This document shows positions 1 to 64,000 of a stretch of 64,000 nucleotides of DNA, one piece after another (position 1 is the stretch's first letter; every line of letters starts with the position of its first letter). Under the pieces are notes generated by a model, which was not told the DNA's origin, did not search any database, and worked only from the letters and a program-made list of their open reading frames with translations. The position numbers were made by a program, and so were the translations under genes. Origin of the DNA: an uncultured Chloroflexia bacterium. GTDB lineage: Bacteria; Chloroflexota; Limnocylindria; Limnocylindrales; CSP1-4. The stretch is taken from positions 256,001 to 320,000 of the forward strand of contig CAVVJT010000003.1 of assembly GCA_963748625.1 (NCBI GenBank), written 5' to 3'.

Positions 1-60
1 AATGGAGCGATAGAGGTCGGCGCATAGTCGCCTGCCTATCGCGACACTGGGCAGCCGGAT

Positions 61-1314
61 TCACTGTGACCGACGAGTCCGTCCGGTAGCGGCCGCCTTC
101 GCCCGTTTCCCCGCCTGCATCACGTGATCAGCGTCGCGAATCGCGGTATCGAGGGCCGCGAGATCGGTGACCAGGCGGAAGCCCACCGTCGCCGAAACGT
201 GCAGCTCGCCGACCGCATGCGGGATCGGTGGTTCGACCGCCTCGACAAGCCGTCTCTCGAACGCGGCGGCCGCGGTGCCATCAGCAATGCCGCGTGCCAG
301 CAGGACAAACTCGTCGCCGTGTAGATGCGCGAGGAAGTCGTGCTGCCGGCATGTCGCTGCGAGCCGCTCACCCGTGACTCGGAGGACGTGGTCGCCGACA
401 TCAGAGCCGTAGTCGTCGTTGATCACCTTGAACCAGTCGAGGTCGATGAAGAACACGCACACTCCCGACGTGGTCGTCTTGCGCAAGTCCGTTGCGTGCT
501 CCCGGAGGCTGAGACCGTTCGGCAGCTCCGTCAACGGGTGATGGCGGAGGTGCCAGCCGGCCCGATGCCGGGCGAGAGAGCCGGCGGCACCCGCGTCGAC
601 GACGATGAAGAGGAACGCGCTCCACCACGCAATACCGACGTAGGCCCCCGCCACCAGCCAGGCCAGCGCCGCCTCGGCAACAAGCATGATTGCCAGGGCC
701 GACGCTGGTCCAGGGAGAACCGACGCGAACGGGCGGCCCGTGCGGAGCTGAACGAAGACCGTGGCGAGGATGAAGCTGAGACCAGCACCGACACCCGCCG
801 CGGCCATGAGGATGACGAAGCCCACGAGTGGGCTTGACGCTCCACCGACTGCGGCCCGCAGGCCCTCAAGGACGAGTGCTGCGGTCGTCCAAGCCAGTAC
901 GGTCATCCCGTGGTTCGCGAGGACCCCGTACCAGGGGATCTCCCCGCGCAGCTCGCGAAGCTCGAACGTGCCAAAGAGCGCAACGAACGCCACAGCCGTC
1001 GGCCCGCCGAGAGCGGCAACGGCGATGAGCGGGCCGAGCGCGAACACCACACCTGCCCGGCCATCCTCAATGAGCCCGAGCGAGGACGTCGCCAGGCACA
1101 CGGCGGTCCACAGCAGGACCCCCAGGAACCGCCCATCCACAGGGAGGGTGTCGACTGGCAGCGCGATCGTCTCTCGTACCGGAACGAGGGCCACGACGAG
1201 GAGCGCGAGGGCCGCACCACCGATACCGATGGCGATCGCAAGCGATCGTACGGCCGGCGGCACTGTTGTCAGCGAGTCCGACGCGCGCGCGGCCGCTGGT
1301 GCCCTTGAAGCCAT
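61..1314 (-). CDS. Membrane-bound GGDEF-domain protein (diguanylate cyclase-like, HGDEF variant)
   Basis: Multiple hydrophobic TM segments, then HPLTELPN, FIDLDWFKVINDDYGSDVGD and LHGDEF motifs; ATG at 1314 with a G-rich SD. Confidence 0.85.
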   Translation of the reverse strand: MASRAPAAARASDSLTTVPPAVRSLAIAIGIGGAALALLVVALVPVRETIALPVDTLPVDGRFLGVLLWTAVCLATSSLGLIEDGRAGVVFALGPLIAVAALGGPTAVAFVALFGTFELRELRGEIPWYGVLANHGMTVLAWTTAALVLEGLRAAVGGASSPLVGFVILMAAAGVGAGLSFILATVFVQLRTGRPFASVLPGPASALAIMLVAEAALAWLVAGAYVGIAWWSAFLFIVVDAGAAGSLARHRAGWHLRHHPLTELPNGLSLREHATDLRKTTTSGVCVFFIDLDWFKVINDDYGSDVGDHVLRVTGERLAATCRQHDFLAHLHGDEFVLLARGIADGTAAAAFERRLVEAVEPPIPHAVGELHVSATVGFRLVTDLAALDTAIRDADHVMQAGKRAKAAATGRTRRSQ

Positions 1315-1496
1315 GGACCACGACCCCCCTACTCCGGCATCGGACGCCTGACGACACCGTACGGGCGCCGGTACCGGGCCGCCACTACCCGAAAGGGCTA
1401 TGCGGAATCGGGGGCTTGGAATCACAGTGGCTGGGTCGCTGGGGCACGCGCGCACACGGCGCGACACGCTGGACTGCTCAGGTCCCCCGGTGCGCG

Positions 1497-1526
1497 TGCC
1501 CTGCTGGTGCCCGCCAGATGCCCGCC
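1497..1526. repeat. Three 11-bp-period direct repeats (tgccctgc/tgcccgcc/tgcccgcc), putative integrase arm-type sites
   Basis: Copies at 1497, 1508 and 1519, immediately beside the tRNA-Cys fragment. Confidence 0.45.
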
Positions 1527-1536
1527 GGAAACGGAG

Positions 1537-1560
1537 AACGGGCCCCGGAGGGCCCGTTTT
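1537..1560. terminator. Hairpin, probable intrinsic terminator downstream of the tRNA-Cys 3' end
   Basis: aacgggccc-cgga-gggcccgtt stem-loop; the same hairpin recurs at 10133-10152. Confidence 0.65.
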
Positions 1561-1569
1561 GTGCTCGAT

Positions 1570-1614
1570 TGGAGGCGACGATCGGATTCGAACCGATGAA
1601 TAGAGGTTTTGCAG
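1570..1614 (-). mobile_element. att site: 3' half of tRNA-Cys(GCA), copy 1
   Basis: Reverse complement CTGCAAA-ACCTC-TATTC-ATCGG-TTCGAAT-CCGAT-CGTCGCC-T-CCA gives anticodon loop, T arm, acceptor strand, U discriminator and CCA; no 5' half; identical to 10168-10212. Confidence 0.9.
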
Positions 1615-1669
1615 CGTTCGACGCCAGGCGCCGTTTCGTGCTCAGAACGGCCGACTTCGGCCGATTCTC

Positions 1670-1689
1670 TGCGGCCTACGTGCGGCCTA
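1670..1689. repeat. TGCGGCCTA direct repeats, putative integrase arm-type sites
   Basis: Copies at 1670 and 1681; the same 9-mer pair is at 10257 and 10269 beside the other att core. Confidence 0.6.
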
Positions 1690-1714
1690 TCCGTGTGGGC
1701 CACGCCCTCGACAG

Positions 1715-1952
1715 TCGCCGTGGCGAGGGAGCTGCCGTCCCGCGGGCGGAAGGCATGGCGCCTGGCGAATGCCCGCTCGAAGGCGACCGATGTCAGGTCG
1801 AGTGCGTCGTCATCGCTGACGCCTCGCACGCGTAGGTAGCGGTAGACGGGCAACTGGAAGGGAACAGCTGCCTCCACAGAGTCCGTCGGGTCGCTGATGT
1901 CGACGTCGAGAACATCGGCACCTGCGTCATCGGCGGCTGTCGCTGCGTCCAC
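1715..1952 (-). pseudogene. Truncated ECF sigma factor (region 2 only)
   Basis: AGGAGG SD; VYRYLRVRGVSDDDALDLTSVAFERAFARRHAF resembles sigma region 2; the frame runs into the att arm and has no region 4. Confidence 0.65.
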
Positions 1953-2043
1953 CCCACCTCCCTGCGCTGCAATCCGTCACGCGGGGATAACCCGGTGCGT
2001 GGGCAGGCTCGGACATGTGCGCAGGGTCAAGACCCAGGCTTGG

Positions 2044-3771
2044 TCAGCGACAGAACAGCGACTCAGCGTGATCCTCGCAGTTCGCCTCGTGGGCTCCGCC
2101 GCGCAAGTCAAACAGAACCGGTGCGGAGGAGCCTGCCCTGTTGCGCGCGATGATCAGCAGGCACCCGTCGGTCTCCACGGCAGACTCCTTGTACGTCATC
2201 CGACGGGCCTCGCCGTCCACTGTCTTGAACGGTGTCGGCCAGGTGTAGAACTCGCACCCCGGCCCAGGGGTGTCGTGATAGCCACCGTAGAACTCGAAGG
2301 ACGCCGGCGGTCCCCCCGAGGTTGGCTGCCGCCAGGTGACGGTGTGGCTGAAGCCGCCGCTCCAGGTCCCCTGCACCGAGTCCGCCACCGCCGTCGGCGG
2401 CGACGGGGGCACCAGCCATCTCACCCGAACCTCGCCGTAGCTCGGGCCGAACAGGAACTGGACGTCCCAGGCCAGCAGGGTCCCGATGAGGACCACCAGG
2501 TTGGCGGCGAGCAGGATCTTGGAGAGAAGCTTGGGCGTGAGCTCCTTGAGGTGGCCGATCTTGTACTCCTGGCCGACCCTGACCACCGCGAACGCGAAGT
2601 CGGTGAGGAAGCCCTCGCCCGTGAGGACCTCGTACAGCGCCTCGACGGCGGCCGCGCCGTCGCCCGCCTTCGCCTTCTCGTATGCCTGCGTCCCGGCGAA
2701 TGCTCGCTTGACCACCTCGGCCAGCGGCGCGAGCATCCTCGTGTAGGAGGCTGCCTTGGTCAGCTCATCGCCGCCCGGCAGGAGCCGTACCAGGAGATCG
2801 GCGAGCTGGTACCAGAAGGCCGTCTCGGTCATCCGCGCGCTGGCGATCACCGGCTGGGCCGGCTTGGCTCCTCCGGTCTTGAACGTGATGGTGTCGCCTG
2901 GGCCCGCGACGTCATCCCCTCCGGATGCGGGCGAGCGGATGGCGAGCCAGATCGCCCGCAGGTTGGTGACGCCGATCGTGGCGCGGCCGTCGACCACCTT
3001 GCGGATACAGCCCTTGAGCAGCTTGTTTGCGGCCTTGTTACTGACCTCGAACACGCCGTCGTCGGTCTCGCACTCGGTGGTCAGCGTCCCGACGGCCTCG
3101 AGGAGGTCGGTGAGGTTGCCTGAGGCCGCCTTGCCGATGAACGCGATCCAGTAGTCCCAGTTGACCGTGAACAGGCCCCAGTCCGAGAGGTGCGTGACCT
3201 CGGCCGTCACCGTGTGGGTCACCGGGTCGACGGCCGACGGCACGATGATCCAGCGGCCGGTGTCGCCGTCGCGGTAGGCGAGGACGATCGAGGCAGGATC
3301 CTGGCCGGCCAGCAGGGCACCTGGTTCGTACGGAACCGAGATGGTGACGGGCTTCTTCAGCTTGGCGCCGCCCAGCTCGATGGACCACGTAGGTCCGACG
3401 GCATCGGCGGGCCAGTCGTCGGTGGGGCCCGCCGGGGCGGGCTGGGCGGCGATCGTCGCCGTGGCGGTCTTCTTCAGCGCCCCCTTCGGCACCGTGATCT
3501 CGGCGCCACCGTCGACAGCGACGGTGCCGCCTGCTGCGCCGATCGCGGCTGTAGCGGGGAGCGGGCTCGGAGTCGGACTTGGCGACGCCGTCTGGACTGG
3601 CGAGGGACTCGGGCTGCTGGGCTCCAACGCGGCGGGCGACAGTGCCGCCGACGGCGGAGGACTCGACGCGGAGTCCGCGCTTGGGCCAGGATCCGCGTTG
3701 CAGCCGGTGACGACCAGGACCGCCGCGAACAGGAGCGTGAGGGCGCGGCCCCGGACGCGCTCCCCGCTCAC
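2044..3771 (-). CDS. Lipoprotein with Pro/Ser linker, ZU5-like beta domain and hydrophobic helical region
   Basis: GTG start overlaps the upstream stop (GTGA); lipobox VVTGC; GGTV..GAEITVPKGAL...AEVTHLSDW pattern. Confidence 0.75.
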   Translation of the reverse strand: MSGERVRGRALTLLFAAVLVVTGCNADPGPSADSASSPPPSAALSPAALEPSSPSPSPVQTASPSPTPSPLPATAAIGAAGGTVAVDGGAEITVPKGALKKTATATIAAQPAPAGPTDDWPADAVGPTWSIELGGAKLKKPVTISVPYEPGALLAGQDPASIVLAYRDGDTGRWIIVPSAVDPVTHTVTAEVTHLSDWGLFTVNWDYWIAFIGKAASGNLTDLLEAVGTLTTECETDDGVFEVSNKAANKLLKGCIRKVVDGRATIGVTNLRAIWLAIRSPASGGDDVAGPGDTITFKTGGAKPAQPVIASARMTETAFWYQLADLLVRLLPGGDELTKAASYTRMLAPLAEVVKRAFAGTQAYEKAKAGDGAAAVEALYEVLTGEGFLTDFAFAVVRVGQEYKIGHLKELTPKLLSKILLAANLVVLIGTLLAWDVQFLFGPSYGEVRVRWLVPPSPPTAVADSVQGTWSGGFSHTVTWRQPTSGGPPASFEFYGGYHDTPGPGCEFYTWPTPFKTVDGEARRMTYKESAVETDGCLLIIARNRAGSSAPVLFDLRGGAHEANCEDHAESLFCR

Positions 3772-6700
3772 CGCAGCACCACCAGGGCGTCGAGGCTGGC
3801 CCTCGGGTGGCCCGAGGTCGCGAGGTTGACGATACGCAGCGTGTGCTTCCCTGCCGTCGACCATGTCTTCGTGAACACGATGCGCCGCCACTGGGTGGCA
3901 CTGGCCCGGAGGTCGACCGTGGTGACGTACCTGCCGTCGAGGTAGACCTTGGCCTTCCCATAGCCGGTGCCCTTGGTGGCGACCCAGGCGATGGTCCGGC
4001 CCGTGAACGCATAGGACGCCGATGCACCCTTCGCCTTGGCCACCCGGTAGGAGCCGCCCGAAGCCTGGCTCGAACGACTCGTGGTCCAGGTGCCCCGGTA
4101 GCGGACGGCGCTGCTCGACTGCTGGGTGCGCAGGACGCGGAACGCGGGGCCCGTCTGCGGTGCCGATGGGTTCCCGGCGGCGTCGATCGCGCGGACCTGG
4201 AACCGGTAGGTGGTTGTCTTCGAGGGCTTGAGGTTGCGGGTGATGGCCGTCCCGGTCGGGCTGGCGACCACGGTGTAGGCGCCGCCGTTGGTCGAGAGCG
4301 CGAGCTCGTAGTGGTCGATGCCGCTGCCTCCCGCGTCGCTGCCCGTCCAGGCGAGCGCGACCGGCACGGTCGAGGTGCCCAGGGTCGAGCCCACCGCGAT
4401 TGTCGCCTTGGGTGCCGTCACCACAGGTGGCGTTTGGTCGGTGACCCCAGCGACCACCCGCAACCGGTACGCGGTCGCCGTGGGATCTGGGACGAAGCCG
4501 AGTCCGGTGCCCATGGCGGCCCCGTCGATCGTCGCGAACGAGCCGGAGACGGCGCCGGCTTCGATAAGCGTGACGAGGTCATCGAGTACCGGAACATAGC
4601 CCGAGGCCTGGACTTTCAGGATGCCGGCGATTTGGGCCGCGCCACCGACACGCAACAGGTCGATGTCGCCTGGGTCGAGGGAAGCGATCTCGACCGAGAG
4701 CGTGCCCGCCGGGGCCTGGACGTAGTCGCCGGTCACGGTCAGGATGCCCGGAGAGTCGCCCGGAGCAACCGTGCCAGCGTTGTAGAGATCGCCGTCGAGG
4801 GTCCCCGTGCCCGTGATGGCGCCGCCCTCGACCCGGAGGGTGCTCGCGTCGACCAGGAGGTCCCCGTCGATGGCGAGGGTGCCCGCGGTCTGGGTGAAGG
4901 TGCCGCCGGCAAGGAACACCCTGGCCTCACGAGTCGCCGTGACGTGGAGCGTGCCGCTGTTGGTGAGCTGGAGGGGCGTGCCGCTTGCGCCGCCGCTGAA
5001 GTCCCCGCCCCGGGCGAGGTCGATGGTGCCCTGGTTGTCGATCACCGGGGCGACGAGCCCAATGCGGTATGGGTAGCCGGTCGTCGGGGTGGCGTCGATC
5101 GTGCCGGTGTTCGTGATCGAGCCGGCCCTGATGATCGTGCTGTAGAAGCCGTCGCGGGTGATCGTGCCGGTGTTGAAGAGCGGCCCGCCGCTGGTGTCGA
5201 GGGTGATGGACGACGACTTCGGATCGGTGCGGATCGTGCCGGCGTTGGTGAAGCCGTCGCCGTCGCCCAGGGTGAGGGTGCCGGTCGGGGCCGACGCGAC
5301 GACGGTGAAGCCGGCCGGGAGGTCGGTATCGATCCGCGCGGGCAATTCGGTGAACAGGATGCTCGTCGCGGGCGCCGGAGCATCAGGGGCGACCGAGAGG
5401 GCGCCGCCGCCATCGATCTGGACGGGGTTCCCCGTGATGGCACCGCCGTCGACGCGGAGGGTGCCGTCGACGACGAGGTCCCCGTCGATGGCGAGGGTGC
5501 CGCCGGTCTGGGTGAAGGTGCCGCCGGCAAGGAAGACCCTGGCCTCCCGGGTCGCCGGGACGTGGAGCGTGCCGCTGTTGGCGAACTGGAGGGCGGTAGT
5601 GCTGCTGCCGCCGCTGAAGTCCCCGCCCCGGGCGAGGTCGATGGTGCCCTGGTTGTCGATCACCGGGGCGACGAGCCCAATGCGGTATGGGTAGCCGGTC
5701 GTCGGGGTGGCGTCGATCGTGCCGGTGTTCGTGATCGAGCCGGCCCTGATGATCGTGCTGTAGAAGCCGTCGCGGGTGATCGTGCCGGTGTTGAAGAGCG
5801 GCCCGCCGCTGGTGTCGAGGGTGATGGACGACGACTTCGGATCGGTGCGGATCGTGCCGGCGTTCACCAAACTCGCAGCTTGGGCACTCTGGTCCAGCGT
5901 CACGACATCGCTCGCGCCGTTGATGCAGGCAGAGTGGCCCGCGTCCGGAAGACCCGACGTCCACCTGTCTGCGTCCCACCAGGTCCCACTCCCGCCCTTC
6001 CATGAGGTGTCGCAGTCGACAGCGCTGAGGAATGGCAGGAGGTAGACGGCACTTGCTCCGTCCCCATCCGCCGCCTGGACAGAGGTCCCCAACTGGGAGG
6101 TAGGACTCGACACAACTGCGGCAACAGTCGGGGTCAAGCAACTGGTGGGCGGAGTCGTTCCATTCGGGGCGAGACGGCGATATCCGGCGTGATCGTAGAC
6201 GTCGAAGGACAGCCGAGCCACGGTGCATTGACTTCCGAGGTCTCGCGCCCGGCTCGCCATCGGCTGCCACGGCGGTCGCCACGTGTCCGTGCTCTCCGGA
6301 TACCAGTCGAAAGCAACCTCGGCCACCCACGCGGTGGGTCCTCGTTGCGCCCAGTGCCACTCGCAGCCAGGCGTGGTGGATGGATCACCGGTCTCGTCGG
6401 GCGGGCGGCACGACGCGACGATGCGCCATGTCCGGACCGGGTCGAACCCGGGTAGACCTGTGCCAGTTGCCCAATCCGGGTAGTAGGCGGTGAAGTTCAC
6501 CTGCTTGATGGGCGCACTGTCCGTCAGCCGCGCCCGGTAGTGCACGGGCTCGTTGAAGCGAATCTGATCCAGCCACAGCGACGCGCCTCCGATGGCAGGG
6601 CACTCGACCGCGTCGTCGCACCAACTTCCGCCGGGGTTGCCAACGAACGCCCGGAGATCGCGTGCTCGAGCCGGGCCGGTCCACCAGGTGAACTTCTCGT

Positions 6701-7943
6701 ACACCCCATCGCCGATGAGTGGCTCAGGCGCAATCGGGACGCCGCTGGACACTCCACCGGTGGTCATGGCTCCACCCTTGAACAGCCCGAACTGGAGCCG
6801 AGGGGCGCCGAGAACGTCCTCGCAAGCATCCCGGTTTACCCGAGTCGTGGCGCCGAACGTGCCGAGGGGCGTGTTCACGGAAACGTCGCCCAGGCCGACG
6901 TCGATCCTGCCGAGGTGGCCGTACACGGCGAGGTAGTCGGAGCCCCCGACCGGGTCTGTCGTCCTGACGACGACCGTGTTGCCGAGATACTCGGCGTCGC
7001 CGCTCGCGCACCCTGCCCAGACCACCGTCCCCCCGTACATCGGGTACACGAGATCGCCCCGATCGATTGGGAACTGGACCGTGCTGACGACCTGCGGCCC
7101 CCAGCCGCCCGGGTCCTCAGCCACATAGCTTGACGGAGCCAGGGCGTGACGCTCGCCGTCTGCCCACGGGAGCCTCGACGGGAGGCCCGGCGGCTTGGAC
7201 GACCCGGCAGGGATCGTCCCGACGGGAGCGAAGCCCTGGTTCGCGTCGATGAAGTCGGACGGGTGGATCGCCCCGGAGTCAAGCACGGCTTTGGCGCTAG
7301 GACGATACGCCCCGGAACAGTCGCTCCCCATCGTCTTGCAGTCGACGAGGCGAATGGAGAGGTGCAGGTGCGCGGGATGCTCGCCATACGCGTTGGTGCT
7401 CGTCGGTGACGTCGTGCCGAGTGGCGCGCCGGGCGTGACGCAGTCACCCTTGGCGACGGACCCCGGGACGACATGGAGGTATGCGGACCAGAACTCCGTG
7501 ACGACCTTCACTCCCGATGGGTTGCCTTGGGCATCCGAGACGCGGACCACGAACCTGCCAGTGTGGTGTACGACGATGACGTCGCCGTCGGCCTTCCCCG
7601 TCGAGGAGATCTCCCCTACGTACTCGATGCGTCCAGTCGCAACCGGGTATACGTCGTCCGACTCGTCCGTCTTCCAGTCCTCGCCGTCGTGGTAGCGGTA
7701 TTCAGCGAGTCGATTGGCGAAGGACTGCGTCATGTGCGGCCCCACGGTTCCTTCGCGCCGGATCGGGAACCTGACCGACGACGCATCGTCGCAGACCACA
7801 TCGGAGTCGAGCTCATGGAGGCCGGAGTCGGGTATCCGAACCGGCATCGCTTCTGTCGCTTGCGCTCCTGCGCCGAGCAGCACATGTAGCGCGAGCACTG
7901 CAGCGCTCAACGCCAGCACCGGTCGTCGGATCCCCTCGAGCAC
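3768..7943 (-). CDS. Large secreted protein: two M23 peptidase-like domains, beta-helix/autotransporter-passenger-like repeats, Fn3-like domain, basic C-terminal domain
   Basis: Signal peptide; HDGED and HLH motifs in domain 1; VYGHL in domain 2; N-x-G-T-I repeats; GTVAPGDSPGILTVTGDY; YRFQVRAIDAAGN. Confidence 0.85.
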   Translation of the reverse strand: MLEGIRRPVLALSAAVLALHVLLGAGAQATEAMPVRIPDSGLHELDSDVVCDDASSVRFPIRREGTVGPHMTQSFANRLAEYRYHDGEDWKTDESDDVYPVATGRIEYVGEISSTGKADGDVIVVHHTGRFVVRVSDAQGNPSGVKVVTEFWSAYLHVVPGSVAKGDCVTPGAPLGTTSPTSTNAYGEHPAHLHLSIRLVDCKTMGSDCSGAYRPSAKAVLDSGAIHPSDFIDANQGFAPVGTIPAGSSKPPGLPSRLPWADGERHALAPSSYVAEDPGGWGPQVVSTVQFPIDRGDLVYPMYGGTVVWAGCASGDAEYLGNTVVVRTTDPVGGSDYLAVYGHLGRIDVGLGDVSVNTPLGTFGATTRVNRDACEDVLGAPRLQFGLFKGGAMTTGGVSSGVPIAPEPLIGDGVYEKFTWWTGPARARDLRAFVGNPGGSWCDDAVECPAIGGASLWLDQIRFNEPVHYRARLTDSAPIKQVNFTAYYPDWATGTGLPGFDPVRTWRIVASCRPPDETGDPSTTPGCEWHWAQRGPTAWVAEVAFDWYPESTDTWRPPWQPMASRARDLGSQCTVARLSFDVYDHAGYRRLAPNGTTPPTSCLTPTVAAVVSSPTSQLGTSVQAADGDGASAVYLLPFLSAVDCDTSWKGGSGTWWDADRWTSGLPDAGHSACINGASDVVTLDQSAQAASLVNAGTIRTDPKSSSITLDTSGGPLFNTGTITRDGFYSTIIRAGSITNTGTIDATPTTGYPYRIGLVAPVIDNQGTIDLARGGDFSGGSSTTALQFANSGTLHVPATREARVFLAGGTFTQTGGTLAIDGDLVVDGTLRVDGGAITGNPVQIDGGGALSVAPDAPAPATSILFTELPARIDTDLPAGFTVVASAPTGTLTLGDGDGFTNAGTIRTDPKSSSITLDTSGGPLFNTGTITRDGFYSTIIRAGSITNTGTIDATPTTGYPYRIGLVAPVIDNQGTIDLARGGDFSGGASGTPLQLTNSGTLHVTATREARVFLAGGTFTQTAGTLAIDGDLLVDASTLRVEGGAITGTGTLDGDLYNAGTVAPGDSPGILTVTGDYVQAPAGTLSVEIASLDPGDIDLLRVGGAAQIAGILKVQASGYVPVLDDLVTLIEAGAVSGSFATIDGAAMGTGLGFVPDPTATAYRLRVVAGVTDQTPPVVTAPKATIAVGSTLGTSTVPVALAWTGSDAGGSGIDHYELALSTNGGAYTVVASPTGTAITRNLKPSKTTTYRFQVRAIDAAGNPSAPQTGPAFRVLRTQQSSSAVRYRGTWTTSRSSQASGGSYRVAKAKGASASYAFTGRTIAWVATKGTGYGKAKVYLDGRYVTTVDLRASATQWRRIVFTKTWSTAGKHTLRIVNLATSGHPRASLDALVVLR
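4989..5864. repeat. Intragenic 258-bp identical duplication (4989-5246 = 5607-5864, offset 618)
   Basis: Direct comparison; the peptide NAGTIRTDPKSS...ARGGDFSGG occurs twice; imperfect similarity extends about 130 bp leftwards. Confidence 0.9.
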
Positions 7944-8158
7944 GGCTCCCCTCCTCAGGCGTTGTTCCCGGCATCCTGCTTGCTGTCGCTCACGCCATCC
8001 CAGTGCCCAACGGCCCCCGACACCTGAGTGCGGGTCCCACGAAATGCCCCCTACGAGGACCGTCGCCAGGCCGAAGCCGGCATCGGGCGGGCGCGTTGCC
8101 CCCGGTGCGATGATGATGGGCGAGAGCCGTTGGGGTGTGCCCTACAGGGGGTCATGGC

Positions 8159-8437
8159 ATGCAGCGTTGGGAGTACGCCTACTACCGGAACAGCGCTGGT
8201 GGCATCGAGTACGTGCTGTTCGGGGTGCCGCTCGACGAGGCTGCGTGGGAGCGCATCACGTCCCGGTTCGCCGGGCACATCAAGAAGGAGAGCACCCGCT
8301 CCCGTGTCGTCCTTGAGAAGCGTGTCTACGACCCGATGGAAGTTGTCGCGTTCCTCGGTGGCGGGGCCTGGGAGATGGTCAGCTACACCGCATCGGGGCA
8401 GGACGTCGTCTATCACTTCAAGCGCCCTCTCGCGTAG
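8159..8437 (+). CDS. Small DUF4177-like protein
   Basis: MQRWEY...G.GAWEMVS...YHFKRP pattern; GGGGG SD. Confidence 0.6.
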   Translation: MQRWEYAYYRNSAGGIEYVLFGVPLDEAAWERITSRFAGHIKKESTRSRVVLEKRVYDPMEVVAFLGGGAWEMVSYTASGQDVVYHFKRPLA

Positions 8438-8640
8438 TCGCTGAGGGACCGCGGGAGAACCCCCGGACGCCCCGCCCTGCACCTCCGGCAGGGCCGGGAT
8501 CGGGCGGACGCCCGCGTGGATGGGTACAAGGGTCCGAGCAACGCGTCCGCGTGGTCGTATCGGCCCTTGTCGGGGTTGGCCTCGCAGCCTGACCGTGGCG
8601 TCACGTGGCTGCAGCTAGGACCTTCTGGAGGGCAAGGGAG

Positions 8641-9681
8641 ATGTGGGTGGTCGGCCGTCTGGTCGCCGTGATCGCAGCGGCGGGCATCGTCGCGGCGGTC
8701 GGGCCAGTCGGGAGTGCGCGAGCATATTCCGACCAGTGCTCGACGGTGACCCTCGAGCCCTCGGTGAGCCCGATGGGGCTGTTCGCCCTCGCGGCCGACT
8801 GCGGCTCGCCCGGCGACAGCGACTACTTCGCCAGCGCCACGCTGTGGATCTACCCCCTGCAGCCCGGCGTCCCCGTCACGGGCAGAGCGGTACGCGGAGC
8901 AGCGGACTACATCTTCGGGTCCGCCGATGGGCCGGAGTTCGTTCCCGTGACGATGGCTGGCACCTATCGCCTGACGGTCGTCAGCGGCGGGGCATCCGGC
9001 GACATCGAGCAGGTCGCGGAGGCCACGGTTGAGGGTCCGCCCGTACTCACGACGCCAGGACTCGCGCTCCGGGCAGGAACGACGATGACCTCGACACTCT
9101 ACCCGGCTCGCCTCTCATGGTCCCAGAGGGCCGGCTCCACGGCCTCGGCGTTCGAGGTGCAACGCTCCATCGATGGCGGCGCCTGGAGCACGATCGCCAC
9201 GACGGGCTCCACCTCGATCAACACGGGTGTGGCGGGCAGACTCTACGAGTTCCGGGTCAGGGGATACGCATCAGAGATGGGGTGGGGCGAGTGGTCGAGC
9301 GTGACCACCCGGCCAGCCGCATACAGCGAGAGGAGTGCGCGCTTCACCTACAGCGGAACATGGAGGAGGGCCTCCAAGTCGTCGTTCTGGGGCGGCCGCG
9401 CGCGGTATGCGAGCGCCCGCGGTCGGACGGTAACGCTGCGCTTCACCGGTCGCAGTGTGGCGATTGTGGGTACGACCGGGCCCAACCGCGGGTCGTACTC
9501 CCTCACCCTCGACGGAGTGCGAAAGGGCTCGTTCAGCACCTACGCGACCTCCACGCGCTACCGGCGGCTGATCCTCAGCGTCACGTGGCCCAAGTCAGGA
9601 GTCCACGTCCTCACGATGAGGGTCCTCGGAACTCCCGGTCACCCTCGGATCGACCTAGACGGAGCACTGGTCATCCCTTGA
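8641..9681 (+). CDS. Secreted protein with Fn3-like and basic C-terminal domains
   Basis: GGGAG before the ATG; signal peptide ending ARA; YEFRVRG; C-terminus homologous to those of 3768-7943, 11600-14608 and 14700-18389. Confidence 0.8.
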   Translation: MWVVGRLVAVIAAAGIVAAVGPVGSARAYSDQCSTVTLEPSVSPMGLFALAADCGSPGDSDYFASATLWIYPLQPGVPVTGRAVRGAADYIFGSADGPEFVPVTMAGTYRLTVVSGGASGDIEQVAEATVEGPPVLTTPGLALRAGTTMTSTLYPARLSWSQRAGSTASAFEVQRSIDGGAWSTIATTGSTSINTGVAGRLYEFRVRGYASEMGWGEWSSVTTRPAAYSERSARFTYSGTWRRASKSSFWGGRARYASARGRTVTLRFTGRSVAIVGTTGPNRGSYSLTLDGVRKGSFSTYATSTRYRRLILSVTWPKSGVHVLTMRVLGTPGHPRIDLDGALVIP

Positions 9682-10098
9682 GCCACGGGGACACTCCGAT
9701 GTAGAGCCCGTCGCCCCAGGACGCTCCCGACCAGGGGAGGCGGGAGCGCCGATGATCGCCTGACTGCGGGGGTTGGCTAGTACGCAATCACGGGGCCGGT
9801 GATCGCGAGGCGGACGGAAAGCGTCGCTCGGACGGCGAGCACGACCACGGCCGGAGGATCGGCAGGAGCCTCGACCTGAACTCCCTCGACCTTGGCACAG
9901 TGCGGACCTCCCCCGGCAAGGTGGCCGAGCGTCGACTCAGCCGCGATCGAACAGGGACCTGCAGGTACGCCCACGCATGAGACCGGGATCTCGTACCCAT
10001 CGAGCAGGTCCGCGAGGACGAGGGACGGCGATCGAGGCGACCTTGACGCCCTCCGGTTCTCGCCGGGGGGCGTCGCGCTTGTGAGCTAATGCAATCCT

Positions 10099-10118
10099 GT
10101 TGCTACCACGTTGCTGCC
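10099..10118. repeat. GTTGCT(A/G)CC direct repeat pair, putative arm-type sites
   Basis: Copies at 10099 and 10110 (11-bp period) next to att core 2. Confidence 0.4.
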
Positions 10119-10132
10119 GCCGGATATGAAGA

Positions 10133-10152
10133 ACGGGCCCCGGAGGGCCCGT
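10133..10152 (-). terminator. Hairpin terminator downstream of tRNA-Cys fragment 2
   Basis: acgggccc-cgga-gggcccgt followed on the minus strand by tcttcat. Confidence 0.6.
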
Positions 10153-10167
10153 GTTGTGCGCAAAAGG

Positions 10168-10212
10168 TGGAGGCGACGATCGGATTCGAACCGATGAATA
10201 GAGGTTTTGCAG
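10168..10212 (-). mobile_element. att site: 3' half of tRNA-Cys(GCA), copy 2, adjacent to the integrase
   Basis: 45 bp identical to 1570-1614; identity begins exactly at the anticodon loop; the integrase stop codon is 38 bp away. Confidence 0.9.
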
Positions 10213-10249
10213 TTATCGATGTGACAGCCCTTACTGATCTCAGTCTGGC

Positions 10250-11404
10250 CTATCTGTGCGGCCTATTGTGCGGCCTATGACGACGCGCCAGCACCTCGGC
10301 GGCTTCGCGCTGCCTGTCGGTCACAGTGCCGGCCCCGTAGATCCTGGTCGTCACTGCGGGGCTCTGGTGCCCCACGTAGCGGGCAACGGTCAGGGTGTCG
10401 AGCTGGCCCTCGTTGAGCATCTGCAGCACGGCCATATGCCTGAGGTCATGAAACCGCACCACGGGCACACCCGCGGCCCGCAGGCGCTTCTGCATCGTGG
10501 CCGTGACCCAGGTCGGCTGAACCGGCTGGTCGCGCCTGACGCGGAGCGCGGGGAAGATCCACCCATCCCGGGGCCGGCCCTGCTCGACCCAGCGACGACG
10601 CAGGATGTCCAGCGCAACATCCGAGAGCCCGATCTTGCGTCGGGACAACTCCGTCTTGGGCGGCCCGATTGCCCGCTTGCCGTGCGCGTCGACGGTCGCC
10701 GTGCGCTCGATGTGGAGATCGGCGGTGCGCCAGACCACGTCTTCCCAGCGCAGGGCCGTGAGCTCGCCGAGGCGGGCTCCGACCAGCAGCGCCAGGCGGA
10801 CCATGTCGGCGACCGTGTCACCCTCCCCCACCGCGTCCTCGATCGCGTTGATGACGTCCTCGTCCGCCCGCACGTGTGCGCCTCGGAGCGTTGCCTCGGG
10901 GACCCTGATCTTCGCGAGGGGGTTGGCCGGCAGCGCGCCGTCAGCCACCGCCTGGTCGAGCATCGAGTGGACGACCGTCCGGATGTTGCGCACCGTGGAG
11001 GCCGCCTTGCGCTTGTCCATCGCCGTGCGGATCGGAATGGCAGCGCCTTGGGAGTTGAGCTCGCCCAGGACCAGGTGCCCGATCGTTGGCACCACCCAGA
11101 TCCTTAGGATCCTCTCGTAGCCGCGGTGGGTGATCGGGCGAACACTGCCCTCGATCGAATCGAGCCACCAGGCTGCGTACTGGTTCACCAGGCGCTCTGC
11201 CCAGCGCGCCGTGGGCTGCCGACGTGGCGTGCCTTGCCGCACCCGCGTGACGCTGGCCAACTCGTCGAGCAGATCCTCGGCCTCCTGGTAGTCGAGCGCG
11301 CTGACCTGTTGGCGCTCGCCCTTGACCGTCAGCTCGCCGATCCATCGCTGGTCAGACCGCCGGAACCACAGGGAACCCGTACCCTTACGCCGCCGCTTCC
11401 GCAT
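10250..11404 (-). CDS. int: Tyrosine recombinase / phage-ICE-type integrase
   Basis: N-terminal RKGTGSLWFRRSDQRW arm-binding-like segment; GARLGELTALRW, PKT, FHDLRH and VGHQSPAVTTRIY catalytic motifs. Confidence 0.95.
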   Translation of the reverse strand: MRKRRRKGTGSLWFRRSDQRWIGELTVKGERQQVSALDYQEAEDLLDELASVTRVRQGTPRRQPTARWAERLVNQYAAWWLDSIEGSVRPITHRGYERILRIWVVPTIGHLVLGELNSQGAAIPIRTAMDKRKAASTVRNIRTVVHSMLDQAVADGALPANPLAKIRVPEATLRGAHVRADEDVINAIEDAVGEGDTVADMVRLALLVGARLGELTALRWEDVVWRTADLHIERTATVDAHGKRAIGPPKTELSRRKIGLSDVALDILRRRWVEQGRPRDGWIFPALRVRRDQPVQPTWVTATMQKRLRAAGVPVVRFHDLRHMAVLQMLNEGQLDTLTVARYVGHQSPAVTTRIYGAGTVTDRQREAAEVLARRHRPHNRPHR

Positions 11405-11599
11405 CCCGTCCGGCACGATGCCGGGGACGCGCTGCCGAACCTCACCGACCTGCTGTCTGCGCACGTTCAGATTATCTACCGCGATCGCTTCTCGGCGTCA
11501 GACCGGGATGCCAATTCCGCTCACGGACGCGAGCGCTGTGACGAAGCCAAGAGCGGGAGAGACGGCGTGTCCGTGCCTACGCCCCCCGCCCCCACTCCC

Positions 11600-14500
11600 T
11601 CACTTCACGACCACGAAGGCGTCGAGGTCGACCCGCGGACGGCCGCTGGTGCCGGAGACGACGAGCTTGATCGTGCGCTTGGCTGACGTGGACCAGGTCT
11701 TCTGCCAGGCGAGGGCCCGGTACTGGGTGGAGCTGCGGTAGGTGTCGACGGTGCCCTGGTACACGCCGTTGACGTAGACCTTGACCTTGCCGCGGGACGG
11801 GGACTTCGTGGTGACGAGCGCGATCGAGCGGCCGGTGAACGTGTAGGTCGCTGTCCGGCCCTTGGTCTTGGCGTACTTGACCGAGCCGCCGGAGTACGAG
11901 CTCGACTTGGTCGTCGTCCACGTGCCGCCGAACCTGACGCTCGTGCTCGACTGCTGCGTGAGTCGTGGTGAGAGGGTGGCGGTGTACGCCCAGCCGCCCC
12001 TGTTGTCGGCTTTGTCGACCGCCCGGACCCGGTAGCGGACCGTGCCCGAGGAGGCCGCGGTGACACTGGCGCTGGTCCCGGCGTACGTGCCGGCCGCCGT
12101 CCAGGTCCCGCCGCTCGTGCTCCGCTCGAGCTCGTAGGCGGCAACTCCGGAGACGGCGTCAGCCGCGGCCTTCCAGGCGAGCGTGAGCGGGACCGCGGTG
12201 CCCGAGAGCGCCGTGCCCGTGCGCGGCGTCGCGCCGAGCGACGCGGGGGTCGAGGGCGCGGTCCGGTCGATGGTGACGGCCGCACTGCCGACGTCGGCGG
12301 CGGGACCGGGATTGCCGGCACCGTCGCTGACGCTGCCCGCGGTGAGCGTGAGGACGACCGTGCCCTCGCCGCAGCCGGTGACCTCGACGGTGTACGAGCT
12401 GCCGGAGCCCGACGGCGTGCCGACGGCGCAGCCGGCGGCGGTGCCGGCCAGGGTGAGGTCGGATGCCGCAAGGCCGGTGACGGGCTCGCTGAAGGCCAGC
12501 GTGTAGGAGAGCGACGCGGCGCTGGTCGGGGTGGCCGGCGGGGTGAGCGTGGCGGAAGGGAGAGTCTTGTCCGCCGGTACCACCGAGTTCGACGGCGCTG
12601 ACACCTGCGAGTCCCCGATTGCGTTGGTGGCAAGCACGGTGAACGTGTACTCGACGCCGTTGGTGAGCTCGCCCACCGTGACCCCTGACTGATCGGCTGC
12701 GACCGTGATCGTGCTTCCGCCTGGAGCCGTCGCGACAGTGAAACTGAGGATTGGTGACCCGTTGTCAGCCGGCACATTCCAAGTGACGTGGGCTGCCTTG
12801 TCACCGCCCACCGCGCTTACTTGTGTCGGGGCATCAGGAGTGGATGCCGGTGTGACCTCGTTGGAGTCTTCCGATGGCACGGACTCGCCGGCCTCGTTGG
12901 AGGCTGTCACCGTGAAGGTGTAGGCAGTACCGTTCGTCAAGCCGACTACGATTGCGGCTGTCGTGTCGCCCGGAACAGTTGCCGTGTGGCCACCAGGCGA
13001 TGCCGTCACGGTGTAGACGATGACAGGCGCTCCTCCATCGTCCGCTGGTGGAGTCCACCCGACTCGCGCCGACCTGTCCTCCCCGGTTGCCGTGACCCCC
13101 ATGACCGGGGACGGAGGTTGGACCGCCGGAACGACGCTCGCCGATGCGCTGCTCGGCACACTCTCACCGATGGCGTTGCGCGTGTAGACCACGAACGAGT
13201 AGGACACGCCGTTCTCGAGCCCCAAGATCAGCGTCTCTCTCGACTCAGCTCCTACGATCGCTTCATGTCCACCAGGAGAACCGACGACCCGGAAGCTCGT
13301 GACGGGTGAGCCCCCGGTGTCAGCGGGACCGTCCCAGGAGACGACTGCGCTCGCATACCGCGCAGCGGCCGAGACAAGGCGCGGTGGGCCCGGCAGACGA
13401 GCAACGGTGAAGTTGCCGTCAGCGAGGTTGAACGGGTTCGTCGTCGGACCGGTCGCTCCGCTCGGCGTGTACGAGACCGAGCCCGGGAAGTACGTGGTCC
13501 GATTGGACGACCCGTCGAACATGTCGATGACGGAGAGCCGCACCAGCCCGTTGGCCCAAGCGTTGGTGATCGGACCCGTCACTGCGCCAGCACCGGCCGC
13601 GGTTCGGATCTGGTAGCTCCGGCCAACGGAGTCGGTGAAGCCGAAGATCATGGTGGAGATGGGCTCGTCAGCCGTGAACGTCGCCAGGATCGACGTCCCG
13701 GGGCCCACAGTCTGGCCGGCAGTCGAGACTGCGAACGAGATCAGCGTCGGCGCCGTGGTGTCCGCAGTCGACCCGGCAACGGTGAAGTTGCCGTCAGCGA
13801 GGTTGAACGGGTTCGTCGTCGGACCGGTCGCTCCGCTCGGCGTGTACGAGACCGAGCCCGGGAAGTACGTGGTCCGATTGGACGACCCGTCGAACATGTC
13901 GATGACGGAGAGCCGCACCAGCCCGTTGGCCCAAGCGTTGGTGATCGGACCCGTCACTGCGCCAGCACCGGCCGCGGTTCGGATCTGGTAGCTCCGGCCA
14001 ACGGAGTCGGTGAAGCCGAAGATCATGGTGGAGATGGGCTCGTCAGCCGTGAACGTCGCCAGGATCGACGTCCCGGGGCCCACAGTCTGGCCGGCAGTCG
14101 AGACTGCGAACGAGATCAGCGTCGGCGCCGTGGTGTCCGCAGTCGACCCGGCAACGGTGAAGTTGCCGTCAGCGAGGTTGAACGGGTTCGTCGTCGGACC
14201 GGTCGCTCCGCTCGGCGTGTACGAGACCGAGCCCGGGAAGTACGTGGTCCGATTGGACGACCCGTCGAACATGTCGATGACGGAGAGCCGCACCAGCCCG
14301 TTGGCCCAAGCGTTGGTGATCGGACCCGTCACTGCGCCAGCACCGGCCGCGGTTCGGATCTGGTAGCTCCGGCCAACGGAGTCGGTGAAGCCGAAGATCA
14401 TGGTGGAGATGGGCTCGTCAGCCGTGAACGTCGCCAGGATCGACGTCCCGGGGCCCACAGTCTGGCCGGCAGTCGAGACTGCGAACGAGATCAGCGTCGG

Positions 14501-14608
14501 CGCCGTGGTGTCCGCCTCAGTGGCATCTACGGTGCTTGGCATGCCTTGAAGAGCAATCGCGATCAAGGACACGGCGATCAGGCGCGCTGCCCGGACCCTT
14601 CGGCGCAT
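11600..14608 (-). CDS. Secreted surface protein: three 125-aa repeats, three Fn3 domains, Ig-like domain, Fn3-like and basic C-terminal domain
   Basis: Signal peptide; W..P.D.GGSP...GLTNG..YTFTV.A.N..G.S Fn3 motifs. Confidence 0.9.
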   Translation of the reverse strand: MRRRVRAARLIAVSLIAIALQGMPSTVDATEADTTAPTLISFAVSTAGQTVGPGTSILATFTADEPISTMIFGFTDSVGRSYQIRTAAGAGAVTGPITNAWANGLVRLSVIDMFDGSSNRTTYFPGSVSYTPSGATGPTTNPFNLADGNFTVAGSTADTTAPTLISFAVSTAGQTVGPGTSILATFTADEPISTMIFGFTDSVGRSYQIRTAAGAGAVTGPITNAWANGLVRLSVIDMFDGSSNRTTYFPGSVSYTPSGATGPTTNPFNLADGNFTVAGSTADTTAPTLISFAVSTAGQTVGPGTSILATFTADEPISTMIFGFTDSVGRSYQIRTAAGAGAVTGPITNAWANGLVRLSVIDMFDGSSNRTTYFPGSVSYTPSGATGPTTNPFNLADGNFTVARLPGPPRLVSAAARYASAVVSWDGPADTGGSPVTSFRVVGSPGGHEAIVGAESRETLILGLENGVSYSFVVYTRNAIGESVPSSASASVVPAVQPPSPVMGVTATGEDRSARVGWTPPADDGGAPVIVYTVTASPGGHTATVPGDTTAAIVVGLTNGTAYTFTVTASNEAGESVPSEDSNEVTPASTPDAPTQVSAVGGDKAAHVTWNVPADNGSPILSFTVATAPGGSTITVAADQSGVTVGELTNGVEYTFTVLATNAIGDSQVSAPSNSVVPADKTLPSATLTPPATPTSAASLSYTLAFSEPVTGLAASDLTLAGTAAGCAVGTPSGSGSSYTVEVTGCGEGTVVLTLTAGSVSDGAGNPGPAADVGSAAVTIDRTAPSTPASLGATPRTGTALSGTAVPLTLAWKAAADAVSGVAAYELERSTSGGTWTAAGTYAGTSASVTAASSGTVRYRVRAVDKADNRGGWAYTATLSPRLTQQSSTSVRFGGTWTTTKSSSYSGGSVKYAKTKGRTATYTFTGRSIALVTTKSPSRGKVKVYVNGVYQGTVDTYRSSTQYRALAWQKTWSTSAKRTIKLVVSGTSGRPRVDLDAFVVVK
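13401..14515. repeat. Tandem repeat, 375-bp unit, about 3 identical copies
   Basis: Units start at 13401, 13776 and 14151. Confidence 0.95.
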
Positions 14609-14699
14609 CACAACCCTGTCCTGGCTTCGGCTCGGGGAGCCCACGGCTCCGACCTGCGCGGCCAGGCGTTGCGACGCAGTTGCATGCTCCCCCACTCCC

Positions 14700-17600
14700 T
14701 CACTTCACGACCACGAAGGCGTCGAGGTCGACCCGCGGACGGCCGCTGGTGCCGGAGACGACGAGCTTGATCGTGCGCTTGGCTGACGTGGACCAGGTCT
14801 TCTGCCAGGCGAGGGCCCGGTACTGGGTGGAGCTGCGGTAGGTGTCGACGGTGCCCTGGTACACGCCGTTGACGTAGACCTTGACCTTGCCGCGGGACGG
14901 GGACTTCGTGGTGACGAGCGCGATCGAGCGGCCGGTGAACGTGTAGGTCGCTGTCCGGCCCTTGGTCTTGGCGTACTTGACCGAGCCGCCGGAGTACGAG
15001 CTCGACTTGGTCGTCGTCCACGTGCCGCCGAACCTGACGCTCGTGCTCGACTGCTGCGTGAGTCGTGGTGAGAGGGTGGCGGTGTACGCCCAGCCGCCCC
15101 TGTTGTCGGCTTTGTCGACCGCCCGGACCCGGTAGCGGACCGTGCCCGAGGAGGCCGCGGTGACACTGGCGCTGGTCCCGGCGTACGTGCCGGCCGCCGT
15201 CCAGGTCCCGCCGCTCGTGCTCCGCTCGAGCTCGTAGGCGGCAACTCCGGAGACGGCGTCAGCCGCGGCCTTCCAGGCGAGCGTGAGCGGGACCGCGGTG
15301 CCCGAGAGCGCCGTGCCCGTGCGCGGCGTCGCGCCGAGCGACGCGGGGGTCGAGGGCGCGGTCCGGTCGATGGTGACGGCCGCACTGCCGACGTCGGCGG
15401 CGGGACCGGGATTGCCGGCACCGTCGCTGACGCTGCCCGCGGTGAGCGTGAGGACGACCGTGCCCTCGCCGCAGCCGGTGACCTCGACGGTGTACGAGCT
15501 GCCGGAGCCCGACGGCGTGCCGACGGCGCAGCCGGCGGCGGTGCCGGCCAGGGTGAGGTCGGATGCCGCAAGGCCGGTGACGGGCTCGCTGAAGGCCAGC
15601 GTGTAGGAGAGCGACGCGGCGCTGGTCGGGGTGGCCGGCGGGGTGAGCGTGGCGGAAGGCGAGCCGCCATCCCGGAGGATCGTGTCATCGGCGGTGCCGG
15701 GAGCGGTCTCGGTGTTGCCCGCCAGGTCGGTGGCGCGGGTATAGACGTAGTACGTGCCGTCGACGGCCGGGATCGTGCACGTGATCGTGCCCGAGGTGGC
15801 GGTGCCGGCTGTTATGCCGCAGGCAACTGGCGATGCCAGGTCCGTGGACGTCGAGTAGTACGCGGTGACCAAGGCCAGGCCTGAGCCGGTGCCGTCGGAC
15901 GCGGTGTAGCCGACGGGCACACTTGTGCCAGCGGTCACGGTCGCAGCGATACTGCCCGCCGAGGTGGGCGCGGTCCGGTCGATGGTGACGGCCGCACTGC
16001 CGACGTCGGCGGCGGGACCGGGATTGCCGGCACCGTCGCTGACGCTGCCCGCGGTGAGCGTGAGGACGACCGTGCCCTCGCCGCAGCCGGTGACCTCGAC
16101 GGTGTACGAGCTGCCGGAGCCCGACGGCGTGCCGACGGCGCAGCCGGCGGCGGTGCCGGCCAGGGTGAGGTCGGATGCCGCAAGGCCGGTGACGGGCTCG
16201 CTGAAGGCCAGCGTGTAGGAGAGCGACGCGGCGCTGGTCGGGGTGGCCGGCGGGGTGAGCGTGGCGGAAGGCGAGCCGCCATCCCGGAGGATCGTGTCAT
16301 CGGCGGTGCCGGGAGCGGTCTCGGTGTTGCCCGCCAGGTCGGTGGCGCGGGTATAGACGTAGTACGTGCCGTCGACGGCCGGGATCGTGCACGTGATCGT
16401 GCCCGAGGTGGCGGTGCCGGCTGTTATGCCGCAGGCAACTGGCGATGCCAGGTCCGTGGACGTCGAGTAGTACGCGGTGACCAAGGCCAGGCCTGAGCCG
16501 GTGCCGTCGGACGCGGTGTAGCCGACGGGCACACTTGTGCCAGCGGTCACGGTCGCAGCGATACTGCCCGCCGAGGTGGGCGCGGTCCGGTCGATGGTGA
16601 CGGCCGCACTGCCGACGTCGGCGGCGGGACCGGGATTGCCGGCACCGTCGCTGACGCTGCCCGCGGTGAGCGTGAGGACGACCGTGCCCTCGCCGCAGCC
16701 GGTGACCTCGACGGTGTACGAGCTGCCGGAGCCCGACGGCGTGCCGACGGCGCAGCCGGCGGCGGTGCCGGCCAGGGTGAGGTCGGATGCCGCAAGGCCG
16801 GTGACGGGCTCGCTGAAGGCCAGCGTGTAGGAGAGCGACGCGGCGCTGGTCGGGGTGGCCGGCGGGGTGAGCGTGGCGGAAGGCGAGCCGCCATCGACCG
16901 ACAGCATGGCGCACGCTGTCCCATCGCTGGTCACGCCGGTCACCCCGGTGGCTCGCACACAGACCTGGTACGTCTCGGTCATATCACGGGCCATGATGAC
17001 CGTGCTCAGCGCCTCGCTCGGGCCGCCGTAGGTGCCTTCGATCGGTTCCCACCAGCGACCCGTGAAGACCTCTGCTGACGCCACCCCCATGGGATCATCC
17101 GCGGTCGCCGTAACGGTGACGGCGGCGCCGGGGCGGACGGTCGACGGCGACACCGACATATCCGAGACGATGGGTGGAGTGAAGTAGATCGTCACCGTGT
17201 CGGCCGTGACCGCCGACGACGGGCCAGCCTGTCCTGCCGAATCCAGCACGCTTCCGGCCGCGAGGCTGAGGACTACCGTTCCTTCGCGGCACCCGTACAC
17301 GATGATCTGGTAGGAGCTGCCCGACCCGGTGGGAGGGTTGAGGTCGCAGCCGGCCGCGGTGCCGGTCCTTGCGAAGTCGCCCTTGCTGACCCCGGTGACG
17401 GTCTCGCTGAAGGTCACCGTGAAGGTGAGGCTCGTGTCTTTGGTCAGGGTCGCTGGCGGCGTGATCGTCGCCGTCGGCGGGAGATCGAGCGGCGGGAGTG
17501 CCTGCCAGTCGGGCGTGAGGTTGCGACCGTTGCTCTCGATGACCAGGTGCGGGGAGCTCCCGTCGGCGTTCATCACCCAGATGGCATCGGTGCCACCACG

Positions 17601-18389
17601 GTCGGAGTGGAAGGCAATGAACGCGCGGTCAGGGGAGAGGGCCGGATCGGAGTCCTCGGCGGGGTCATCGGTCAGGCGTCCGTGTGCGTCCCAGATCTCC
17701 AGGCTGCCATTCCAACGGCCGTGGTAGAGCTCGCCGTCAACGCCTCCGAGGTCCGTGCCCGCCGACGTGTCCGCTCCGCCGATGCACTCCGTCGAGACCG
17801 GCACACAGAAGATGCCCCAGAGCGACCCGGACGTCGCCCGGAGCTCCGTTCCGCTGGCCCAGTCCACGCTCGAGAAGGCGGGATCGTTCGCGACCAGCGT
17901 CCACTCGAATGGGCTGGCCACGGGGACGAACTCCACATAGCCCTGCTCGCCGAGGATGCCCTCTGACGCCCACCCCGCACGGATGTAGGCGATGCGCGTG
18001 CCGTCAGGACTCCAGGCCGGGCGCCGGTCGTCGGCCTGAGCCGTCAGCCGGGTGAGGTTCGACCCGTCCACGTCGACGACGTAGATGCCGCCGGCGGCGA
18101 CGTCGCGAGACGCAAATGCGATCCGACGCCCGTTCGGGCTCCAGTCAGGATCTGCCGCCTCAAGACCAGCGGTCGGGACCTTCACCACGTCGGTGCCGTC
18201 TGGGTTGGCCGTGTAGATCGCCATCCCGCCGTCGCGGTCACTGGCGAACGCGAGCCTCCCATTCGTGCCGGGAAACGACCCGTAGGCGGTCAATGGCCCG
18301 GAGGTAATGCCCGCGCTCATGAGGGCAACCGCGCCGAGTGCCGCCAGCACGGCGACGCGACGCACGCTGAACGGTGGTCGATGTGGCAA
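14700..18389 (-). CDS. Secreted surface protein: TolB-like/PD40 propeller, repeated Ig-like domains, Fn3-like and basic C-terminal domain
   Basis: FPGTNGRLAFASDRDG, PDWSPNGRRIAF, PAWSPDGTRIAY and PDWQ motifs; TFSE.VTG Ig-like repeats. Confidence 0.9.
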   Translation of the reverse strand: MPHRPPFSVRRVAVLAALGAVALMSAGITSGPLTAYGSFPGTNGRLAFASDRDGGMAIYTANPDGTDVVKVPTAGLEAADPDWSPNGRRIAFASRDVAAGGIYVVDVDGSNLTRLTAQADDRRPAWSPDGTRIAYIRAGWASEGILGEQGYVEFVPVASPFEWTLVANDPAFSSVDWASGTELRATSGSLWGIFCVPVSTECIGGADTSAGTDLGGVDGELYHGRWNGSLEIWDAHGRLTDDPAEDSDPALSPDRAFIAFHSDRGGTDAIWVMNADGSSPHLVIESNGRNLTPDWQALPPLDLPPTATITPPATLTKDTSLTFTVTFSETVTGVSKGDFARTGTAAGCDLNPPTGSGSSYQIIVYGCREGTVVLSLAAGSVLDSAGQAGPSSAVTADTVTIYFTPPIVSDMSVSPSTVRPGAAVTVTATADDPMGVASAEVFTGRWWEPIEGTYGGPSEALSTVIMARDMTETYQVCVRATGVTGVTSDGTACAMLSVDGGSPSATLTPPATPTSAASLSYTLAFSEPVTGLAASDLTLAGTAAGCAVGTPSGSGSSYTVEVTGCGEGTVVLTLTAGSVSDGAGNPGPAADVGSAAVTIDRTAPTSAGSIAATVTAGTSVPVGYTASDGTGSGLALVTAYYSTSTDLASPVACGITAGTATSGTITCTIPAVDGTYYVYTRATDLAGNTETAPGTADDTILRDGGSPSATLTPPATPTSAASLSYTLAFSEPVTGLAASDLTLAGTAAGCAVGTPSGSGSSYTVEVTGCGEGTVVLTLTAGSVSDGAGNPGPAADVGSAAVTIDRTAPTSAGSIAATVTAGTSVPVGYTASDGTGSGLALVTAYYSTSTDLASPVACGITAGTATSGTITCTIPAVDGTYYVYTRATDLAGNTETAPGTADDTILRDGGSPSATLTPPATPTSAASLSYTLAFSEPVTGLAASDLTLAGTAAGCAVGTPSGSGSSYTVEVTGCGEGTVVLTLTAGSVSDGAGNPGPAADVGSAAVTIDRTAPSTPASLGATPRTGTALSGTAVPLTLAWKAAADAVSGVAAYELERSTSGGTWTAAGTYAGTSASVTAASSGTVRYRVRAVDKADNRGGWAYTATLSPRLTQQSSTSVRFGGTWTTTKSSSYSGGSVKYAKTKGRTATYTFTGRSIALVTTKSPSRGKVKVYVNGVYQGTVDTYRSSTQYRALAWQKTWSTSAKRTIKLVVSGTSGRPRVDLDAFVVVK
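15354..16895. repeat. Tandem repeat, 612-bp unit, about 2.5 identical copies
   Basis: gagccgccatc at 15661, 16273 and 16885; identical translation blocks. Confidence 0.95.
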
Positions 18390-18940
18390 AGGGGTCTGGG
18401 CTCCTATCGATGCTTGCGCGGCGGTGTCGTGGGCAATGAGCGAGCGAGGGGCGCAGGAGAGATCCTATGCGGATTAGCCGACCTGCGAGGTGTCGCCGGC
18501 GGCCGTCCGAGAAGAACCCGCCTGAACCACCGGACGCGTCCCGACCCGTGGACGGCGCGGCATGATCGGGTCCGGCAAGCCCGGCGACCCCCCGCGAAAG
18601 AACGGCATCCGGAGCGTCCGCGGTGGAGACAAGGTCCACCACCGCTGATCGTAGTATCCAGCGATCCGCCCGGCACACGGCGCGCCGCCATGATGCCGCA
18701 CCGCCGCAGAGAGTGTGCCCCCGAGGTTTCGGATTGACCGGCCCTCGGGGAGACCGCCAGGCGGGATCGAGATCGGCCCATCAAAGCGGCCTGACCCGCT
18801 CCCCCACAGATCGCCTGCTGCAAGACAGCAACAGGGTGCGGAGTGTTCTGCCACATCGGGCTGGTGAATTGCACGCACCGTGCAGTCAGACTGTGGGTAC
18901 GCCGAGCTCGATGCCAAGCCGGCGCCACAGGAGATCTGCC

Positions 18941-19201
18941 ATGACCAAGCGAACGACTTCGCGCAACTGGACCGGCACCGTCACCGCCAGAGCTGAACCC
19001 GACCCGGCTACGGCCCCCAACGTCGCACCCTCCTGGAAGGCGCGCCAGGATCAGATGGTCCAGCGGATGGTGGCCTATCGCCTGAGCGATGCCTGGACCG
19101 AGAACGAACCGGCAGTCCGCGCGACTGGGTCACTCGACCCGGACGAGGAGCTGATGCTGGGCTCGGCTTTCCGTGCACACCAGAAGATCGTGGAGCGCTG
19201 A
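18941..19201 (+). CDS. Hypothetical protein (86 aa)
   Basis: AGGAG SD before the ATG; GC-rich third codon positions. Confidence 0.55.
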   Translation: MTKRTTSRNWTGTVTARAEPDPATAPNVAPSWKARQDQMVQRMVAYRLSDAWTENEPAVRATGSLDPDEELMLGSAFRAHQKIVER

Positions 19202-19317
19202 CAGAAAGCGGGTCCTCGTCCTCTGGCTGCCCATCCTCGCCATCGTCGCCATCGTCTCGGTTGTCGCCCAACTGCTGGGCCGACCCGAAGTGAAGTCACG
19301 GAAGGAACTCCATCGTC

Positions 19318-19590
19318 ATGAGCCTGCTTGACAGCATCCTGGGCCGGCAGCCTACCGCGATCCCGCCCCAAGTTGACCCGGAGTACCGCGCGCATTGGGA
19401 CGCGCTCACACCCTGGGAACAGGGCGAGCTACTTCGACTGTCGGAGGCCTCCGCAAAGCGTTCCCTCCAGATCAACCCGAGCCGCAACTTCATCGCCGAG
19501 CGGGACGCGTACATCAACCTCGAGCTCTCCGGAACGCTCGCGAGAGTCGCGGCTGTCGTCGAGGAGAACCTATGGGGCCCGTCTTCTTGA
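19318..19590 (+). CDS. Hypothetical protein (90 aa)
   Basis: GGAAGGA SD; natural amino-acid composition. Confidence 0.6.
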   Translation: MSLLDSILGRQPTAIPPQVDPEYRAHWDALTPWEQGELLRLSEASAKRSLQINPSRNFIAERDAYINLELSGTLARVAAVVEENLWGPSS

Positions 19591-19701
19591 CGCTCCTCGA
19601 CACCCGGCATTGGGTGTCGACTCCGACACCGCTGTCGGCTGCCTGCACGCGTATCTGACTGCATCATCCAGACCCAACACAGCCAACCCCGGAGTGTGCT
19701 C

Positions 19702-20784
19702 GTGACACTCGACAACGTTGCCTCGCGGACCGTCGCGGCTATCCGCGCAAGGCTGATGGTTGACCCCGAGTGGTCGATCGACCTGCCCGACGGGTTCGCC
19801 TGGTGGGGCCACGACGTACGTCAGGAGATCACGGCGCGCCTCGAGGCTGGCGGCACTGGCGATGCCCGCGCCCGGGTGCTCATCAGGACCGAGCTGGTGC
19901 GGGGCGTCACCGCGAGCGGTGCGCACCTTGCCCATCTCGTGACCGCCATGAACGGCAGGCCGCTCGGCGGCGCCGCTCGTGTGCTTGGCGACGGACGGCT
20001 TGTCATCGAGGCGACCTTTCCTGGAGCCGACGAGACCATCGGCCGGATCGTCCATGCCGCAGCGACCGCGGCAACGATGGCCCTCACCGTGGGCCACGAC
20101 GTGGTCGAGGGCCGGCTGGCCGAGCTGGGCGGATCGATTGCCACGAGCGAGCACCCCACCAGCGGACGCCGATGGAATCCCGACCAGATGCTCGAACTGC
20201 CGCTCCAGTTCCCGCTCATCGCGATGCAACTCGAGGCGCAGGGTGGGGCGAACCCATGGTCGACGGCCGACGAGTGGGAGTACACGGCACGAACGGTCAC
20301 GAACCTGCGCGCCGGCGTATCGACGCCCGGCCCAACGTCGCTGACCGCGCAGTTCCCGCTCCGGGATCGCGCCGGTGGAGCAGACCCCATTGCGATGCTA
20401 CGAAACGAGTTTCCCACGGCGCTGCTTCGTGGTGACTGGCTGGCGGACACCACCGTCGGGGGTGGACCGACGCTCGGGCCTGGCATCGTCCTTCGGCTCT
20501 TCCTCCCAGCCATGTCGTATCCCGGGTTCGGCACGCTCGAGGAGGTGGCCGTCGCCCTGAACGCCGCCGAGATCGAGCGAGGCGGCGCCACCGGCGAGGT
20601 ATGGCCGGCGCATTTCGGCGCCTGGACACTCCAACCAAGCATCAACAGCCAATTGCTCGTCGCCTACGTGCTCTGGGCGCCCGCGATGCTGGCGAGCCGC
20701 ATCTCACTCACCGACCTCGTGCTCCAGCAGGCGTACCGAACGCGCAACGCCATCAACTGGCTCACCTCCGATCTCGGGCACTGA
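19702..20784 (+). CDS. Hypothetical protein, possibly two YbjN/T3SS-chaperone-like domains
   Basis: GGAG SD; FAWW...QEI and AVALNAAE...GAW patterns; fold call is tentative. Confidence 0.55.
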   Translation: MTLDNVASRTVAAIRARLMVDPEWSIDLPDGFAWWGHDVRQEITARLEAGGTGDARARVLIRTELVRGVTASGAHLAHLVTAMNGRPLGGAARVLGDGRLVIEATFPGADETIGRIVHAAATAATMALTVGHDVVEGRLAELGGSIATSEHPTSGRRWNPDQMLELPLQFPLIAMQLEAQGGANPWSTADEWEYTARTVTNLRAGVSTPGPTSLTAQFPLRDRAGGADPIAMLRNEFPTALLRGDWLADTTVGGGPTLGPGIVLRLFLPAMSYPGFGTLEEVAVALNAAEIERGGATGEVWPAHFGAWTLQPSINSQLLVAYVLWAPAMLASRISLTDLVLQQAYRTRNAINWLTSDLGH

Positions 20785-20840
20785 GACCGGTGACTGAGAA
20801 GGCCGCAACCTCGCCGAAGGTCCTACTCGCTTAGTCACGA

Positions 20841-21521
20841 ATGGGGATCCCCAGGGATCTCCGCCGGGGGTTGACAATCGGGGAAGCGTCCACCAGCCAT
20901 CGCTGGAGTCACGGCTGCCGTCCCCAGCTGACTTCCGGTACGTGGGGTGTTGTCTTGACCAAGAGTTGGCATGAGTGGGAGCCAGACGGGCCGGATGAAA
21001 GGTCGGTCCTCCTTGAGATCGCCCGGCACATGCGGAGCGCCTGGGAAGTTCGCGAGAAGCCCAAGAGCACGGCCTTCAAGGCCGGCCACCAGTTGGCATA
21101 CAAGGGTTGGAAGTTCCCCAGCGCGCTCGTTGACATGGCCGATCGATCGGAGGTCACAGGCGTCAAGGCATTGCGCGCCCTCATCATCGCCGGCCGGTAC
21201 GACTGGTTCGAGCGCGCGGCCGCGCTTGCTCCCGGTTCGGTCATCACGCCCATGGGTGCTGGAAGTGACGTCGAGCGCACGTGGCTCGCCAACCTCTACG
21301 GCCCGGCCACGCAACTGAGCCGGATCAGCATCGACGAAGCTGAGATCTGGATGGTCCCCGAGCAGCGTGGCTGGCGGGTGGCGGCGATCTTCGTTCACGA
21401 CGCCTCAGCAAGTGGGCTCAAGCCCGTCCTACAACTCGCGACTGCGACATCTGGTGGATGTCTTGTGGCGAGCGCCCTCGTTGGGGCGGTGCTGGTCGCG
21501 GTGATCCACTCCGTGCGTTAG
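20841..21521 (+). CDS. Hypothetical protein with C-terminal TM segment (start uncertain)
   Basis: ORF co-oriented with neighbours; hydrophobic C-terminus. Confidence 0.5.
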   Translation: MGIPRDLRRGLTIGEASTSHRWSHGCRPQLTSGTWGVVLTKSWHEWEPDGPDERSVLLEIARHMRSAWEVREKPKSTAFKAGHQLAYKGWKFPSALVDMADRSEVTGVKALRALIIAGRYDWFERAAALAPGSVITPMGAGSDVERTWLANLYGPATQLSRISIDEAEIWMVPEQRGWRVAAIFVHDASASGLKPVLQLATATSGGCLVASALVGAVLVAVIHSVR

Positions 21522-21557
21522 CCGGGCGACACGGCGTCCCACCAAGGAGAGTGTGAA

Positions 21558-21914
21558 TTGACGGGGAAGCTACCGACGACCTGCATGCACTGCGGCTACC
21601 CGCGCGAGCCGGGGTCGGGCCTACTCTGTGCGGCCTGCCGACAGCCCGTCTCCCCGGAGGCCGATGCTCTCCTTCGGAGCCCCGAGTTGCAGGAGGCGAC
21701 GCAGCGAGCGTTCACGCAGGCCATGTACGAGAGCCAGCGCTCGGGCGTCAACTGGGGCGGATTCTGGCTCGGACTCATCGTGGCGCTCGTCGCAGTAGGA
21801 ATTTCGCTCGGCAGCATGAACGGCGCGTCGCAGGGTGGCGGGGTATACGTCGTCTTCTGGGGGGCGGCCCTCTGGGGCGGCTGGAAGGCTCTCAAGAGCC
21901 TCGGGGGCGGGTGA
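21558..21914 (+). CDS. Zinc-ribbon plus two-TM membrane protein
   Basis: AAGGAG SD, TTG start; CMHC...CAAC; GGGVYVVFWGA TM motif. Confidence 0.75.
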   Translation: MTGKLPTTCMHCGYPREPGSGLLCAACRQPVSPEADALLRSPELQEATQRAFTQAMYESQRSGVNWGGFWLGLIVALVAVGISLGSMNGASQGGGVYVVFWGAALWGGWKALKSLGGG

Positions 21915-22048
21915 TCACAGACAGTCGACAAGGCCACCGCGTCCCCTATTCCAGCAGAGCCAGCGCGCGAGGGTGACCCGGTGGTGAACGCCAGGGCTGG
22001 GCTGGTACCACGTGCCGGCGACTCCCGCGAGCATCACGACCGCCGAGC

Positions 22049-22092
22049 GGGACCAAAGGACCGTCAGTCAGCGCGAACGGGCCAAACGTCCC
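22049..22092. promoter_or_regulatory. Pair of 14-bp near-palindromic boxes resembling DosR/DevR (NarL-family) sites
   Basis: GGGACCAAAGGACC (22049) and GGGCCAAACGTCCC (22079), each 11/14 to GGGACTAAAGTCCC, 30 bp apart, upstream of the kinase operon. Confidence 0.35.
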
Positions 22093-22185
22093 ATTGGGAG
22101 CGGGGGGAATCATGCAACGCTGCGATCGATGCCCTGGCTCCGTGTTGACCGACGCCAAGGGCCAGCAGGGGGGATCACGCGTCCC

Positions 22186-22935
22186 ATGCGGTCAGACGCA
22201 TTCCATCTCGAAGACGAGCTCCTCGGTGATCGATACCGGGTTGTGGCAGATCTCGGGGCGGGCGCCTTTGGCCGCGTCGTGAGCGCCCGAGACACCTCCC
22301 TTGACCGCGACGTCGCGGTCAAGCTCGTAGCGTTGCCGTCAGGGCAGCGCCCTCCCGTTGCCGACGTTCTCCGGGAGGCACGAGTCGCGAGCGCTGCCGC
22401 CCCTGCTGCGGTCGTCGTCTATGACGTCCTCTCGTCACCCGACGGCATCGGGATCGTGATGGAGCTGGTGCCACGTGGCTCGCTGGTTCCGGCCGTTCGC
22501 GCTGGAACTCCCGCGCCACGCGCCTACGATCTCGGTCGAGCGACGCTCGAGGCGATGGCGCTTGTCCACGCGGCCGGTGTGATGCATCTGGATCTCCACC
22601 CGGGAAACCTGCTCGTCCGGGGCGACAGGTCCGTCGCCGTCGCGGACTTCGGTCTGGCGCGATTCCGGCGGTCAGGCGGGTTCTCTCGTGGGGGCCACGA
22701 ACTCGTCTGGACCGCCCCGGAACTCCTGGACTACGGGGTCGTGTCGCCGCAGGCGGATGTCTTCGCGCTTGGCCTGGTCCTGCGCTGGATCGAGCGTCGA
22801 TCCGGAGTCACCTTCGGCGATGTCGTGTCCCGGGCGTGTGCCGTGGATCGCCGTGAACGACCGCGCGATGCGGCGGACTTCCTCGCTGCTATCGCGGAAC
22901 GACCCGCAAGCGCCGCAGCTGGGGTGCGTTCTTGA
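22186..22935 (+). CDS. Stand-alone Hanks-type Ser/Thr protein kinase
   Basis: GAGAFGRV, VAVK, HLDLHPGN, DFGLA, APE and ADVFALG motifs. Confidence 0.9.
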   Translation: MRSDAFHLEDELLGDRYRVVADLGAGAFGRVVSARDTSLDRDVAVKLVALPSGQRPPVADVLREARVASAAAPAAVVVYDVLSSPDGIGIVMELVPRGSLVPAVRAGTPAPRAYDLGRATLEAMALVHAAGVMHLDLHPGNLLVRGDRSVAVADFGLARFRRSGGFSRGGHELVWTAPELLDYGVVSPQADVFALGLVLRWIERRSGVTFGDVVSRACAVDRRERPRDAADFLAAIAERPASAAAGVRS

Positions 22936-25475
22936 GCCTCCTCGACCTCTTCCAGCGGCATCCTGCGGTCGACCGGGTGGCTGCAATGGTGGACGCAGCC
23001 GATGCCGTCATCGAGAACGATCCGCACCTGTCTCGGATGCACCTTCGTGATCTCGGGAGGCGTCCGTGGTTCAGGGCGCCGGACAGCAATCGGATCAGCT
23101 ATGGGTTCGCGTTGCGCGCTTACGCCGCGTGGCTCGAGCGGGACCTCACGGCCGCCCTCTTGGACATGCGCGGGGTCACTGGGTTGTCGCCGGTCGCCGA
23201 ACCGCTGCTTCCACTCGTCCCTCTTCTATCGGGTGGGGCGGCCGGAGACTTCGAGGGTCAGGCGCAGCTCGTCGCCGACCGATTTGGCGGGTGCGGACGG
23301 TCGTCGTGCAACCATCCGATCGGGCTGGAGGCAGCGCTCGCCCTGATGCGGCAGGCGGACGAGGCGCCGGCCCTCGTGCGGTGGGCGCTGCGCTCGCCTG
23401 AGCACGAGGCGCCCCTACGCATCGCTGCCTTCGGACGCGCCTGGCAGTTGGGTGCACGCGACGATGCCGAGCAGGCTCTTGATGGTCCCGGAGAGCGACT
23501 TCTCCTCGCGCGAGCGCGCGTCGCGTACGACACGGCCGAGCACGCACGGGTCATCGAGATGCTCCCGCCGGATCATGAGCTTTCGATCCGTTCGACGCTC
23601 TCGCTGCTCCTGCAAGGCGAGGCCGTGCCCGACGCGAACCGCCAGGCGGTCGAATCGGAATGCGGACGCGACGCGACCGTGGCCATCTTGCTCGAAGAGG
23701 CGGACGGACGCTACGCGAATGCAGCCGTCGCGTGGAGACGCGCGGGGAACGCGGGACGCGCCTGGGAAGCGGAAGCGCTATCTGATCCGCGTCACGCTGG
23801 TCAGCCGCCGGCCATGTCCGGCCTTCACCGCGGCACCGTGTGGTATGCGCACGCGGCCGGATCAGCTCCAAGACCGGCTGACCCGCCAGCCACCCAGATC
23901 GACCACCACAACGCCGAGGTGGGAGTCGGACGGACGCAGCTCCGCCGCGTCCGGGAGAGTCGCAGGCCCCCTGACCGATCCTCAGCTGACCCAGGGGTTG
24001 CACGTCTCGACGAGGTGCTTGGGATCCTGGGCGAAGAGCCGCGACGAGCGGCGTCGATGCTGGCAGCCACCAGCCCAGATGCGCCACCGCGTGAGCTCGT
24101 CGCGTCCATGGCGACGGCTCCAACGAAACGTGGGGCGAACCCAGGGCCCCACTGGGCGGTCTGGAGCGAAACCCACCACCAGGTCGTTCCCTTGCCGCGC
24201 CGCGCGCACCCCGTTCACTGGCTGGCCAGCCGCCAAGGGCTCGCGGTTCCCGCTCGCGAGGACCTCGATCAGCTTCCGCACGAGCAACGGCTGCCCGTGC
24301 TGGCGGCCGTCGTCGGGGCCGGGGAGGCCTGGGCTCGGGCAACCGCGTCAGGCGCGCTGACCACGGCCGCGCTGGGCGCCGCCTTGCCCCAGGCCCTGCC
24401 CGACCTGCCGGCCCTCGCGGTAGCTGTGGCGACGCGCGTGGATCTGGATCCGGCGATGCGCAGACACGCGTCGATCGTTGCGGGCGCGGCCCTGGCCAAC
24501 GGGGTAGCCCGTGGCGCGTGGGATGCGGAGGCCGCCGCGGCGGCGGCTCGGCGCGTCACTGCCACGGTCGCGGACCTGCTCCCAAGTCCTGAGCAGCTAT
24601 CGAGCGATGAGGCATTCAGGATCGACAGCGAGGTACTGGAGGCATTCTCAAAGACCGCGCGACGACGCGCCGTCGGGCCCGTGCTCCGGTTCCTCGCGGA
24701 TCTGCCGCTGCCCGCAAGCATGCCGAAGAGCGTCTCCAGCCTCTACACGTCCCAACCGGCCCTCGCCGTCCTGCTTCTCAAGGCGGGCCGGCCGGACGCG
24801 GCACGTCGCGCCTTCCAGCAGGGTGACGGAGCAGACACGGCCCTCGCCGCCGAGATTGCCGCAGCGGTGGCGGATCGCCACCTTGCCGCAAAGCGGCCCG
24901 TCGACGCGTTGCACGAGCTGGCGACTGTTCCGAATCCAAAGGACCTGGCACGTGTGGACATCGACCTGCTCGACCGAGTGGCCGCCGGCATCGTGCGCGA
25001 GCGCGGAAGTGTTCCGATTGACGCTGTCCTCAAGGATGCCGACATCCTCCTCGCCCACGTTCGTGGAGTGGCATCTGTGGCAACCATGGTTGTCGAACTA
25101 CTCCTGAGGCGAACAACCAACCGTCCCGGCAGCGCTGCCCTTGACGTTGCCGACCTGGAGCGCGCCTACAAGATCGACCCCGACCACCCGGTGGTGAGGC
25201 GATCCCTGTCGTTCTCGCTCGTGGTGCGTGGAATGGAAACGGCCGAGACTCGACCGATTCAGGCCGTGGCTGACGTGGATCGCGCGACCGACCTCTACAT
25301 GGCGGATGCCCAACTGGTCGAGATGGCCTCGAAGGTGGCGCTCCACGCGGGTGCGATCCTCTGGGGCAAGCAGCACAACCGTGCTGCCGCCAGCAGGGCG
25401 ATCGAGGTTGCCTTGTCTATCGACCCCCGCAATGGCGATGCCCTGGCGGCTCGACGGATCATCCGAGGCTACTGA
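22932..25475 (+). CDS. Large alpha-helical / TPR-like protein
   Basis: Ala/Leu-rich; LERAYKIDPDH and IEVALSIDPRNGDA TPR-type motifs; 4-bp overlap with the kinase. Confidence 0.75.
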   Translation: MSLLDLFQRHPAVDRVAAMVDAADAVIENDPHLSRMHLRDLGRRPWFRAPDSNRISYGFALRAYAAWLERDLTAALLDMRGVTGLSPVAEPLLPLVPLLSGGAAGDFEGQAQLVADRFGGCGRSSCNHPIGLEAALALMRQADEAPALVRWALRSPEHEAPLRIAAFGRAWQLGARDDAEQALDGPGERLLLARARVAYDTAEHARVIEMLPPDHELSIRSTLSLLLQGEAVPDANRQAVESECGRDATVAILLEEADGRYANAAVAWRRAGNAGRAWEAEALSDPRHAGQPPAMSGLHRGTVWYAHAAGSAPRPADPPATQIDHHNAEVGVGRTQLRRVRESRRPPDRSSADPGVARLDEVLGILGEEPRRAASMLAATSPDAPPRELVASMATAPTKRGANPGPHWAVWSETHHQVVPLPRRAHPVHWLASRQGLAVPAREDLDQLPHEQRLPVLAAVVGAGEAWARATASGALTTAALGAALPQALPDLPALAVAVATRVDLDPAMRRHASIVAGAALANGVARGAWDAEAAAAAARRVTATVADLLPSPEQLSSDEAFRIDSEVLEAFSKTARRRAVGPVLRFLADLPLPASMPKSVSSLYTSQPALAVLLLKAGRPDAARRAFQQGDGADTALAAEIAAAVADRHLAAKRPVDALHELATVPNPKDLARVDIDLLDRVAAGIVRERGSVPIDAVLKDADILLAHVRGVASVATMVVELLLRRTTNRPGSAALDVADLERAYKIDPDHPVVRRSLSFSLVVRGMETAETRPIQAVADVDRATDLYMADAQLVEMASKVALHAGAILWGKQHNRAAASRAIEVALSIDPRNGDALAARRIIRGY

Positions 25476-25846
25476 TGAACGATCCGTTCGAGACGCTCCA
25501 GCAGTTCGACGACTTCGGTGCCTCGTCCATCTCGACGGCCTTCGCGGCGGCGATCGCACGTGGCGTGCCGGTGACGGAGGCAAGAGCGGCGATGGACGCG
25601 CTTCGTGATCCCGTGGAGCGGTCTGCGGCAGCGATCCTGGCCCCCTCGATGTCTGAGGCCGCTCGCCGTCGCCGCGCAGCGGCGCCAGTCGATGACGCGA
25701 ACCCCGCCGTGGAGACGGCGCTCCGCGCATTGGCATGGGCTGCAGACGAGATGGACCAGGAGCTCGCCTCCACCGCACAGCGGCCGACGCGCGCTGACGT
25801 GGTCGACCAGGTCCTGCCGCCCCTGCCGGAGCATCTGGAACCGTGA
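25475..25846 (+). CDS. Degenerate J-domain-like protein lacking HPD
   Basis: NDPFETL...SISTAF...EARAAMDALRDPVER mirrors the J-domain DPYxxL...I.KAY...EAY..L.DP..R pattern; sits next to GrpE/Hsp70. Confidence 0.55.
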   Translation: MNDPFETLQQFDDFGASSISTAFAAAIARGVPVTEARAAMDALRDPVERSAAAILAPSMSEAARRRRAAAPVDDANPAVETALRALAWAADEMDQELASTAQRPTRADVVDQVLPPLPEHLEP

Positions 25847-26262
25847 GCGCCCCTGGGATTGCCGCGGAAACTGGAGCCCTGCTGCGGGCGCTCGCGGACA
25901 CGCGCGACGAGATTCGACAGAAGGAGCGCGATCACCGACGCACGACCGACGCCCTATTGCGCGAGGTCATGGACGTTGCCGACGGGGTCGAGCGCCTGCA
26001 CAAGACCATGCCACCCGATCAGGCAATCGCGCTGCAGGCTGTCGTCGCACAGATCCATGAGTTGCTCGCATCCCATGAACTCGTGGCCTTCCGACCAGCA
26101 GTTGGCAGCGATGTCGACGGCCGCTCATGCGAAGTGATGGCGACAGTGGAGCGGACAGGCCTGCGGCCGGGCACGGTTACGGCAGTTATCAGGTCCGGCT
26201 ACCGAGGTGGTGACCGGATTGTTCGGCGCGCAGGCGTCGAGATCGTGAAGGAGCAGGCATGA
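25843..26262 (+). CDS. grpE: GrpE-like nucleotide exchange factor
   Basis: LLREVMDVADGVER; PGTVTAVIRSGYRGGDRIVRRAGVEI. Confidence 0.85.
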   Translation: MSAPGIAAETGALLRALADTRDEIRQKERDHRRTTDALLREVMDVADGVERLHKTMPPDQAIALQAVVAQIHELLASHELVAFRPAVGSDVDGRSCEVMATVERTGLRPGTVTAVIRSGYRGGDRIVRRAGVEIVKEQA

Positions 26263-28513
26263 CGCGTGCCATCGGCATCGATCTGGGTACCACCAACTCC
26301 GTCGTCGCAACGATCTCGCGCGGCAAGCCGCAGGTCGTTCCTACCCGGAACGATGACCGGGACTGGACTCCCTCGCTGGTGCTCCATGAGGGGGGCACGT
26401 TCACCGTCGGCCATGAAGTCGATGCGATCGCGTCAGCCCGCGCTTCCGTCGTCGCCCATTCAGTGAAGCGGCTCATCGGTCGCCGCTATCACGACGCCGA
26501 GGTCGAGCGGATGCTCGCAGACCGGCGATTCCTGTTTCCCGTCGTCGAGCACCCCGACCACCCAGGTGAGATCGGCATCGATCTCGATGGCCTCATCCTC
26601 ACGCCGGAGCAGGTGTCCGCGCAGGTACTCCGCAGCCTGAAGGCCGATGCGGAACACACGCTCGGCGAGTCCGTCGGGCACGCCGTCATCACCGTTCCGG
26701 CGTACTTCCGCGACCCGTCGATCGTCGCAACCCGGGAGGCTGGGCGGATCGCCGGACTGCGGGTGCAGCATGTGATGCCTGAACCGACGGCTGCTGCCCT
26801 CGCCTATGCGCTGGGGGACGACGACGCCATCGAGGGCGTGCGCCATGTGCTCGTGTACGACTTCGGCGGCGGAACCTTCGACGTGTCGATCCTCATGTCA
26901 GCACCAGGGGCTCCGCTCCAGGTGCTCGCAGTGGACGGGGACAACTTCCTCGGTGGTGACGACATCGACTTCGAGATCGCCATGTACTGGGACCGCGAGA
27001 TGCGCACGGAGCTCGGCGTCTCGATCCTGGACGGCAGCGGCATCTCGCGCTCAGGACCGTATCCGTTGGCGGCGGTGCAGTGGACGCTGCGTGGCGTGGC
27101 GCGTGACGCGAAGGAGAAGCTCGCCGGAAGTGCCCCGTCCAAGAGCATGACGAAGCCCGCGCTCATCCTCCGGGACGACGGAACCATGCTCAGTCCCACG
27201 TGGACCCTCACGCGTGACGTCCTCGCTCGCTTCGCGGACCCGAAGATCGACCGGACGTTCGAGGTCGTGGAGCGAGCGCTCGCAGACGCGAAGCTCACTG
27301 CCGCCGACATTCACGATGTCGTCGTCGTGGGCGGATCGACCAAGCTGGCGGGCGTGCTCGAACGATTGCGCGCGATGTTTCCAGCCGCCGAGATCCGCAA
27401 CTCGATTAGCCCAATGCTCGTGGTCGGCGTCGGGGCCGCCCAACAGACGCGCATGCTTCTTCCGTGGGCCTGCTCGGAGTGCGGACGGACGAACGATGCG
27501 ACCGCGTCCCAGTGCCTGGGCTGTGGCGCGAACGGCGATCGGCCGGAGCATGATTGCCCGGCCTGCGGGGCCATCTTCGCCACCAGCGACAACTCCTGTC
27601 CCAATCCCGCCTGCACGACGCGCATCACGCGTCCCGCGGCGCCGGTGGAAGTCCTGTCACACACACTGATGCTCAAGACGGTGGGCGGCGAGTGGCACCC
27701 CATCGTCGAACGGGGAACCCCGGTGTTCCCGTCACGGAAGCAGGCGGCAACGCCATCTGCATGGGAGCCCTTCTCCGCCCATCGAACAGGGCAGGGTATC
27801 GAGCTGCCGGTCGGCCAGGCGGGCGATGCCGGTCGTGAGCCAACTCCCATCGCCCACTTCCGCGTCATCAACCCGCCGCCGACCTGGTGGCAGGCGACCG
27901 AGTCAATGTGAGACTCGTCCTCGGGGGCGATCGTGCCGCCGGCGCCGAGGTCGAGATCCGCGGACAGCTATACGCCACCGAGCGGGTCGACTTCGCCGAT
28001 ACGGAGGCAGTTGCCGGAGATGCTCAGGACGACGAGGAGGACGGCGAGGACTCCAGCGGGCGTGCGGGCTGGTACCGCCTGCTTGCCTCAGGCGTCAACC
28101 TCCTCCCGGGTTCGTCACACAATCCGGGAGCCCAGGCGTTCGTGGAGGAGCTGCGTGAGGCGAGCGCGGAGCTCGAGCGGATTGCCGACCGCATCGAGGT
28201 GGCCGCGAGGGCTGGCGACTCGGCGGCCGTCGCGCGACTCGAACAGGAGGCAGAGGATCACATCGAGGAGAACCTGCCCATCACGCCCACCTTGGCGCTC
28301 GCCGCGGTCCTCGCGACCGTCACGGACGACCTTGACGGCCGCCGCGACCTTCAGGCTGGCCTCGAGGACGTGCGGCAGGCAATCAGCATGGGGAGCGTCG
28401 AAGACGTGAGGCTCGCGTTTTCGTCGCTCAACGACGTCATGTCGCGTGTGAAGTTCCCCGACCACGAGGTCGCGGGCGCCGATGCCAACCTCTTGGCGCG
28501 GTACCGCCAGTGA
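26259..28513 (+). CDS. Atypical Hsp70/DnaK-family protein with four CxxC motifs after the ATPase domain; frameshift near 27880 joins ORFs 26259-27911 and 27887-28513
   Basis: GIDLGTTNS, AVITVPAYF, EPTAAALAY, YDFGGGTFDVS, LGGDDID and VGGSTK motifs; CSEC/CLGC/CPAC/CPNPAC; the second ORF has no clear SD and continues DLVAGDRVNVRL. Confidence 0.88.
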
Positions 28514-29517
28514 CGCATCTCGGCGCGGAGAAGGAGTTGGCGATCGGGACACTGGACTGGCCGGTCCAGTGTCCCGTCGATCGGCGCTGGCTCACCGACG
28601 TCGAAACCTGCCCTGATTGCGGTTCGCCCTTGGGGCCGCTCCGAGCCCTCAACGACCTCGCTGGGTCGTTGCTCGATCAGGCCGCCGCAAGCACTGATCC
28701 CGAGACGGCCGTCCACCTCGTGTCGCACGCAGCCACGCTGGTTCCCCCAAGCGAGCACTTCGAGGTTGCTGCGGCCGACGCCCTCGAACGCGCCGGACGG
28801 CCGGACCTCGCCCTCGAACGGGTTGAGGCGGCACTTCGGATCGCTCCCCGTCGCACTGACCTCCAGGAGCGGGCAGCCACCCTCCGGAACCGACCAGCGC
28901 CACGCCCCCGATCGTGGACTCCCTCCGCGCCGTGGGGCCGAATCGCGATCGCGGCCGTGATCCTCCTGGCGTTCGGAGCGGTTGGCGGCAGCGTCCTGGG
29001 TCGTTTCGCCGCCCAGCCAGCCGATCAGGGGACAGCCGCGGCGCCGACTGCGGTGGCACTCGCCTCGGCAAGCCCGGCCGTGCCGGCGGAGACGCCGTCT
29101 CCAGCCCCAACCTCGAGCGCATCGCCGGTGCCAGCCACGAGTGCGCCTCCGTCCCCCACGCCTGATCCCGCCCGAGTGGTTCGGGCCGCCCTTGCCGACA
29201 CCGAGATCCTTGGAGGGGCGAGTCTGGCGGTGGAGCGCGTCGGTGACACCGTGCGGATCTCTGGCCCGGTTGCCGACAAGGCGGCACTCAGACTCCTGGA
29301 GGCCGCCGTCGCTGGGATGGGGTCCGGCATCACCGTGGATCTTGGTGGGGTGACGTACCCACAACCGCGCTACGTGTACGTCCAGCCTGGCGACACCATG
29401 TGGTCGATCGCTGCTCGTACATATGGCAGCCCGAGGCGCTGGCGTGCCATCGTCGCCGCAAACCCCAGCGTTGATCCGGCGAGGCTCCGAGTGGGCCAGA
29501 GGCTGGTTCTGCCATGA
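28510..29517 (+). CDS. Zinc ribbon - TPR - TM - Pro linker - BON-like - LysM protein
   Basis: CPVD...CPDC; EAALRIAP; TM helix; VERVGDTVRISGPV; YVQPGDTMWSIAARTYG..RWRAIVAANP...LRVGQRLVLP. Confidence 0.85.
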   Translation: MTHLGAEKELAIGTLDWPVQCPVDRRWLTDVETCPDCGSPLGPLRALNDLAGSLLDQAAASTDPETAVHLVSHAATLVPPSEHFEVAAADALERAGRPDLALERVEAALRIAPRRTDLQERAATLRNRPAPRPRSWTPSAPWGRIAIAAVILLAFGAVGGSVLGRFAAQPADQGTAAAPTAVALASASPAVPAETPSPAPTSSASPVPATSAPPSPTPDPARVVRAALADTEILGGASLAVERVGDTVRISGPVADKAALRLLEAAVAGMGSGITVDLGGVTYPQPRYVYVQPGDTMWSIAARTYGSPRRWRAIVAANPSVDPARLRVGQRLVLP

Positions 29518-30819
29518 CCCTCATCGGACGGACGTGGCGAGCCATCCCGCTGGGCATCAAGCTGGACGAGTGCCCGTCCTGCCAGACGATCGGACCCCAC
29601 GCAGTTGCGCGGCGGGTGCGATGGTTCGAAGTCTTGCGACTGCAACTTGTCCGGCTTGGATCAGACCATGCGCTGATCTGCGGGAAGTGTGGACTGGAGA
29701 CTCCGATCGCCGGCGATGTCGTCAAGGCTGGCCTCAAGGCCGGCACGCTGAAGATCGATCGGCAGCGACCCCTCGTTGATGCCCAGGCGCTGCAACGCTG
29801 CGGGCAAGGCGACGGCTCAGCCGCTGTCTCCCTTGGCGGGTCTGCCCCGAAGGCGGATCCGGGCGAGATCCGGGCGACCTACGACCGTCGACTTCGCGAG
29901 GTGCTACCGATCAAGGGCCCGAAGCCCACAGGCCGTGTACGCCCGCATCTGGCCTGTCTTGGCCATCATCGTCGCCGGCGTGGTGCTCGTACCGAGCGGT
30001 GCAGTGGCGATCCAGTCCGCTGGGATCGACTTGACCGCACTGTCCGCTGGCGGGGCGGCCACAAGCGGGCCCGCAGCGGTTGCCAGCTCGCCATCACCGC
30101 GTCCGACCCGTAAGCCGGTGGAGCGTCCCTTTGCGAAGCGGTTTGATGATTGGTCTCAGGTCTACTACAGGGACTCAGTCCTTCCGTGCTACACCGGAGA
30201 CTCCTGCAGCCTGGACTGGAAGATCCGGTATGGCGACGGGACAGCCGTCCCTCTGGCAGTTGAGGTAGTTCGCCTCGCTGACCTATTCCGCGACAAGAAC
30301 AGCGTGCAGATGGATTCAGTAGATGACTGCCGCCAGGAACACGGGTCCATGTTCACACTGCTGGCCTCGATCGCGTCTGAAGTCTCGCTGCTTCAGGCGC
30401 TCAAGCCCGGGGAGACGGTCCCCAAGACTTGGCGTCCGGCCACGCAGGTCACCTTCGAGCCCTGCACAACAGCCCTGCCTGACTCACAGAAGGCAGTGGC
30501 GACGCTCAAGTCACTGCTCGCGGATGCCCGAGGGGAGCTGGTGAAGGCGAAGAAGCTCGTCCGGGCCAAGGACTGGTCTGGTGCCAGGGCAGCGTCCGGA
30601 CGACTGACCGATCTCGCGGCGCAGATCACCCGTACCTCCGCGCGCGACTTCCCGAGCGGTGGCGGCGCCACGTGGGCACCGATCCGGACTATTGGCTGGG
30701 ACCTGATGCGGGTGAGTGGCTTCCTCGAGGTCAAGCGGCTGGCGGCCGCCAAGTCGACGACGAAGCTGATGGACAGCACCATCTCTGCCATCGAGCGTGT
30801 GAAGCTGGGCGGTTCCTGA
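29514..30819 (+). CDS. Zinc-ribbon (zinc_ribbon_15-like) plus TM plus extracellular helical domain; frameshift near 29925
   Basis: CPSC...RRVRWF...CGKC in ORF 29514; TM and Cys-containing basic domain in the ORF 29776 frame; ATGA overlap with the LysM gene. Confidence 0.6.
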
Positions 30820-30852
30820 CCCAGTTGTCGTGGCCGGTGAACAGCGGCTGTA

Positions 30853-31014
30853 TTCGTCATCGCCACGGCAGAGGTCGTGGGCGCGACGGTCGTGACCAGC
30901 GAGAGCTACGGCAAGGGCGACAAGCCGCAGATCCCCTATGTCTGTGACCAGCTCGCCGTCCCCTGGGTGGACATCTTCGAGTTCGTCCGCTTGGCGAGAG
31001 CTCCGCTCGTGTAA
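30853..31014 (+). pseudogene. C-terminal remnant of a DUF4411-like PIN-domain protein
   Basis: Manual translation FVIATAEVVGATVVTSESYGKGDKPQIPYVCDQLAVPWVDIFEFVR; no start or N-terminus. Confidence 0.6.
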
Positions 31015-31096
31015 ACCGCTCACAGTGGTCGCAGCGCGTGAGCGACACCTTCGCAATCCATGATCGGAGGGTGCGCTGATCTGCGCGATCAGCGCG

Positions 31097-31657
31097 TTAG
31101 CCGAAAGCCCAAGTCACCAGAAGAAAGTCCTCGGGCGCGATCGTGCCCGCGGCAAAGGCGAGACGCAGCCATGCTGCCTGGGCGGTGCCGCGATCACCAG
31201 GCCCCTTCATCTCCACCAACCGCGGTCGACGCGGGCTTTGCCACGCGATGATGTCCGGGTACCCGGACTCGCCGTGCCGGACCAGGATCGAGGCAAGTCG
31301 CGGAGGCAGGAGCGGCGGGACCGGCATCGTCGGGTTGGCCGGGGCGACCGGGACCAGCATCAGACTGCGCCAGTCATCATTCCGCTGGCCGCAGGTCGCC
31401 ACCCAGCCGGCGTTCCAATCCGAGGCGAGGAACCTGCGAACCATTGCGATCTCGGCGCACGAGAGCTGTCCATCAGGCCCCGCGACCAGATTGCCCTTCT
31501 TCGCGCAGTCGTAGGCGTGGTTGTCGAGCCGCTCACCGGTGAACGGTGCAAAGGTCGTGCTGGCGGTCCAGACCTCGACGCCACCGAAGATGCCGCGCAC
31601 GGGGGCCGTCAGTGGCCGGATCGCCCTAATCCATTCCAGATCCGCTGATCCAGTCAC
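31097..31657 (-). CDS. VRR-NUC-like PD-(D/E)xK nuclease
   Basis: GYPDII...LVEMKGPGDR..AQAAWL motif. Confidence 0.75.
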   Translation of the reverse strand: MTGSADLEWIRAIRPLTAPVRGIFGGVEVWTASTTFAPFTGERLDNHAYDCAKKGNLVAGPDGQLSCAEIAMVRRFLASDWNAGWVATCGQRNDDWRSLMLVPVAPANPTMPVPPLLPPRLASILVRHGESGYPDIIAWQSPRRPRLVEMKGPGDRGTAQAAWLRLAFAAGTIAPEDFLLVTWAFG

Positions 31658-31998
31658 CCGCCGCCTCTCGCGCTCGCCTGGTTGACGCCAGTCCTCGTTT
31701 CCCAAGTGTCGCACCCTCTGCGGACGCACGGTCCGCTGGCGAGGTCATCCGCCGGAGATCCTTGCTGCTCGCCCTCGGGTGCTCTCCCTCCCACAAGGGC
31801 TTCATTGTCCGACCGAGGTGACCGCGGTCGGTGAAGGGTTCTGTGTCCGACTGGTCGTCTTCTCCGTCGAGCTGTGCCGCGACCGGGATTCAGGGTTGTG
31901 CCCGATCCGCCCGATCGCGCGCTCGCTACGCTCCATGCCACGACCGTTACGCCGTCCGCGGTCCAGGGACCGCAGCAGCGCCCGTAGGCGGCTGGCGG

Positions 31999-32649
31999 AT
32001 GGGTCTGACCTCGATGGCGCGGGCGTTCGTCGCGGCCCTGCGAGCCGAGATGCGAATGCGCGGAGACTTCTTCCGCCAAACATCGGACAAACGCCCTCCG
32101 AACGGTGTTAGGACGACATGGCCCGAGATGCGGGCCGACTGTCGGAGGACATTCGCAGTGCTCGCACTGAACCAGGACCTCGTTCGCCCCGTGCTCGGGA
32201 ACGCTCGCCTCCTGCTGGCACGCCGCCGAGACGGCGACCTCATCAACGACGCCATCGCCACTGCCTCGGATGAGGCGAACCGCGCGATGGCCGTATGGGA
32301 CCCGCAGAGCAAGGGCTACTGCGCCGAGACGGTCATCTTCGACATTGCGAACCTCGCCACGAACGCGATCCACCGGATTCGGACGAAGGCCACCGGGAAT
32401 GGCCCGGTCAGCTTCTCGTTCCCTGTGGACATCGGCGACTACACGTTCCGTATGCGTGGTTCGCAGCCCCACCGTGGGGGCGACATCCTGGTCAAGATCA
32501 CCAGTCGCGTCAGGGCAGAGCCGCGCGATCCTGGGATGAACGAGGTGATGGCCAATGTCGTGCGCAACGGCGGCCGGCTCGTCTTCTTCGGCCTCGACGG
32601 AGCACTCAACGAGTACGCGTGGCTCCCGATCGAAAGGCGCGAGTGGTAG
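31999..32649 (+). CDS. Hypothetical protein
   Basis: 216-aa ORF with natural composition. Confidence 0.55.
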   Translation: MGLTSMARAFVAALRAEMRMRGDFFRQTSDKRPPNGVRTTWPEMRADCRRTFAVLALNQDLVRPVLGNARLLLARRRDGDLINDAIATASDEANRAMAVWDPQSKGYCAETVIFDIANLATNAIHRIRTKATGNGPVSFSFPVDIGDYTFRMRGSQPHRGGDILVKITSRVRAEPRDPGMNEVMANVVRNGGRLVFFGLDGALNEYAWLPIERREW

Positions 32650-32819
32650 CGCTGTCACACCATAAGGCTTTCAGGGGTCCGGGTTCGCACAGGGTGTCGT
32701 CGAACTCGGACTCCTTTTCGGGGTGTCGGTCCGTCCCAGACCGGCGCCACAAGGACTACGTTCTGGCGGGTCCGAAACGAGCCTGTAACGAGCCCCACCG
32801 AGATCGGAACCGGGGCAAA

Positions 32820-33465
32820 TCACGAGACCCCGTTTTGGAGCGCCCCTTGCGCGGCCTCTTCCGCCTTCAGGAGTCGATCGAGGGTCGCGACGCCGATGCG
32901 CAGCTTCTTCGCCGCCTGACGCTTCGAGAGCCGGCCCTCGACGATCTCGACGCGCACCTTCGGCCAGGCCTTGGCGAAGCGCGGGTCGTCGGTGACTCGC
33001 GGACGACCGATCCTGATGCCCTTTGCGGCCGCGTGCCGCATCCCTTCCTTGACGCGCTCGCCGATCAGCTCCCGTTCCATCTCCGCGACCGCAGCCATGA
33101 TGTGGAACACGAGTCGGCCGGCTGGACTCGTGGTGTCGAGCTCGGGCTGTGTCAGCACGAAGAAGCCGACACCGTGATGGTTCAGGTCCTCCAGTGTGTT
33201 GACGGCGTCGAACCACCGAGCGGAAGGCCCGGTCGAGCTTCCAGACCATCACGACGTCGATCTTGCGCTGGCGTGCGTCCCGCAGCAGCGAGCGCCAGGC
33301 CACGCGACGGGACAGATCACCCGCCGACGCCTGGTCGACGTACTCGCTGACGTCCCAGCCCCGCGCCGCCGCGTAGGCGCGCATCGAGTCCATCTGGACC
33401 TCGGGATCCTGGTTCTTGTCGCGGGTCGAGACACGCGCGTACAGCGCGACACGCTGGATGGTCAC
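32820..33465 (-). CDS. Serine recombinase (resolvase/invertase family), frameshift near 33208
   Basis: ALYARVST, VWKLDRAFRS; second frame DTTSPAGRLVFHIMAAVAEMERELIGERVKEG...GRP plus HTH. Confidence 0.9.
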
Positions 33466-33598
33466 TGCTCAGATCCCCGTGCGGCCGGTGGCCCTATGAA
33501 GGTGGGCGCAACCTGCTCGAAGTCAAGTCGCACTCAGGAGGTGCCTTTCGGTTATCGCGACCAGCGGCGCTGGGAGGATCTTCCGGTAGTCCGCACGG

Positions 33599-34174
33599 CT
33601 ACATCTGCGGGAAGAAGAGCCACGCGAACTCGTCGCGCACCTGGTCCTCGGTCATGGCACGGACGGTGCTACGACCCACCCATCGCGTCTCGGATAGGTC
33701 GCGCTCGAGCTGATCGACACGCTGACGGGTGTCGCTCACGATGATGGCCATCGAGTGGTCGTCGACCACGCCCCTTTCGCCGCGCACCTCGAGAAGCACA
33801 TCGACGGTCTCGGCCATGTACTTGTCTGGCACTGCTGCGTGCCTGGCCTGCGTCTCCTCGGCCTGGGCTCGAACCCAGTCAGCCACCGTCGTCCCCTCGC
33901 TCGCGGCCTCCACGATGGCCGCGGTCGCGTAGCCCTGGAACTCGGAGACCGTGACCGGGTGGTCGATAGGGCCTCCGATCACGACACGCCAGCCGAGGCG
34001 CTGGAGACGGTCGCGCATCTCGCTGATCTGTCCGGCGGATCCGAAGACGAGCCGGTCGAAGCCGATCGTGTCGTCGCCCTCGCCGTGCCTGATCGACACG
34101 AGCTCAGTCCGGTAGTCGGCGGCCTGGCTCCAGCGCCGCCCCGGATGGTCCCCTGGTGAGTCGTACACGATCAT
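33599..34174 (-). CDS. Hypothetical protein
   Basis: GGAG SD before ATG 34174; acidic globular composition. Confidence 0.6.
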   Translation of the reverse strand: MIVYDSPGDHPGRRWSQAADYRTELVSIRHGEGDDTIGFDRLVFGSAGQISEMRDRLQRLGWRVVIGGPIDHPVTVSEFQGYATAAIVEAASEGTTVADWVRAQAEETQARHAAVPDKYMAETVDVLLEVRGERGVVDDHSMAIIVSDTRQRVDQLERDLSETRWVGRSTVRAMTEDQVRDEFAWLFFPQM

Positions 34175-34185
34175 CTCCACACACA

Positions 34186-34211
34186 AAGAGGCCGCCCTGG
34201 TGGACGGCCTC
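34186..34211 (-). terminator. Hairpin with short U tract
   Basis: gaggccgtcc-acca-gggcggcctc-tttg on the minus strand. Confidence 0.45.
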
Positions 34212-34316
34212 GGTGCGCGGATTGTATCGATCAGGACTGCGTAGGATCGACCCCTTCCGGAACGCGACAGTGTGCGATCTCCCACCGTCGGATGCGCTCA
34301 GTTCATTCACGGGATC

Positions 34317-34442
34317 TTACTCGCTGACGTTCCAGCCTCGCGACGCCGCATAAGCGCGCATCGAGTCCATCTGGACTTCTGGGTCCTGGTGCTTGTCGCG
34401 GGTGGACACCCGCGCGTACAGCGCGACACGCTGGATTGCCAC
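34317..34442 (-). pseudogene. Truncated second copy of the resolvase N-terminus
   Basis: VAIQRVALYARVSTRDKHQDPEVQMDSMRAYAASRGWNVSE* is near-identical to the first 41 aa of the 33465 resolvase. Confidence 0.85.
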
Positions 34443-34888
34443 TACTCGATCTCCGCGCGTTCACGAACGAGTCCGACCGTGGCAAGCGCCATGCCAACGT
34501 CCTGGGTGTCGGCGGCCAAGATCCGCCACCGCTCCACGCCATCGCAGATCGCGAGCTGTGCCGCCGGTCCGAGGGCACGGAGCCGGGCAACCAGGGCCGG
34601 GGCGTCGATCGACCACCTCTCGGCCAAGCCGTCCTCCTGGGCGTCGTCCACCTCCGTCCAGAGCAGATGAGCAGTCGTGGCGTCGACCCAGGTTCCACTA
34701 AGCACGTCGCAGATGGCGAACGCCTCGTCTTCGGTCAGCCGGACGCGTCGAAGCTCGGCCGCGAGCGTGGCGTGATACCGCTCGAGGTCGCGTCGGGCAA
34801 CCTCCTCAAGCGATGGGGCGAGCGGACCTCGCCGGGCATCGAGCTCTGAGGTGTCGGTGAGGTGCAACTGCACGACGGACGGGGGCAT
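34442..34888 (-). CDS. Hypothetical plasmid/phage-type protein
   Basis: AGGAG SD; RDLERY...LTEDEAFAICDVLSG...LAERWSIDAPALV...DGVERW; overlaps the start of the truncated resolvase. Confidence 0.65.
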   Translation of the reverse strand: MPPSVVQLHLTDTSELDARRGPLAPSLEEVARRDLERYHATLAAELRRVRLTEDEAFAICDVLSGTWVDATTAHLLWTEVDDAQEDGLAERWSIDAPALVARLRALGPAAQLAICDGVERWRILAADTQDVGMALATVGLVRERAEIE

Positions 34889-35320
34889 CGGGATGATCTC
34901 CTGCGGTTCGGCGTGGGGGTCGGTGGTTGCGTCGTCGGCCCGCGCCGCGATGTCGTCGTGGTGGTGCACCGGGATCTCCCTTACTCCGTCGGAAGCCGCA
35001 TGGCTCCGTGCATCGATCGTCGTCAGGAGTCGCTGGAGCGCAAGGGGTCCAGGCGGGAGAATTTGTGGGCGTCGGCGGCACCGCCAGCCGGTGCGGTCCA
35101 CCGTGTGGGCCGAGGGCGATCCGCGGGGGTCGTGCGCCCGACCCATGTCGCTATCCAAGCCGCAATGCGCGCCTCGGGCTCTGACGCTTGTGAGGGTCGC
35201 CGGGCAGAGGTGGCGGTCCGCATAAACAGAAGTCGAGGGGAGACTGCCGCATCCATTGGCGAATCTGCTGGAGGGGCGGCCTGCCAGCAACCCGGCTGCG
35301 CGCGATGCGCAGAGAGGCGC

Positions 35321-36106
35321 CTACGAGGCTGGCGCGCCCCCCTCTTCGGCCGCAGTCATGGGCTTCGTGCGCAGGAAGCGCCGATCGGCGACCCGGTATG
35401 CCTCTGCCTCGAGCCAGTCGAGCACGTCCTGTGCGCCTCGTCTCTGATCGAGAAGGACGTACTCGAGGCGACCGACAGCCTCGACCGTCTCGTCGGTCGG
35501 GTACAGCTCTTCGATGGCACGGCGGCCCAGCTTGACCGCGTCGTCCATGGACGCCCGCGACCACCATCGCTCCTGGATGGCCAGGATCATGGCTGCCTGC
35601 CCTGCCAGGATTTCTGGAGTTGGCGGCGCCTGGATCTTGACCTCCTCCCACTTCCGGTCGAGCCACCGCATCGGGTCCGACTCGGCAAGGTCGGCGAGCT
35701 CGTCCTCCCTTGCTCGTCGCCGCTCCTCCTGCATCGCCATCCGGGCAAGATCCTGGCTGCCGAGCGAGAGGCTGCTGCTGGCCACCTCACGCCACGGATC
35801 GTCGTCAAGGTCGTCGGTAGCAAGGAACGCCCTGTCCTCGGGACAGATCTCGGACTGCCCGAAGTCGCGGTGGAAGACGGCCACCGCGTGCCCGACGAGA
35901 TCGCGGAAGTCAGCGAAGGTGGTGACGCGCTCCTTGAGGGGACGGACCCACACGACATCCGGATGCCTGGCGTTGACGTCGGCAATGAACGACTCGATCT
36001 CGCCCGGGGTCGCCTCGACCACACCGCTGTCGAAGCCGGCAGACCCCATGTGGTCACTGTGGCCCGGTGTCATGTCGAACCAGTACAAGCGTTTGGTCCC
36101 AGTCAT
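35321..36106 (-). CDS. Hypothetical protein
   Basis: GGAG SD; 261-aa acidic ORF. Confidence 0.65.
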   Translation of the reverse strand: MTGTKRLYWFDMTPGHSDHMGSAGFDSGVVEATPGEIESFIADVNARHPDVVWVRPLKERVTTFADFRDLVGHAVAVFHRDFGQSEICPEDRAFLATDDLDDDPWREVASSSLSLGSQDLARMAMQEERRRAREDELADLAESDPMRWLDRKWEEVKIQAPPTPEILAGQAAMILAIQERWWSRASMDDAVKLGRRAIEELYPTDETVEAVGRLEYVLLDQRRGAQDVLDWLEAEAYRVADRRFLRTKPMTAAEEGGAPAS

Positions 36107-36214
36107 CTTGTCTCCGGTGTCGGCGGTCGCCTGGGTTCGACTACCTTCCCAGGCTTGGATCTACCGCCGCTCGTCGGCGAGATGGATAGCAGCCCGAGGT
36201 AGCCTGACTACCGG

Positions 36215-37321
36215 CTACCCCGTTGCACGGACGATCTCCAACGCGTCGTCGCGCAAACGCTCGATCTCTGCGCGTGGCAGCCCGCGCGAGCGGTGCGCCA
36301 GTGCTTCGAGTGCATTGGCCATCTGGCGCGCGATGGTCGGTGACACCTCTGTGGGCAAAGCCCAGAGCATCCAAATGCCGTTCATCAACTGGAGGGCGTC
36401 CCGGGGCGAGAGTACGCGCAGCCGATCAACGAGCGCGGACAGCACGACGTCCCGGGTATCGGGGAGCTGCTGCGTGAGGTAGCGGGCAGCCGTCCCAGCG
36501 ACCGCGAGCCTGGCCGGGGTGGCGCCCGGTCGCCCTGCCTCGAAGTCCGACCAAGCCCTCGCAACCGTTTTACGTGAGATGTCGCTCGACCCGGGAGCCC
36601 CGCTCGCGAGGACCGCGAGGGCACGGGCCCGTCGACGCGGCGACGGGCTCGCGAGGTGCGGTTCCGCCCATCTCCGGAGGTCGAGGGGGTTGAACCAGTC
36701 CACAGCCACCTCATCCTCGCGGCACGCGTAGCGGTACCACGTGGGGTCGTCCTCAAGGTCTTCGGCGAGACGGATCGTCGACTGCACACGATGCATCTCG
36801 AACTGCTCCAGCTCCCCTGCTCCGTGGCGAGCGACGAGCGCTCGAAGGCGCTCCGACCGGTCAACCAGATCCCGGACATCCAGATTGGCCGCAGCCGAGC
36901 CGAAGATCCAGGCTGGATCGAGGACCGACCCTGGCTTCCCGAACCGATCACGTCCGCGATAGGCCGCCTCCACGGCGGGCCCGAGGTCGCCGGTGCCACC
37001 CCATGTGGCCAGCACGGCAACCACACGCGTGATGTGGTTGTCGCAATGAAACTCCTCCACCGGGGATTCCACGAGCTCCCGGCCCCGACGGAGAACGGCA
37101 GCCAGAAGCCTGTCGTCGATCTGTTGTCGCGGACCGGAGAGATCGGCGTAGAACTCGATCCACGACTCGCACCGGAGGAACGCGGATTCCGAGTCCAGGT
37201 TCCGCACCTCGCGCCAAGGGGCAGCGACCCCCTGCCAGACCTCCTCGCGGTCTGCGGGCAGTGCACGACGAGCGCGCTCGAGGGGTTGAGCCGACCCGGG
37301 CCCGCGTCCCTCATCAACCAC
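36215..37321 (-). CDS. Hypothetical alpha-helical (HEAT-like) protein; start uncertain
   Basis: Long ORF directly downstream of the lipoprotein gene. Confidence 0.55.
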   Translation of the reverse strand: MVDEGRGPGSAQPLERARRALPADREEVWQGVAAPWREVRNLDSESAFLRCESWIEFYADLSGPRQQIDDRLLAAVLRRGRELVESPVEEFHCDNHITRVVAVLATWGGTGDLGPAVEAAYRGRDRFGKPGSVLDPAWIFGSAAANLDVRDLVDRSERLRALVARHGAGELEQFEMHRVQSTIRLAEDLEDDPTWYRYACREDEVAVDWFNPLDLRRWAEPHLASPSPRRRARALAVLASGAPGSSDISRKTVARAWSDFEAGRPGATPARLAVAGTAARYLTQQLPDTRDVVLSALVDRLRVLSPRDALQLMNGIWMLWALPTEVSPTIARQMANALEALAHRSRGLPRAEIERLRDDALEIVRATG

Positions 37322-37329
37322 TTCGCGGG

Positions 37330-38373
37330 CTACGGTCGAGGGTTGCACGGCACGGTCGGCAGAGAGGACTGGACGCCGAGCGCATCGCTCGGGATCCAGT
37401 CGCGAATCTCCGAAGTGTCCCACGCAGCCCGGCCCGAGAGCAGGACCTGACCATCAGGAACGGAGACAAGGGCCTGGTGGTCATCGCCAAGGACCCAGAG
37501 CGCCCGGCCGTCAGGGGACCAGTCCATGACACGCATCCCGGCCAGCGCCGGCAGTTCAATGATGTCGCCGCCGCCCGTCGGGATCAGTCCCACGCGCGGC
37601 GTGGTAAGGGTGGCGGCGATCCATCGACCATCCGGAGAGAACTTCGAGTCGTACGCGTCGTTCACCATTACACCGTCCGGAAGGATCTGCCTGGTGGCCT
37701 TGCTCGCGACATCGACCGCCATCAGCGTAAGCGGGTTCCCGTCAGTGCTCTGACGGTAGAGTATTTCCCGCCCGTCGGGCGACCAGTCCAACAGGACGGC
37801 TCCGACATCTTCACCGAGCAGGGGCTCGGCGAGTTCGTCGACATTCGCAGGCCCCGGCCCGTTCAACGGCACAACGTGGGATTCGCCCACGTTCCCCAAT
37901 TCGTAGGTTGCCAGTTGGGAGCCGTCCGGCGAGACAATGACGCGACTGAACACGGAGCCCCACGGGTTTTCACCCGTCAAGTAAAGCCTGCCGACAGGAG
38001 CCTCTGTGTTTCCGCGAAAGACCAGGAGGCCCCCCTCGCACATCCCGACGAGCGTCTTCCCATCTCTTGACCACCTGAACCCGTTGTACTTGAGGTCAAA
38101 GTAGTTCGGCTCGACAGGGCGCTCCCACTCGGAGTCGACGCTCACGACGTTCATTTGATCGGGATTGACACCCGCCACGACCGGGACCGGGAATGCCCAG
38201 ACGCTTGGCGCCTCAGACACTGTGGACGCGGTTCCTTTCGCTTCAGCCACGTTCTCTGATGCAGTCCCGGCGCCCGGACCCGAGCAGCCGGCCAGTAGGG
38301 TGGCGACAGCAAGCAGGCCCGAGGTGAGCACCAGAATTGGCTGCGGCTGCGAGGTGAAGGGTCGAGCGTTCAC
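37330..38373 (-). CDS. Lipoprotein with TolB/WD40-like propeller repeats
   Basis: AGGAG SD; lipobox LLAGC; WSRDGK, VSPDGS, WSPDGR and FSPDGR repeats. Confidence 0.8.
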   Translation of the reverse strand: MNARPFTSQPQPILVLTSGLLAVATLLAGCSGPGAGTASENVAEAKGTASTVSEAPSVWAFPVPVVAGVNPDQMNVVSVDSEWERPVEPNYFDLKYNGFRWSRDGKTLVGMCEGGLLVFRGNTEAPVGRLYLTGENPWGSVFSRVIVSPDGSQLATYELGNVGESHVVPLNGPGPANVDELAEPLLGEDVGAVLLDWSPDGREILYRQSTDGNPLTLMAVDVASKATRQILPDGVMVNDAYDSKFSPDGRWIAATLTTPRVGLIPTGGGDIIELPALAGMRVMDWSPDGRALWVLGDDHQALVSVPDGQVLLSGRAAWDTSEIRDWIPSDALGVQSSLPTVPCNPRP

Positions 38374-38499
38374 GTCGGTCTCCTGATGGTGAGGCGTGAT
38401 TGGGTGTAGCAGGTGGGCCCCTCGCCGAACGATGCTGGATGGCCCAGTAGGCTCCCGCCCGACGGCACGTCCGTCGGGCGGGTGCGATCGAGCGGAGGC

Positions 38500-39177
38500 C
38501 TACCAGGTGGCGACCACCGACAGGAACTTTCCCTTGACCGTCAGTGCCGCGGAGGTGGCGACGTTCGAGCCTGCGACGGAGGCTCCCATGCCGACGAGGA
38601 TCCGGTAGACGTGACCCTTCACGATGGTCGAACCGGAGAAGGCAGGCGAGTAGTCGGAGGGGGTGGTCCCGGCCGTCGTCTGGGTCGAGGCCCGGGTGTA
38701 CGGGTAGACCGCGGCGCACGGGGCCATGTTCACTGTCGTGAGCGTCTTCGCCGCTGCCACCCGCTTCGCAGTGGCGTCGTAGAGCTGAACGACGAGGTTG
38801 GCGCCGCCTCGGGCAAAGCCCATCATGATCGCGCTGCACTGCCAGGACCAGGCAAACGAGCCGCGAATCCGTGCCGTGATCTTGCCACCCGTGGTGCCGC
38901 TGTATGTGAAGTTCGGGCTGTTGAGACCGGTGGAACCGACGCCCTCAGGTGCGACGAGACGGAAGGTGTCGCTGTACGCGGTCGTGAGCCAGAAGCTGTT
39001 GTAGCCGCCGCCATACGTGACGCCAACGTTGCCGCTGATGACCGGCGCGACCGGCAGACTCTTCGCGTACGAGAGCGTCACGCCCCCGGCTGCCACCGGG
39101 CCAGCGGCGACGATCGTGGCGAGCGCGGCCAACGCGAACGAGCCGGCGATGCTGCGCCTGACCACTGCGAGCTTCAT
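38500..39177 (-). CDS. Secreted beta-rich hypothetical protein
   Basis: GGAGG SD; signal peptide; upstream TGTAAGG-N16-CTCAT site. Confidence 0.75.
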   Translation of the reverse strand: MKLAVVRRSIAGSFALAALATIVAAGPVAAGGVTLSYAKSLPVAPVISGNVGVTYGGGYNSFWLTTAYSDTFRLVAPEGVGSTGLNSPNFTYSGTTGGKITARIRGSFAWSWQCSAIMMGFARGGANLVVQLYDATAKRVAAAKTLTTVNMAPCAAVYPYTRASTQTTAGTTPSDYSPAFSGSTIVKGHVYRILVGMGASVAGSNVATSAALTVKGKFLSVVATW

Positions 39178-39242
39178 CCCTGGATCCTCCGGGATGCCAC
39201 CGACCCGCGTGCTTGCGGGCCTGTCGTGTCATCCATGAGGTG

Positions 39243-39270
39243 ATGAGGGCGCACGAGCGAAGTCCTTACA
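39243..39270 (-). promoter_or_regulatory. Putative ECF promoter TGTAAGG-N16-CTCAT
   Basis: Matches a motif found five times with an exact 16-bp spacer; 66 bp upstream of the gene at 39177. Confidence 0.7.
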
Positions 39271-39506
39271 CCCTGCGTCGAAACTTCCTCGCATATCGTC
39301 GAACACGCCACGGCGGCCATTGGCCCGCAGTGGCGACCGGGGCGAATCCCGACCGGATCGGCGACAAACAGGTCAGTGTCACACCGTTGGATTCAGTGCT
39401 ACGCGGCGCCCAGGAGCATTAGGCCCCTCGTGCGCTGCCGTCGCGTACGCAATGGAAACCCTGAGTACCGAGCGGGTCAGCCCCGTGTCCTACCTGGGTG
39501 AACAAC

Positions 39507-41309
39507 TCAGGGCCACATCGGTGCGGGCGGGATCTCACCGTTCGGGTAGAGGGTCGCGAGGTCGATGACGAGGAACTCCACGTACCCGTTGTACCTGCGA
39601 GTCAGTCTCTGGTATCGAGTTGTCGTTTTGATCCTGAGCGACTTGCCGGGCACGAGCGTGTACGTCTCCTTCGTCCCAAGGGGGATGGGGCCAGCCGCGA
39701 GGCGGGCGCCGCTGAATGCGACGTAGACGGGCCGGATCTGGACGCGCCCCGGCAGGTTGCGCGGTCTGATCACCATCGAGCCGGCCGGCTTGCGCAGGCC
39801 GGGTCGGCAGGACATGCGCGTACCTCCAAGGTCATAGCACCGAATGTAGTGGAAGGGGTCGGCCGAGAATGGCTCGACCCAGCGGGCGGACAGCACCTCA
39901 ACTCCGATCTCAGCCACCCTGCCAGCATCCTTGCCAGACAGGAGCAGCGGCCCGTCTCGTTCCCACTCCTCCAGATCGAGTGCCTGCTCGACGCTCCTGA
40001 CTTGGGCGCCGGTGACCTTCCGTCCCTTCTTGTCAAGGGGCGTGAAGGCGAGCTGCAGGACCGGGTATCCCTGGGAACGTAGGTTCAACGACTCGAGCAT
40101 GAACGGCCAACCGTCGACAGGTCTGGCCCTGATCATCAAGCCCACGGTGTCGGGACTCGCGGTCGGTCTGGGTGCAGGCGAGCCCGCGGAAGTGGGTGCG
40201 GGCGAAGCCGTTGCACTCGGTGCGGGCGAAGCTGTCGGGCTCGGTGCGGGCAGAGGTGTGGAGACTGACGGTGCGGGCGAAGCCGTCGGGCTCGGTGCGG
40301 ACTGCGGACCTGCGACGACCGCGGCAGGAGCAGGCGTGCCCGTCGCTGCAGGTGACGCCATCCCCGGTGCCGAGACTGCGACCTGGGTCAGCGCGACGGC
40401 GCCAACGATCGCGATCGCGGCGACAAGGAGCATCACGACCTTCATCGGGATTGCCGTCACTGCGGCGTGCGTGGTGGTGCCTGTCCCGCCCTTAGTTGGG
40501 TCCGTCGCCGAGCCCGCCTGGGCTCCTGTCTCACTCCCCGGTACCGGTGCTCCGGCGCCGGTGACCTGCATCCGGATCGCCTCGCCCATGCCGGCGGGGG
40601 CCGGGATGAGCGGCAGGATCCCGAGAGCACGCGACGCGCCCCGCAGCTCCTCGTCGATCGTCTGGCAGGTCGTGCATGCGGCGAAGTGGGCCGTGAACTC
40701 GGGCGTCGCCTTGGCCGGGGCCTCAATCCTGTCCAGCAGGTCGTCGCGGAAGCCCCGGCAGGTCGCTGCGGCCCCATGGATCCCGTACAGACGGTCGGCG
40801 TAGCGGCGGCGGACCGAGCGCCGCGCCCGGTGGACGAGGACGTACACCGAGTTCGCCGTCTTGCCCAGGGCCTCGGCGATCTCGGGCGCATCGCGGCCCT
40901 CGGCGACCATGGTGAGCACGGCCCGCTGGTCCGGGGCGAGGTCGTCCACCAGGCCCCAGACCGTGGCGAGCTGGTCGGCTGCGACGGTCGCGTGCGCCGG
41001 GTCGAGCGAGGGGTCCGTCTCGACCAGGCCCGGCCGCTCGAACGTCTCGCCGTCGGCGCCCTCGGTCTCGAGCGGTGCGTCACGGGCGTCGCGCAGGCGG
41101 GCCCGGCGGATGGCCTCGCGCGAGACGACGGTCGTCAGCCACGGACCCGCATCCAGGATCCGGTCAGCGCCCTGGTAGGCCCGGACGAACGCCTCCTGGA
41201 CGACGTCGGCGGCGAGGTCCTCGTCGCGCAGGATGCGCCGGCTGATCGAGTACAGGCGCGTGCTGTGCGACGCGTACAGCGCGTCGAAGGTGGAGACGTC
41301 GAGTGCCAT
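39507..41309 (-). CDS. ECF sigma factor fused to zinc-binding anti-sigma domain, TM helix, Pro/Ser/Thr linker and extracytoplasmic domain A
   Basis: Region 2 (LAADVVQEAFVRAY...WLTTVV), region 4 (EIAEALGKTANSVYVLVHRARR), HFAACTTC (Hx3Cx2C), TM helix. Confidence 0.9.
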   Translation of the reverse strand: MALDVSTFDALYASHSTRLYSISRRILRDEDLAADVVQEAFVRAYQGADRILDAGPWLTTVVSREAIRRARLRDARDAPLETEGADGETFERPGLVETDPSLDPAHATVAADQLATVWGLVDDLAPDQRAVLTMVAEGRDAPEIAEALGKTANSVYVLVHRARRSVRRRYADRLYGIHGAAATCRGFRDDLLDRIEAPAKATPEFTAHFAACTTCQTIDEELRGASRALGILPLIPAPAGMGEAIRMQVTGAGAPVPGSETGAQAGSATDPTKGGTGTTTHAAVTAIPMKVVMLLVAAIAIVGAVALTQVAVSAPGMASPAATGTPAPAAVVAGPQSAPSPTASPAPSVSTPLPAPSPTASPAPSATASPAPTSAGSPAPRPTASPDTVGLMIRARPVDGWPFMLESLNLRSQGYPVLQLAFTPLDKKGRKVTGAQVRSVEQALDLEEWERDGPLLLSGKDAGRVAEIGVEVLSARWVEPFSADPFHYIRCYDLGGTRMSCRPGLRKPAGSMVIRPRNLPGRVQIRPVYVAFSGARLAAGPIPLGTKETYTLVPGKSLRIKTTTRYQRLTRRYNGYVEFLVIDLATLYPNGEIPPAPMWP

Positions 41310-41312
41310 GGG

Positions 41313-41402
41313 TCAGGGGGCCGGCTGGATGGCGGGGTCGATGGCGCTCGTCACCCGGGCGAGCCCGGCCATGCGTCTGTACGTGACGAAACGGTTCGGC
41401 AT
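41313..41402 (-). CDS. Short leader ORF (29 aa) ending 3 nt before sigma copy 1
   Basis: GGGGAG SD, MPNRFVTYRRMAGLARVTSAIDPAIQPAP*; the sigma ATG has no SD of its own. Confidence 0.4.
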   Translation of the reverse strand: MPNRFVTYRRMAGLARVTSAIDPAIQPAP

Positions 41403-41578
41403 GAGGCTCCCCCAGTGCGGACTGTGTGGGACGCCGCGCGGCGATCATAGGCGGGATGCATCCTCGTGCGTGGGGCGTGCACGTCGTGCTTCCTACGCTC
41501 CTCGCGTTCTCGCAGACATATGCCGAGCGCCCGGCCATGGCTGGGGCGTCTTCAGCGCCACGCGGTCGACGGTCTCCT

Positions 41579-41845
41579 CTACCCGGGGCGCCACTTCGCT
41601 CGTGGTGGCACGACAGCCTCCCAGTCATCGGCCGGAACGACCCGGTCCCAGCTCCAGCGGCGCTTCGCGGCGAAGCCGTGCCAGTACGAGAGATCCCCCA
41701 TCCAGCCGCTTGTTGCGAGGCTGCCCGCGACGACAGGGTAGGACGGCACCTCGCCGGGCGACCGACCCTCGACCCATCGGAAGTAGTCGACGCGGCGCCG
41801 GATCACGCGCGATCGATGCGCCCGTCGCAGTGCTCGCTTGGCCAT
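41579..41845 (-). CDS. Small basic Trp-rich protein (88 aa)
   Basis: GGAGAG SD; directly downstream of the promoter motif at 41880-41907. Confidence 0.6.
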   Translation of the reverse strand: MAKRALRRAHRSRVIRRRVDYFRWVEGRSPGEVPSYPVVAGSLATSGWMGDLSYWHGFAAKRRWSWDRVVPADDWEAVVPPRAKWRPG

Positions 41846-41879
41846 CAGTCACTCTCCAGTCCAATCACTCCGTGAAGGG

Positions 41880-41907
41880 TTGAGTCCCGACGGCGGGCGT
41901 CCTTACA
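41880..41907 (-). promoter_or_regulatory. Putative ECF promoter TGTAAGG-N16-CTCAA
   Basis: Exact motif, 35 bp upstream of the ATG at 41845. Confidence 0.75.
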
Positions 41908-41954
41908 CCCCGCCCACGATTCGGCGGCGCTGTGGGGAACGACCTGCAGTCGAG

Positions 41955-42017
41955 CTGGCGAGTGGCTGCGGACTGGACGCGGCCAGCCGTGCTGGCATTG
42001 GCGATCGGGGTGTCCAT
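41955..42017 (-). pseudogene. N-terminal remnant of a paralogue of the 48923-50383 gene
   Basis: MDTPIANASTAGRVQSAATR vs MDTSTANATTDGPAQSSATR; the upstream ~90 bp is also similar to 50376-50465. Confidence 0.7.
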
Positions 42018-42067
42018 GGTTGCGCGTTCCCTCCGACGTTCGGCGGCAATATGCCGCCGATAGGCAC

Positions 42068-42095
42068 TTGAGCCGCGAGGGAGCCGCGTCTTACG
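42068..42095 (-). promoter_or_regulatory. Putative ECF promoter CGTAAGA-N16-CTCAA (diverged copy of 50434-50461)
   Basis: Same 16-bp spacer sequence as the 50434 site. Confidence 0.6.
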
Positions 42096-42505
42096 CCTTT
42101 GCAGAACGGTTGCGGGCGCTGTGCACGGAAGGACTGCTGACGGACGAGAAGAACGGCTTCGAATGCGACTTGCTCCGCGAAGGGATCTCCCTCGACGAAG
42201 TCTCCCTCCTGGTCGACCTGAAGAGCCCGTCCTCGAGCGGTCAGTTCGCCCTTATCGCAGGCGGCGGGGACGCCGTCGTGCGCCCGGAAGACGTCCCGGA
42301 AGTGCTGGCGGTGCTCACAGCGGGCCTGGGCGATGCAAACGCGGAGCGTGTGATCGCGGCCCTCCGAGCGTTGCCGAATTCCTACTACTGCCATTGGCCG
42401 GTCCTCGTCGACGGCGGGTACCAGATCACCCTGAAATGCGATGAGCGGTACCCGTCTTGGGCCGTTGAGGTACTACTCGAAGACGGCATGCCAATGACCC
42501 CGTAG
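42092..42505 (+). pseudogene. Start-less orphan domain distantly similar to extracytoplasmic domain B of sigma copy 2
   Basis: PEDVPEVLAVLTAGLGDANAERVIAALR aligns ungapped with ESELAEVKTYIDAVLEPTLAEPAMEWVR; also shared LxA(L/I)C...C and W....L..D; no SD or start. Confidence 0.5.
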
Positions 42506-42568
42506 CGAGAGAAGCCCAATGGCTCCGGCCGATCGACCACCATGCAAAATCTTCGGCTATGGCTCGCC

Positions 42569-42596
42569 TGTAAGGAATGGTTCCGATCTGGCTCAA
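42569..42596 (+). promoter_or_regulatory. Putative ECF promoter TGTAAGG-N16-CTCAA
   Basis: Exact motif, 59 bp upstream of the GTG at 42655. Confidence 0.75.
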
Positions 42597-42654
42597 CCAT
42601 TCAGGCGTGCAGAACACTCACCGCCGCGCCATCTTGAGCACCCTGGAGCAACAC

Positions 42655-43629
42655 GTGCGCAGACTGACGACACTCTTGACCACGACCCTCGCCGCTGGCG
42701 CCATCCTGACGGCCTGCGGCGGGAGCAACGCCGACGCGCTCACTGCCAAGAAGAATGCCGAGGCCCTCACTGGCGACAGTTGGCTACTCACGAGCACCAC
42801 CCTCAAGGTCCCCGCATTCCAGGCGGTCGTGGCGCCCGAGGACCAGACGAAGTTCGCGATCACGTTCGACGCAAACGGGATCTTCAACGCCGCCGCCGAC
42901 TGCAACCTACTCACGGGCACCTACACGACCACGGGAGCGGACGGTCTGTCGATCACCCCGGGTCCCACGACGACCGAATTCTGCGGGGAGGGCTCGTTCG
43001 ACTTCCTCTTCGCGCAAGCGCTGGGCAAAGTCTCGACTTACACCATCACGGCTGACGAGCTGACCACGACGCTATCGGACGGGGGCACCCTGACGTACGC
43101 CTCCGCCCAACGTCTCACCCAGGAGGAGGGCGTCAGCCCCGACGGCAGCATGAATGAATGCGCGTTCGTCTCGTCCGCCGACGCGTCGGACGCCCTTGGC
43201 GTCGAGGTGGGGGCCGTGCCCCTGGGCGGACTCGTGGACGCCACCGTGGGACAGATCCTCGACAAGCGCGTCATCCCCGACGCGGAGGAGTGCTGGGTCG
43301 TTGGGGGGAGCACGGCCACGACAGGGCGCATCGCGCGCCAGGTCGGCGACGATGCATCAGGGTCGTTCAACGCGGCGAGGGCCACGGCGATCGCCAGCGC
43401 CTACTTCGCCGGCGACGTCTCCGGCCTCGGCGACCAGGCGTTCTGCACCGGCATGTCAGAAGCGGAATCGTTCGGGGTGCTCGTGCTGCGTGGCGACACC
43501 CTCGTCTACGTGAGCCTGATCGATCCAGCTGTCGCCGGTTTGGACCGCCAGACGAACAGTGACGGCGTGGTCACCTCGCCCAAGACGTGTGCTCTCGCCC
43601 AGGAGGTCGCGAAGAAGGTGCTTCGCTGA
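42655..43629 (+). CDS. META (HslJ-like) domain lipoprotein with a second extracellular domain
   Basis: GGAG SD; lipobox LTAC; WLLTS...ITF...ADCN...GTY...GPTT...C pattern. Confidence 0.8.
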   Translation: MRRLTTLLTTTLAAGAILTACGGSNADALTAKKNAEALTGDSWLLTSTTLKVPAFQAVVAPEDQTKFAITFDANGIFNAAADCNLLTGTYTTTGADGLSITPGPTTTEFCGEGSFDFLFAQALGKVSTYTITADELTTTLSDGGTLTYASAQRLTQEEGVSPDGSMNECAFVSSADASDALGVEVGAVPLGGLVDATVGQILDKRVIPDAEECWVVGGSTATTGRIARQVGDDASGSFNAARATAIASAYFAGDVSGLGDQAFCTGMSEAESFGVLVLRGDTLVYVSLIDPAVAGLDRQTNSDGVVTSPKTCALAQEVAKKVLR

Positions 43630-44124
43630 GCAAGGCTCCAGGAGGTGCCGTCCTCGCGACGTAGCCGCCAACAGCCCATACCGTCACCGCGATCCCGGCC
43701 CACAGCACCCACCTGCCCAGGCGTCGTCCGGGCTCGGAGGCGTACAGCGTGCCGATCAAAGGGACTGCGCCGTGGGCGACCGAGACCAAGTTGGTCTTGA
43801 CCGCCACGCCCGCCGACGCCCAGTCGAGATCCGGCCCGTAGGTGAAGGCTCCGATGAGGACCGCGACATACCCCGCCTCCACAGCAGCAGCGATCCCAAG
43901 CGAGGCGACCAGGGTTGCCGTCCAATGCGGGGTGACCTAAGTCGTGGCCGATCGCCGCGCGATCTCGAGTCCTGCCTAACGGCTCCGCCGCGTGGCTTTG
44001 CCGGAATGCGGTGCCCCTCACGGTGTCGCTGCAAGACTCTCGAGCTATGCCGTATAGGAGTGTGCTGAACACCGGCTCACGCCTGCGCTCACGAGGGCAA
44101 GTGCGCCTGGCTCGTTGACTCCCG

Positions 44125-46275
44125 TCACGGAAGGTGGCCCCACGCAAGTGCGGTCGAGCCCTTGGCATCGACGATCCCCTTCGTCCGCGGCCCGTTGGCG
44201 CCTCCGACGATGACCAGCGCTCCGTCGGACCGTTCGATGACGGCTTCAGCGAAGGAACCAATTGGTGCATCTGGGAGCACGGTGGCACGCCACGCCTTGC
44301 CGTCGTCCGACACGAACACGCTCGCGCGCTCCTTGCCGGCGGGGCCGATGAAGCCAACCGCAACCCAGCCGCGCTCTCCAAACGGGATGACGTCGAGAAG
44401 GCCACCGCGGCGCGCAACCGTGAGCGGCTTCGACCAGCGCACGCCGTCGGTCGTCGTCCACACAACACCCTTGCCGTTGGCGATGCCGCCCGCGACAGCC
44501 GTCTTACGCCGGGCTGCCACGGCCTCCGCACGGACGACATCACCGTCACCAGCAGGCGCCGAGAAGGTGCCAAGTTCGGGCTGTAGGTCGCTGGCGAACC
44601 GATCGTAGTACGCGACTGGCTCGGTGTACTTGTCAGGGTTCTGGCACTCCCGGCGGCCCACGATGAGATGGCCCTCGCCATAGGGTGTGGTGGCGACGGC
44701 GTACAACTTGTCACACTCATCAGTGACACCCATCTCTCGGCCATCCAGTGGGAACCACTCCGAGCCGTCGCCGGAGCGGAAGCCGAAGGGGAACCACCAG
44801 ACATAGTCCGAGAAGTTCGTCTGTCGGCCGGCGACGACATACCCACCGCCGGGTGTGCCATCGATGCCGATGAAGCGCCCGACAACGGTCTTGCTGCCAT
44901 CGCGGGCTTCCGGCGGTGTCAGCGTCCAGGTGCGCCCGTCTGTGGTGGTCCATAGACCCGCGCGGCGCAACCCGAGGTTGCCCGCTGCCGTGAACCCGGT
45001 CTTTGTCGGGGCGACGCCAACGACGGTGTAGTCGGTGCCGAGCATCGGCTTCGGTGAGATCAGTTCCCACTCGCTGCCCTCGCCGCGGAGGACGGCGCCT
45101 GTGGCCCGGCGCTGGCCGACGGCTACGAGCACGTCATCGCGTGTGGCAACGTCGTACAGATACATCGCCTTGCCGCCCTCGGGCAGAGTCAGCGGCAACC
45201 AACTGAGCGCGGCGACGCCAGAACCCGGGGTCGTCGCGGGAGTCGCCGGCGTCGCCGGGGCGCTCGTCGGCGTGAGTGGCGGAGTCGGGGTCGGCGCCGG
45301 GGCCGGAGTCGATGGCGGCGGCGCAGATCCGTCATAGGAGATCGACGCTGTCGAAGTCTTGTCCCAGCTCGAAATGACGTTGATCAGGTACGGGGCGATC
45401 TTGCCGACCGCGGCGACCTGCTCCGCCGTCTTGCCGATGAGTCCAAAGACATCGTCGCCGTACGAGGACAGCTTGTTCGTCGTGGCCGAGATCGCCGCCT
45501 TGAGGTCCTCTTCGATGGCCGCGCTGCCGGAGTTGAGAGGGACCCCTGCGGCGATCACGTCCCAGAGGTCCTGCAGCATCCCGAGGACCTGATCACCGGC
45601 AGCAACGAAGTCTCCGTCCGCCATCGCGGCAGCCAGCGGGGCCGACCGGAATGTGACGACGCCCAGCAGCCACGCGATCGTATCGGCGTTCACGAGGATC
45701 CCGACGCCGGGCACCGGCGCTGCGTAGCCGATCAGGATCTCCAAGGTCATCAGGCTGGCATCGAGGATGACGCTCACGCCCTCGACCTTGGACTGGAGGC
45801 TGACCGTCAGCGTGCCGCCTCCACGCGCGGAGAGCTCCACGCCTTGGGTTACGCCCCCGACAAGACCGGTGGCGAAGGATGGCTGGCTCTTTGTATTAGC
45901 GCTGTTGCACAGGCCCGTGATGTTCGGCTTCACGCACGTGAATGAGGGGACAACCAAGTCGCCGCTCTGCGTTGTTGTAGCCCTGACCTGCTGGGAGTAC
46001 CCCCCGTCCCACCCCATCCACAGGAGGAGGTCATCAAACGGGGTACCAGTCCTGATCTCCGTGGCGCTCTTGAGGATCACTGTCATGACGGCCTTGCTCG
46101 GGTCCGTCCGGTTGCGATCGAGCGTCACGCTCAGTCCACCGCCATCGGACGACACTTGAGACCAGGTCCCCACGGCATCTTCGCGCCAGGCTCCCAGTGC
46201 GACGCCAGGCGCCTGCGGCGGCGGCACGGACAGCGCAACGACGATCGCGCAGAGGGTGACAAGCAGGCGCTTCAC
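44125..46275 (-). CDS. Secreted protein: N-terminal domain, hydrophobic helical region, Pro/Thr linker, BNR-like propeller repeats
   Basis: Signal peptide; WTTTDGRTW, FRSGDGSEW, WTTTDGVRW and VSDDGKAW repeats. Confidence 0.8.
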   Translation of the reverse strand: MKRLLVTLCAIVVALSVPPPQAPGVALGAWREDAVGTWSQVSSDGGGLSVTLDRNRTDPSKAVMTVILKSATEIRTGTPFDDLLLWMGWDGGYSQQVRATTTQSGDLVVPSFTCVKPNITGLCNSANTKSQPSFATGLVGGVTQGVELSARGGGTLTVSLQSKVEGVSVILDASLMTLEILIGYAAPVPGVGILVNADTIAWLLGVVTFRSAPLAAAMADGDFVAAGDQVLGMLQDLWDVIAAGVPLNSGSAAIEEDLKAAISATTNKLSSYGDDVFGLIGKTAEQVAAVGKIAPYLINVISSWDKTSTASISYDGSAPPPSTPAPAPTPTPPLTPTSAPATPATPATTPGSGVAALSWLPLTLPEGGKAMYLYDVATRDDVLVAVGQRRATGAVLRGEGSEWELISPKPMLGTDYTVVGVAPTKTGFTAAGNLGLRRAGLWTTTDGRTWTLTPPEARDGSKTVVGRFIGIDGTPGGGYVVAGRQTNFSDYVWWFPFGFRSGDGSEWFPLDGREMGVTDECDKLYAVATTPYGEGHLIVGRRECQNPDKYTEPVAYYDRFASDLQPELGTFSAPAGDGDVVRAEAVAARRKTAVAGGIANGKGVVWTTTDGVRWSKPLTVARRGGLLDVIPFGERGWVAVGFIGPAGKERASVFVSDDGKAWRATVLPDAPIGSFAEAVIERSDGALVIVGGANGPRTKGIVDAKGSTALAWGHLP

Positions 46276-47069
46276 GGGATCACCACCACACTCACTCGGG
46301 ATCCACCGGCAGGCTCAGGAACTATCGCGATCTCGGCCCGGAGCCGGGAGTCGTCAACCACGAACGCTGCGCGTTCCCCGTCGATGATCGGCTCCGGGGT
46401 CGCCCCTGTCCCGCTGATCGCTGCGCGATAGAAGTCCACGAGGGCCCCGGTGGTCGCCGGCGTCACGAAGACCGCAGCCGTCTTGGAGCCTGCCGTGCCC
46501 GCGTCGAAGAGTTCTGCATCGGGTGGCGCGAGAAAGGCGGGGAAGTCCTCGGGCAAGGCGTCGGCCCGCGGCATCGCAGGGTCCGGCTCTCCTGTATCGC
46601 CCACGTGCTGCGGCCCGAGCGCGACGGCGAACACGGTAGGGCTGGTCAAGGCCACCGTCACCACCGTGCGGGCGAACTCGCCGGACGCGTCCTCGAAGGT
46701 GAACACACTCTGATCGAGCATCTTGACGTCGCTCGTGCGGGACCAGGCAGCATCCTCAAGCTCCCGGTAGAAGCGCGAGACATCGGCCGGCGGAGCATCC
46801 GTCACCCAACGCGCCCAGTAGCTCGCAGGCGGGCCGCTGCCGCCGGTGGCCGCGACAAGCGTCGCTCCATCGGGCAGCGGGAAGTCCGGGAAGCCCGGCG
46901 GGAGCGAGGCAGCCGGCGCGCCGGATTGCGCGGGGTCGTTGGCCGCGCCATCAACGGCAGGCGTAGCCGGGGGGCTCTGCCACGGCCTGAGCACCGCCAG
47001 GGCGGCTCCCGCGATCACTACTGCACTGGCGCCCGCGGCAACCAACAACAAACGTCGAGACCGTCCCAT
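46272..47069 (-). CDS. Membrane-anchored protein with two similar extracellular domains
   Basis: GAGGGGG SD; N-terminal TM; LP.GFP.FP.P.GA...V..FYR motif twice. Confidence 0.7.
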   Translation of the reverse strand: MGRSRRLLLVAAGASAVVIAGAALAVLRPWQSPPATPAVDGAANDPAQSGAPAASLPPGFPDFPLPDGATLVAATGGSGPPASYWARWVTDAPPADVSRFYRELEDAAWSRTSDVKMLDQSVFTFEDASGEFARTVVTVALTSPTVFAVALGPQHVGDTGEPDPAMPRADALPEDFPAFLAPPDAELFDAGTAGSKTAAVFVTPATTGALVDFYRAAISGTGATPEPIIDGERAAFVVDDSRLRAEIAIVPEPAGGSRVSVVVIP

Positions 47070-47246
47070 CAAGACCCCCTCAGGCTCGTGTACCGCCCGT
47101 GCTTCCGGTGGACTGCCACAGATGGGGACGCACTGCGGCACGATGGCTCCTTCCCATGACCACGACCGCACGAGAGGTCCGAGCGCGAGCACGGAGCAGA
47201 TCCCGTCGCCTCTGACCCGCGCACGCGACAATCATCGCCGTGCTGA

Positions 47247-48881
47247 TCATGGGCACACCGGTGCGGGAGGTTTGTCATTGTTGGAGACCATGTAGTTCCA
47301 GTCCATGAGGTTCACTTGCAGCCACGGGTTGCTGCCGGCCTTCCTCGCCGTCGGAAAGACATCTACCAGAAGCCCGGTCCCCAGGCACTTCATGTTGAAC
47401 CCCAAGAACTCCCCATTCTTCTGCGAGTAGCGCACCCACTCCATCGCCGGTTCGGCCAGAGTCGGCTCGAGGACCGCGTCGATGTATGTCTTGACCTCGG
47501 CGAGCTCGCTCTCCGAGGGGAAACTCTTCCGCTTCGCCAGCACGTAGATGTGCACACTTCGGCAGCCAGGCGGGAGGCAGGACTCGGTGATGACGCTGGT
47601 ACGCACGCCGGTACTTCCGAGTTCGCCCTGGTCACCATCCGAGCTGCACGAGACCTCGTTGTCCGGGCTAAGGGGCGGGTTGAATCCCTCCGGGAAGCCA
47701 GCGCAGATCGCAAGCAGATTGGCCTTGTAGTCGGGCAGGAACGGGTAGGTGTCAGCCGCGGAAGTGGGTGCGGGCGAAGCCGTTGCACTCGGTGCGGGCG
47801 AAGCTGTCGGGCTCGGTGCGGGCAGAGGTGTGGAGACTGACGGTGCGGGCGAAGCCGTCGGGCTCGGTGCGGACTGCGGACCTGCGACGACCGCGGCAGG
47901 AGCAGGCGTGCCCGTCGCTGCAGGTGACGCCATCCCCGGTGCCGAGACTGCGACCTGGGTCAGCGCGACGGCGCCAACGATCGCGATCGCGGCGACAAGG
48001 AGCATCACGACCTTCATCGGGATTGCCGTCACTGCGGCGTGCGTGGTGGTGCCTGTCCCGCCCTTAGTTGGGTCCGTCGCCGAGCCCGCCTGGGCTCCTG
48101 TCTCACTCCCCGGTACCGGTGCTCCGGCGCCGGTGACCTGCATCCGGATCGCCTCGCCCATGCCGGCGGGGGCCGGGATGAGCGGCAGGATCCCGAGAGC
48201 ACGCGACGCGCCCCGCAGCTCCTCGTCGATCGTCTGGCAGGTCGTGCATGCGGCGAAGTGGGCCGTGAACTCGGGCGTCGCCTTGGCCGGGGCCTCAATC
48301 CTGTCCAGCAGGTCGTCGCGGAAGCCCCGGCAGGTCGCTGCGGCCCCATGGATCCCGTACAGACGGTCGGCGTAGCGGCGGCGGACCGAGCGCCGCGCCC
48401 GGTGGACGAGGACGTACACCGAGTTCGCCGTCTTGCCCAGGGCCTCGGCGATCTCGGGCGCATCGCGGCCCTCGGCGACCATGGTGAGCACGGCCCGCTG
48501 GTCCGGGGCGAGGTCGTCCACCAGGCCCCAGACCGTGGCGAGCTGGTCGGCTGCGACGGTCGCGTGCGCCGGGTCGAGCGAGGGGTCCGTCTCGACCAGG
48601 CCCGGCCGCTCGAACGTCTCGCCGTCGGCGCCCTCGGTCTCGAGCGGTGCGTCACGGGCGTCGCGCAGGCGGGCCCGGCGGATGGCCTCGCGCGAGACGA
48701 CGGTCGTCAGCCACGGACCCGCATCCAGGATCCGGTCAGCGCCCTGGTAGGCCCGGACGAACGCCTCCTGGACGACGTCGGCGGCGAGGTCCTCGTCGCG
48801 CAGGATGCGCCGGCTGATCGAGTACAGGCGCGTGCTGTGCGACGCGTACAGCGCGTCGAAGGTGGAGACGTCGAGTGCCAT
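47247..48881 (-). CDS. ECF sigma / anti-sigma / TM fusion, copy 2, with extracytoplasmic domain B (6 Cys)
   Basis: First ~375 aa identical to 39507-41309; different C-terminal ~169 aa. Confidence 0.9.
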   Translation of the reverse strand: MALDVSTFDALYASHSTRLYSISRRILRDEDLAADVVQEAFVRAYQGADRILDAGPWLTTVVSREAIRRARLRDARDAPLETEGADGETFERPGLVETDPSLDPAHATVAADQLATVWGLVDDLAPDQRAVLTMVAEGRDAPEIAEALGKTANSVYVLVHRARRSVRRRYADRLYGIHGAAATCRGFRDDLLDRIEAPAKATPEFTAHFAACTTCQTIDEELRGASRALGILPLIPAPAGMGEAIRMQVTGAGAPVPGSETGAQAGSATDPTKGGTGTTTHAAVTAIPMKVVMLLVAAIAIVGAVALTQVAVSAPGMASPAATGTPAPAAVVAGPQSAPSPTASPAPSVSTPLPAPSPTASPAPSATASPAPTSAADTYPFLPDYKANLLAICAGFPEGFNPPLSPDNEVSCSSDGDQGELGSTGVRTSVITESCLPPGCRSVHIYVLAKRKSFPSESELAEVKTYIDAVLEPTLAEPAMEWVRYSQKNGEFLGFNMKCLGTGLLVDVFPTARKAGSNPWLQVNLMDWNYMVSNNDKPPAPVCP

Positions 48882-48922
48882 GGGTCAGGGGGCCGGCTGG
48901 ATGGCGGGGTCGATGGCGCTCG

Positions 48923-50383
48923 TCACCCGGGGATCTCGAATGAGAGTGTGCCGTCGTCGAGCACGGTGTCCCAGTTGTACGGCTGGAGCTCGAGGTCTGT
49001 CGTGTGCAAGCTTCCCGGCTCGGCGCCCTCGGACATCTCGAGCCCAAGTCCGGGATTGTTCGGGTCGCGACCCGGGACGTTCACGAGACCGCCGTCCAAG
49101 GCGGTCGCGACGACCTCCTCGCCTCGGGTGCAGTCCAGGCCGTCGCCGAGCACTTCGAACTTGAGGTAGAGCCACGGGTTGGCGTCGAGGTAGTAGAGGA
49201 TGCGGTCTGCCGTCACGCGAACGGTCGCGTTCCGGTTCTTCTCACACAGGGGACGGCTTGATGGATCTGGCGTCGGCCGAAGGTCGACCGGCTTCGCATC
49301 GAGCATGACCACGCGGAGGGGAAGGCCCGGGAGCATGAGGCTGACCGTGTCGTTGACCGTGTCGACGACCGCCGCCGTGCCGTCAGGACCCGTGAACTTG
49401 AACACATCCTTGGTGGCACCGGTGTCCTGCAGGTCGCGCTCGGTGGTGCTGCCAATCGACGTCCAGGGATCCGTGAGCCTGGTCAGGACATCCTTCTCCA
49501 TCTCGCCGGCACCCTGGACAAGCTTGCGCACGGCCAGTTCGTCGCCTGCCGTCTGGGCGGCCCCGAAGGCCGCGTAGGCGGCCACTGCCTTCGCGAGAAC
49601 CGCGTCCGGGTTGAGGTTGCCGCGGTGGACGATCGCCCCGACGGGGTCGCTGGCCTTCTGCTCGTGGAGCAGCGTCCGCATGCCGTCTGCGACGAGCACG
49701 AGCTGCTCGAGCGTGCCGTCCTTGCCATCTCGCTCGGTCTCTTCCACGCCGGTGAGCCAGGTCGGCTCGTTGATCACCTGCTCGGCGGGCGCGGGTTCAC
49801 CCGGCACGATGGACTGCTCGAGGGACACCGACGAGCCGAACATCTCTGCGCGTGGTTGCATGCCATCGACAAGCGCCGTGGCCGCGGCCTTGCTCGTGAC
49901 ATCGGGAAGCAATGCCTCGAGACTCAGCGCGCCCTCGTGCCCGAGCACCGTGATCCGGCGCTGGTCGTCCTTGCCGGTGACGACCATGTTCGTGGTCATC
50001 TGCGCCTCGGTGATGTTCGCGCTCGCTCGGTCTCCCTCGACGGTCCAGGTGACGTTGTAGGCCGTCTCGTCGGTCTTGCTCTTCGTGGCAACGACATCGG
50101 TGACCGTGAGGGTTGCGTCACCGGGCACGAGCGCGAGGCCGGCCGTCGCTCCGAAGTCCTGCCAGCCGTCTGTGTGCTCGGCTGCCTTGCCGGTCGCGAG
50201 CGCCTCCAGGTCGCCACGGATGAGCCCGGGCACCGGGTCCTCGCGGAACACGGTCATCGCGGCCACGACGGCAAGGATCGCGACAACGGCCACGACTGTC
50301 GCGACGATGATCGGCCCACGGCGGCGAGTGGCTGAGGACTGGGCGGGGCCGTCGGTGGTGGCATTGGCGGTCGAGGTGTCCAT
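48923..50383 (-). CDS. Single-TM extracytoplasmic hypothetical protein
   Basis: GGAGGGA SD; N-terminal TM; first gene downstream of promoter motif 50434-50461. Confidence 0.8.
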   Translation of the reverse strand: MDTSTANATTDGPAQSSATRRRGPIIVATVVAVVAILAVVAAMTVFREDPVPGLIRGDLEALATGKAAEHTDGWQDFGATAGLALVPGDATLTVTDVVATKSKTDETAYNVTWTVEGDRASANITEAQMTTNMVVTGKDDQRRITVLGHEGALSLEALLPDVTSKAAATALVDGMQPRAEMFGSSVSLEQSIVPGEPAPAEQVINEPTWLTGVEETERDGKDGTLEQLVLVADGMRTLLHEQKASDPVGAIVHRGNLNPDAVLAKAVAAYAAFGAAQTAGDELAVRKLVQGAGEMEKDVLTRLTDPWTSIGSTTERDLQDTGATKDVFKFTGPDGTAAVVDTVNDTVSLMLPGLPLRVVMLDAKPVDLRPTPDPSSRPLCEKNRNATVRVTADRILYYLDANPWLYLKFEVLGDGLDCTRGEEVVATALDGGLVNVPGRDPNNPGLGLEMSEGAEPGSLHTTDLELQPYNWDTVLDDGTLSFEIPG

Positions 50384-50433
50384 GATTGCGCGTTCCCTCC
50401 GGCATCAGGCGACGAGATGCCGCCGATGAGTAC

Positions 50434-50461
50434 TTGAGCCGCGAGGGAGCCGCGCCTTACA
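50434..50461 (-). promoter_or_regulatory. Putative ECF promoter TGTAAGG-N16-CTCAA (would drive sigma copy 2: autoregulation)
   Basis: Exact motif, 51 bp upstream of the ATG at 50383. Confidence 0.75.
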
Positions 50462-50717
50462 CCTGTGCGCAAAGGAACCCCGAATGTCCTCCCGCGAGCT
50501 GACCATACCGGATGCGATCGGGGCAGCGAGGGCCGCCTGCGCGGGGCGGCTGACGGGGTCAGCGATCACCCTCAACACGACCGTACCGGCCGGCGACGTC
50601 GCAGTGGTCAGGGCAAACCCTGAATGTCGCGCACGGGCAGGATGTGGAGGTGGCAATGCGCCCATGCAGGCAGTCGAACCGCCACGGTGTCACGGGGCCG
50701 ATCAGGCACCCCGGGCG

Positions 50718-51191
50718 TCAGCTCGGGCTGCCCGGCTGCGCTCTAAGCATCTCGTCGACGCCTCCAATCGGGTTGCCATCGGATGCGTCCAGAAGCCTCT
50801 CGATCAGGACCAGCATCTGGTCAGCGTCGAGGTCGCGCGAAGTTCCCCCAACGCACAGCGGGTATCGGGGCACAGGCTCGGGGTCCCCAGGGAACGGTGA
50901 CAAGTTCTCGGCGGCCTCGTGCCAGTCCTTCTCGATCGCGCTCGAGAGCCCGGTCCACAGGAGCAGGGAACCTTCGGACATGGCACCCAGGCGCTCAATC
51001 AGGGCCTGCGTCACAGGGTCGTGGATGCGGGACGCAGGCTTCGTCGACCATCCCCATGCCCGAGGCGACCGCCTGTAATACGCCGTGTCTCGGGCGAGGT
51101 GCCGGACGCGGTGTTCGAGCCCTTGCTCTGCTATGAGCTGACACGCCTCGCGGTAAGCGTTCAGGACGAGGATGCGGGGATCGGCTGTCAT
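50718..51191 (-). CDS. Hypothetical protein
   Basis: Natural-looking ORF MTADPRILVLNAY... Confidence 0.45.
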   Translation of the reverse strand: MTADPRILVLNAYREACQLIAEQGLEHRVRHLARDTAYYRRSPRAWGWSTKPASRIHDPVTQALIERLGAMSEGSLLLWTGLSSAIEKDWHEAAENLSPFPGDPEPVPRYPLCVGGTSRDLDADQMLVLIERLLDASDGNPIGGVDEMLRAQPGSPS

Positions 51192-51696
51192 CAGTCCCAT
51201 CGTGGGCGGGCCGGACCATGCAGCGACGGATGCTTCGGAGCGACGGGGTGGGCCCAGGCGGCGCGGATCGCCCATGCCCTGCCGGCCTGAGCGGGTCGGT
51301 GCATCCGTCTGCCAATGTGCGTTCTCGGTCTGGGCTTTCGGACAAGTACGCCCGGATCTGTTGTCCTTCAGCCAAGGCCCCCAGCGCGGCAAGCGCGGTC
51401 GCATGCTCCTCCGGCGTGAGGTCGGGCAACACAAGTCGGGCGAGATGCTCACGACTCATGAACGAGACCTCAGCGAAGCCCGTACGCCATCACGTGGATC
51501 CACAGCAGCCCCCATATCAGCAGCAACCACGGGTCCGGGCCTCCTCACCCGACCACCAGGCCAACGGGACCCGAGCGGCATTGCGAGCGCTACTTCGGCC
51601 GTGCGGGACCCGATGACGGCTCGAGCGTCGCAGCCGAGATCCCCTCCGCGCAAGGACATTCGGCCTTCGTTCTCGGGCCGGAGGGCGACCATTCGG

Positions 51697-52116
51697 TCAG
51701 TCCCGGAGGCCCGACCCGATGATGCCGATCGCGGCCAGGGTTGCGACGCCGAGCACGATTGCCTCCCAGTTGATGGCGATGAGCACGACTGCCACGCCGA
51801 CAACGACCACCCAGGCGAGCGCCGTCCAGGGGGAGGGGAACCCAACCGTCATCGTGGCGACCGTTGGGCCTGGCTCGCCGCGCGTTATCGGCGCGGGCCC
51901 GGGCGCTGACGTTGGCGCCGCCCGAGGCGCCCGCATCGCTGGCGGAGCGTCAGGCGGGGACGCCCGGACCCAGGCGATGGCCCGGTTGAGCGCAGCCGCC
52001 TCGGCGGTGCTTCCGCCTGCGTCGGGATGCACCTGCTTCATCCGCCGGCGGTACGCGCGCTCGGCGTCCGCCCGGGATGAACCCGCCGCGATGCCGAGAA
52101 CTTGCCACGCTGTCAA
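51697..52116 (-). CDS. J-domain protein with C-terminal TM helices
   Basis: AWQVLGIAAG...AERAYRRRMKQVHPDAGGS...LNRA (intact HPD). Confidence 0.85.
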   Translation of the reverse strand: MTAWQVLGIAAGSSRADAERAYRRRMKQVHPDAGGSTAEAAALNRAIAWVRASPPDAPPAMRAPRAAPTSAPGPAPITRGEPGPTVATMTVGFPSPWTALAWVVVVGVAVVLIAINWEAIVLGVATLAAIGIIGSGLRD

Positions 52117-52241
52117 CGACGAACAACCCGTTCCATGTCCAGCCCGGTCCGACGATCAGGGACGGGTCGTGTCCACACCCCCAGTACCGCACGGAGAAGC
52201 GGCTGGCGCAAGGGGTCGAGGCCAGCGTCATCCCTGTCGTT

Positions 52242-54917
52242 TCACGGAAGGCCCACGGACAGCAGCGACGCCGCCTCGGCCCAGGTCAGGCCCGTGAGCC
52301 TGCGAGGGCTGAGTGGCCCATCCCCTGCCCTGCCCAGCACCCCGCGATCCTCGAGATCAGCGAGACCCGCCGTGTACCGCTCGACGCGTCCCGGCGTGTA
52401 CCCGAGCGAGCGAACCCGGTCGACCATCGAGCGGACGGAGACGACGAGGGGCTCGTCGAGCTCGGCCTGCCAGCGGTAGATGAGCCTCGCGAGCGTGAGC
52501 GGCTCGAGCGCCTCGATCTCGCGGGCCGTCGGGGCACGCGGCTCGGGCGCATCCCGGGGCGGTGCCGGAACGAGTGGCCGTGAGATCCGCCGTCGCAGGT
52601 CGGCGATCAGCTCGCGGATCGTCGCGTTGTCGACGAAGAGCCCCTGCACGACCTGGACCGTGTGGCCATCGGTCGACACGGCGAGGCGACCCTTGATGTT
52701 CGGCAGCAGGCGCCGGTGCTGGTCGAAGAGGATCCGCATAGTCGGAGGCCTGGGCAGATAGCCGGAGATCGCGCAGCCTTGAAACGCTGATCTTGAGCGC
52801 GTGGCGGGATCACGTCCGAGGTCCTGCGCTGAGTGACCAAGCACCAAGTGGAAGCCTGCTGCTCGGCCGAGCTGACCGACGCGACTGCACGGCCCGGATC
52901 ACGCGCTCGAGCTGGTCGCGGTCGAGCAGGTCGCGCAAGTCGGCCCACTCCTCGACGACGAGCAGGTGCGCCGGCCCCTGTCGACTGGATCGAACTCTCG
53001 CCCGGCCTGTTCGCGGTAGCGGGCATCCATCGCTGCCGTGAACGCCTCGAGCGTGCGCCACGACATCGTCACCGTTCTCGGCGATCACCGTTCGCTCGCA
53101 CCTGCGGCGCGTCCGAAAAGAGGACAGTTCGCGCTTCACGCAGTCCAGGAGCCAAACCCGGAGGCGATCGGGGCCGTTGAGGCGCAAGCAGTTGGGCGAG
53201 TGGGCCGAAGACCGCCGACCGGCTCTTTCCGGAGCCCGTGGCCCCGCGACCAGGAGGTGCGGGGTCTCTGCACCGAGCTCGAGGATCAGCGGCTCGCCGC
53301 GGTGGTCAAGACCGATGACGAACGCGAGGTGCCGTCGCCGCAGCACTGGCTCGAGCCGGGTCACGACGCGGTCCAGTCCGTCGCCTCCCCCGATGGGAAC
53401 TCCGGCGTCGCCTTGGGCAACGTGCAGACGAAGCCGTACGGGTCGAGCTTCGTGTCGAGGCGAGCCCCGGGCGTGCGGGCGAAGAGGCCGACCGCCGGCT
53501 GGAGCCCTTTCCAGCTCGTCTCGAGCTCCTGCCACTCCGTCGAGGTCGAGAAGGACGCCCGGTACTCGTACGTGTCGGCGTCGAAGCCGATGTCGGCGCT
53601 CTCGAACCGGTACCGCTCCACGAGACCCGCTTCCCGGAGGGCGCGATCGATGGCGGCCCTGCCCGGTTCGGCGGTCAGGGCTTCATCCTCGGGCGCGGGC
53701 TCGGGCAATCGGTCGAGCGCCACGAAGATCCCTCGCTCGCCAGCCCGCAGCGGATCCTGGGCGACGCGCGGGTCCGACAGGCGCAGTCGCTTCAGGTCGG
53801 CGGCCGTCCAGGAGGTCTCCGCATCCAGCGTCGGGAGGAGCAGTTCCACCGTGGCCCGCGCGAGCAGGGCGTTCGCGGTCGAAGGGGTCGCCCGAAGGAC
53901 GACCGCGTGGAAGCCCGGTCGCGACCATGCGCGGGCGATCTCGAGCCGGTACGGGTACGCCTTCGCACCAGGTGACCGGCCATCGGCCGCGTCCCGGTCG
54001 CCGCTCCGGAGCTTGAGCGTCCCGCTGAGGAGGACGACGTCGAGGGCGGTGAGGAGGCCGTTCCCCAGTTCGCGGAGCTCCCGCTCCTCGTCCGACTCCC
54101 CCGCCCCCGCACTCCAGGTCTCCTCGGCCAAGACCTGGCCGTCGGGCCCCCGCTCGATGGCCGCCGGCACCGCCCACACGCCGTGGGTCTGCTGGTGGCC
54201 CCAGGTCGAGGCCCGTCGCGCGAGGAGGTCCGTCACGCCGGTGCCCGCCCGACCGAACAGGGCAGCCACTCTGGCGAGGACGAGGTCGGCAGTCGATGCC
54301 GGTTCGCGGATTCCAAGGGCGACCCCGGCACCCGCCGCGCCACGAACCGTCCAGGCGACGAGGACGAGGAGCACCCAGGCGACGGCGACCGTGATCGCGA
54401 GCGCGGCACGGGCCACCAGGCGCAGGACGAACGCAGCGACGGGACCGAGGCTGCTCCCGGTCCGCACGGCGGTCGGGCGATGCCCATCGACTTCCTTCGA
54501 CCCGCCGGAGCCAGCTGCCGAGCGAGGATGGCGGCCAGACCGCCGATCACCAGCCAGGCCCACCAGTCCGACGACGGCTGCCCGCACCGCGGAGGCGACT
54601 TGGGCGAGGCCGGATCGCAGTGCGGAACCCGCAGCGTCCACCACGTTCGGCGTCGGATCGGTCAGAAGCGCCAGGAAGACCGCCCAGAGCGCGAGCCGCG
54701 CGCCGAGGGCGAGCCCAGTCCCAATGCTCGGATGGTCGAGCCTGTCCGCGATGGCGGCTGCGGCCCAGAGCACGAGCGGAAGCCAGGCGAGGCGCAGGGC
54801 GCCGGGGCCGATCGCACCGAGGACCGGGCTGTCGGCGACCAGCACCGCGACGACCAGGGTGATGATCGCGGCTGCTCCCAGCGCGACGACCCTCCCTCGG
54901 AGGAGCCGCTCAGCCAC
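52242..54917 (-). pseudogene. FtsK/SpoIIIE-type DNA translocase with N-terminal TMs, broken by several frameshifts
   Basis: Reconstructed across frames: IGLDHRGEPLILEL..TPHLLVAG(A)TGSGKS, LRVWLLDCVKRELS, HLLVVEEWADL, GQLGRAAGFHLVL.TQR..SDVIP, VQGLFVD. Confidence 0.8.
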
Positions 54918-55128
54918 GCCCGGGCTCCGGGTCCGGCGGTTCGACGGGCGGATCCGCGTGCCGTGCCAGGGCCTCCACGGCAGCCCTCGGGATCCTGATC
55001 GTGGGGCGGCTGTCCCCGCGGCGGTAGATCCGGGCCGGCAGGAAGCCGTCCTCCACCCATCGCAGCACCGTGGTGCGATGCACGCCCAGCGTCTCGGCAG
55101 CCTGGCTGCACGTCCAGTACTCGTCCAT
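54910..55128 (-). CDS. Excisionase-like helix-turn-helix protein
   Basis: YWTCSQAAETLGVHRTTVLRWVEDGFLPA...RIPRAAVEAL. Confidence 0.85.
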   Translation of the reverse strand: MDEYWTCSQAAETLGVHRTTVLRWVEDGFLPARIYRRGDSRPTIRIPRAAVEALARHADPPVEPPDPEPGRG

Positions 55129-55251
55129 GCGCCGACGATGGCGCGATCGTCGCGTCCGTCAAACGGACCGGGTGGGTCGTTGTTGATGAAGTTGTCGCAT
55201 TGGTCGGATGTGACGCACCGGTCGTAGACGCAAGACGACGAACGCGGTTCG

Positions 55252-56639
55252 ATGGTCGACATGAACGACACGACCCCCGACATCGCCGCCTGGCTCGAGA
55301 GCCGCCGCGTCACCATCGAGCCCGTCGCCGACGGTGACATCGTCGGCATCGGCCACGCGCTCACCCACTGCCGCAGCCTGCTCGGCCGGCTCCAGCACGA
55401 GGAGCAGGGGGCTCGTGCCGGCGCCGCGTCGGTCCGCTCGATCCTCCTCCAAGGGCCGGCCGGCAGCGGCAAGACGCTGACCGCCCGGTGGTTCGCGGGG
55501 CAGCTCGGCTCCGTGCCGGCCTACGACCTGCCGGCGGAGCAGCTGACCCCGGAGCGCATCCGTGCCGCGTTCACCCACCTCGCGACCACCCCCCGGTCGA
55601 TCGTGTTCCTGGCCGAGATCGACTCGATCGGCCTCAACCGGCGTGATGCCGACCGCGAGTCGCGCCGAAGCCTGTTCGCGCTGCTCGAGGCGCTCGACGG
55701 GCTGGCTCCGGTCCCGGCGGGCAACGGGCCCGTCGTCATCGCGACCACCAACCGTTCGCGGTGCGAGCTCGACCAGGCCCTCATCCGGCCTGGCCGGCTC
55801 GGGACCCACGTCGTGTTCGGACTCCCGACCACGGCCGAGCGCATCGAGCTGTTCCGTCGCTTCGCGGCGCCGTGGATCGGACGGCTCCCCGATCAGCTGG
55901 GATCGGCTCGCCGAGATGAGCGCCCGCTGGAGCCCGGCGGACATCCGCGGCGCCGTCGACGACGCCCTGGGGCTTGCGCTCATGCGTGACGGCCGGGGGG
56001 CGTGCCTGACCGAAGAGGATCTCGTGGCGGCGACCCGCCGGGCCGGCAGGGTCGAGCCCGACGACGAGCAGCCGTTCGCGGATCTCGCCCAGATCGCCGT
56101 CCACGAAGCCGGGCATGCTGCCGTCGCCGATCGCACTCGGGCGCACGGTCCGAAGCGTGCACCTCGCCGTCGGCCGGCGCGGCGGCAGGACCGAGACCGG
56201 GACCGAGGGTGGCCTCCTGACCGATGCCGACGTGCGGGCGGGCGTGGTGGTCGCCCTGGGCGGCGTCGCGGCCGAGGAGCTGCTGAGCGACAGCCCGACC
56301 ACGGGTGCCGAGAGCGACGTCCAGCGGGCGACCGAGCTGCTCATCGCGCGCATCGAGGCCGGTCTCGATCCCGCGTTCCCGCCGGTCTCGCGCCGTGCCT
56401 GGGGCATGTTCGCGCCGCCGCAGGCGGTCGACGCGCTCATCGCGCCGCACGTCATCCGGGCCCTCGGGGCCGCCCGCGAACAGGCGCGGGAGATCGTCTA
56501 CCGCGAACGGGTGGCGATCGAGCGGTTCGCGGAGCTCCTGCTCGCGGAGCCCGACCTCTCCGGCGTCGCCCTTGACGCGGCGCTGGCCGCCGTGGGGTGG
56601 CGCACCCCGACCAGCACCGACCAGATGGAGGCTGCTTGA
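55252..56639 (+). CDS. Soluble FtsH-like AAA+ ATPase / M41 peptidase, two frameshifts (~55885, ~56128)
   Basis: ILLQGPAGSGKT, IVFLAEID, ATTNR...LDQALIRPGR; WSPADI; AVHEAGHA; LGGVAAEEL...TTGAESDVQRAT; no TM. Confidence 0.85.
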
Positions 56640-56641
56640 CC

Positions 56642-56875
56642 ATGGACCGCTCCACCGCTCCGCAGAGCGACCACTTCCCCACCGCGACCACCGAGGACTG
56701 GGCCGTCTTTGCCGAGGCCTACGCCGATCTGGTCGCCGATGCGGTCGGCGACGCTGACATCGCGGCCGCGAACCAGTCCAACGTCGCACCTCAGCGACTG
56801 GCCCGACGCCAGGGCGCGCGGCGCGATCGCCAGGGATTCCTCATGCCCTTGGCGCGGGCCGCCGCCACCGGTTGA
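56642..56875 (+). CDS. Small hypothetical protein
   Basis: GGAGG SD; follows the FtsH-like stop by 2 nt. Confidence 0.45.
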   Translation: MDRSTAPQSDHFPTATTEDWAVFAEAYADLVADAVGDADIAAANQSNVAPQRLARRQGARRDRQGFLMPLARAAATG

Positions 56876-56878
56876 CCA

Positions 56879-56997
56879 TGTGTCCCGAGTGTGTATCCCG
56901 TGCCGTCCGGGACCCCTCTGGTGCGGCCGGGACACAGGATCGGACACAGCGCTCCGCCACAAGATGGATCGAGGCCCCGGGTCGAGCCGGGGCCTCG
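56879..56997. repeat. Inverted pairs of TGTGTCC-type repeats followed by an 11-bp-stem hairpin
   Basis: tgtgtccc 56879, tgtgtatc 56890, gggacaca 56929, cggacaca 56941; cgaggccccgg/ccggggcctcg 56970-56997. Confidence 0.5.
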
Positions 56998-57174
56998 TCC
57001 TGTCCGCATCGCCAGTGACCCGGCGACGATCTCTCGGCCGCGTTGGCGACCCAGCGGACCATCGGCGCACGACGCCACTTGTCAGGCATCCGTGGTTCTC
57101 TGGTGCATCAAGGACGGTTGGTAGTTCGAGTGGGTCATTGCGGCCTTAGGGCTCGCGAGGGACGATGTGGGTCG

Positions 57175-57711
57175 ATGGCTGACAGCAACGAGCCGATCAC
57201 CGCTGACCGACTGGAGAATCTGCCGACGCGGCTGATCGTCGCGTTTGCCGCCGACTGTGCCGAACATGTCCTGCCGATCTTCGAGCGGGCATACCCGGAC
57301 GACCCGCGGCCACGCGCCGCGATCGCTGCCGTCCGCGAGCGGCTGGAAGGAAGATCATCAAGGGAGAGCCTCGATCGCGCCCGTGCAGGGTCCAGCAAGG
57401 CCAGCGGCAGGCCCTGGGGCAACCATGCCGTCACGGGCGCCCCAGGCTGGTATGACGGCATGCTTCCGCTGGACACGGAGTCCGCCGCCGACGCAGCGAC
57501 GGGTGCCGCCCTCGCCGCTCTATCTGCCAACGATGCTGCCGAGTCGGCCCGAGTCGCAGCCCGCGTCGCGGTTGACGCGGTGGAGGCGCTGGTCTACGCG
57601 TGGCAGCATCAGTCTGGGATGGATTTCCCCGCCGCGCAGGCCTACGCTTCTCCTCTCGAGCGTGCCTGGCAGGCCGAGCGCCTCACCGCCCTCGAGTCGG
57701 ACCTCGGCTGA
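57175..57711 (+). CDS. Imm5-like putative immunity-family protein
   Basis: FAADCAEHVLPIFERAYPDDPRPRAAIAA...ERAWQ signature. Confidence 0.75.
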   Translation: MADSNEPITADRLENLPTRLIVAFAADCAEHVLPIFERAYPDDPRPRAAIAAVRERLEGRSSRESLDRARAGSSKASGRPWGNHAVTGAPGWYDGMLPLDTESAADAATGAALAALSANDAAESARVAARVAVDAVEALVYAWQHQSGMDFPAAQAYASPLERAWQAERLTALESDLG

Positions 57712-57749
57712 GTTCACCCGGCAGCCTGTTGCCGGGGTCGTGAAGCGCC

Positions 57750-58208
57750 TTGCTCGGGAGCGCTTGGCATCCCGACGATGGGGACGTGAAACTCCGCTAT
57801 CCGCCACGCTCGCACGCCCCGACGGACCCCGATGCCGTCTGCTCCACCGACCACGGGCCGGGAGACTGGCAGAGGCCGGCTGGAACCGAGCGGCGCCTGT
57901 GGCGAGTCGTCTCCGATGCGCCGCTCACTGATCATCGACATGGGCGGGCGGACTGGGGACTTCAACCCGGAACGGGACTGCGACTCGACGGGGTCCGAAC
58001 CGGGCACATCGAGTATCCCGAGGACGGTCCGCAGTGGCAGCGCGGCGTCTACGAGGTGATCGAGCGACGGTTCTGCGTTCTTGATGGCGCGATGGCCGGA
58101 ACCTGTTGGGAGACCTGGGAGGAACGACCCGTCGGGTCAGGCGTGCCGTTCCGGGGTGATCGGGTGGAGCCAGTCGAGCGGTGGCTCCCCCTCACCAACC
58201 ATTCTTGA
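57750..58208 (+). CDS. Hypothetical protein (start uncertain)
   Basis: ORF in a co-oriented run. Confidence 0.35.
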   Translation: MLGSAWHPDDGDVKLRYPPRSHAPTDPDAVCSTDHGPGDWQRPAGTERRLWRVVSDAPLTDHRHGRADWGLQPGTGLRLDGVRTGHIEYPEDGPQWQRGVYEVIERRFCVLDGAMAGTCWETWEERPVGSGVPFRGDRVEPVERWLPLTNHS

Positions 58209-58350
58209 CGCACAAGGTGGCTCTTGGGGTTCTCTAACCATGGGGCGGTTGCGGAAGCAACCAGCTGACTTTGGACAGGTCGAGCTGTCCCGGGCCTGCC
58301 ATGACCATCAGTCGGTTGTGCCGCGACACGCCCCGTCTGACGATGACCGC

Positions 58351-59163
58351 ATGGGGATTCTGAGGCGGCGCAGCGCCGCCACCCATGCCACCGAGGGCGA
58401 ACGCACCGCCCGTGGGCGATACCCGGATGGGGACGTCGCAGCGTGGACGGCCTACGTCGCCCAGAGCGACGTCGAGGTCGGGGTGTTCGATCGCACGCCC
58501 CTCGTCGTCGGGCAGCGTCGCGCATGGCCGCGGGACAAGGACATCGACGTCATCCCGAACCTCATCGTGTGGTGCTCGCCGGAGAGCGCCGTGAGGTGGT
58601 GGCCCGCACGGCTGTTCGCCGTGGGCTCGATGGATGGCCTCGAGCGGCGCAGCTTCGCGGCCGGCTCGACGACGGGGTGGTGCCGGGGCTACACCGTCCT
58701 CGAGGAGCTGCCCGGGCACCGGTCGTTCGGACCGGGCGGGGAGGCCGCGGTCGCGGTCGCCGAGCACGCCGCCCGCCTCGACGCGAGGGGTATCCGCCAG
58801 CTCGGGGATCTCGCCCGGTCGGTCACGCCAAAGCCGCCGCTCGACGCCGTACGCGCGGCGCGCCAGGCCCGCTACGGGCCCGGGGCACGGTGGCCGGAGC
58901 CCAGGGACACAGGACCGCTCTCCGTATTCATCGACAACGCCTGGGCCAAGGCAGCCCTCAATGTCGACCCGGAGATCGGCCCAGGGCACCTCCTGGACGA
59001 GTTCGACGGATGTGTGCGGGAGTGGCGGATCGTCGACCCGGTCTGGTGCGCCGCCGCCAGAGCGGCGCATGCCGCGATCTCCGCGGAGGTGTGGGCCGAT
59101 GTCCTCGACGGGGACGTGCGCGAGGGGCTTGCTACGCCGTGGAGGCTGTTCCTGGCGGGCTGA
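58351..59163 (+). CDS. Hypothetical protein
   Basis: 270-aa ORF with GC-rich third codon positions. Confidence 0.55.
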   Translation: MGILRRRSAATHATEGERTARGRYPDGDVAAWTAYVAQSDVEVGVFDRTPLVVGQRRAWPRDKDIDVIPNLIVWCSPESAVRWWPARLFAVGSMDGLERRSFAAGSTTGWCRGYTVLEELPGHRSFGPGGEAAVAVAEHAARLDARGIRQLGDLARSVTPKPPLDAVRAARQARYGPGARWPEPRDTGPLSVFIDNAWAKAALNVDPEIGPGHLLDEFDGCVREWRIVDPVWCAAARAAHAAISAEVWADVLDGDVREGLATPWRLFLAG

Positions 59164-59289
59164 GGCCACGGCCGGGCTTGATGTCATCCGCCTTGTGCGG
59201 GCATCGGGAGGGCCACGGCGGGACAACGGCGCCACCAGTACAGGCTGGTTGTCCGCGCAACCGCCCCATGGATAGAGGCGAGGCCACCA

Positions 59290-59676
59290 TCAATCGGTCT
59301 CCAGGACGATCGCTCGCACCAGCGCCATCTCCGGATCGTCGCGGCCCACGGGGTAGACGACGATGATGACGCCGCGGTCGGGGCCGTCGGTGATCTCGAA
59401 CTTCAGCCCTTCCGGGAAGACCGCGGCGCACGGATCCTCATAGCCGGCAACGCCTGCGTATCGGAGGCGCGTGCCGGCCGGGATGAGGGTCGGGCACGGG
59501 GGCGGCGGGGAGTGGCTGAGGTTCCCGTCATACCGGTTCGGCCCGTAGTAGGGCCGGGCCGAACCGAGGTCGAGGGTGGCGGTCGTGCGCCACATCGACC
59601 CGACTGGCGGGAGATCCTCGTGCAACCACGGCGGCGGCTCGAGGGCATCGGAGGCCACGAGTTCGGCGAGGCTCAT
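59290..59676 (-). CDS. Hypothetical protein
   Basis: ATGA overlap with the upstream GGDEF gene. Confidence 0.55.
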   Translation of the reverse strand: MSLAELVASDALEPPPWLHEDLPPVGSMWRTTATLDLGSARPYYGPNRYDGNLSHSPPPPCPTLIPAGTRLRYAGVAGYEDPCAAVFPEGLKFEITDGPDRGVIIVVYPVGRDDPEMALVRAIVLETD

Positions 59677-60839
59677 GGTCGAGATCGGCTGACCACTCGG
59701 GCCGACTTCACCGCGTACGCCCTCCTGTCAGCGACTTCCACGAGCTCGAGGGCCGAAGACCCGTCGTCGGGCCAGCACGAGAAGCCAACGCTTGCCGTGA
59801 CATGCACGGGGGTGCCCTCGGTGAGAGCCGCGATGGCGATTCCGACCCGGTCCGCGATCGTCCGCGCGACCTCCGCATCAGTGCCGTGCAGCAGGATCGT
59901 GAACTCGTCGCCCCCGTAGCGGTACGCCCGATCGCTGTCGCGCAGCGAGGTCCGGATCGCTCCGGCGATCCGGACGAGCAGGTCGTCGCCGGCCGGGTGC
60001 CCCAGGGTGTCGTTGTACACCTTGAACCGGTCCAGATCGAGCAGCAGGACGGCGAACGTCTCGGCAGCTCCGCGCCGCAGGTGCTCGTTGAGGTGGCGCT
60101 GGAAGGCCCCATGGTTCAGGAGGCCCGTCAGCGCGTCGGTATCGGCCTGCGACACCACATCTCGGTGAACCTGGGCGTTCTGGATCGCGATCGAGGCAAG
60201 GCTGGCGAACAGTTGGATCAGGGAGAACTCCGCATCGGTGAACGCCTGATCTCGAGGTGCCCTCCGCGAGACCTTCATCGTGCCGGCGACGAGGCCGTGC
60301 CGCACCAGGGGCACCACCACGGCCTGTTCCGGCCCAGGGTAGGTCCCCGGTACGAGGACGGCCCGCGGATCGTCCTGGGCGTCGACGAGGTTGAGAGGCT
60401 CGCCGGTCCGGATGACCCATCCGGCGAGACCGGACTCGCTGACGTCGATCGGCCTGGGGGTCTCGAAGAAGGTCGCTGCCGCTTCGGCATCGGGGAACGA
60501 GATCTGCGCGAGCCTCGGGAGCCATGTCCGGGCCGCCCAGTCCACTTCGGTGATCACGAGGGCGTCGTGCGTGACGAGCGCACCCAAGGAGTCGGCGATC
60601 AGCTCCAGGACCTCTGCGGGGTCGAGGGAAGCGAGAACGCTCTGACTGACCTCGAGGAGCCGGCGCTGGCCTTCGATCAGCATCGCGATCTCACCGCGCC
60701 GAGGCTCGAGTTCGGCCGCGAGCCTGTCTGTCCCATCCCCGCACACAGTGTCCGGCGACCGATGGCTGGTATTGGCCGCAACACCGTCGATGTAGGTCCC
60801 CACGCGTTGAGGGTGGACGCCGGGCGACGTTGCCGCCAT
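59673..60839 (-). CDS. GAF-GGDEF diguanylate cyclase
   Basis: GLAGWVIRTGEP...DPR...VVPLV GAF; TDALTGLLN, DLDRFKVYNDTLGHPAGD, YRYGGDEF. Confidence 0.92.
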   Translation of the reverse strand: MAATSPGVHPQRVGTYIDGVAANTSHRSPDTVCGDGTDRLAAELEPRRGEIAMLIEGQRRLLEVSQSVLASLDPAEVLELIADSLGALVTHDALVITEVDWAARTWLPRLAQISFPDAEAAATFFETPRPIDVSESGLAGWVIRTGEPLNLVDAQDDPRAVLVPGTYPGPEQAVVVPLVRHGLVAGTMKVSRRAPRDQAFTDAEFSLIQLFASLASIAIQNAQVHRDVVSQADTDALTGLLNHGAFQRHLNEHLRRGAAETFAVLLLDLDRFKVYNDTLGHPAGDDLLVRIAGAIRTSLRDSDRAYRYGGDEFTILLHGTDAEVARTIADRVGIAIAALTEGTPVHVTASVGFSCWPDDGSSALELVEVADRRAYAVKSARVVSRSRP

Positions 60840-61180
60840 TGGACCATCGTCCTATTGGCGCACCCGACGGGACGCCTCGTGCGGTCCCGCGGATCGAAAT
60901 TGGGACTCGCTGGCGAGAGCTCTGGGACGCCCCTCGTCAGAAGGACGGGACGTTCACATTGACCGGTGCCTGGCTCGACGCCACCCGCCTCTTCGGCCCG
61001 TACCGGTTCGAACGCTCTTGGCTGACGGACAAGGGACGAATCTCAATCATCGGGGCGCGGATCGTCATCAAGGGCTGACGCTTGCGCGCCGCGATCGTGA
61101 GGGCACTCGGCGATGCCAGGTCAGAACATCGAGTGGTCCCCCTCGTGAGGGCGGCGTTGGTCCTTGGAACTGCCTGGGCG

Positions 61181-62565
61181 TCAAGGACGATTGGCAGTTC
61201 CCGGATCCTCGACAGGCGCAAGGTCCTTCGACACCGGGCTGCCGGGCATGGCCACGAAGACCGTCATGCAACTGCCCTTTAGCGGGCCGTCGAGGACTCG
61301 GAAGCGGTCCCATCCCCCGTGTCCCCACGGGCTGTTGTAGTCGCGCTGGTCGTAGCGCAGGAGGGTGCCGCGGGCGACATCGACTGGTGCCGCCGATGGG
61401 TGCACGTCAGTCGAGGCATGAAGGACCGGGGCGGTTACTCGCCAGATCCGAGACGCGTCGGCGCGCTCGCCGACCTCCGCCTCCCATACCGTGTGCATCC
61501 GCCCGCACTCGCACCCGACATCGACCGGGTCGCGTAGTCGATCATCGGCCAGCTCGATCCGAGTTCCACGATTGATGGCCGCCGCCAACGCGCGATCGGC
61601 GAGCCATACGATCGTGTCCAAGGTGTCTCCTCCCGCGCGACCCCGATCCCGATGGTCACGTCGACCGGATGGCCGGGGGCGCCTCCTCCGACTGCCTGGA
61701 CCGCTGCGCGTAGGGCGCGCGCGAGTTCGAGGGCCGGCCGGCCACCGCCGTCCGCGACCACGAGGAACTCATCGCCTCCCACCCGCCAGACGGGACGCTC
61801 ACCGGCGACCCCGACGAGCGCAACTGCGATCGCCCGGATGATCTCATCACCTCGGGCGTAGCCCCAGTAGTCGTTGATGTACGCGAACCGGTACAGATCC
61901 AGATAGAGGACGGCGGTCCCGGGGTGCAATCGATCTGCCAGCGGGAATGCCGGATCGATCCAGTGTCCGCGGTCGTCGCGCGGTGGTATCGGAAGGCCAG
62001 TCAGCCGATCGCGCCGCGGTTGGGCCGGGCGTGCATCTGGCCCTGCCTCGACAGGCTGCACCCGCGGACCACGGATAGCTGACGCCGTCGCGGGCGAGAG
62101 GACCTGCTCGAGCGCGATGGCCGTCGCGGCAAGACCCGTCGCGGCCGCGTACGACGCCGCGAGGCCATCAGGCCTGCGGGCAAAGCAGACATCCTGGGCA
62201 GTCATGCCAAGGTCGAGCGACTCCGACGCCACGACCATGGCATCGGCATACGCATGACGGGCGGCATCCTCGAGACCCGTCGACGCGGCGACGGTGATCA
62301 GCTCGGCCTCGAAGCGTTCGGCGAGGAATGACCCCGGATCGTTGCCGTACCACGCAGCAATGCGCTGGGCGTCCGCTTCCGTCGCCGGGATCACGCCCGA
62401 ACGGAGGAACTCGATGACTGCGCCAGTGTTGGGGCCATAGCGACCGGCCGGCACATCATCCTTGAGGAGAACGGACAACGCGCCCGCGCCGCTGGGAAGC
62501 GGGCCGTGCTCACAGACGAACGACGACGACAACGGGAGCCGCTCGGCCATATCCGGGTCGTTCAT
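61181..62565 (-). CDS. GGDEF protein with unknown N- and C-terminal domains; frameshift near 61630
   Basis: RDRLTGLP, DLYRFAYINDYWGYARGD, RVGGDEF, VTIGIG; continues LDTIVWLADRAL in the 61181-61621 frame. Confidence 0.75.
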
Positions 62566-63139
62566 GCCGTCCACCGTGCCTCGCGACAGGCGCGGATGCA
62601 ATAGGTATGCCTACCAGATCGCGTCGTTGACCATCACGGGCAGCTGAGGGACACCCGGCGACGTGCCACTGAAGCTGCGCGTCACGAACTGACCGTCAGG
62701 TCCACGACGCATGATCGCGTTCAGGCACCCATTCGAGGATCAGGTACGACTCGACGGCCATCATCGCGAGGCCACGGGCGAGCCGCGACTCGAGATCCGC
62801 CCAGGTGATCGGCAACTCGGGGCGTTTCGTCATCGGTTCCGACCGGCGGCGACCACGGACCCGTCCCGGCGGACGACGATCCGCACGCGTGGGACTCGTA
62901 GTCCGCCTGATCGGGTTCGATCACGCAGCCGCCGATCGCCCACTCACCGGCCTGGAGTTTGGCTTCCCACTCCTGGTCGAATGCGGATGGCCGTAGAGGA
63001 TCTCCGCTACGTTGCGCGACCTACATGCCGGGCACGGGACGCGAGGGCGAGCCGCAGGCCGGTCTTGTCTGGAAGGTCGGCGGACTCCGCGCATGCCCGC
63101 CGGGCGCCGTCCACGCGCGTGCGCAGGGACAGACCGGCC

Positions 63140-63976
63140 TCAACCTCCAGAGCGACGTCCCCGGAACAGGACGGCGGAACCCGCCCCGATGAGCGCGACG
63201 AGGACCAAGAGGCCGATCACCCACGGCGTCGACGAACTTGATGACGTGCCGTCGCTCCCGGAATCCTGCGGAGCGGACGCTTCTGGCTGCGCCGAGACGT
63301 CGGACGAGTTGCTGGACGGCGGCACGACCGATGCCCCAACCAGTTCGGTTGCCGCCGACGACGGGCCCGCGGTCGGATCCGCGCGGGCCGAGGGCGCATT
63401 CGATGGTGTCGCGGAGAGGGTCGGGGACGGCGTCGCGTCCGGAGTCGCGACGGGAGTGGGCTTGGGCGTGGGTTTCGCCGTGGGCTTGGGAGTTGGCCTC
63501 GGCGTGGGCTTGGCTGTTGGCCTCGGCGTGGGCTTCGGCCCCTTCACGGCGGTCTGCCGCTTGGTCACGGCCTTCACCGGCGTCGTGGTGTAGTCGTAAC
63601 TCTCGACGACCGTCACCGTGTAGGTCCCACTCTTCGGCACGCTGATCGAGCCGCTCTTCGAGTAGGCGGGCTGCGCCGCCATCGGCCCACCAGGGAACAG
63701 GCCGTACATGTATTTGGCCAGGACCTTCTTGTACCCAGGGCCGGTCAGCGTGACGGTGATGTTCATCCGCTCGCCCAGCGCGTCCGTGTTCTCCCAGTAG
63801 CAGCCCCCGACGTAGACCTTGACCTTCAGGCGCGCGGGCGACTCGATCAGTACGGGCGAGCAGTTCGGGCTGATCCCGTAGGCGACAGGGGTCGGCGCGA
63901 GCGTGCTGAGAAGCCCCACGAGAAGCGCCGAGGTGGCAGCGATGCGGCCAAGCTGCATCACCTTGGTGCTGGTCAT
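63140..63976 (-). CDS. Secreted protein with KPTP repeats and C-terminal TM anchor
   Basis: GAGGGGGG SD; signal peptide; (K/R)PT(P/A) tetrapeptide repeats; TM plus basic tail. Confidence 0.8.
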   Translation of the reverse strand: MTSTKVMQLGRIAATSALLVGLLSTLAPTPVAYGISPNCSPVLIESPARLKVKVYVGGCYWENTDALGERMNITVTLTGPGYKKVLAKYMYGLFPGGPMAAQPAYSKSGSISVPKSGTYTVTVVESYDYTTTPVKAVTKRQTAVKGPKPTPRPTAKPTPRPTPKPTAKPTPKPTPVATPDATPSPTLSATPSNAPSARADPTAGPSSAATELVGASVVPPSSNSSDVSAQPEASAPQDSGSDGTSSSSSTPWVIGLLVLVALIGAGSAVLFRGRRSGG

Positions 63977-64000
63977 ACTCCCCCCTCGGATCGGCCGACA

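Follow-up and report, generated by a model that had tools for sequence, protein, structure and literature searches.

Within a 64,000-nucleotide stretch of DNA from an uncultured soil bacterium, hereafter the window, two genes begin with the same sequence and end with different ones, which raises the question of how the pair arose and what it may do. An earlier note on this DNA had proposed a receptor repertoire in which sensor domains are exchanged at the C-terminus of a constant signaling part.

Two genes with a common signaling part

Both genes lie on the minus strand. Gene A (P0001, 39507..41309) encodes 600 aa, comprising an ECF sigma factor, a zinc-type anti-sigma (ZAS) domain, a transmembrane (TM) helix, a linker, and tail A, whereas gene B (P0002, 47247..48881) encodes 544 aa, joining the same chassis to tail B. 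The shared module (40184..41359 in copy A and 47756..48931 in copy B, minus strand) extends over 1176 bp with 0 mismatches (100% identity, in agreement with blastn). The abrupt switch to different C-termini described previously was thereby confirmed: outside both tract ends, identity falls at once to 0.18–0.44 per 100-bp window. The tract contains a 50 bp leader and codons 1–375 of both genes, followed by 1 nt, and residues 1–375 of the two products are identical. In copy B, the upstream end of the tract runs into the preceding gene, P0007, and covers its stop and last two codons. The genome holds exactly two copies of the constant part, both full length and with a start codon, and all four flanks of the tract are single-copy. 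A promoter was sought for gene A and gene B and was found for neither.

The chassis begins with the two conserved regions of an ECF sigma factor. Sigma-70 region 2 (residues 11–73; 41091..41279, copy B 48663–48851, minus strand) was matched by PF04542 (Sigma70_r2) with an E-value of 4e-11 and a score of 43 bits (cut-off 24), and region 4 (residues 120–164; 40818..40952, copy B 48390–48524, minus strand) by PF08281 (Sigma70_r4_2) with an E-value of 1.4e-9 and 37.8 bits against a cut-off of 25.7. No match to sigma region 1 or 3 was found in either protein. The ECF superfamily model TIGR02937 scored 55.8 bits (cut-off 42.9), all matches in the PDB were ECF sigma factors, and the nearest solved structure was SigJ (5xe7; E 2.4e-8, residues 3–168). 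Among the NCBIfam equivalogs and subfamilies, every match lay far under its cut-off, the best being NF008888 with 73 of 204 bits.

The sigma regions are followed by a zinc-type anti-sigma motif, C184...H208xxxC212xxC215 (40665..40760, copy B 48237–48332, minus strand), which reads HFAACTTC at residues 208–215. The chassis thus carries the signature of ZAS domains, i.e., HxxxCxxC with a Cys or His about 24–26 residues upstream, and C184, H208, C212, and C215 are invariant in five of five aligned fused homologues. Pfam zf-HC2 (PF13490) matched neither the whole proteins (E up to 1) nor residues 164–270 (E up to 5); the homologues P0003–P0005 match it only below cut-off (E 0.003–0.09). When residues 1–175 were modeled with residues 176–265, the complex scored 0.77, while the best of three controls reached 0.01, although this may merely reflect resemblance to solved sigma/anti-sigma complexes; the same mark was attained by 116 of 157 solved complexes and 2 of 215 mismatched pairs. 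Contact agreement between runs was ≥93% and partner pLDDT ≥77. The model places residues 176–265 between sigma-2 and sigma-4, with predicted contacts of anti-sigma residues 185–250 to sigma residues 5–46 and 97–175. Farther downstream, hydropathy revealed a single TM helix at about residues 286–312 (40374..40454, copy B 47946–48026, minus strand); in Kyte-Doolittle plots with 19-residue windows, values exceed 1.6 for windows starting at residues 280–299, with a maximum of 2.63 at residue 289.

We infer the topology and zinc binding of the chassis: the sigma-2/sigma-4 domain would be cytoplasmic and held in cis by the zinc-type (C-HxxxCxxC) anti-sigma domain, and one membrane helix would lead to an extracytoplasmic Pro/Ser/Thr stalk that carries a small, Cys-containing tail differing between the copies.

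Linker, junction, and tails

In copy A, the Pro/Ser/Thr/Ala linker covers residues 313–387 (40149..40373, minus strand). It was recognized by composition (20 P, 13 S, 8 T, and 19 A in 72 residues) and includes a 24-bp-periodic tandem array (TRF, 40162–40300), which extends 22 bp beyond the junction in this copy only; in copy B, the linker (47756–47945, minus strand) stops at the junction. The switch had been placed at the linker end, which holds for copy B, whereas in copy A it falls inside the linker because the array overruns the junction.

Both tails are orphans. Tail A (P0012; 39510..40183, minus strand) comprises 225 aa with 2 Cys, and tail B (P0013; 47250..47755, minus strand) 169 aa with 6 Cys. 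Among 1.84 billion representatives, tail A retrieved only itself and a partial repeat-module match (P0014), and tail B found itself alone in the databases searched. By tblastn, each tail has one copy in the genome, where orphan cassettes are lacking. No Pfam family, carbohydrate-binding modules included, matched either tail at E-values up to 1. Structure prediction of both C-terminal domains, suggested earlier as a check, gave models with pLDDT values of 36.9 and 35.5, too poor for a structure search. The frame stays open throughout (225 codons in A, 169 codons in B) with coding-like composition, i.e., GC3 0.81 vs. GC2 0.52 in tail A and GC3 0.82 vs. GC2 0.46 in tail B, at a genome median GC3 of 0.85 over 2110 long ORFs. 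The description of the tails as unrelated stands insofar as no family is shared, but their final 27 residues align weakly (BLASTP E 0.012; 18 of 1000 shuffles attain the score), and PPAPxxP forms the terminal stretch of both.

Origin of the identical tract

A second, diverged homology block (146 bp, 84% identity) is found upstream of each gene, with order and strand conserved between the loci; the genome has only these two copies. Near gene B (50323..50468, minus strand), it comprises the leader and first 20 codons of P0007, whereas near gene A (41957..42102, minus strand) the conserved leader and first 20 codons are followed only by a 38-codon remnant ORF. P0007 (48923..50383, minus strand; 486 aa) has an N-terminal TM anchor and belongs to no Pfam family. 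Its stop lies 41 bp ahead of gene B, so both genes are probably co-transcribed. Gene B belongs to a tight operon-like row of four genes, with P0008 (46272–47231) 15 bp downstream and P0009 (44125–46275) following at a gap of −4 bp, both on the minus strand and encoding exported proteins without a Pfam family. The gene 330 bp downstream of gene A, P0010 (38500..39177, minus strand), encodes 225 aa with a signal peptide. The window further contains an integrase, a resolvase fragment, a VRR-NUC nuclease, a split FtsH-like gene, and many family-less ORFs.

The reading we favour, and hold to be reasonably likely, is that genes A and B are real paralogues encoding one-polypeptide ECF sigma/anti-sigma sensors, whose constant part was homogenized by very recent recombination, and not a tail-swapping system. 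The 1176-bp identity would result from a very recent, non-reciprocal recombination between both loci, either gene conversion of old tandem paralogues or a partial duplication; copying probably went from A to B. As is typical for gene conversion, the 100% tract lies inside loci that share an older, diverged homology (the 146-bp block) in the same arrangement, along with the weak C-terminal likeness. Directly outside the identical tract, no residual homology was detectable (local alignment z 1.4–1.5 vs. shuffles). A one-step partial duplication therefore fits equally well, as conversion of diverged paralogues often leaves some homology. As the copies differ by 0 substitutions, the present arrangement is too young for selection to have acted on it, and one copy could be a neutral by-product.

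A rival explanation, which we regard as possible but rather unlikely, is a one-off chimera, in which illegitimate recombination recently carried a copy of 1176 bp of gene A to an unrelated locus, in frame with a pre-existing ORF (tail B), leaving a neutral or non-functional second gene in a decaying island. The absence of mismatches, the borders that drop to noise without residual homology, the family-less tails, the island hallmarks named above, the linker array truncated in copy B, and the lack of the pair in all relatives searched are consistent with such an event. However, the 146-bp block requires an older common history of the loci, a similar PPAPxxP stretch closes both tails, gene B is embedded in its operon-like row, and GC3 is of coding type in both tails.

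Interlocus gene conversion of bacterial paralogues, i.e., concerted evolution, is classically known from tufA/tufB. The tract in genes A and B resembles this type of conversion in its near-perfect identity, sharp borders, and unrelated flanks; in contrast to tufA/tufB, it covers only part of the gene and ends inside the linker, and a single partial duplication could also account for it. The same assembly contains further near-identical partial paralogue pairs with sharp borders, including two tuf copies (99.8% over 1204 bp), two pairs of surface-protein genes (99.9%), and a twin anti-sigma pair on contig C10 (99.3% over 448 bp). The C10 locus is a split version of the architecture, with one sigma factor and two anti-sigma factors that have a common binding module and different outer parts. 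It occurs genus-wide, and the twin is present in five of the nine genus relatives having enough flank. Within each of six genomes, the C10 module shows 97.5–99.5% DNA identity, compared with 50–79% protein identity between genomes, which indicates concerted evolution, a pattern that the two tuf copies also display. Together with the 84% leader block, this argues that the constant part of genes A and B was homogenized, rather than the tails swapped.

We also considered that the copies are truly diverged or single, and that the identical tract or a junction was made by the assembler or by polishing. No sequencing read or contig bridging 40184 or 41359 was found, bin contamination amounts to 7.74% (CheckM-type estimate), and the exact 100% exceeds the other repeat pairs of the assembly (98.3–99.9%). 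Nevertheless, an artefact appears very improbable: the four flanks are different and single-copy, each downstream join leads in frame into a long coding-like ORF, and the two copies, 7.5 kb apart, share a single 335-kb contig. Moreover, other repeats were kept apart at 2–10 mismatches and long perfect tandem arrays were resolved, so the assembly does not generally collapse or homogenize repeats, and independent assemblies of five relatives show a like module duplication at the C10 locus.

The repertoire proposed in the earlier note would imply a system dedicated to diversification that swaps alternative extracellular domains at one fixed point of a constant chassis, similar to polymorphic toxins. 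Identical chassis with different tails are in line with this, as are a junction in a repetitive linker, which could favour recombination, the various tails of distant fused homologues, and the maintenance of the split version with one sigma and two anti-sigma factors across the genus. A TM helix and a Pro/Thr linker recur in all five fused homologues, whose tails differ; four distant ones bear other tails, e.g., a BACON_2/Ig-like domain in P0004, and their linkers are not alignable. We nevertheless consider an exchange system highly unlikely. Only two copies exist, orphan cassettes and extra tail copies are missing from the genome, and the presence of the start codon and 50 bp of leader in both copies sets them apart from displaced C-terminal cassettes. 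Arranged as direct repeats, the copies could undergo deletion but not reversible switching. Among 36 sigma-70 region-2 matches in the genome (11 long frames inspected), the sigma-HxxxCxxC-TM fusion was seen only in genes A and B.

The comparison with other genomes argues in the same direction. Searches of 24 same-genus genomes, 5.8 billion clustered proteins, and metagenome contigs yielded no homologue above ~30% identity, and none is thus close enough to have the junction in common. The proposed tabulation of tails on the constant 375 aa was therefore not feasible, and the claim of a repertoire was not supported, given two copies, single-copy tails, and a probably homogenized constant part. 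An orthologue of the pair was absent from the 24 same-genus and from 150 same-family genomes, which leaves the pair undatable and selection on it beyond demonstration. At all 96 related loci examined, the sigma frame stands alone and measures 141–230 aa.

Signaling and relation to known systems

To our knowledge, what is known of fused sigma/anti-sigma ECF factors comes solely from comparative genomics, SCO4117, and IutY. ECF52, ECF53, and ECF48 combine an ECF sigma factor, zinc finger, TM helix, long proline-rich stretch, and terminal domain (PMC5826349, PMC8999054), and activation by proteolytic release (RIP) has been proposed for them (PMC8999054). The order of parts, e.g., in SCO4117 of Streptomyces coelicolor, is the same as in the products of genes A and B, which bears out the earlier comparison with fusions of the ECF48/52/53 kind at the level of the published architecture. 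This likeness refers to described architecture: no sequence found exceeds ~30% identity to the sigma domain, and the two copies with identical chassis set the pair apart. In the published account, ECF52 occurs only in Actinobacteria and bears a carbohydrate-binding module (PMC5826349, citing Huang et al. 2015). Measured against this description, the gene pair has the sigma factor, zinc finger, TM helix, and proline-rich extension, whereas carbohydrate binding and an actinobacterial host apparently do not apply.

For IutY of Pseudomonas putida (ECF243), likewise a sigma/anti-sigma fusion, experiments have demonstrated release by Prc and RseP (PMC8999054). It resembles the gene products in being a single polypeptide with an N-terminal sigma and a C-terminal, membrane-bound anti-sigma part, but it acts in the FecI/FecR-type cell-surface signaling of a diderm, which involves a TonB-dependent receptor; this locus showed nothing of the kind. 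The SigI/RsgI systems of Clostridium thermocellum, are reported to comprise membrane anti-sigma factors (PMC12203970, PMC10575876, PMC10328401) with a common inner module, different outer sensors, and RseP-type cleavage. There, sigma and anti-sigma factors are separate proteins, every RsgI is paired with a SigI that prefers promoters of its own, and established carbohydrate-binding modules form the outer domains, in contrast to the orphan tails and the identical, fused sigma parts of genes A and B.

By analogy, a signal at either tail may trigger a site-1 cut, followed by an M50 site-2 protease and cytoplasmic degradation of the anti-sigma part. The genome encodes M50 site-2 proteases, as do 14 of 14 control genomes, so that finding them is not informative. 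The identical sigma factor would then be freed from either protein, and two inputs would meet on one promoter set. The claim that both proteins read the same promoters holds on sequence grounds, since identical sigma-2 and sigma-4 regions logically imply an identical promoter choice. Proteolytic release and a common regulon are what we infer from these parallels, and it is reasonable to suppose that two sensors feed one sigma factor.

Identical chassis with different tails might even be a selected wiring principle of this Chloroflexota lineage, in which recurrent gene conversion keeps the sigma-binding and membrane module of paired ECF sensors identical, so that both address exactly one sigma factor, while the extracytoplasmic parts outside the conversion domain diverge freely, giving multi-input control of one regulon in a split (C10, at least six genomes) and a fused form. 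We put this forward tentatively and consider it doubtful. If selected, such an arrangement would offer a simple route for several signals into one regulon; a merely very recent rearrangement in a plastic island would be ordinary paralogue recombination. Together with the genus-wide C10 twins, the pair suggests that paired sensors can diverge while conversion keeps their inner module unchanged. It also provides a ready-made natural experiment, having the same signaling half with different outer halves, and any difference in response must therefore stem from the tail.

Regarding the host, the description as an actinobacterial-type architecture stands for the order of parts, but not for the organism. 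The best EF-Tu match (86%) was to a MAG labeled Chloroflexia, with the other 79 listed loci at 65–77%, a weak taxonomic test that involves no phylogeny. The genome thus probably belongs to Chloroflexota and not to an actinobacterium, and the pair would extend an ECF52/53-like architecture, with a tail other than a carbohydrate-binding one, beyond Actinobacteria.

Identical chassis of the two genes

The two genes, A (P0001; 39507..41309, minus strand, 600 aa) and B (P0002; 47247..48881, minus strand, 544 aa), share a tract of 1176 bp without a single mismatch (40184-41359 vs 47756-48931), as found by direct comparison and likewise by blastn. The tract comprises 50 bp before the ATG, codons 1-375, and one further base in two minus-strand ORFs; the common first 375 residues are referred to as the chassis. 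Immediately beyond either tract end, identity per 100-bp window is 0.18-0.44, which is the noise level for DNA of 68-71% G+C. Identity over 1176 bp cannot be chance, and the identical chassis with an abrupt switch to different tails, as described in an earlier note on this DNA, is a real and clean observation. Exactly two chassis copies are present in the genome (4.63 Mb, 10 contigs, 98.3% complete, 7.74% contamination).

The junctions lack read support, and there is a small probability that the identical tract or a junction was made by assembly. Shares in the public sequencing runs were small (at most 0.12). Run X1 contained exact contig pieces within tail A (39831-39981 and 40005-40155), and run X3 contained exact pieces in the sigma part (41005-41241) and, farther upstream, in the flank specific to A (41736-41800). 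Sigma-part pieces from run X2 were about 97% identical. None of the short contig pieces from X1-X4 (98-413 bp) spanned 40184 or 41359. The internal evidence nevertheless argues against an artefact, short of proof: the repeat is joined by four distinct single-copy flanks, both tails continue the reading frame past the junction, other repeats in the assembly stay separate, differing at a few positions, and structures of this kind also occur in independent assemblies of relatives.

The chassis has the claimed architecture of sigma factor, zinc-type anti-sigma domain, transmembrane (TM) helix, and Pro-rich linker. Pfam places Sigma70_r2 at residues 11-73 and Sigma70_r4_2 at residues 120-164, and motif inspection revealed an anti-sigma motif formed by C184 and H208-x3-C212-x2-C215. 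A hydrophobic helix (residues about 286-312) and, from residue 313 onward, a Pro/Ser/Thr/Ala linker encoded by a 24-bp periodic array follow. The chassis passes the cut-off of TIGR02937 (ECF superfamily), and none of the equivalog or subfamily models came near its own cut-off. The nearest solved chains are ECF sigmas (SigJ 5xe7, E 2.4e-8). Pfam zf-HC2 did not match the chassis; an alignment with four distant fused sigma/anti-sigma homologues (P0003-P0006) shows no variation in any of the four Cys/His columns. Modeling residues 1-175 against residues 176-265 as a complex gave a score of 0.77, compared to 0.01 for the best of three controls; 116 of the 157 solved complexes attained this mark, against 2 of the 215 mismatched pairs. 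Contact agreement between runs was at least 93%, the partner pLDDT was at least 77, and residues 176-265 contacted both sigma-2 and sigma-4 in the model. Since sigma/anti-sigma complexes are already among the solved structures, this pass indicates a likeness of residues 176-265 to class I anti-sigma domains and does not prove binding. The genome holds 36 sigma-70 region-2 matches, and among 11 long frames inspected the sigma-HxxxCxxC-TM fusion was found only in genes A and B.

Relatives of the chassis and the orphan tails

No close chassis homologue was found in 40 related genomes, and no search returned an orthologue: the best match reached 30% identity in 24 genomes of the same genus (to sigmas of the type encoded on contig C10), 29% among 5.8 billion clustered proteins, and, among metagenome contigs, 48% for short segments or 37% for the sigma domain. 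The related loci that were examined, 96 in number, all code for sigma factors standing alone (141-230 aa). At eight loci of genus relatives (L011-L014, L016, L017, L023, and L024) and at the C10 locus of the host genome, the chassis match crosses one in-frame TGA into the anti-sigma gene. Losing a stop codon of this kind would offer an easy path to a fused sigma/anti-sigma protein.

Tail A (225 aa, two Cys) opens with 12 further linker residues, and tail B (169 aa, six Cys) begins right at the junction. The codon composition of both is of the coding type (GC3 of 0.81 and 0.82, respectively), and Pfam detected no family in either. An exhaustive search of tail A against 1.84 billion representatives returned the tail itself and a partial match to P0014, a 2687-aa repeat protein, whose modules of ~113 aa align to residues 12-51 of tail A with 32-37% identity. 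This is a weak lead toward an Ig-like repeat start and assigns no family. Word searches with tail B returned nothing beyond tail B itself, and in 150 genomes of the same family both tails gave chance-level matches only (E values between 5e-4 and 0.009), several of them interrupted by stops. Single-sequence AlphaFold2 models were unusable (pLDDT 36.9 for tail A and 35.5 for tail B). Apart from the last 27 residues, the two tails have no relationship to one another, and PPAPxxP terminates both. This similarity (BLASTP E 0.012; score attained by 18 of 1000 shuffles) is a hint, no more, at common descent of the tails.

The earlier note had further proposed a receptor repertoire diversified by C-terminal exchange, as in polymorphic toxins. 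A search of the genome and its relatives for alternative tails yielded only the two copies and no close homologue with tails joined to it. We consider such an exchange system very unlikely because these searches revealed neither spare cassettes nor a homologue family sharing the junction; the architecture and what follows logically from identical sigma parts stand, and the exchange system was an overreach.

Near-identical gene pairs and the probable origin of the identity

A self-comparison of the genome revealed 18 repeat pairs (≥ 400 bp, ≥ 95% identity), some of which are tandem repeats within giant surface proteins. The two tuf (EF-Tu) genes (C10:652354-653557 vs 668944-670145), at a distance of 16.6 kb from each other, match at 99.8% identity over 1204 bp, exactly the coding region, which is classic tuf concerted evolution. 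Two further pairs, one of them inside the window, consist of neighbouring surface-protein genes with only the 3' third in common (99.9%). The window pair (11600-14695 and 14700-18389, minus strand) encodes adjacent giant proteins with fn3, PD40, and Big_12 domains, which share a 975-bp 3' module (11589-12562 vs 14689-15663; 99.9% identical), differ in their N-terminal parts, and both contain perfect tandem arrays within the gene (periods near 375 and 612 bp). The pair on C2 encodes large adhesin-like proteins of 1608 and 957 aa, again with differing N-terminal parts and with a 99.9% identical C-terminal module of 1007 bp that includes a C-terminal membrane anchor (C2:49844-50850 vs 56354-57360). 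Separately, the end of C4 (826973-829351) and the start of C5 (1-2377) have 2.4 kb in common (99.4% identical); these contigs probably join or represent strain variants.

A further pair concerns ECF signalling. At C10:64742-67295, an ECF sigma gene (C10:67295..66546) is followed by two anti-sigma genes (C10:66549..65686, 287 aa; C10:65644..64742, 300 aa). The opening ~150 residues of their products, comprising the binding module and the first TM helix, are encoded by 448 bp of 99.3% identical DNA; the remaining outer parts differ. The sigma factor is kept across the genus (79-92% identity). Twin anti-sigma genes were found in five of the nine relatives' loci with enough downstream DNA and a single copy in the other four; three further loci are truncated by contig ends. 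Within each of six genomes the twin modules share 97.5-99.5% DNA identity, compared to 50-79% protein identity between genomes, the signature of recurrent gene conversion (concerted evolution). In this lineage, the signalling module of ECF sensors thus does undergo homogenisation with sharp borders, and does so persistently.

For genes A and B, sequence comparison favours old paralogues with recent conversion. A block of 146 bp (leader and first 20 codons) lies upstream of P0007, the gene preceding gene B, and an 84% identical copy lies upstream of gene A, where just a 38-codon remnant ORF follows; the genome holds no further copy. Identity of 84% at both loci indicates a shared history older than the 100% tract. 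A single partial duplication would fit as well, in that residual homology is absent at the tract borders: none was detected downstream of the tails, between block and tract, or upstream of the block (DNA, z 0.1-1.5). The 84% block and the similar tail ends tip the balance toward old paralogues with recent conversion. Since the linker array runs beyond the junction in copy A only, A is the likelier source of the copying. The pair is best seen as fused ECF sigma/anti-sigma sensors with orphan tails and a chassis homogenised by recombination. Literature searches on gene conversion among ECF/anti-sigma paralogues, and on ECF52/53 or Chloroflexi within PMC7826278, yielded no account of such an identical-chassis pair.

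Proposed signalling and genomic surroundings

In the published descriptions covering these groups (PMC5826349, PMC8999054), ECF52/53-type fusions have the architecture found in genes A and B. In contrast to ECF52 as outlined in PMC5826349, genes A and B lack a carbohydrate-binding tail, and their host is probably not an actinobacterium (best EF-Tu match: 86%, to a MAG labelled Chloroflexia). We therefore do not file the genes as members, although they would probably work alike. The zinc-type anti-sigma domain would hold the sigma domain in check in cis, with the helix as a tether, until a stimulus at the outer tail triggers regulated proteolysis that sets the sigma domain free. We infer this from the architecture and from accounts of proteolytic release, proposed for ECF48/52/53 and demonstrated for IutY (PMC8999054, PMC5826349). 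M50 site-2 protease genes exist in the genome and are ubiquitous. With no difference between them in sigma-2 or sigma-4, the two proteins should choose the same promoters, a consequence that had been claimed before and is right as logic, and two inputs (tails A and B) would converge on one promoter output. Among known systems, RsgI/SigI of Clostridium thermocellum appears to be the closest functional analogue of a common inner module with different sensors; there, unlike in genes A and B, each anti-sigma has its own sigma.

The leader (42018-42110 and 50384-50476, minus strand) precedes the P0007 remnant and P0007, respectively. It is predicted to form a hairpin in which CTCCCTC pairs with the ribosome-binding GGAGGG; two sequences are available, with no covariation. 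By hiding the ribosome-binding site, this hairpin could possibly serve as a translational control element. Rfam detected no families in 36000-52000, including the leader, and a promoter search revealed no sigma-70-like promoters. The leader motif GTAAG-N-TCAAGT occurs in the window only at both loci and genome-wide once more, as a dissimilar chance match on C7; consequently, no regulon can be derived.

Gene B is part of a tight gene row in the order P0007 (486 aa, membrane-anchored), gene B, P0008, and P0009. The latter two encode exported proteins, and P0007, P0008, and P0009 match no family. P0009 (44125-46275; 716 aa) has a Pro/Thr linker, and its C-terminal half, though without a Pfam match, contains several W-x-T-T-D-G-x-x-W-like motifs that by eye resemble BNR/Asp-box or beta-propeller repeats.

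The window contains no tRNA genes, is rich in ORFs without families, and resembles a plastic island overall. Island hallmarks comprise a tyrosine integrase, a VRR-NUC nuclease, a 112-aa resolvase fragment, and a split FtsH-like gene (10250-11464, 31097-31729, 32820-33158, and 55252-56639). The FtsH-like gene is divided into an AAA ORF and a Peptidase_M41 ORF, possibly a frameshift or a pseudogene.
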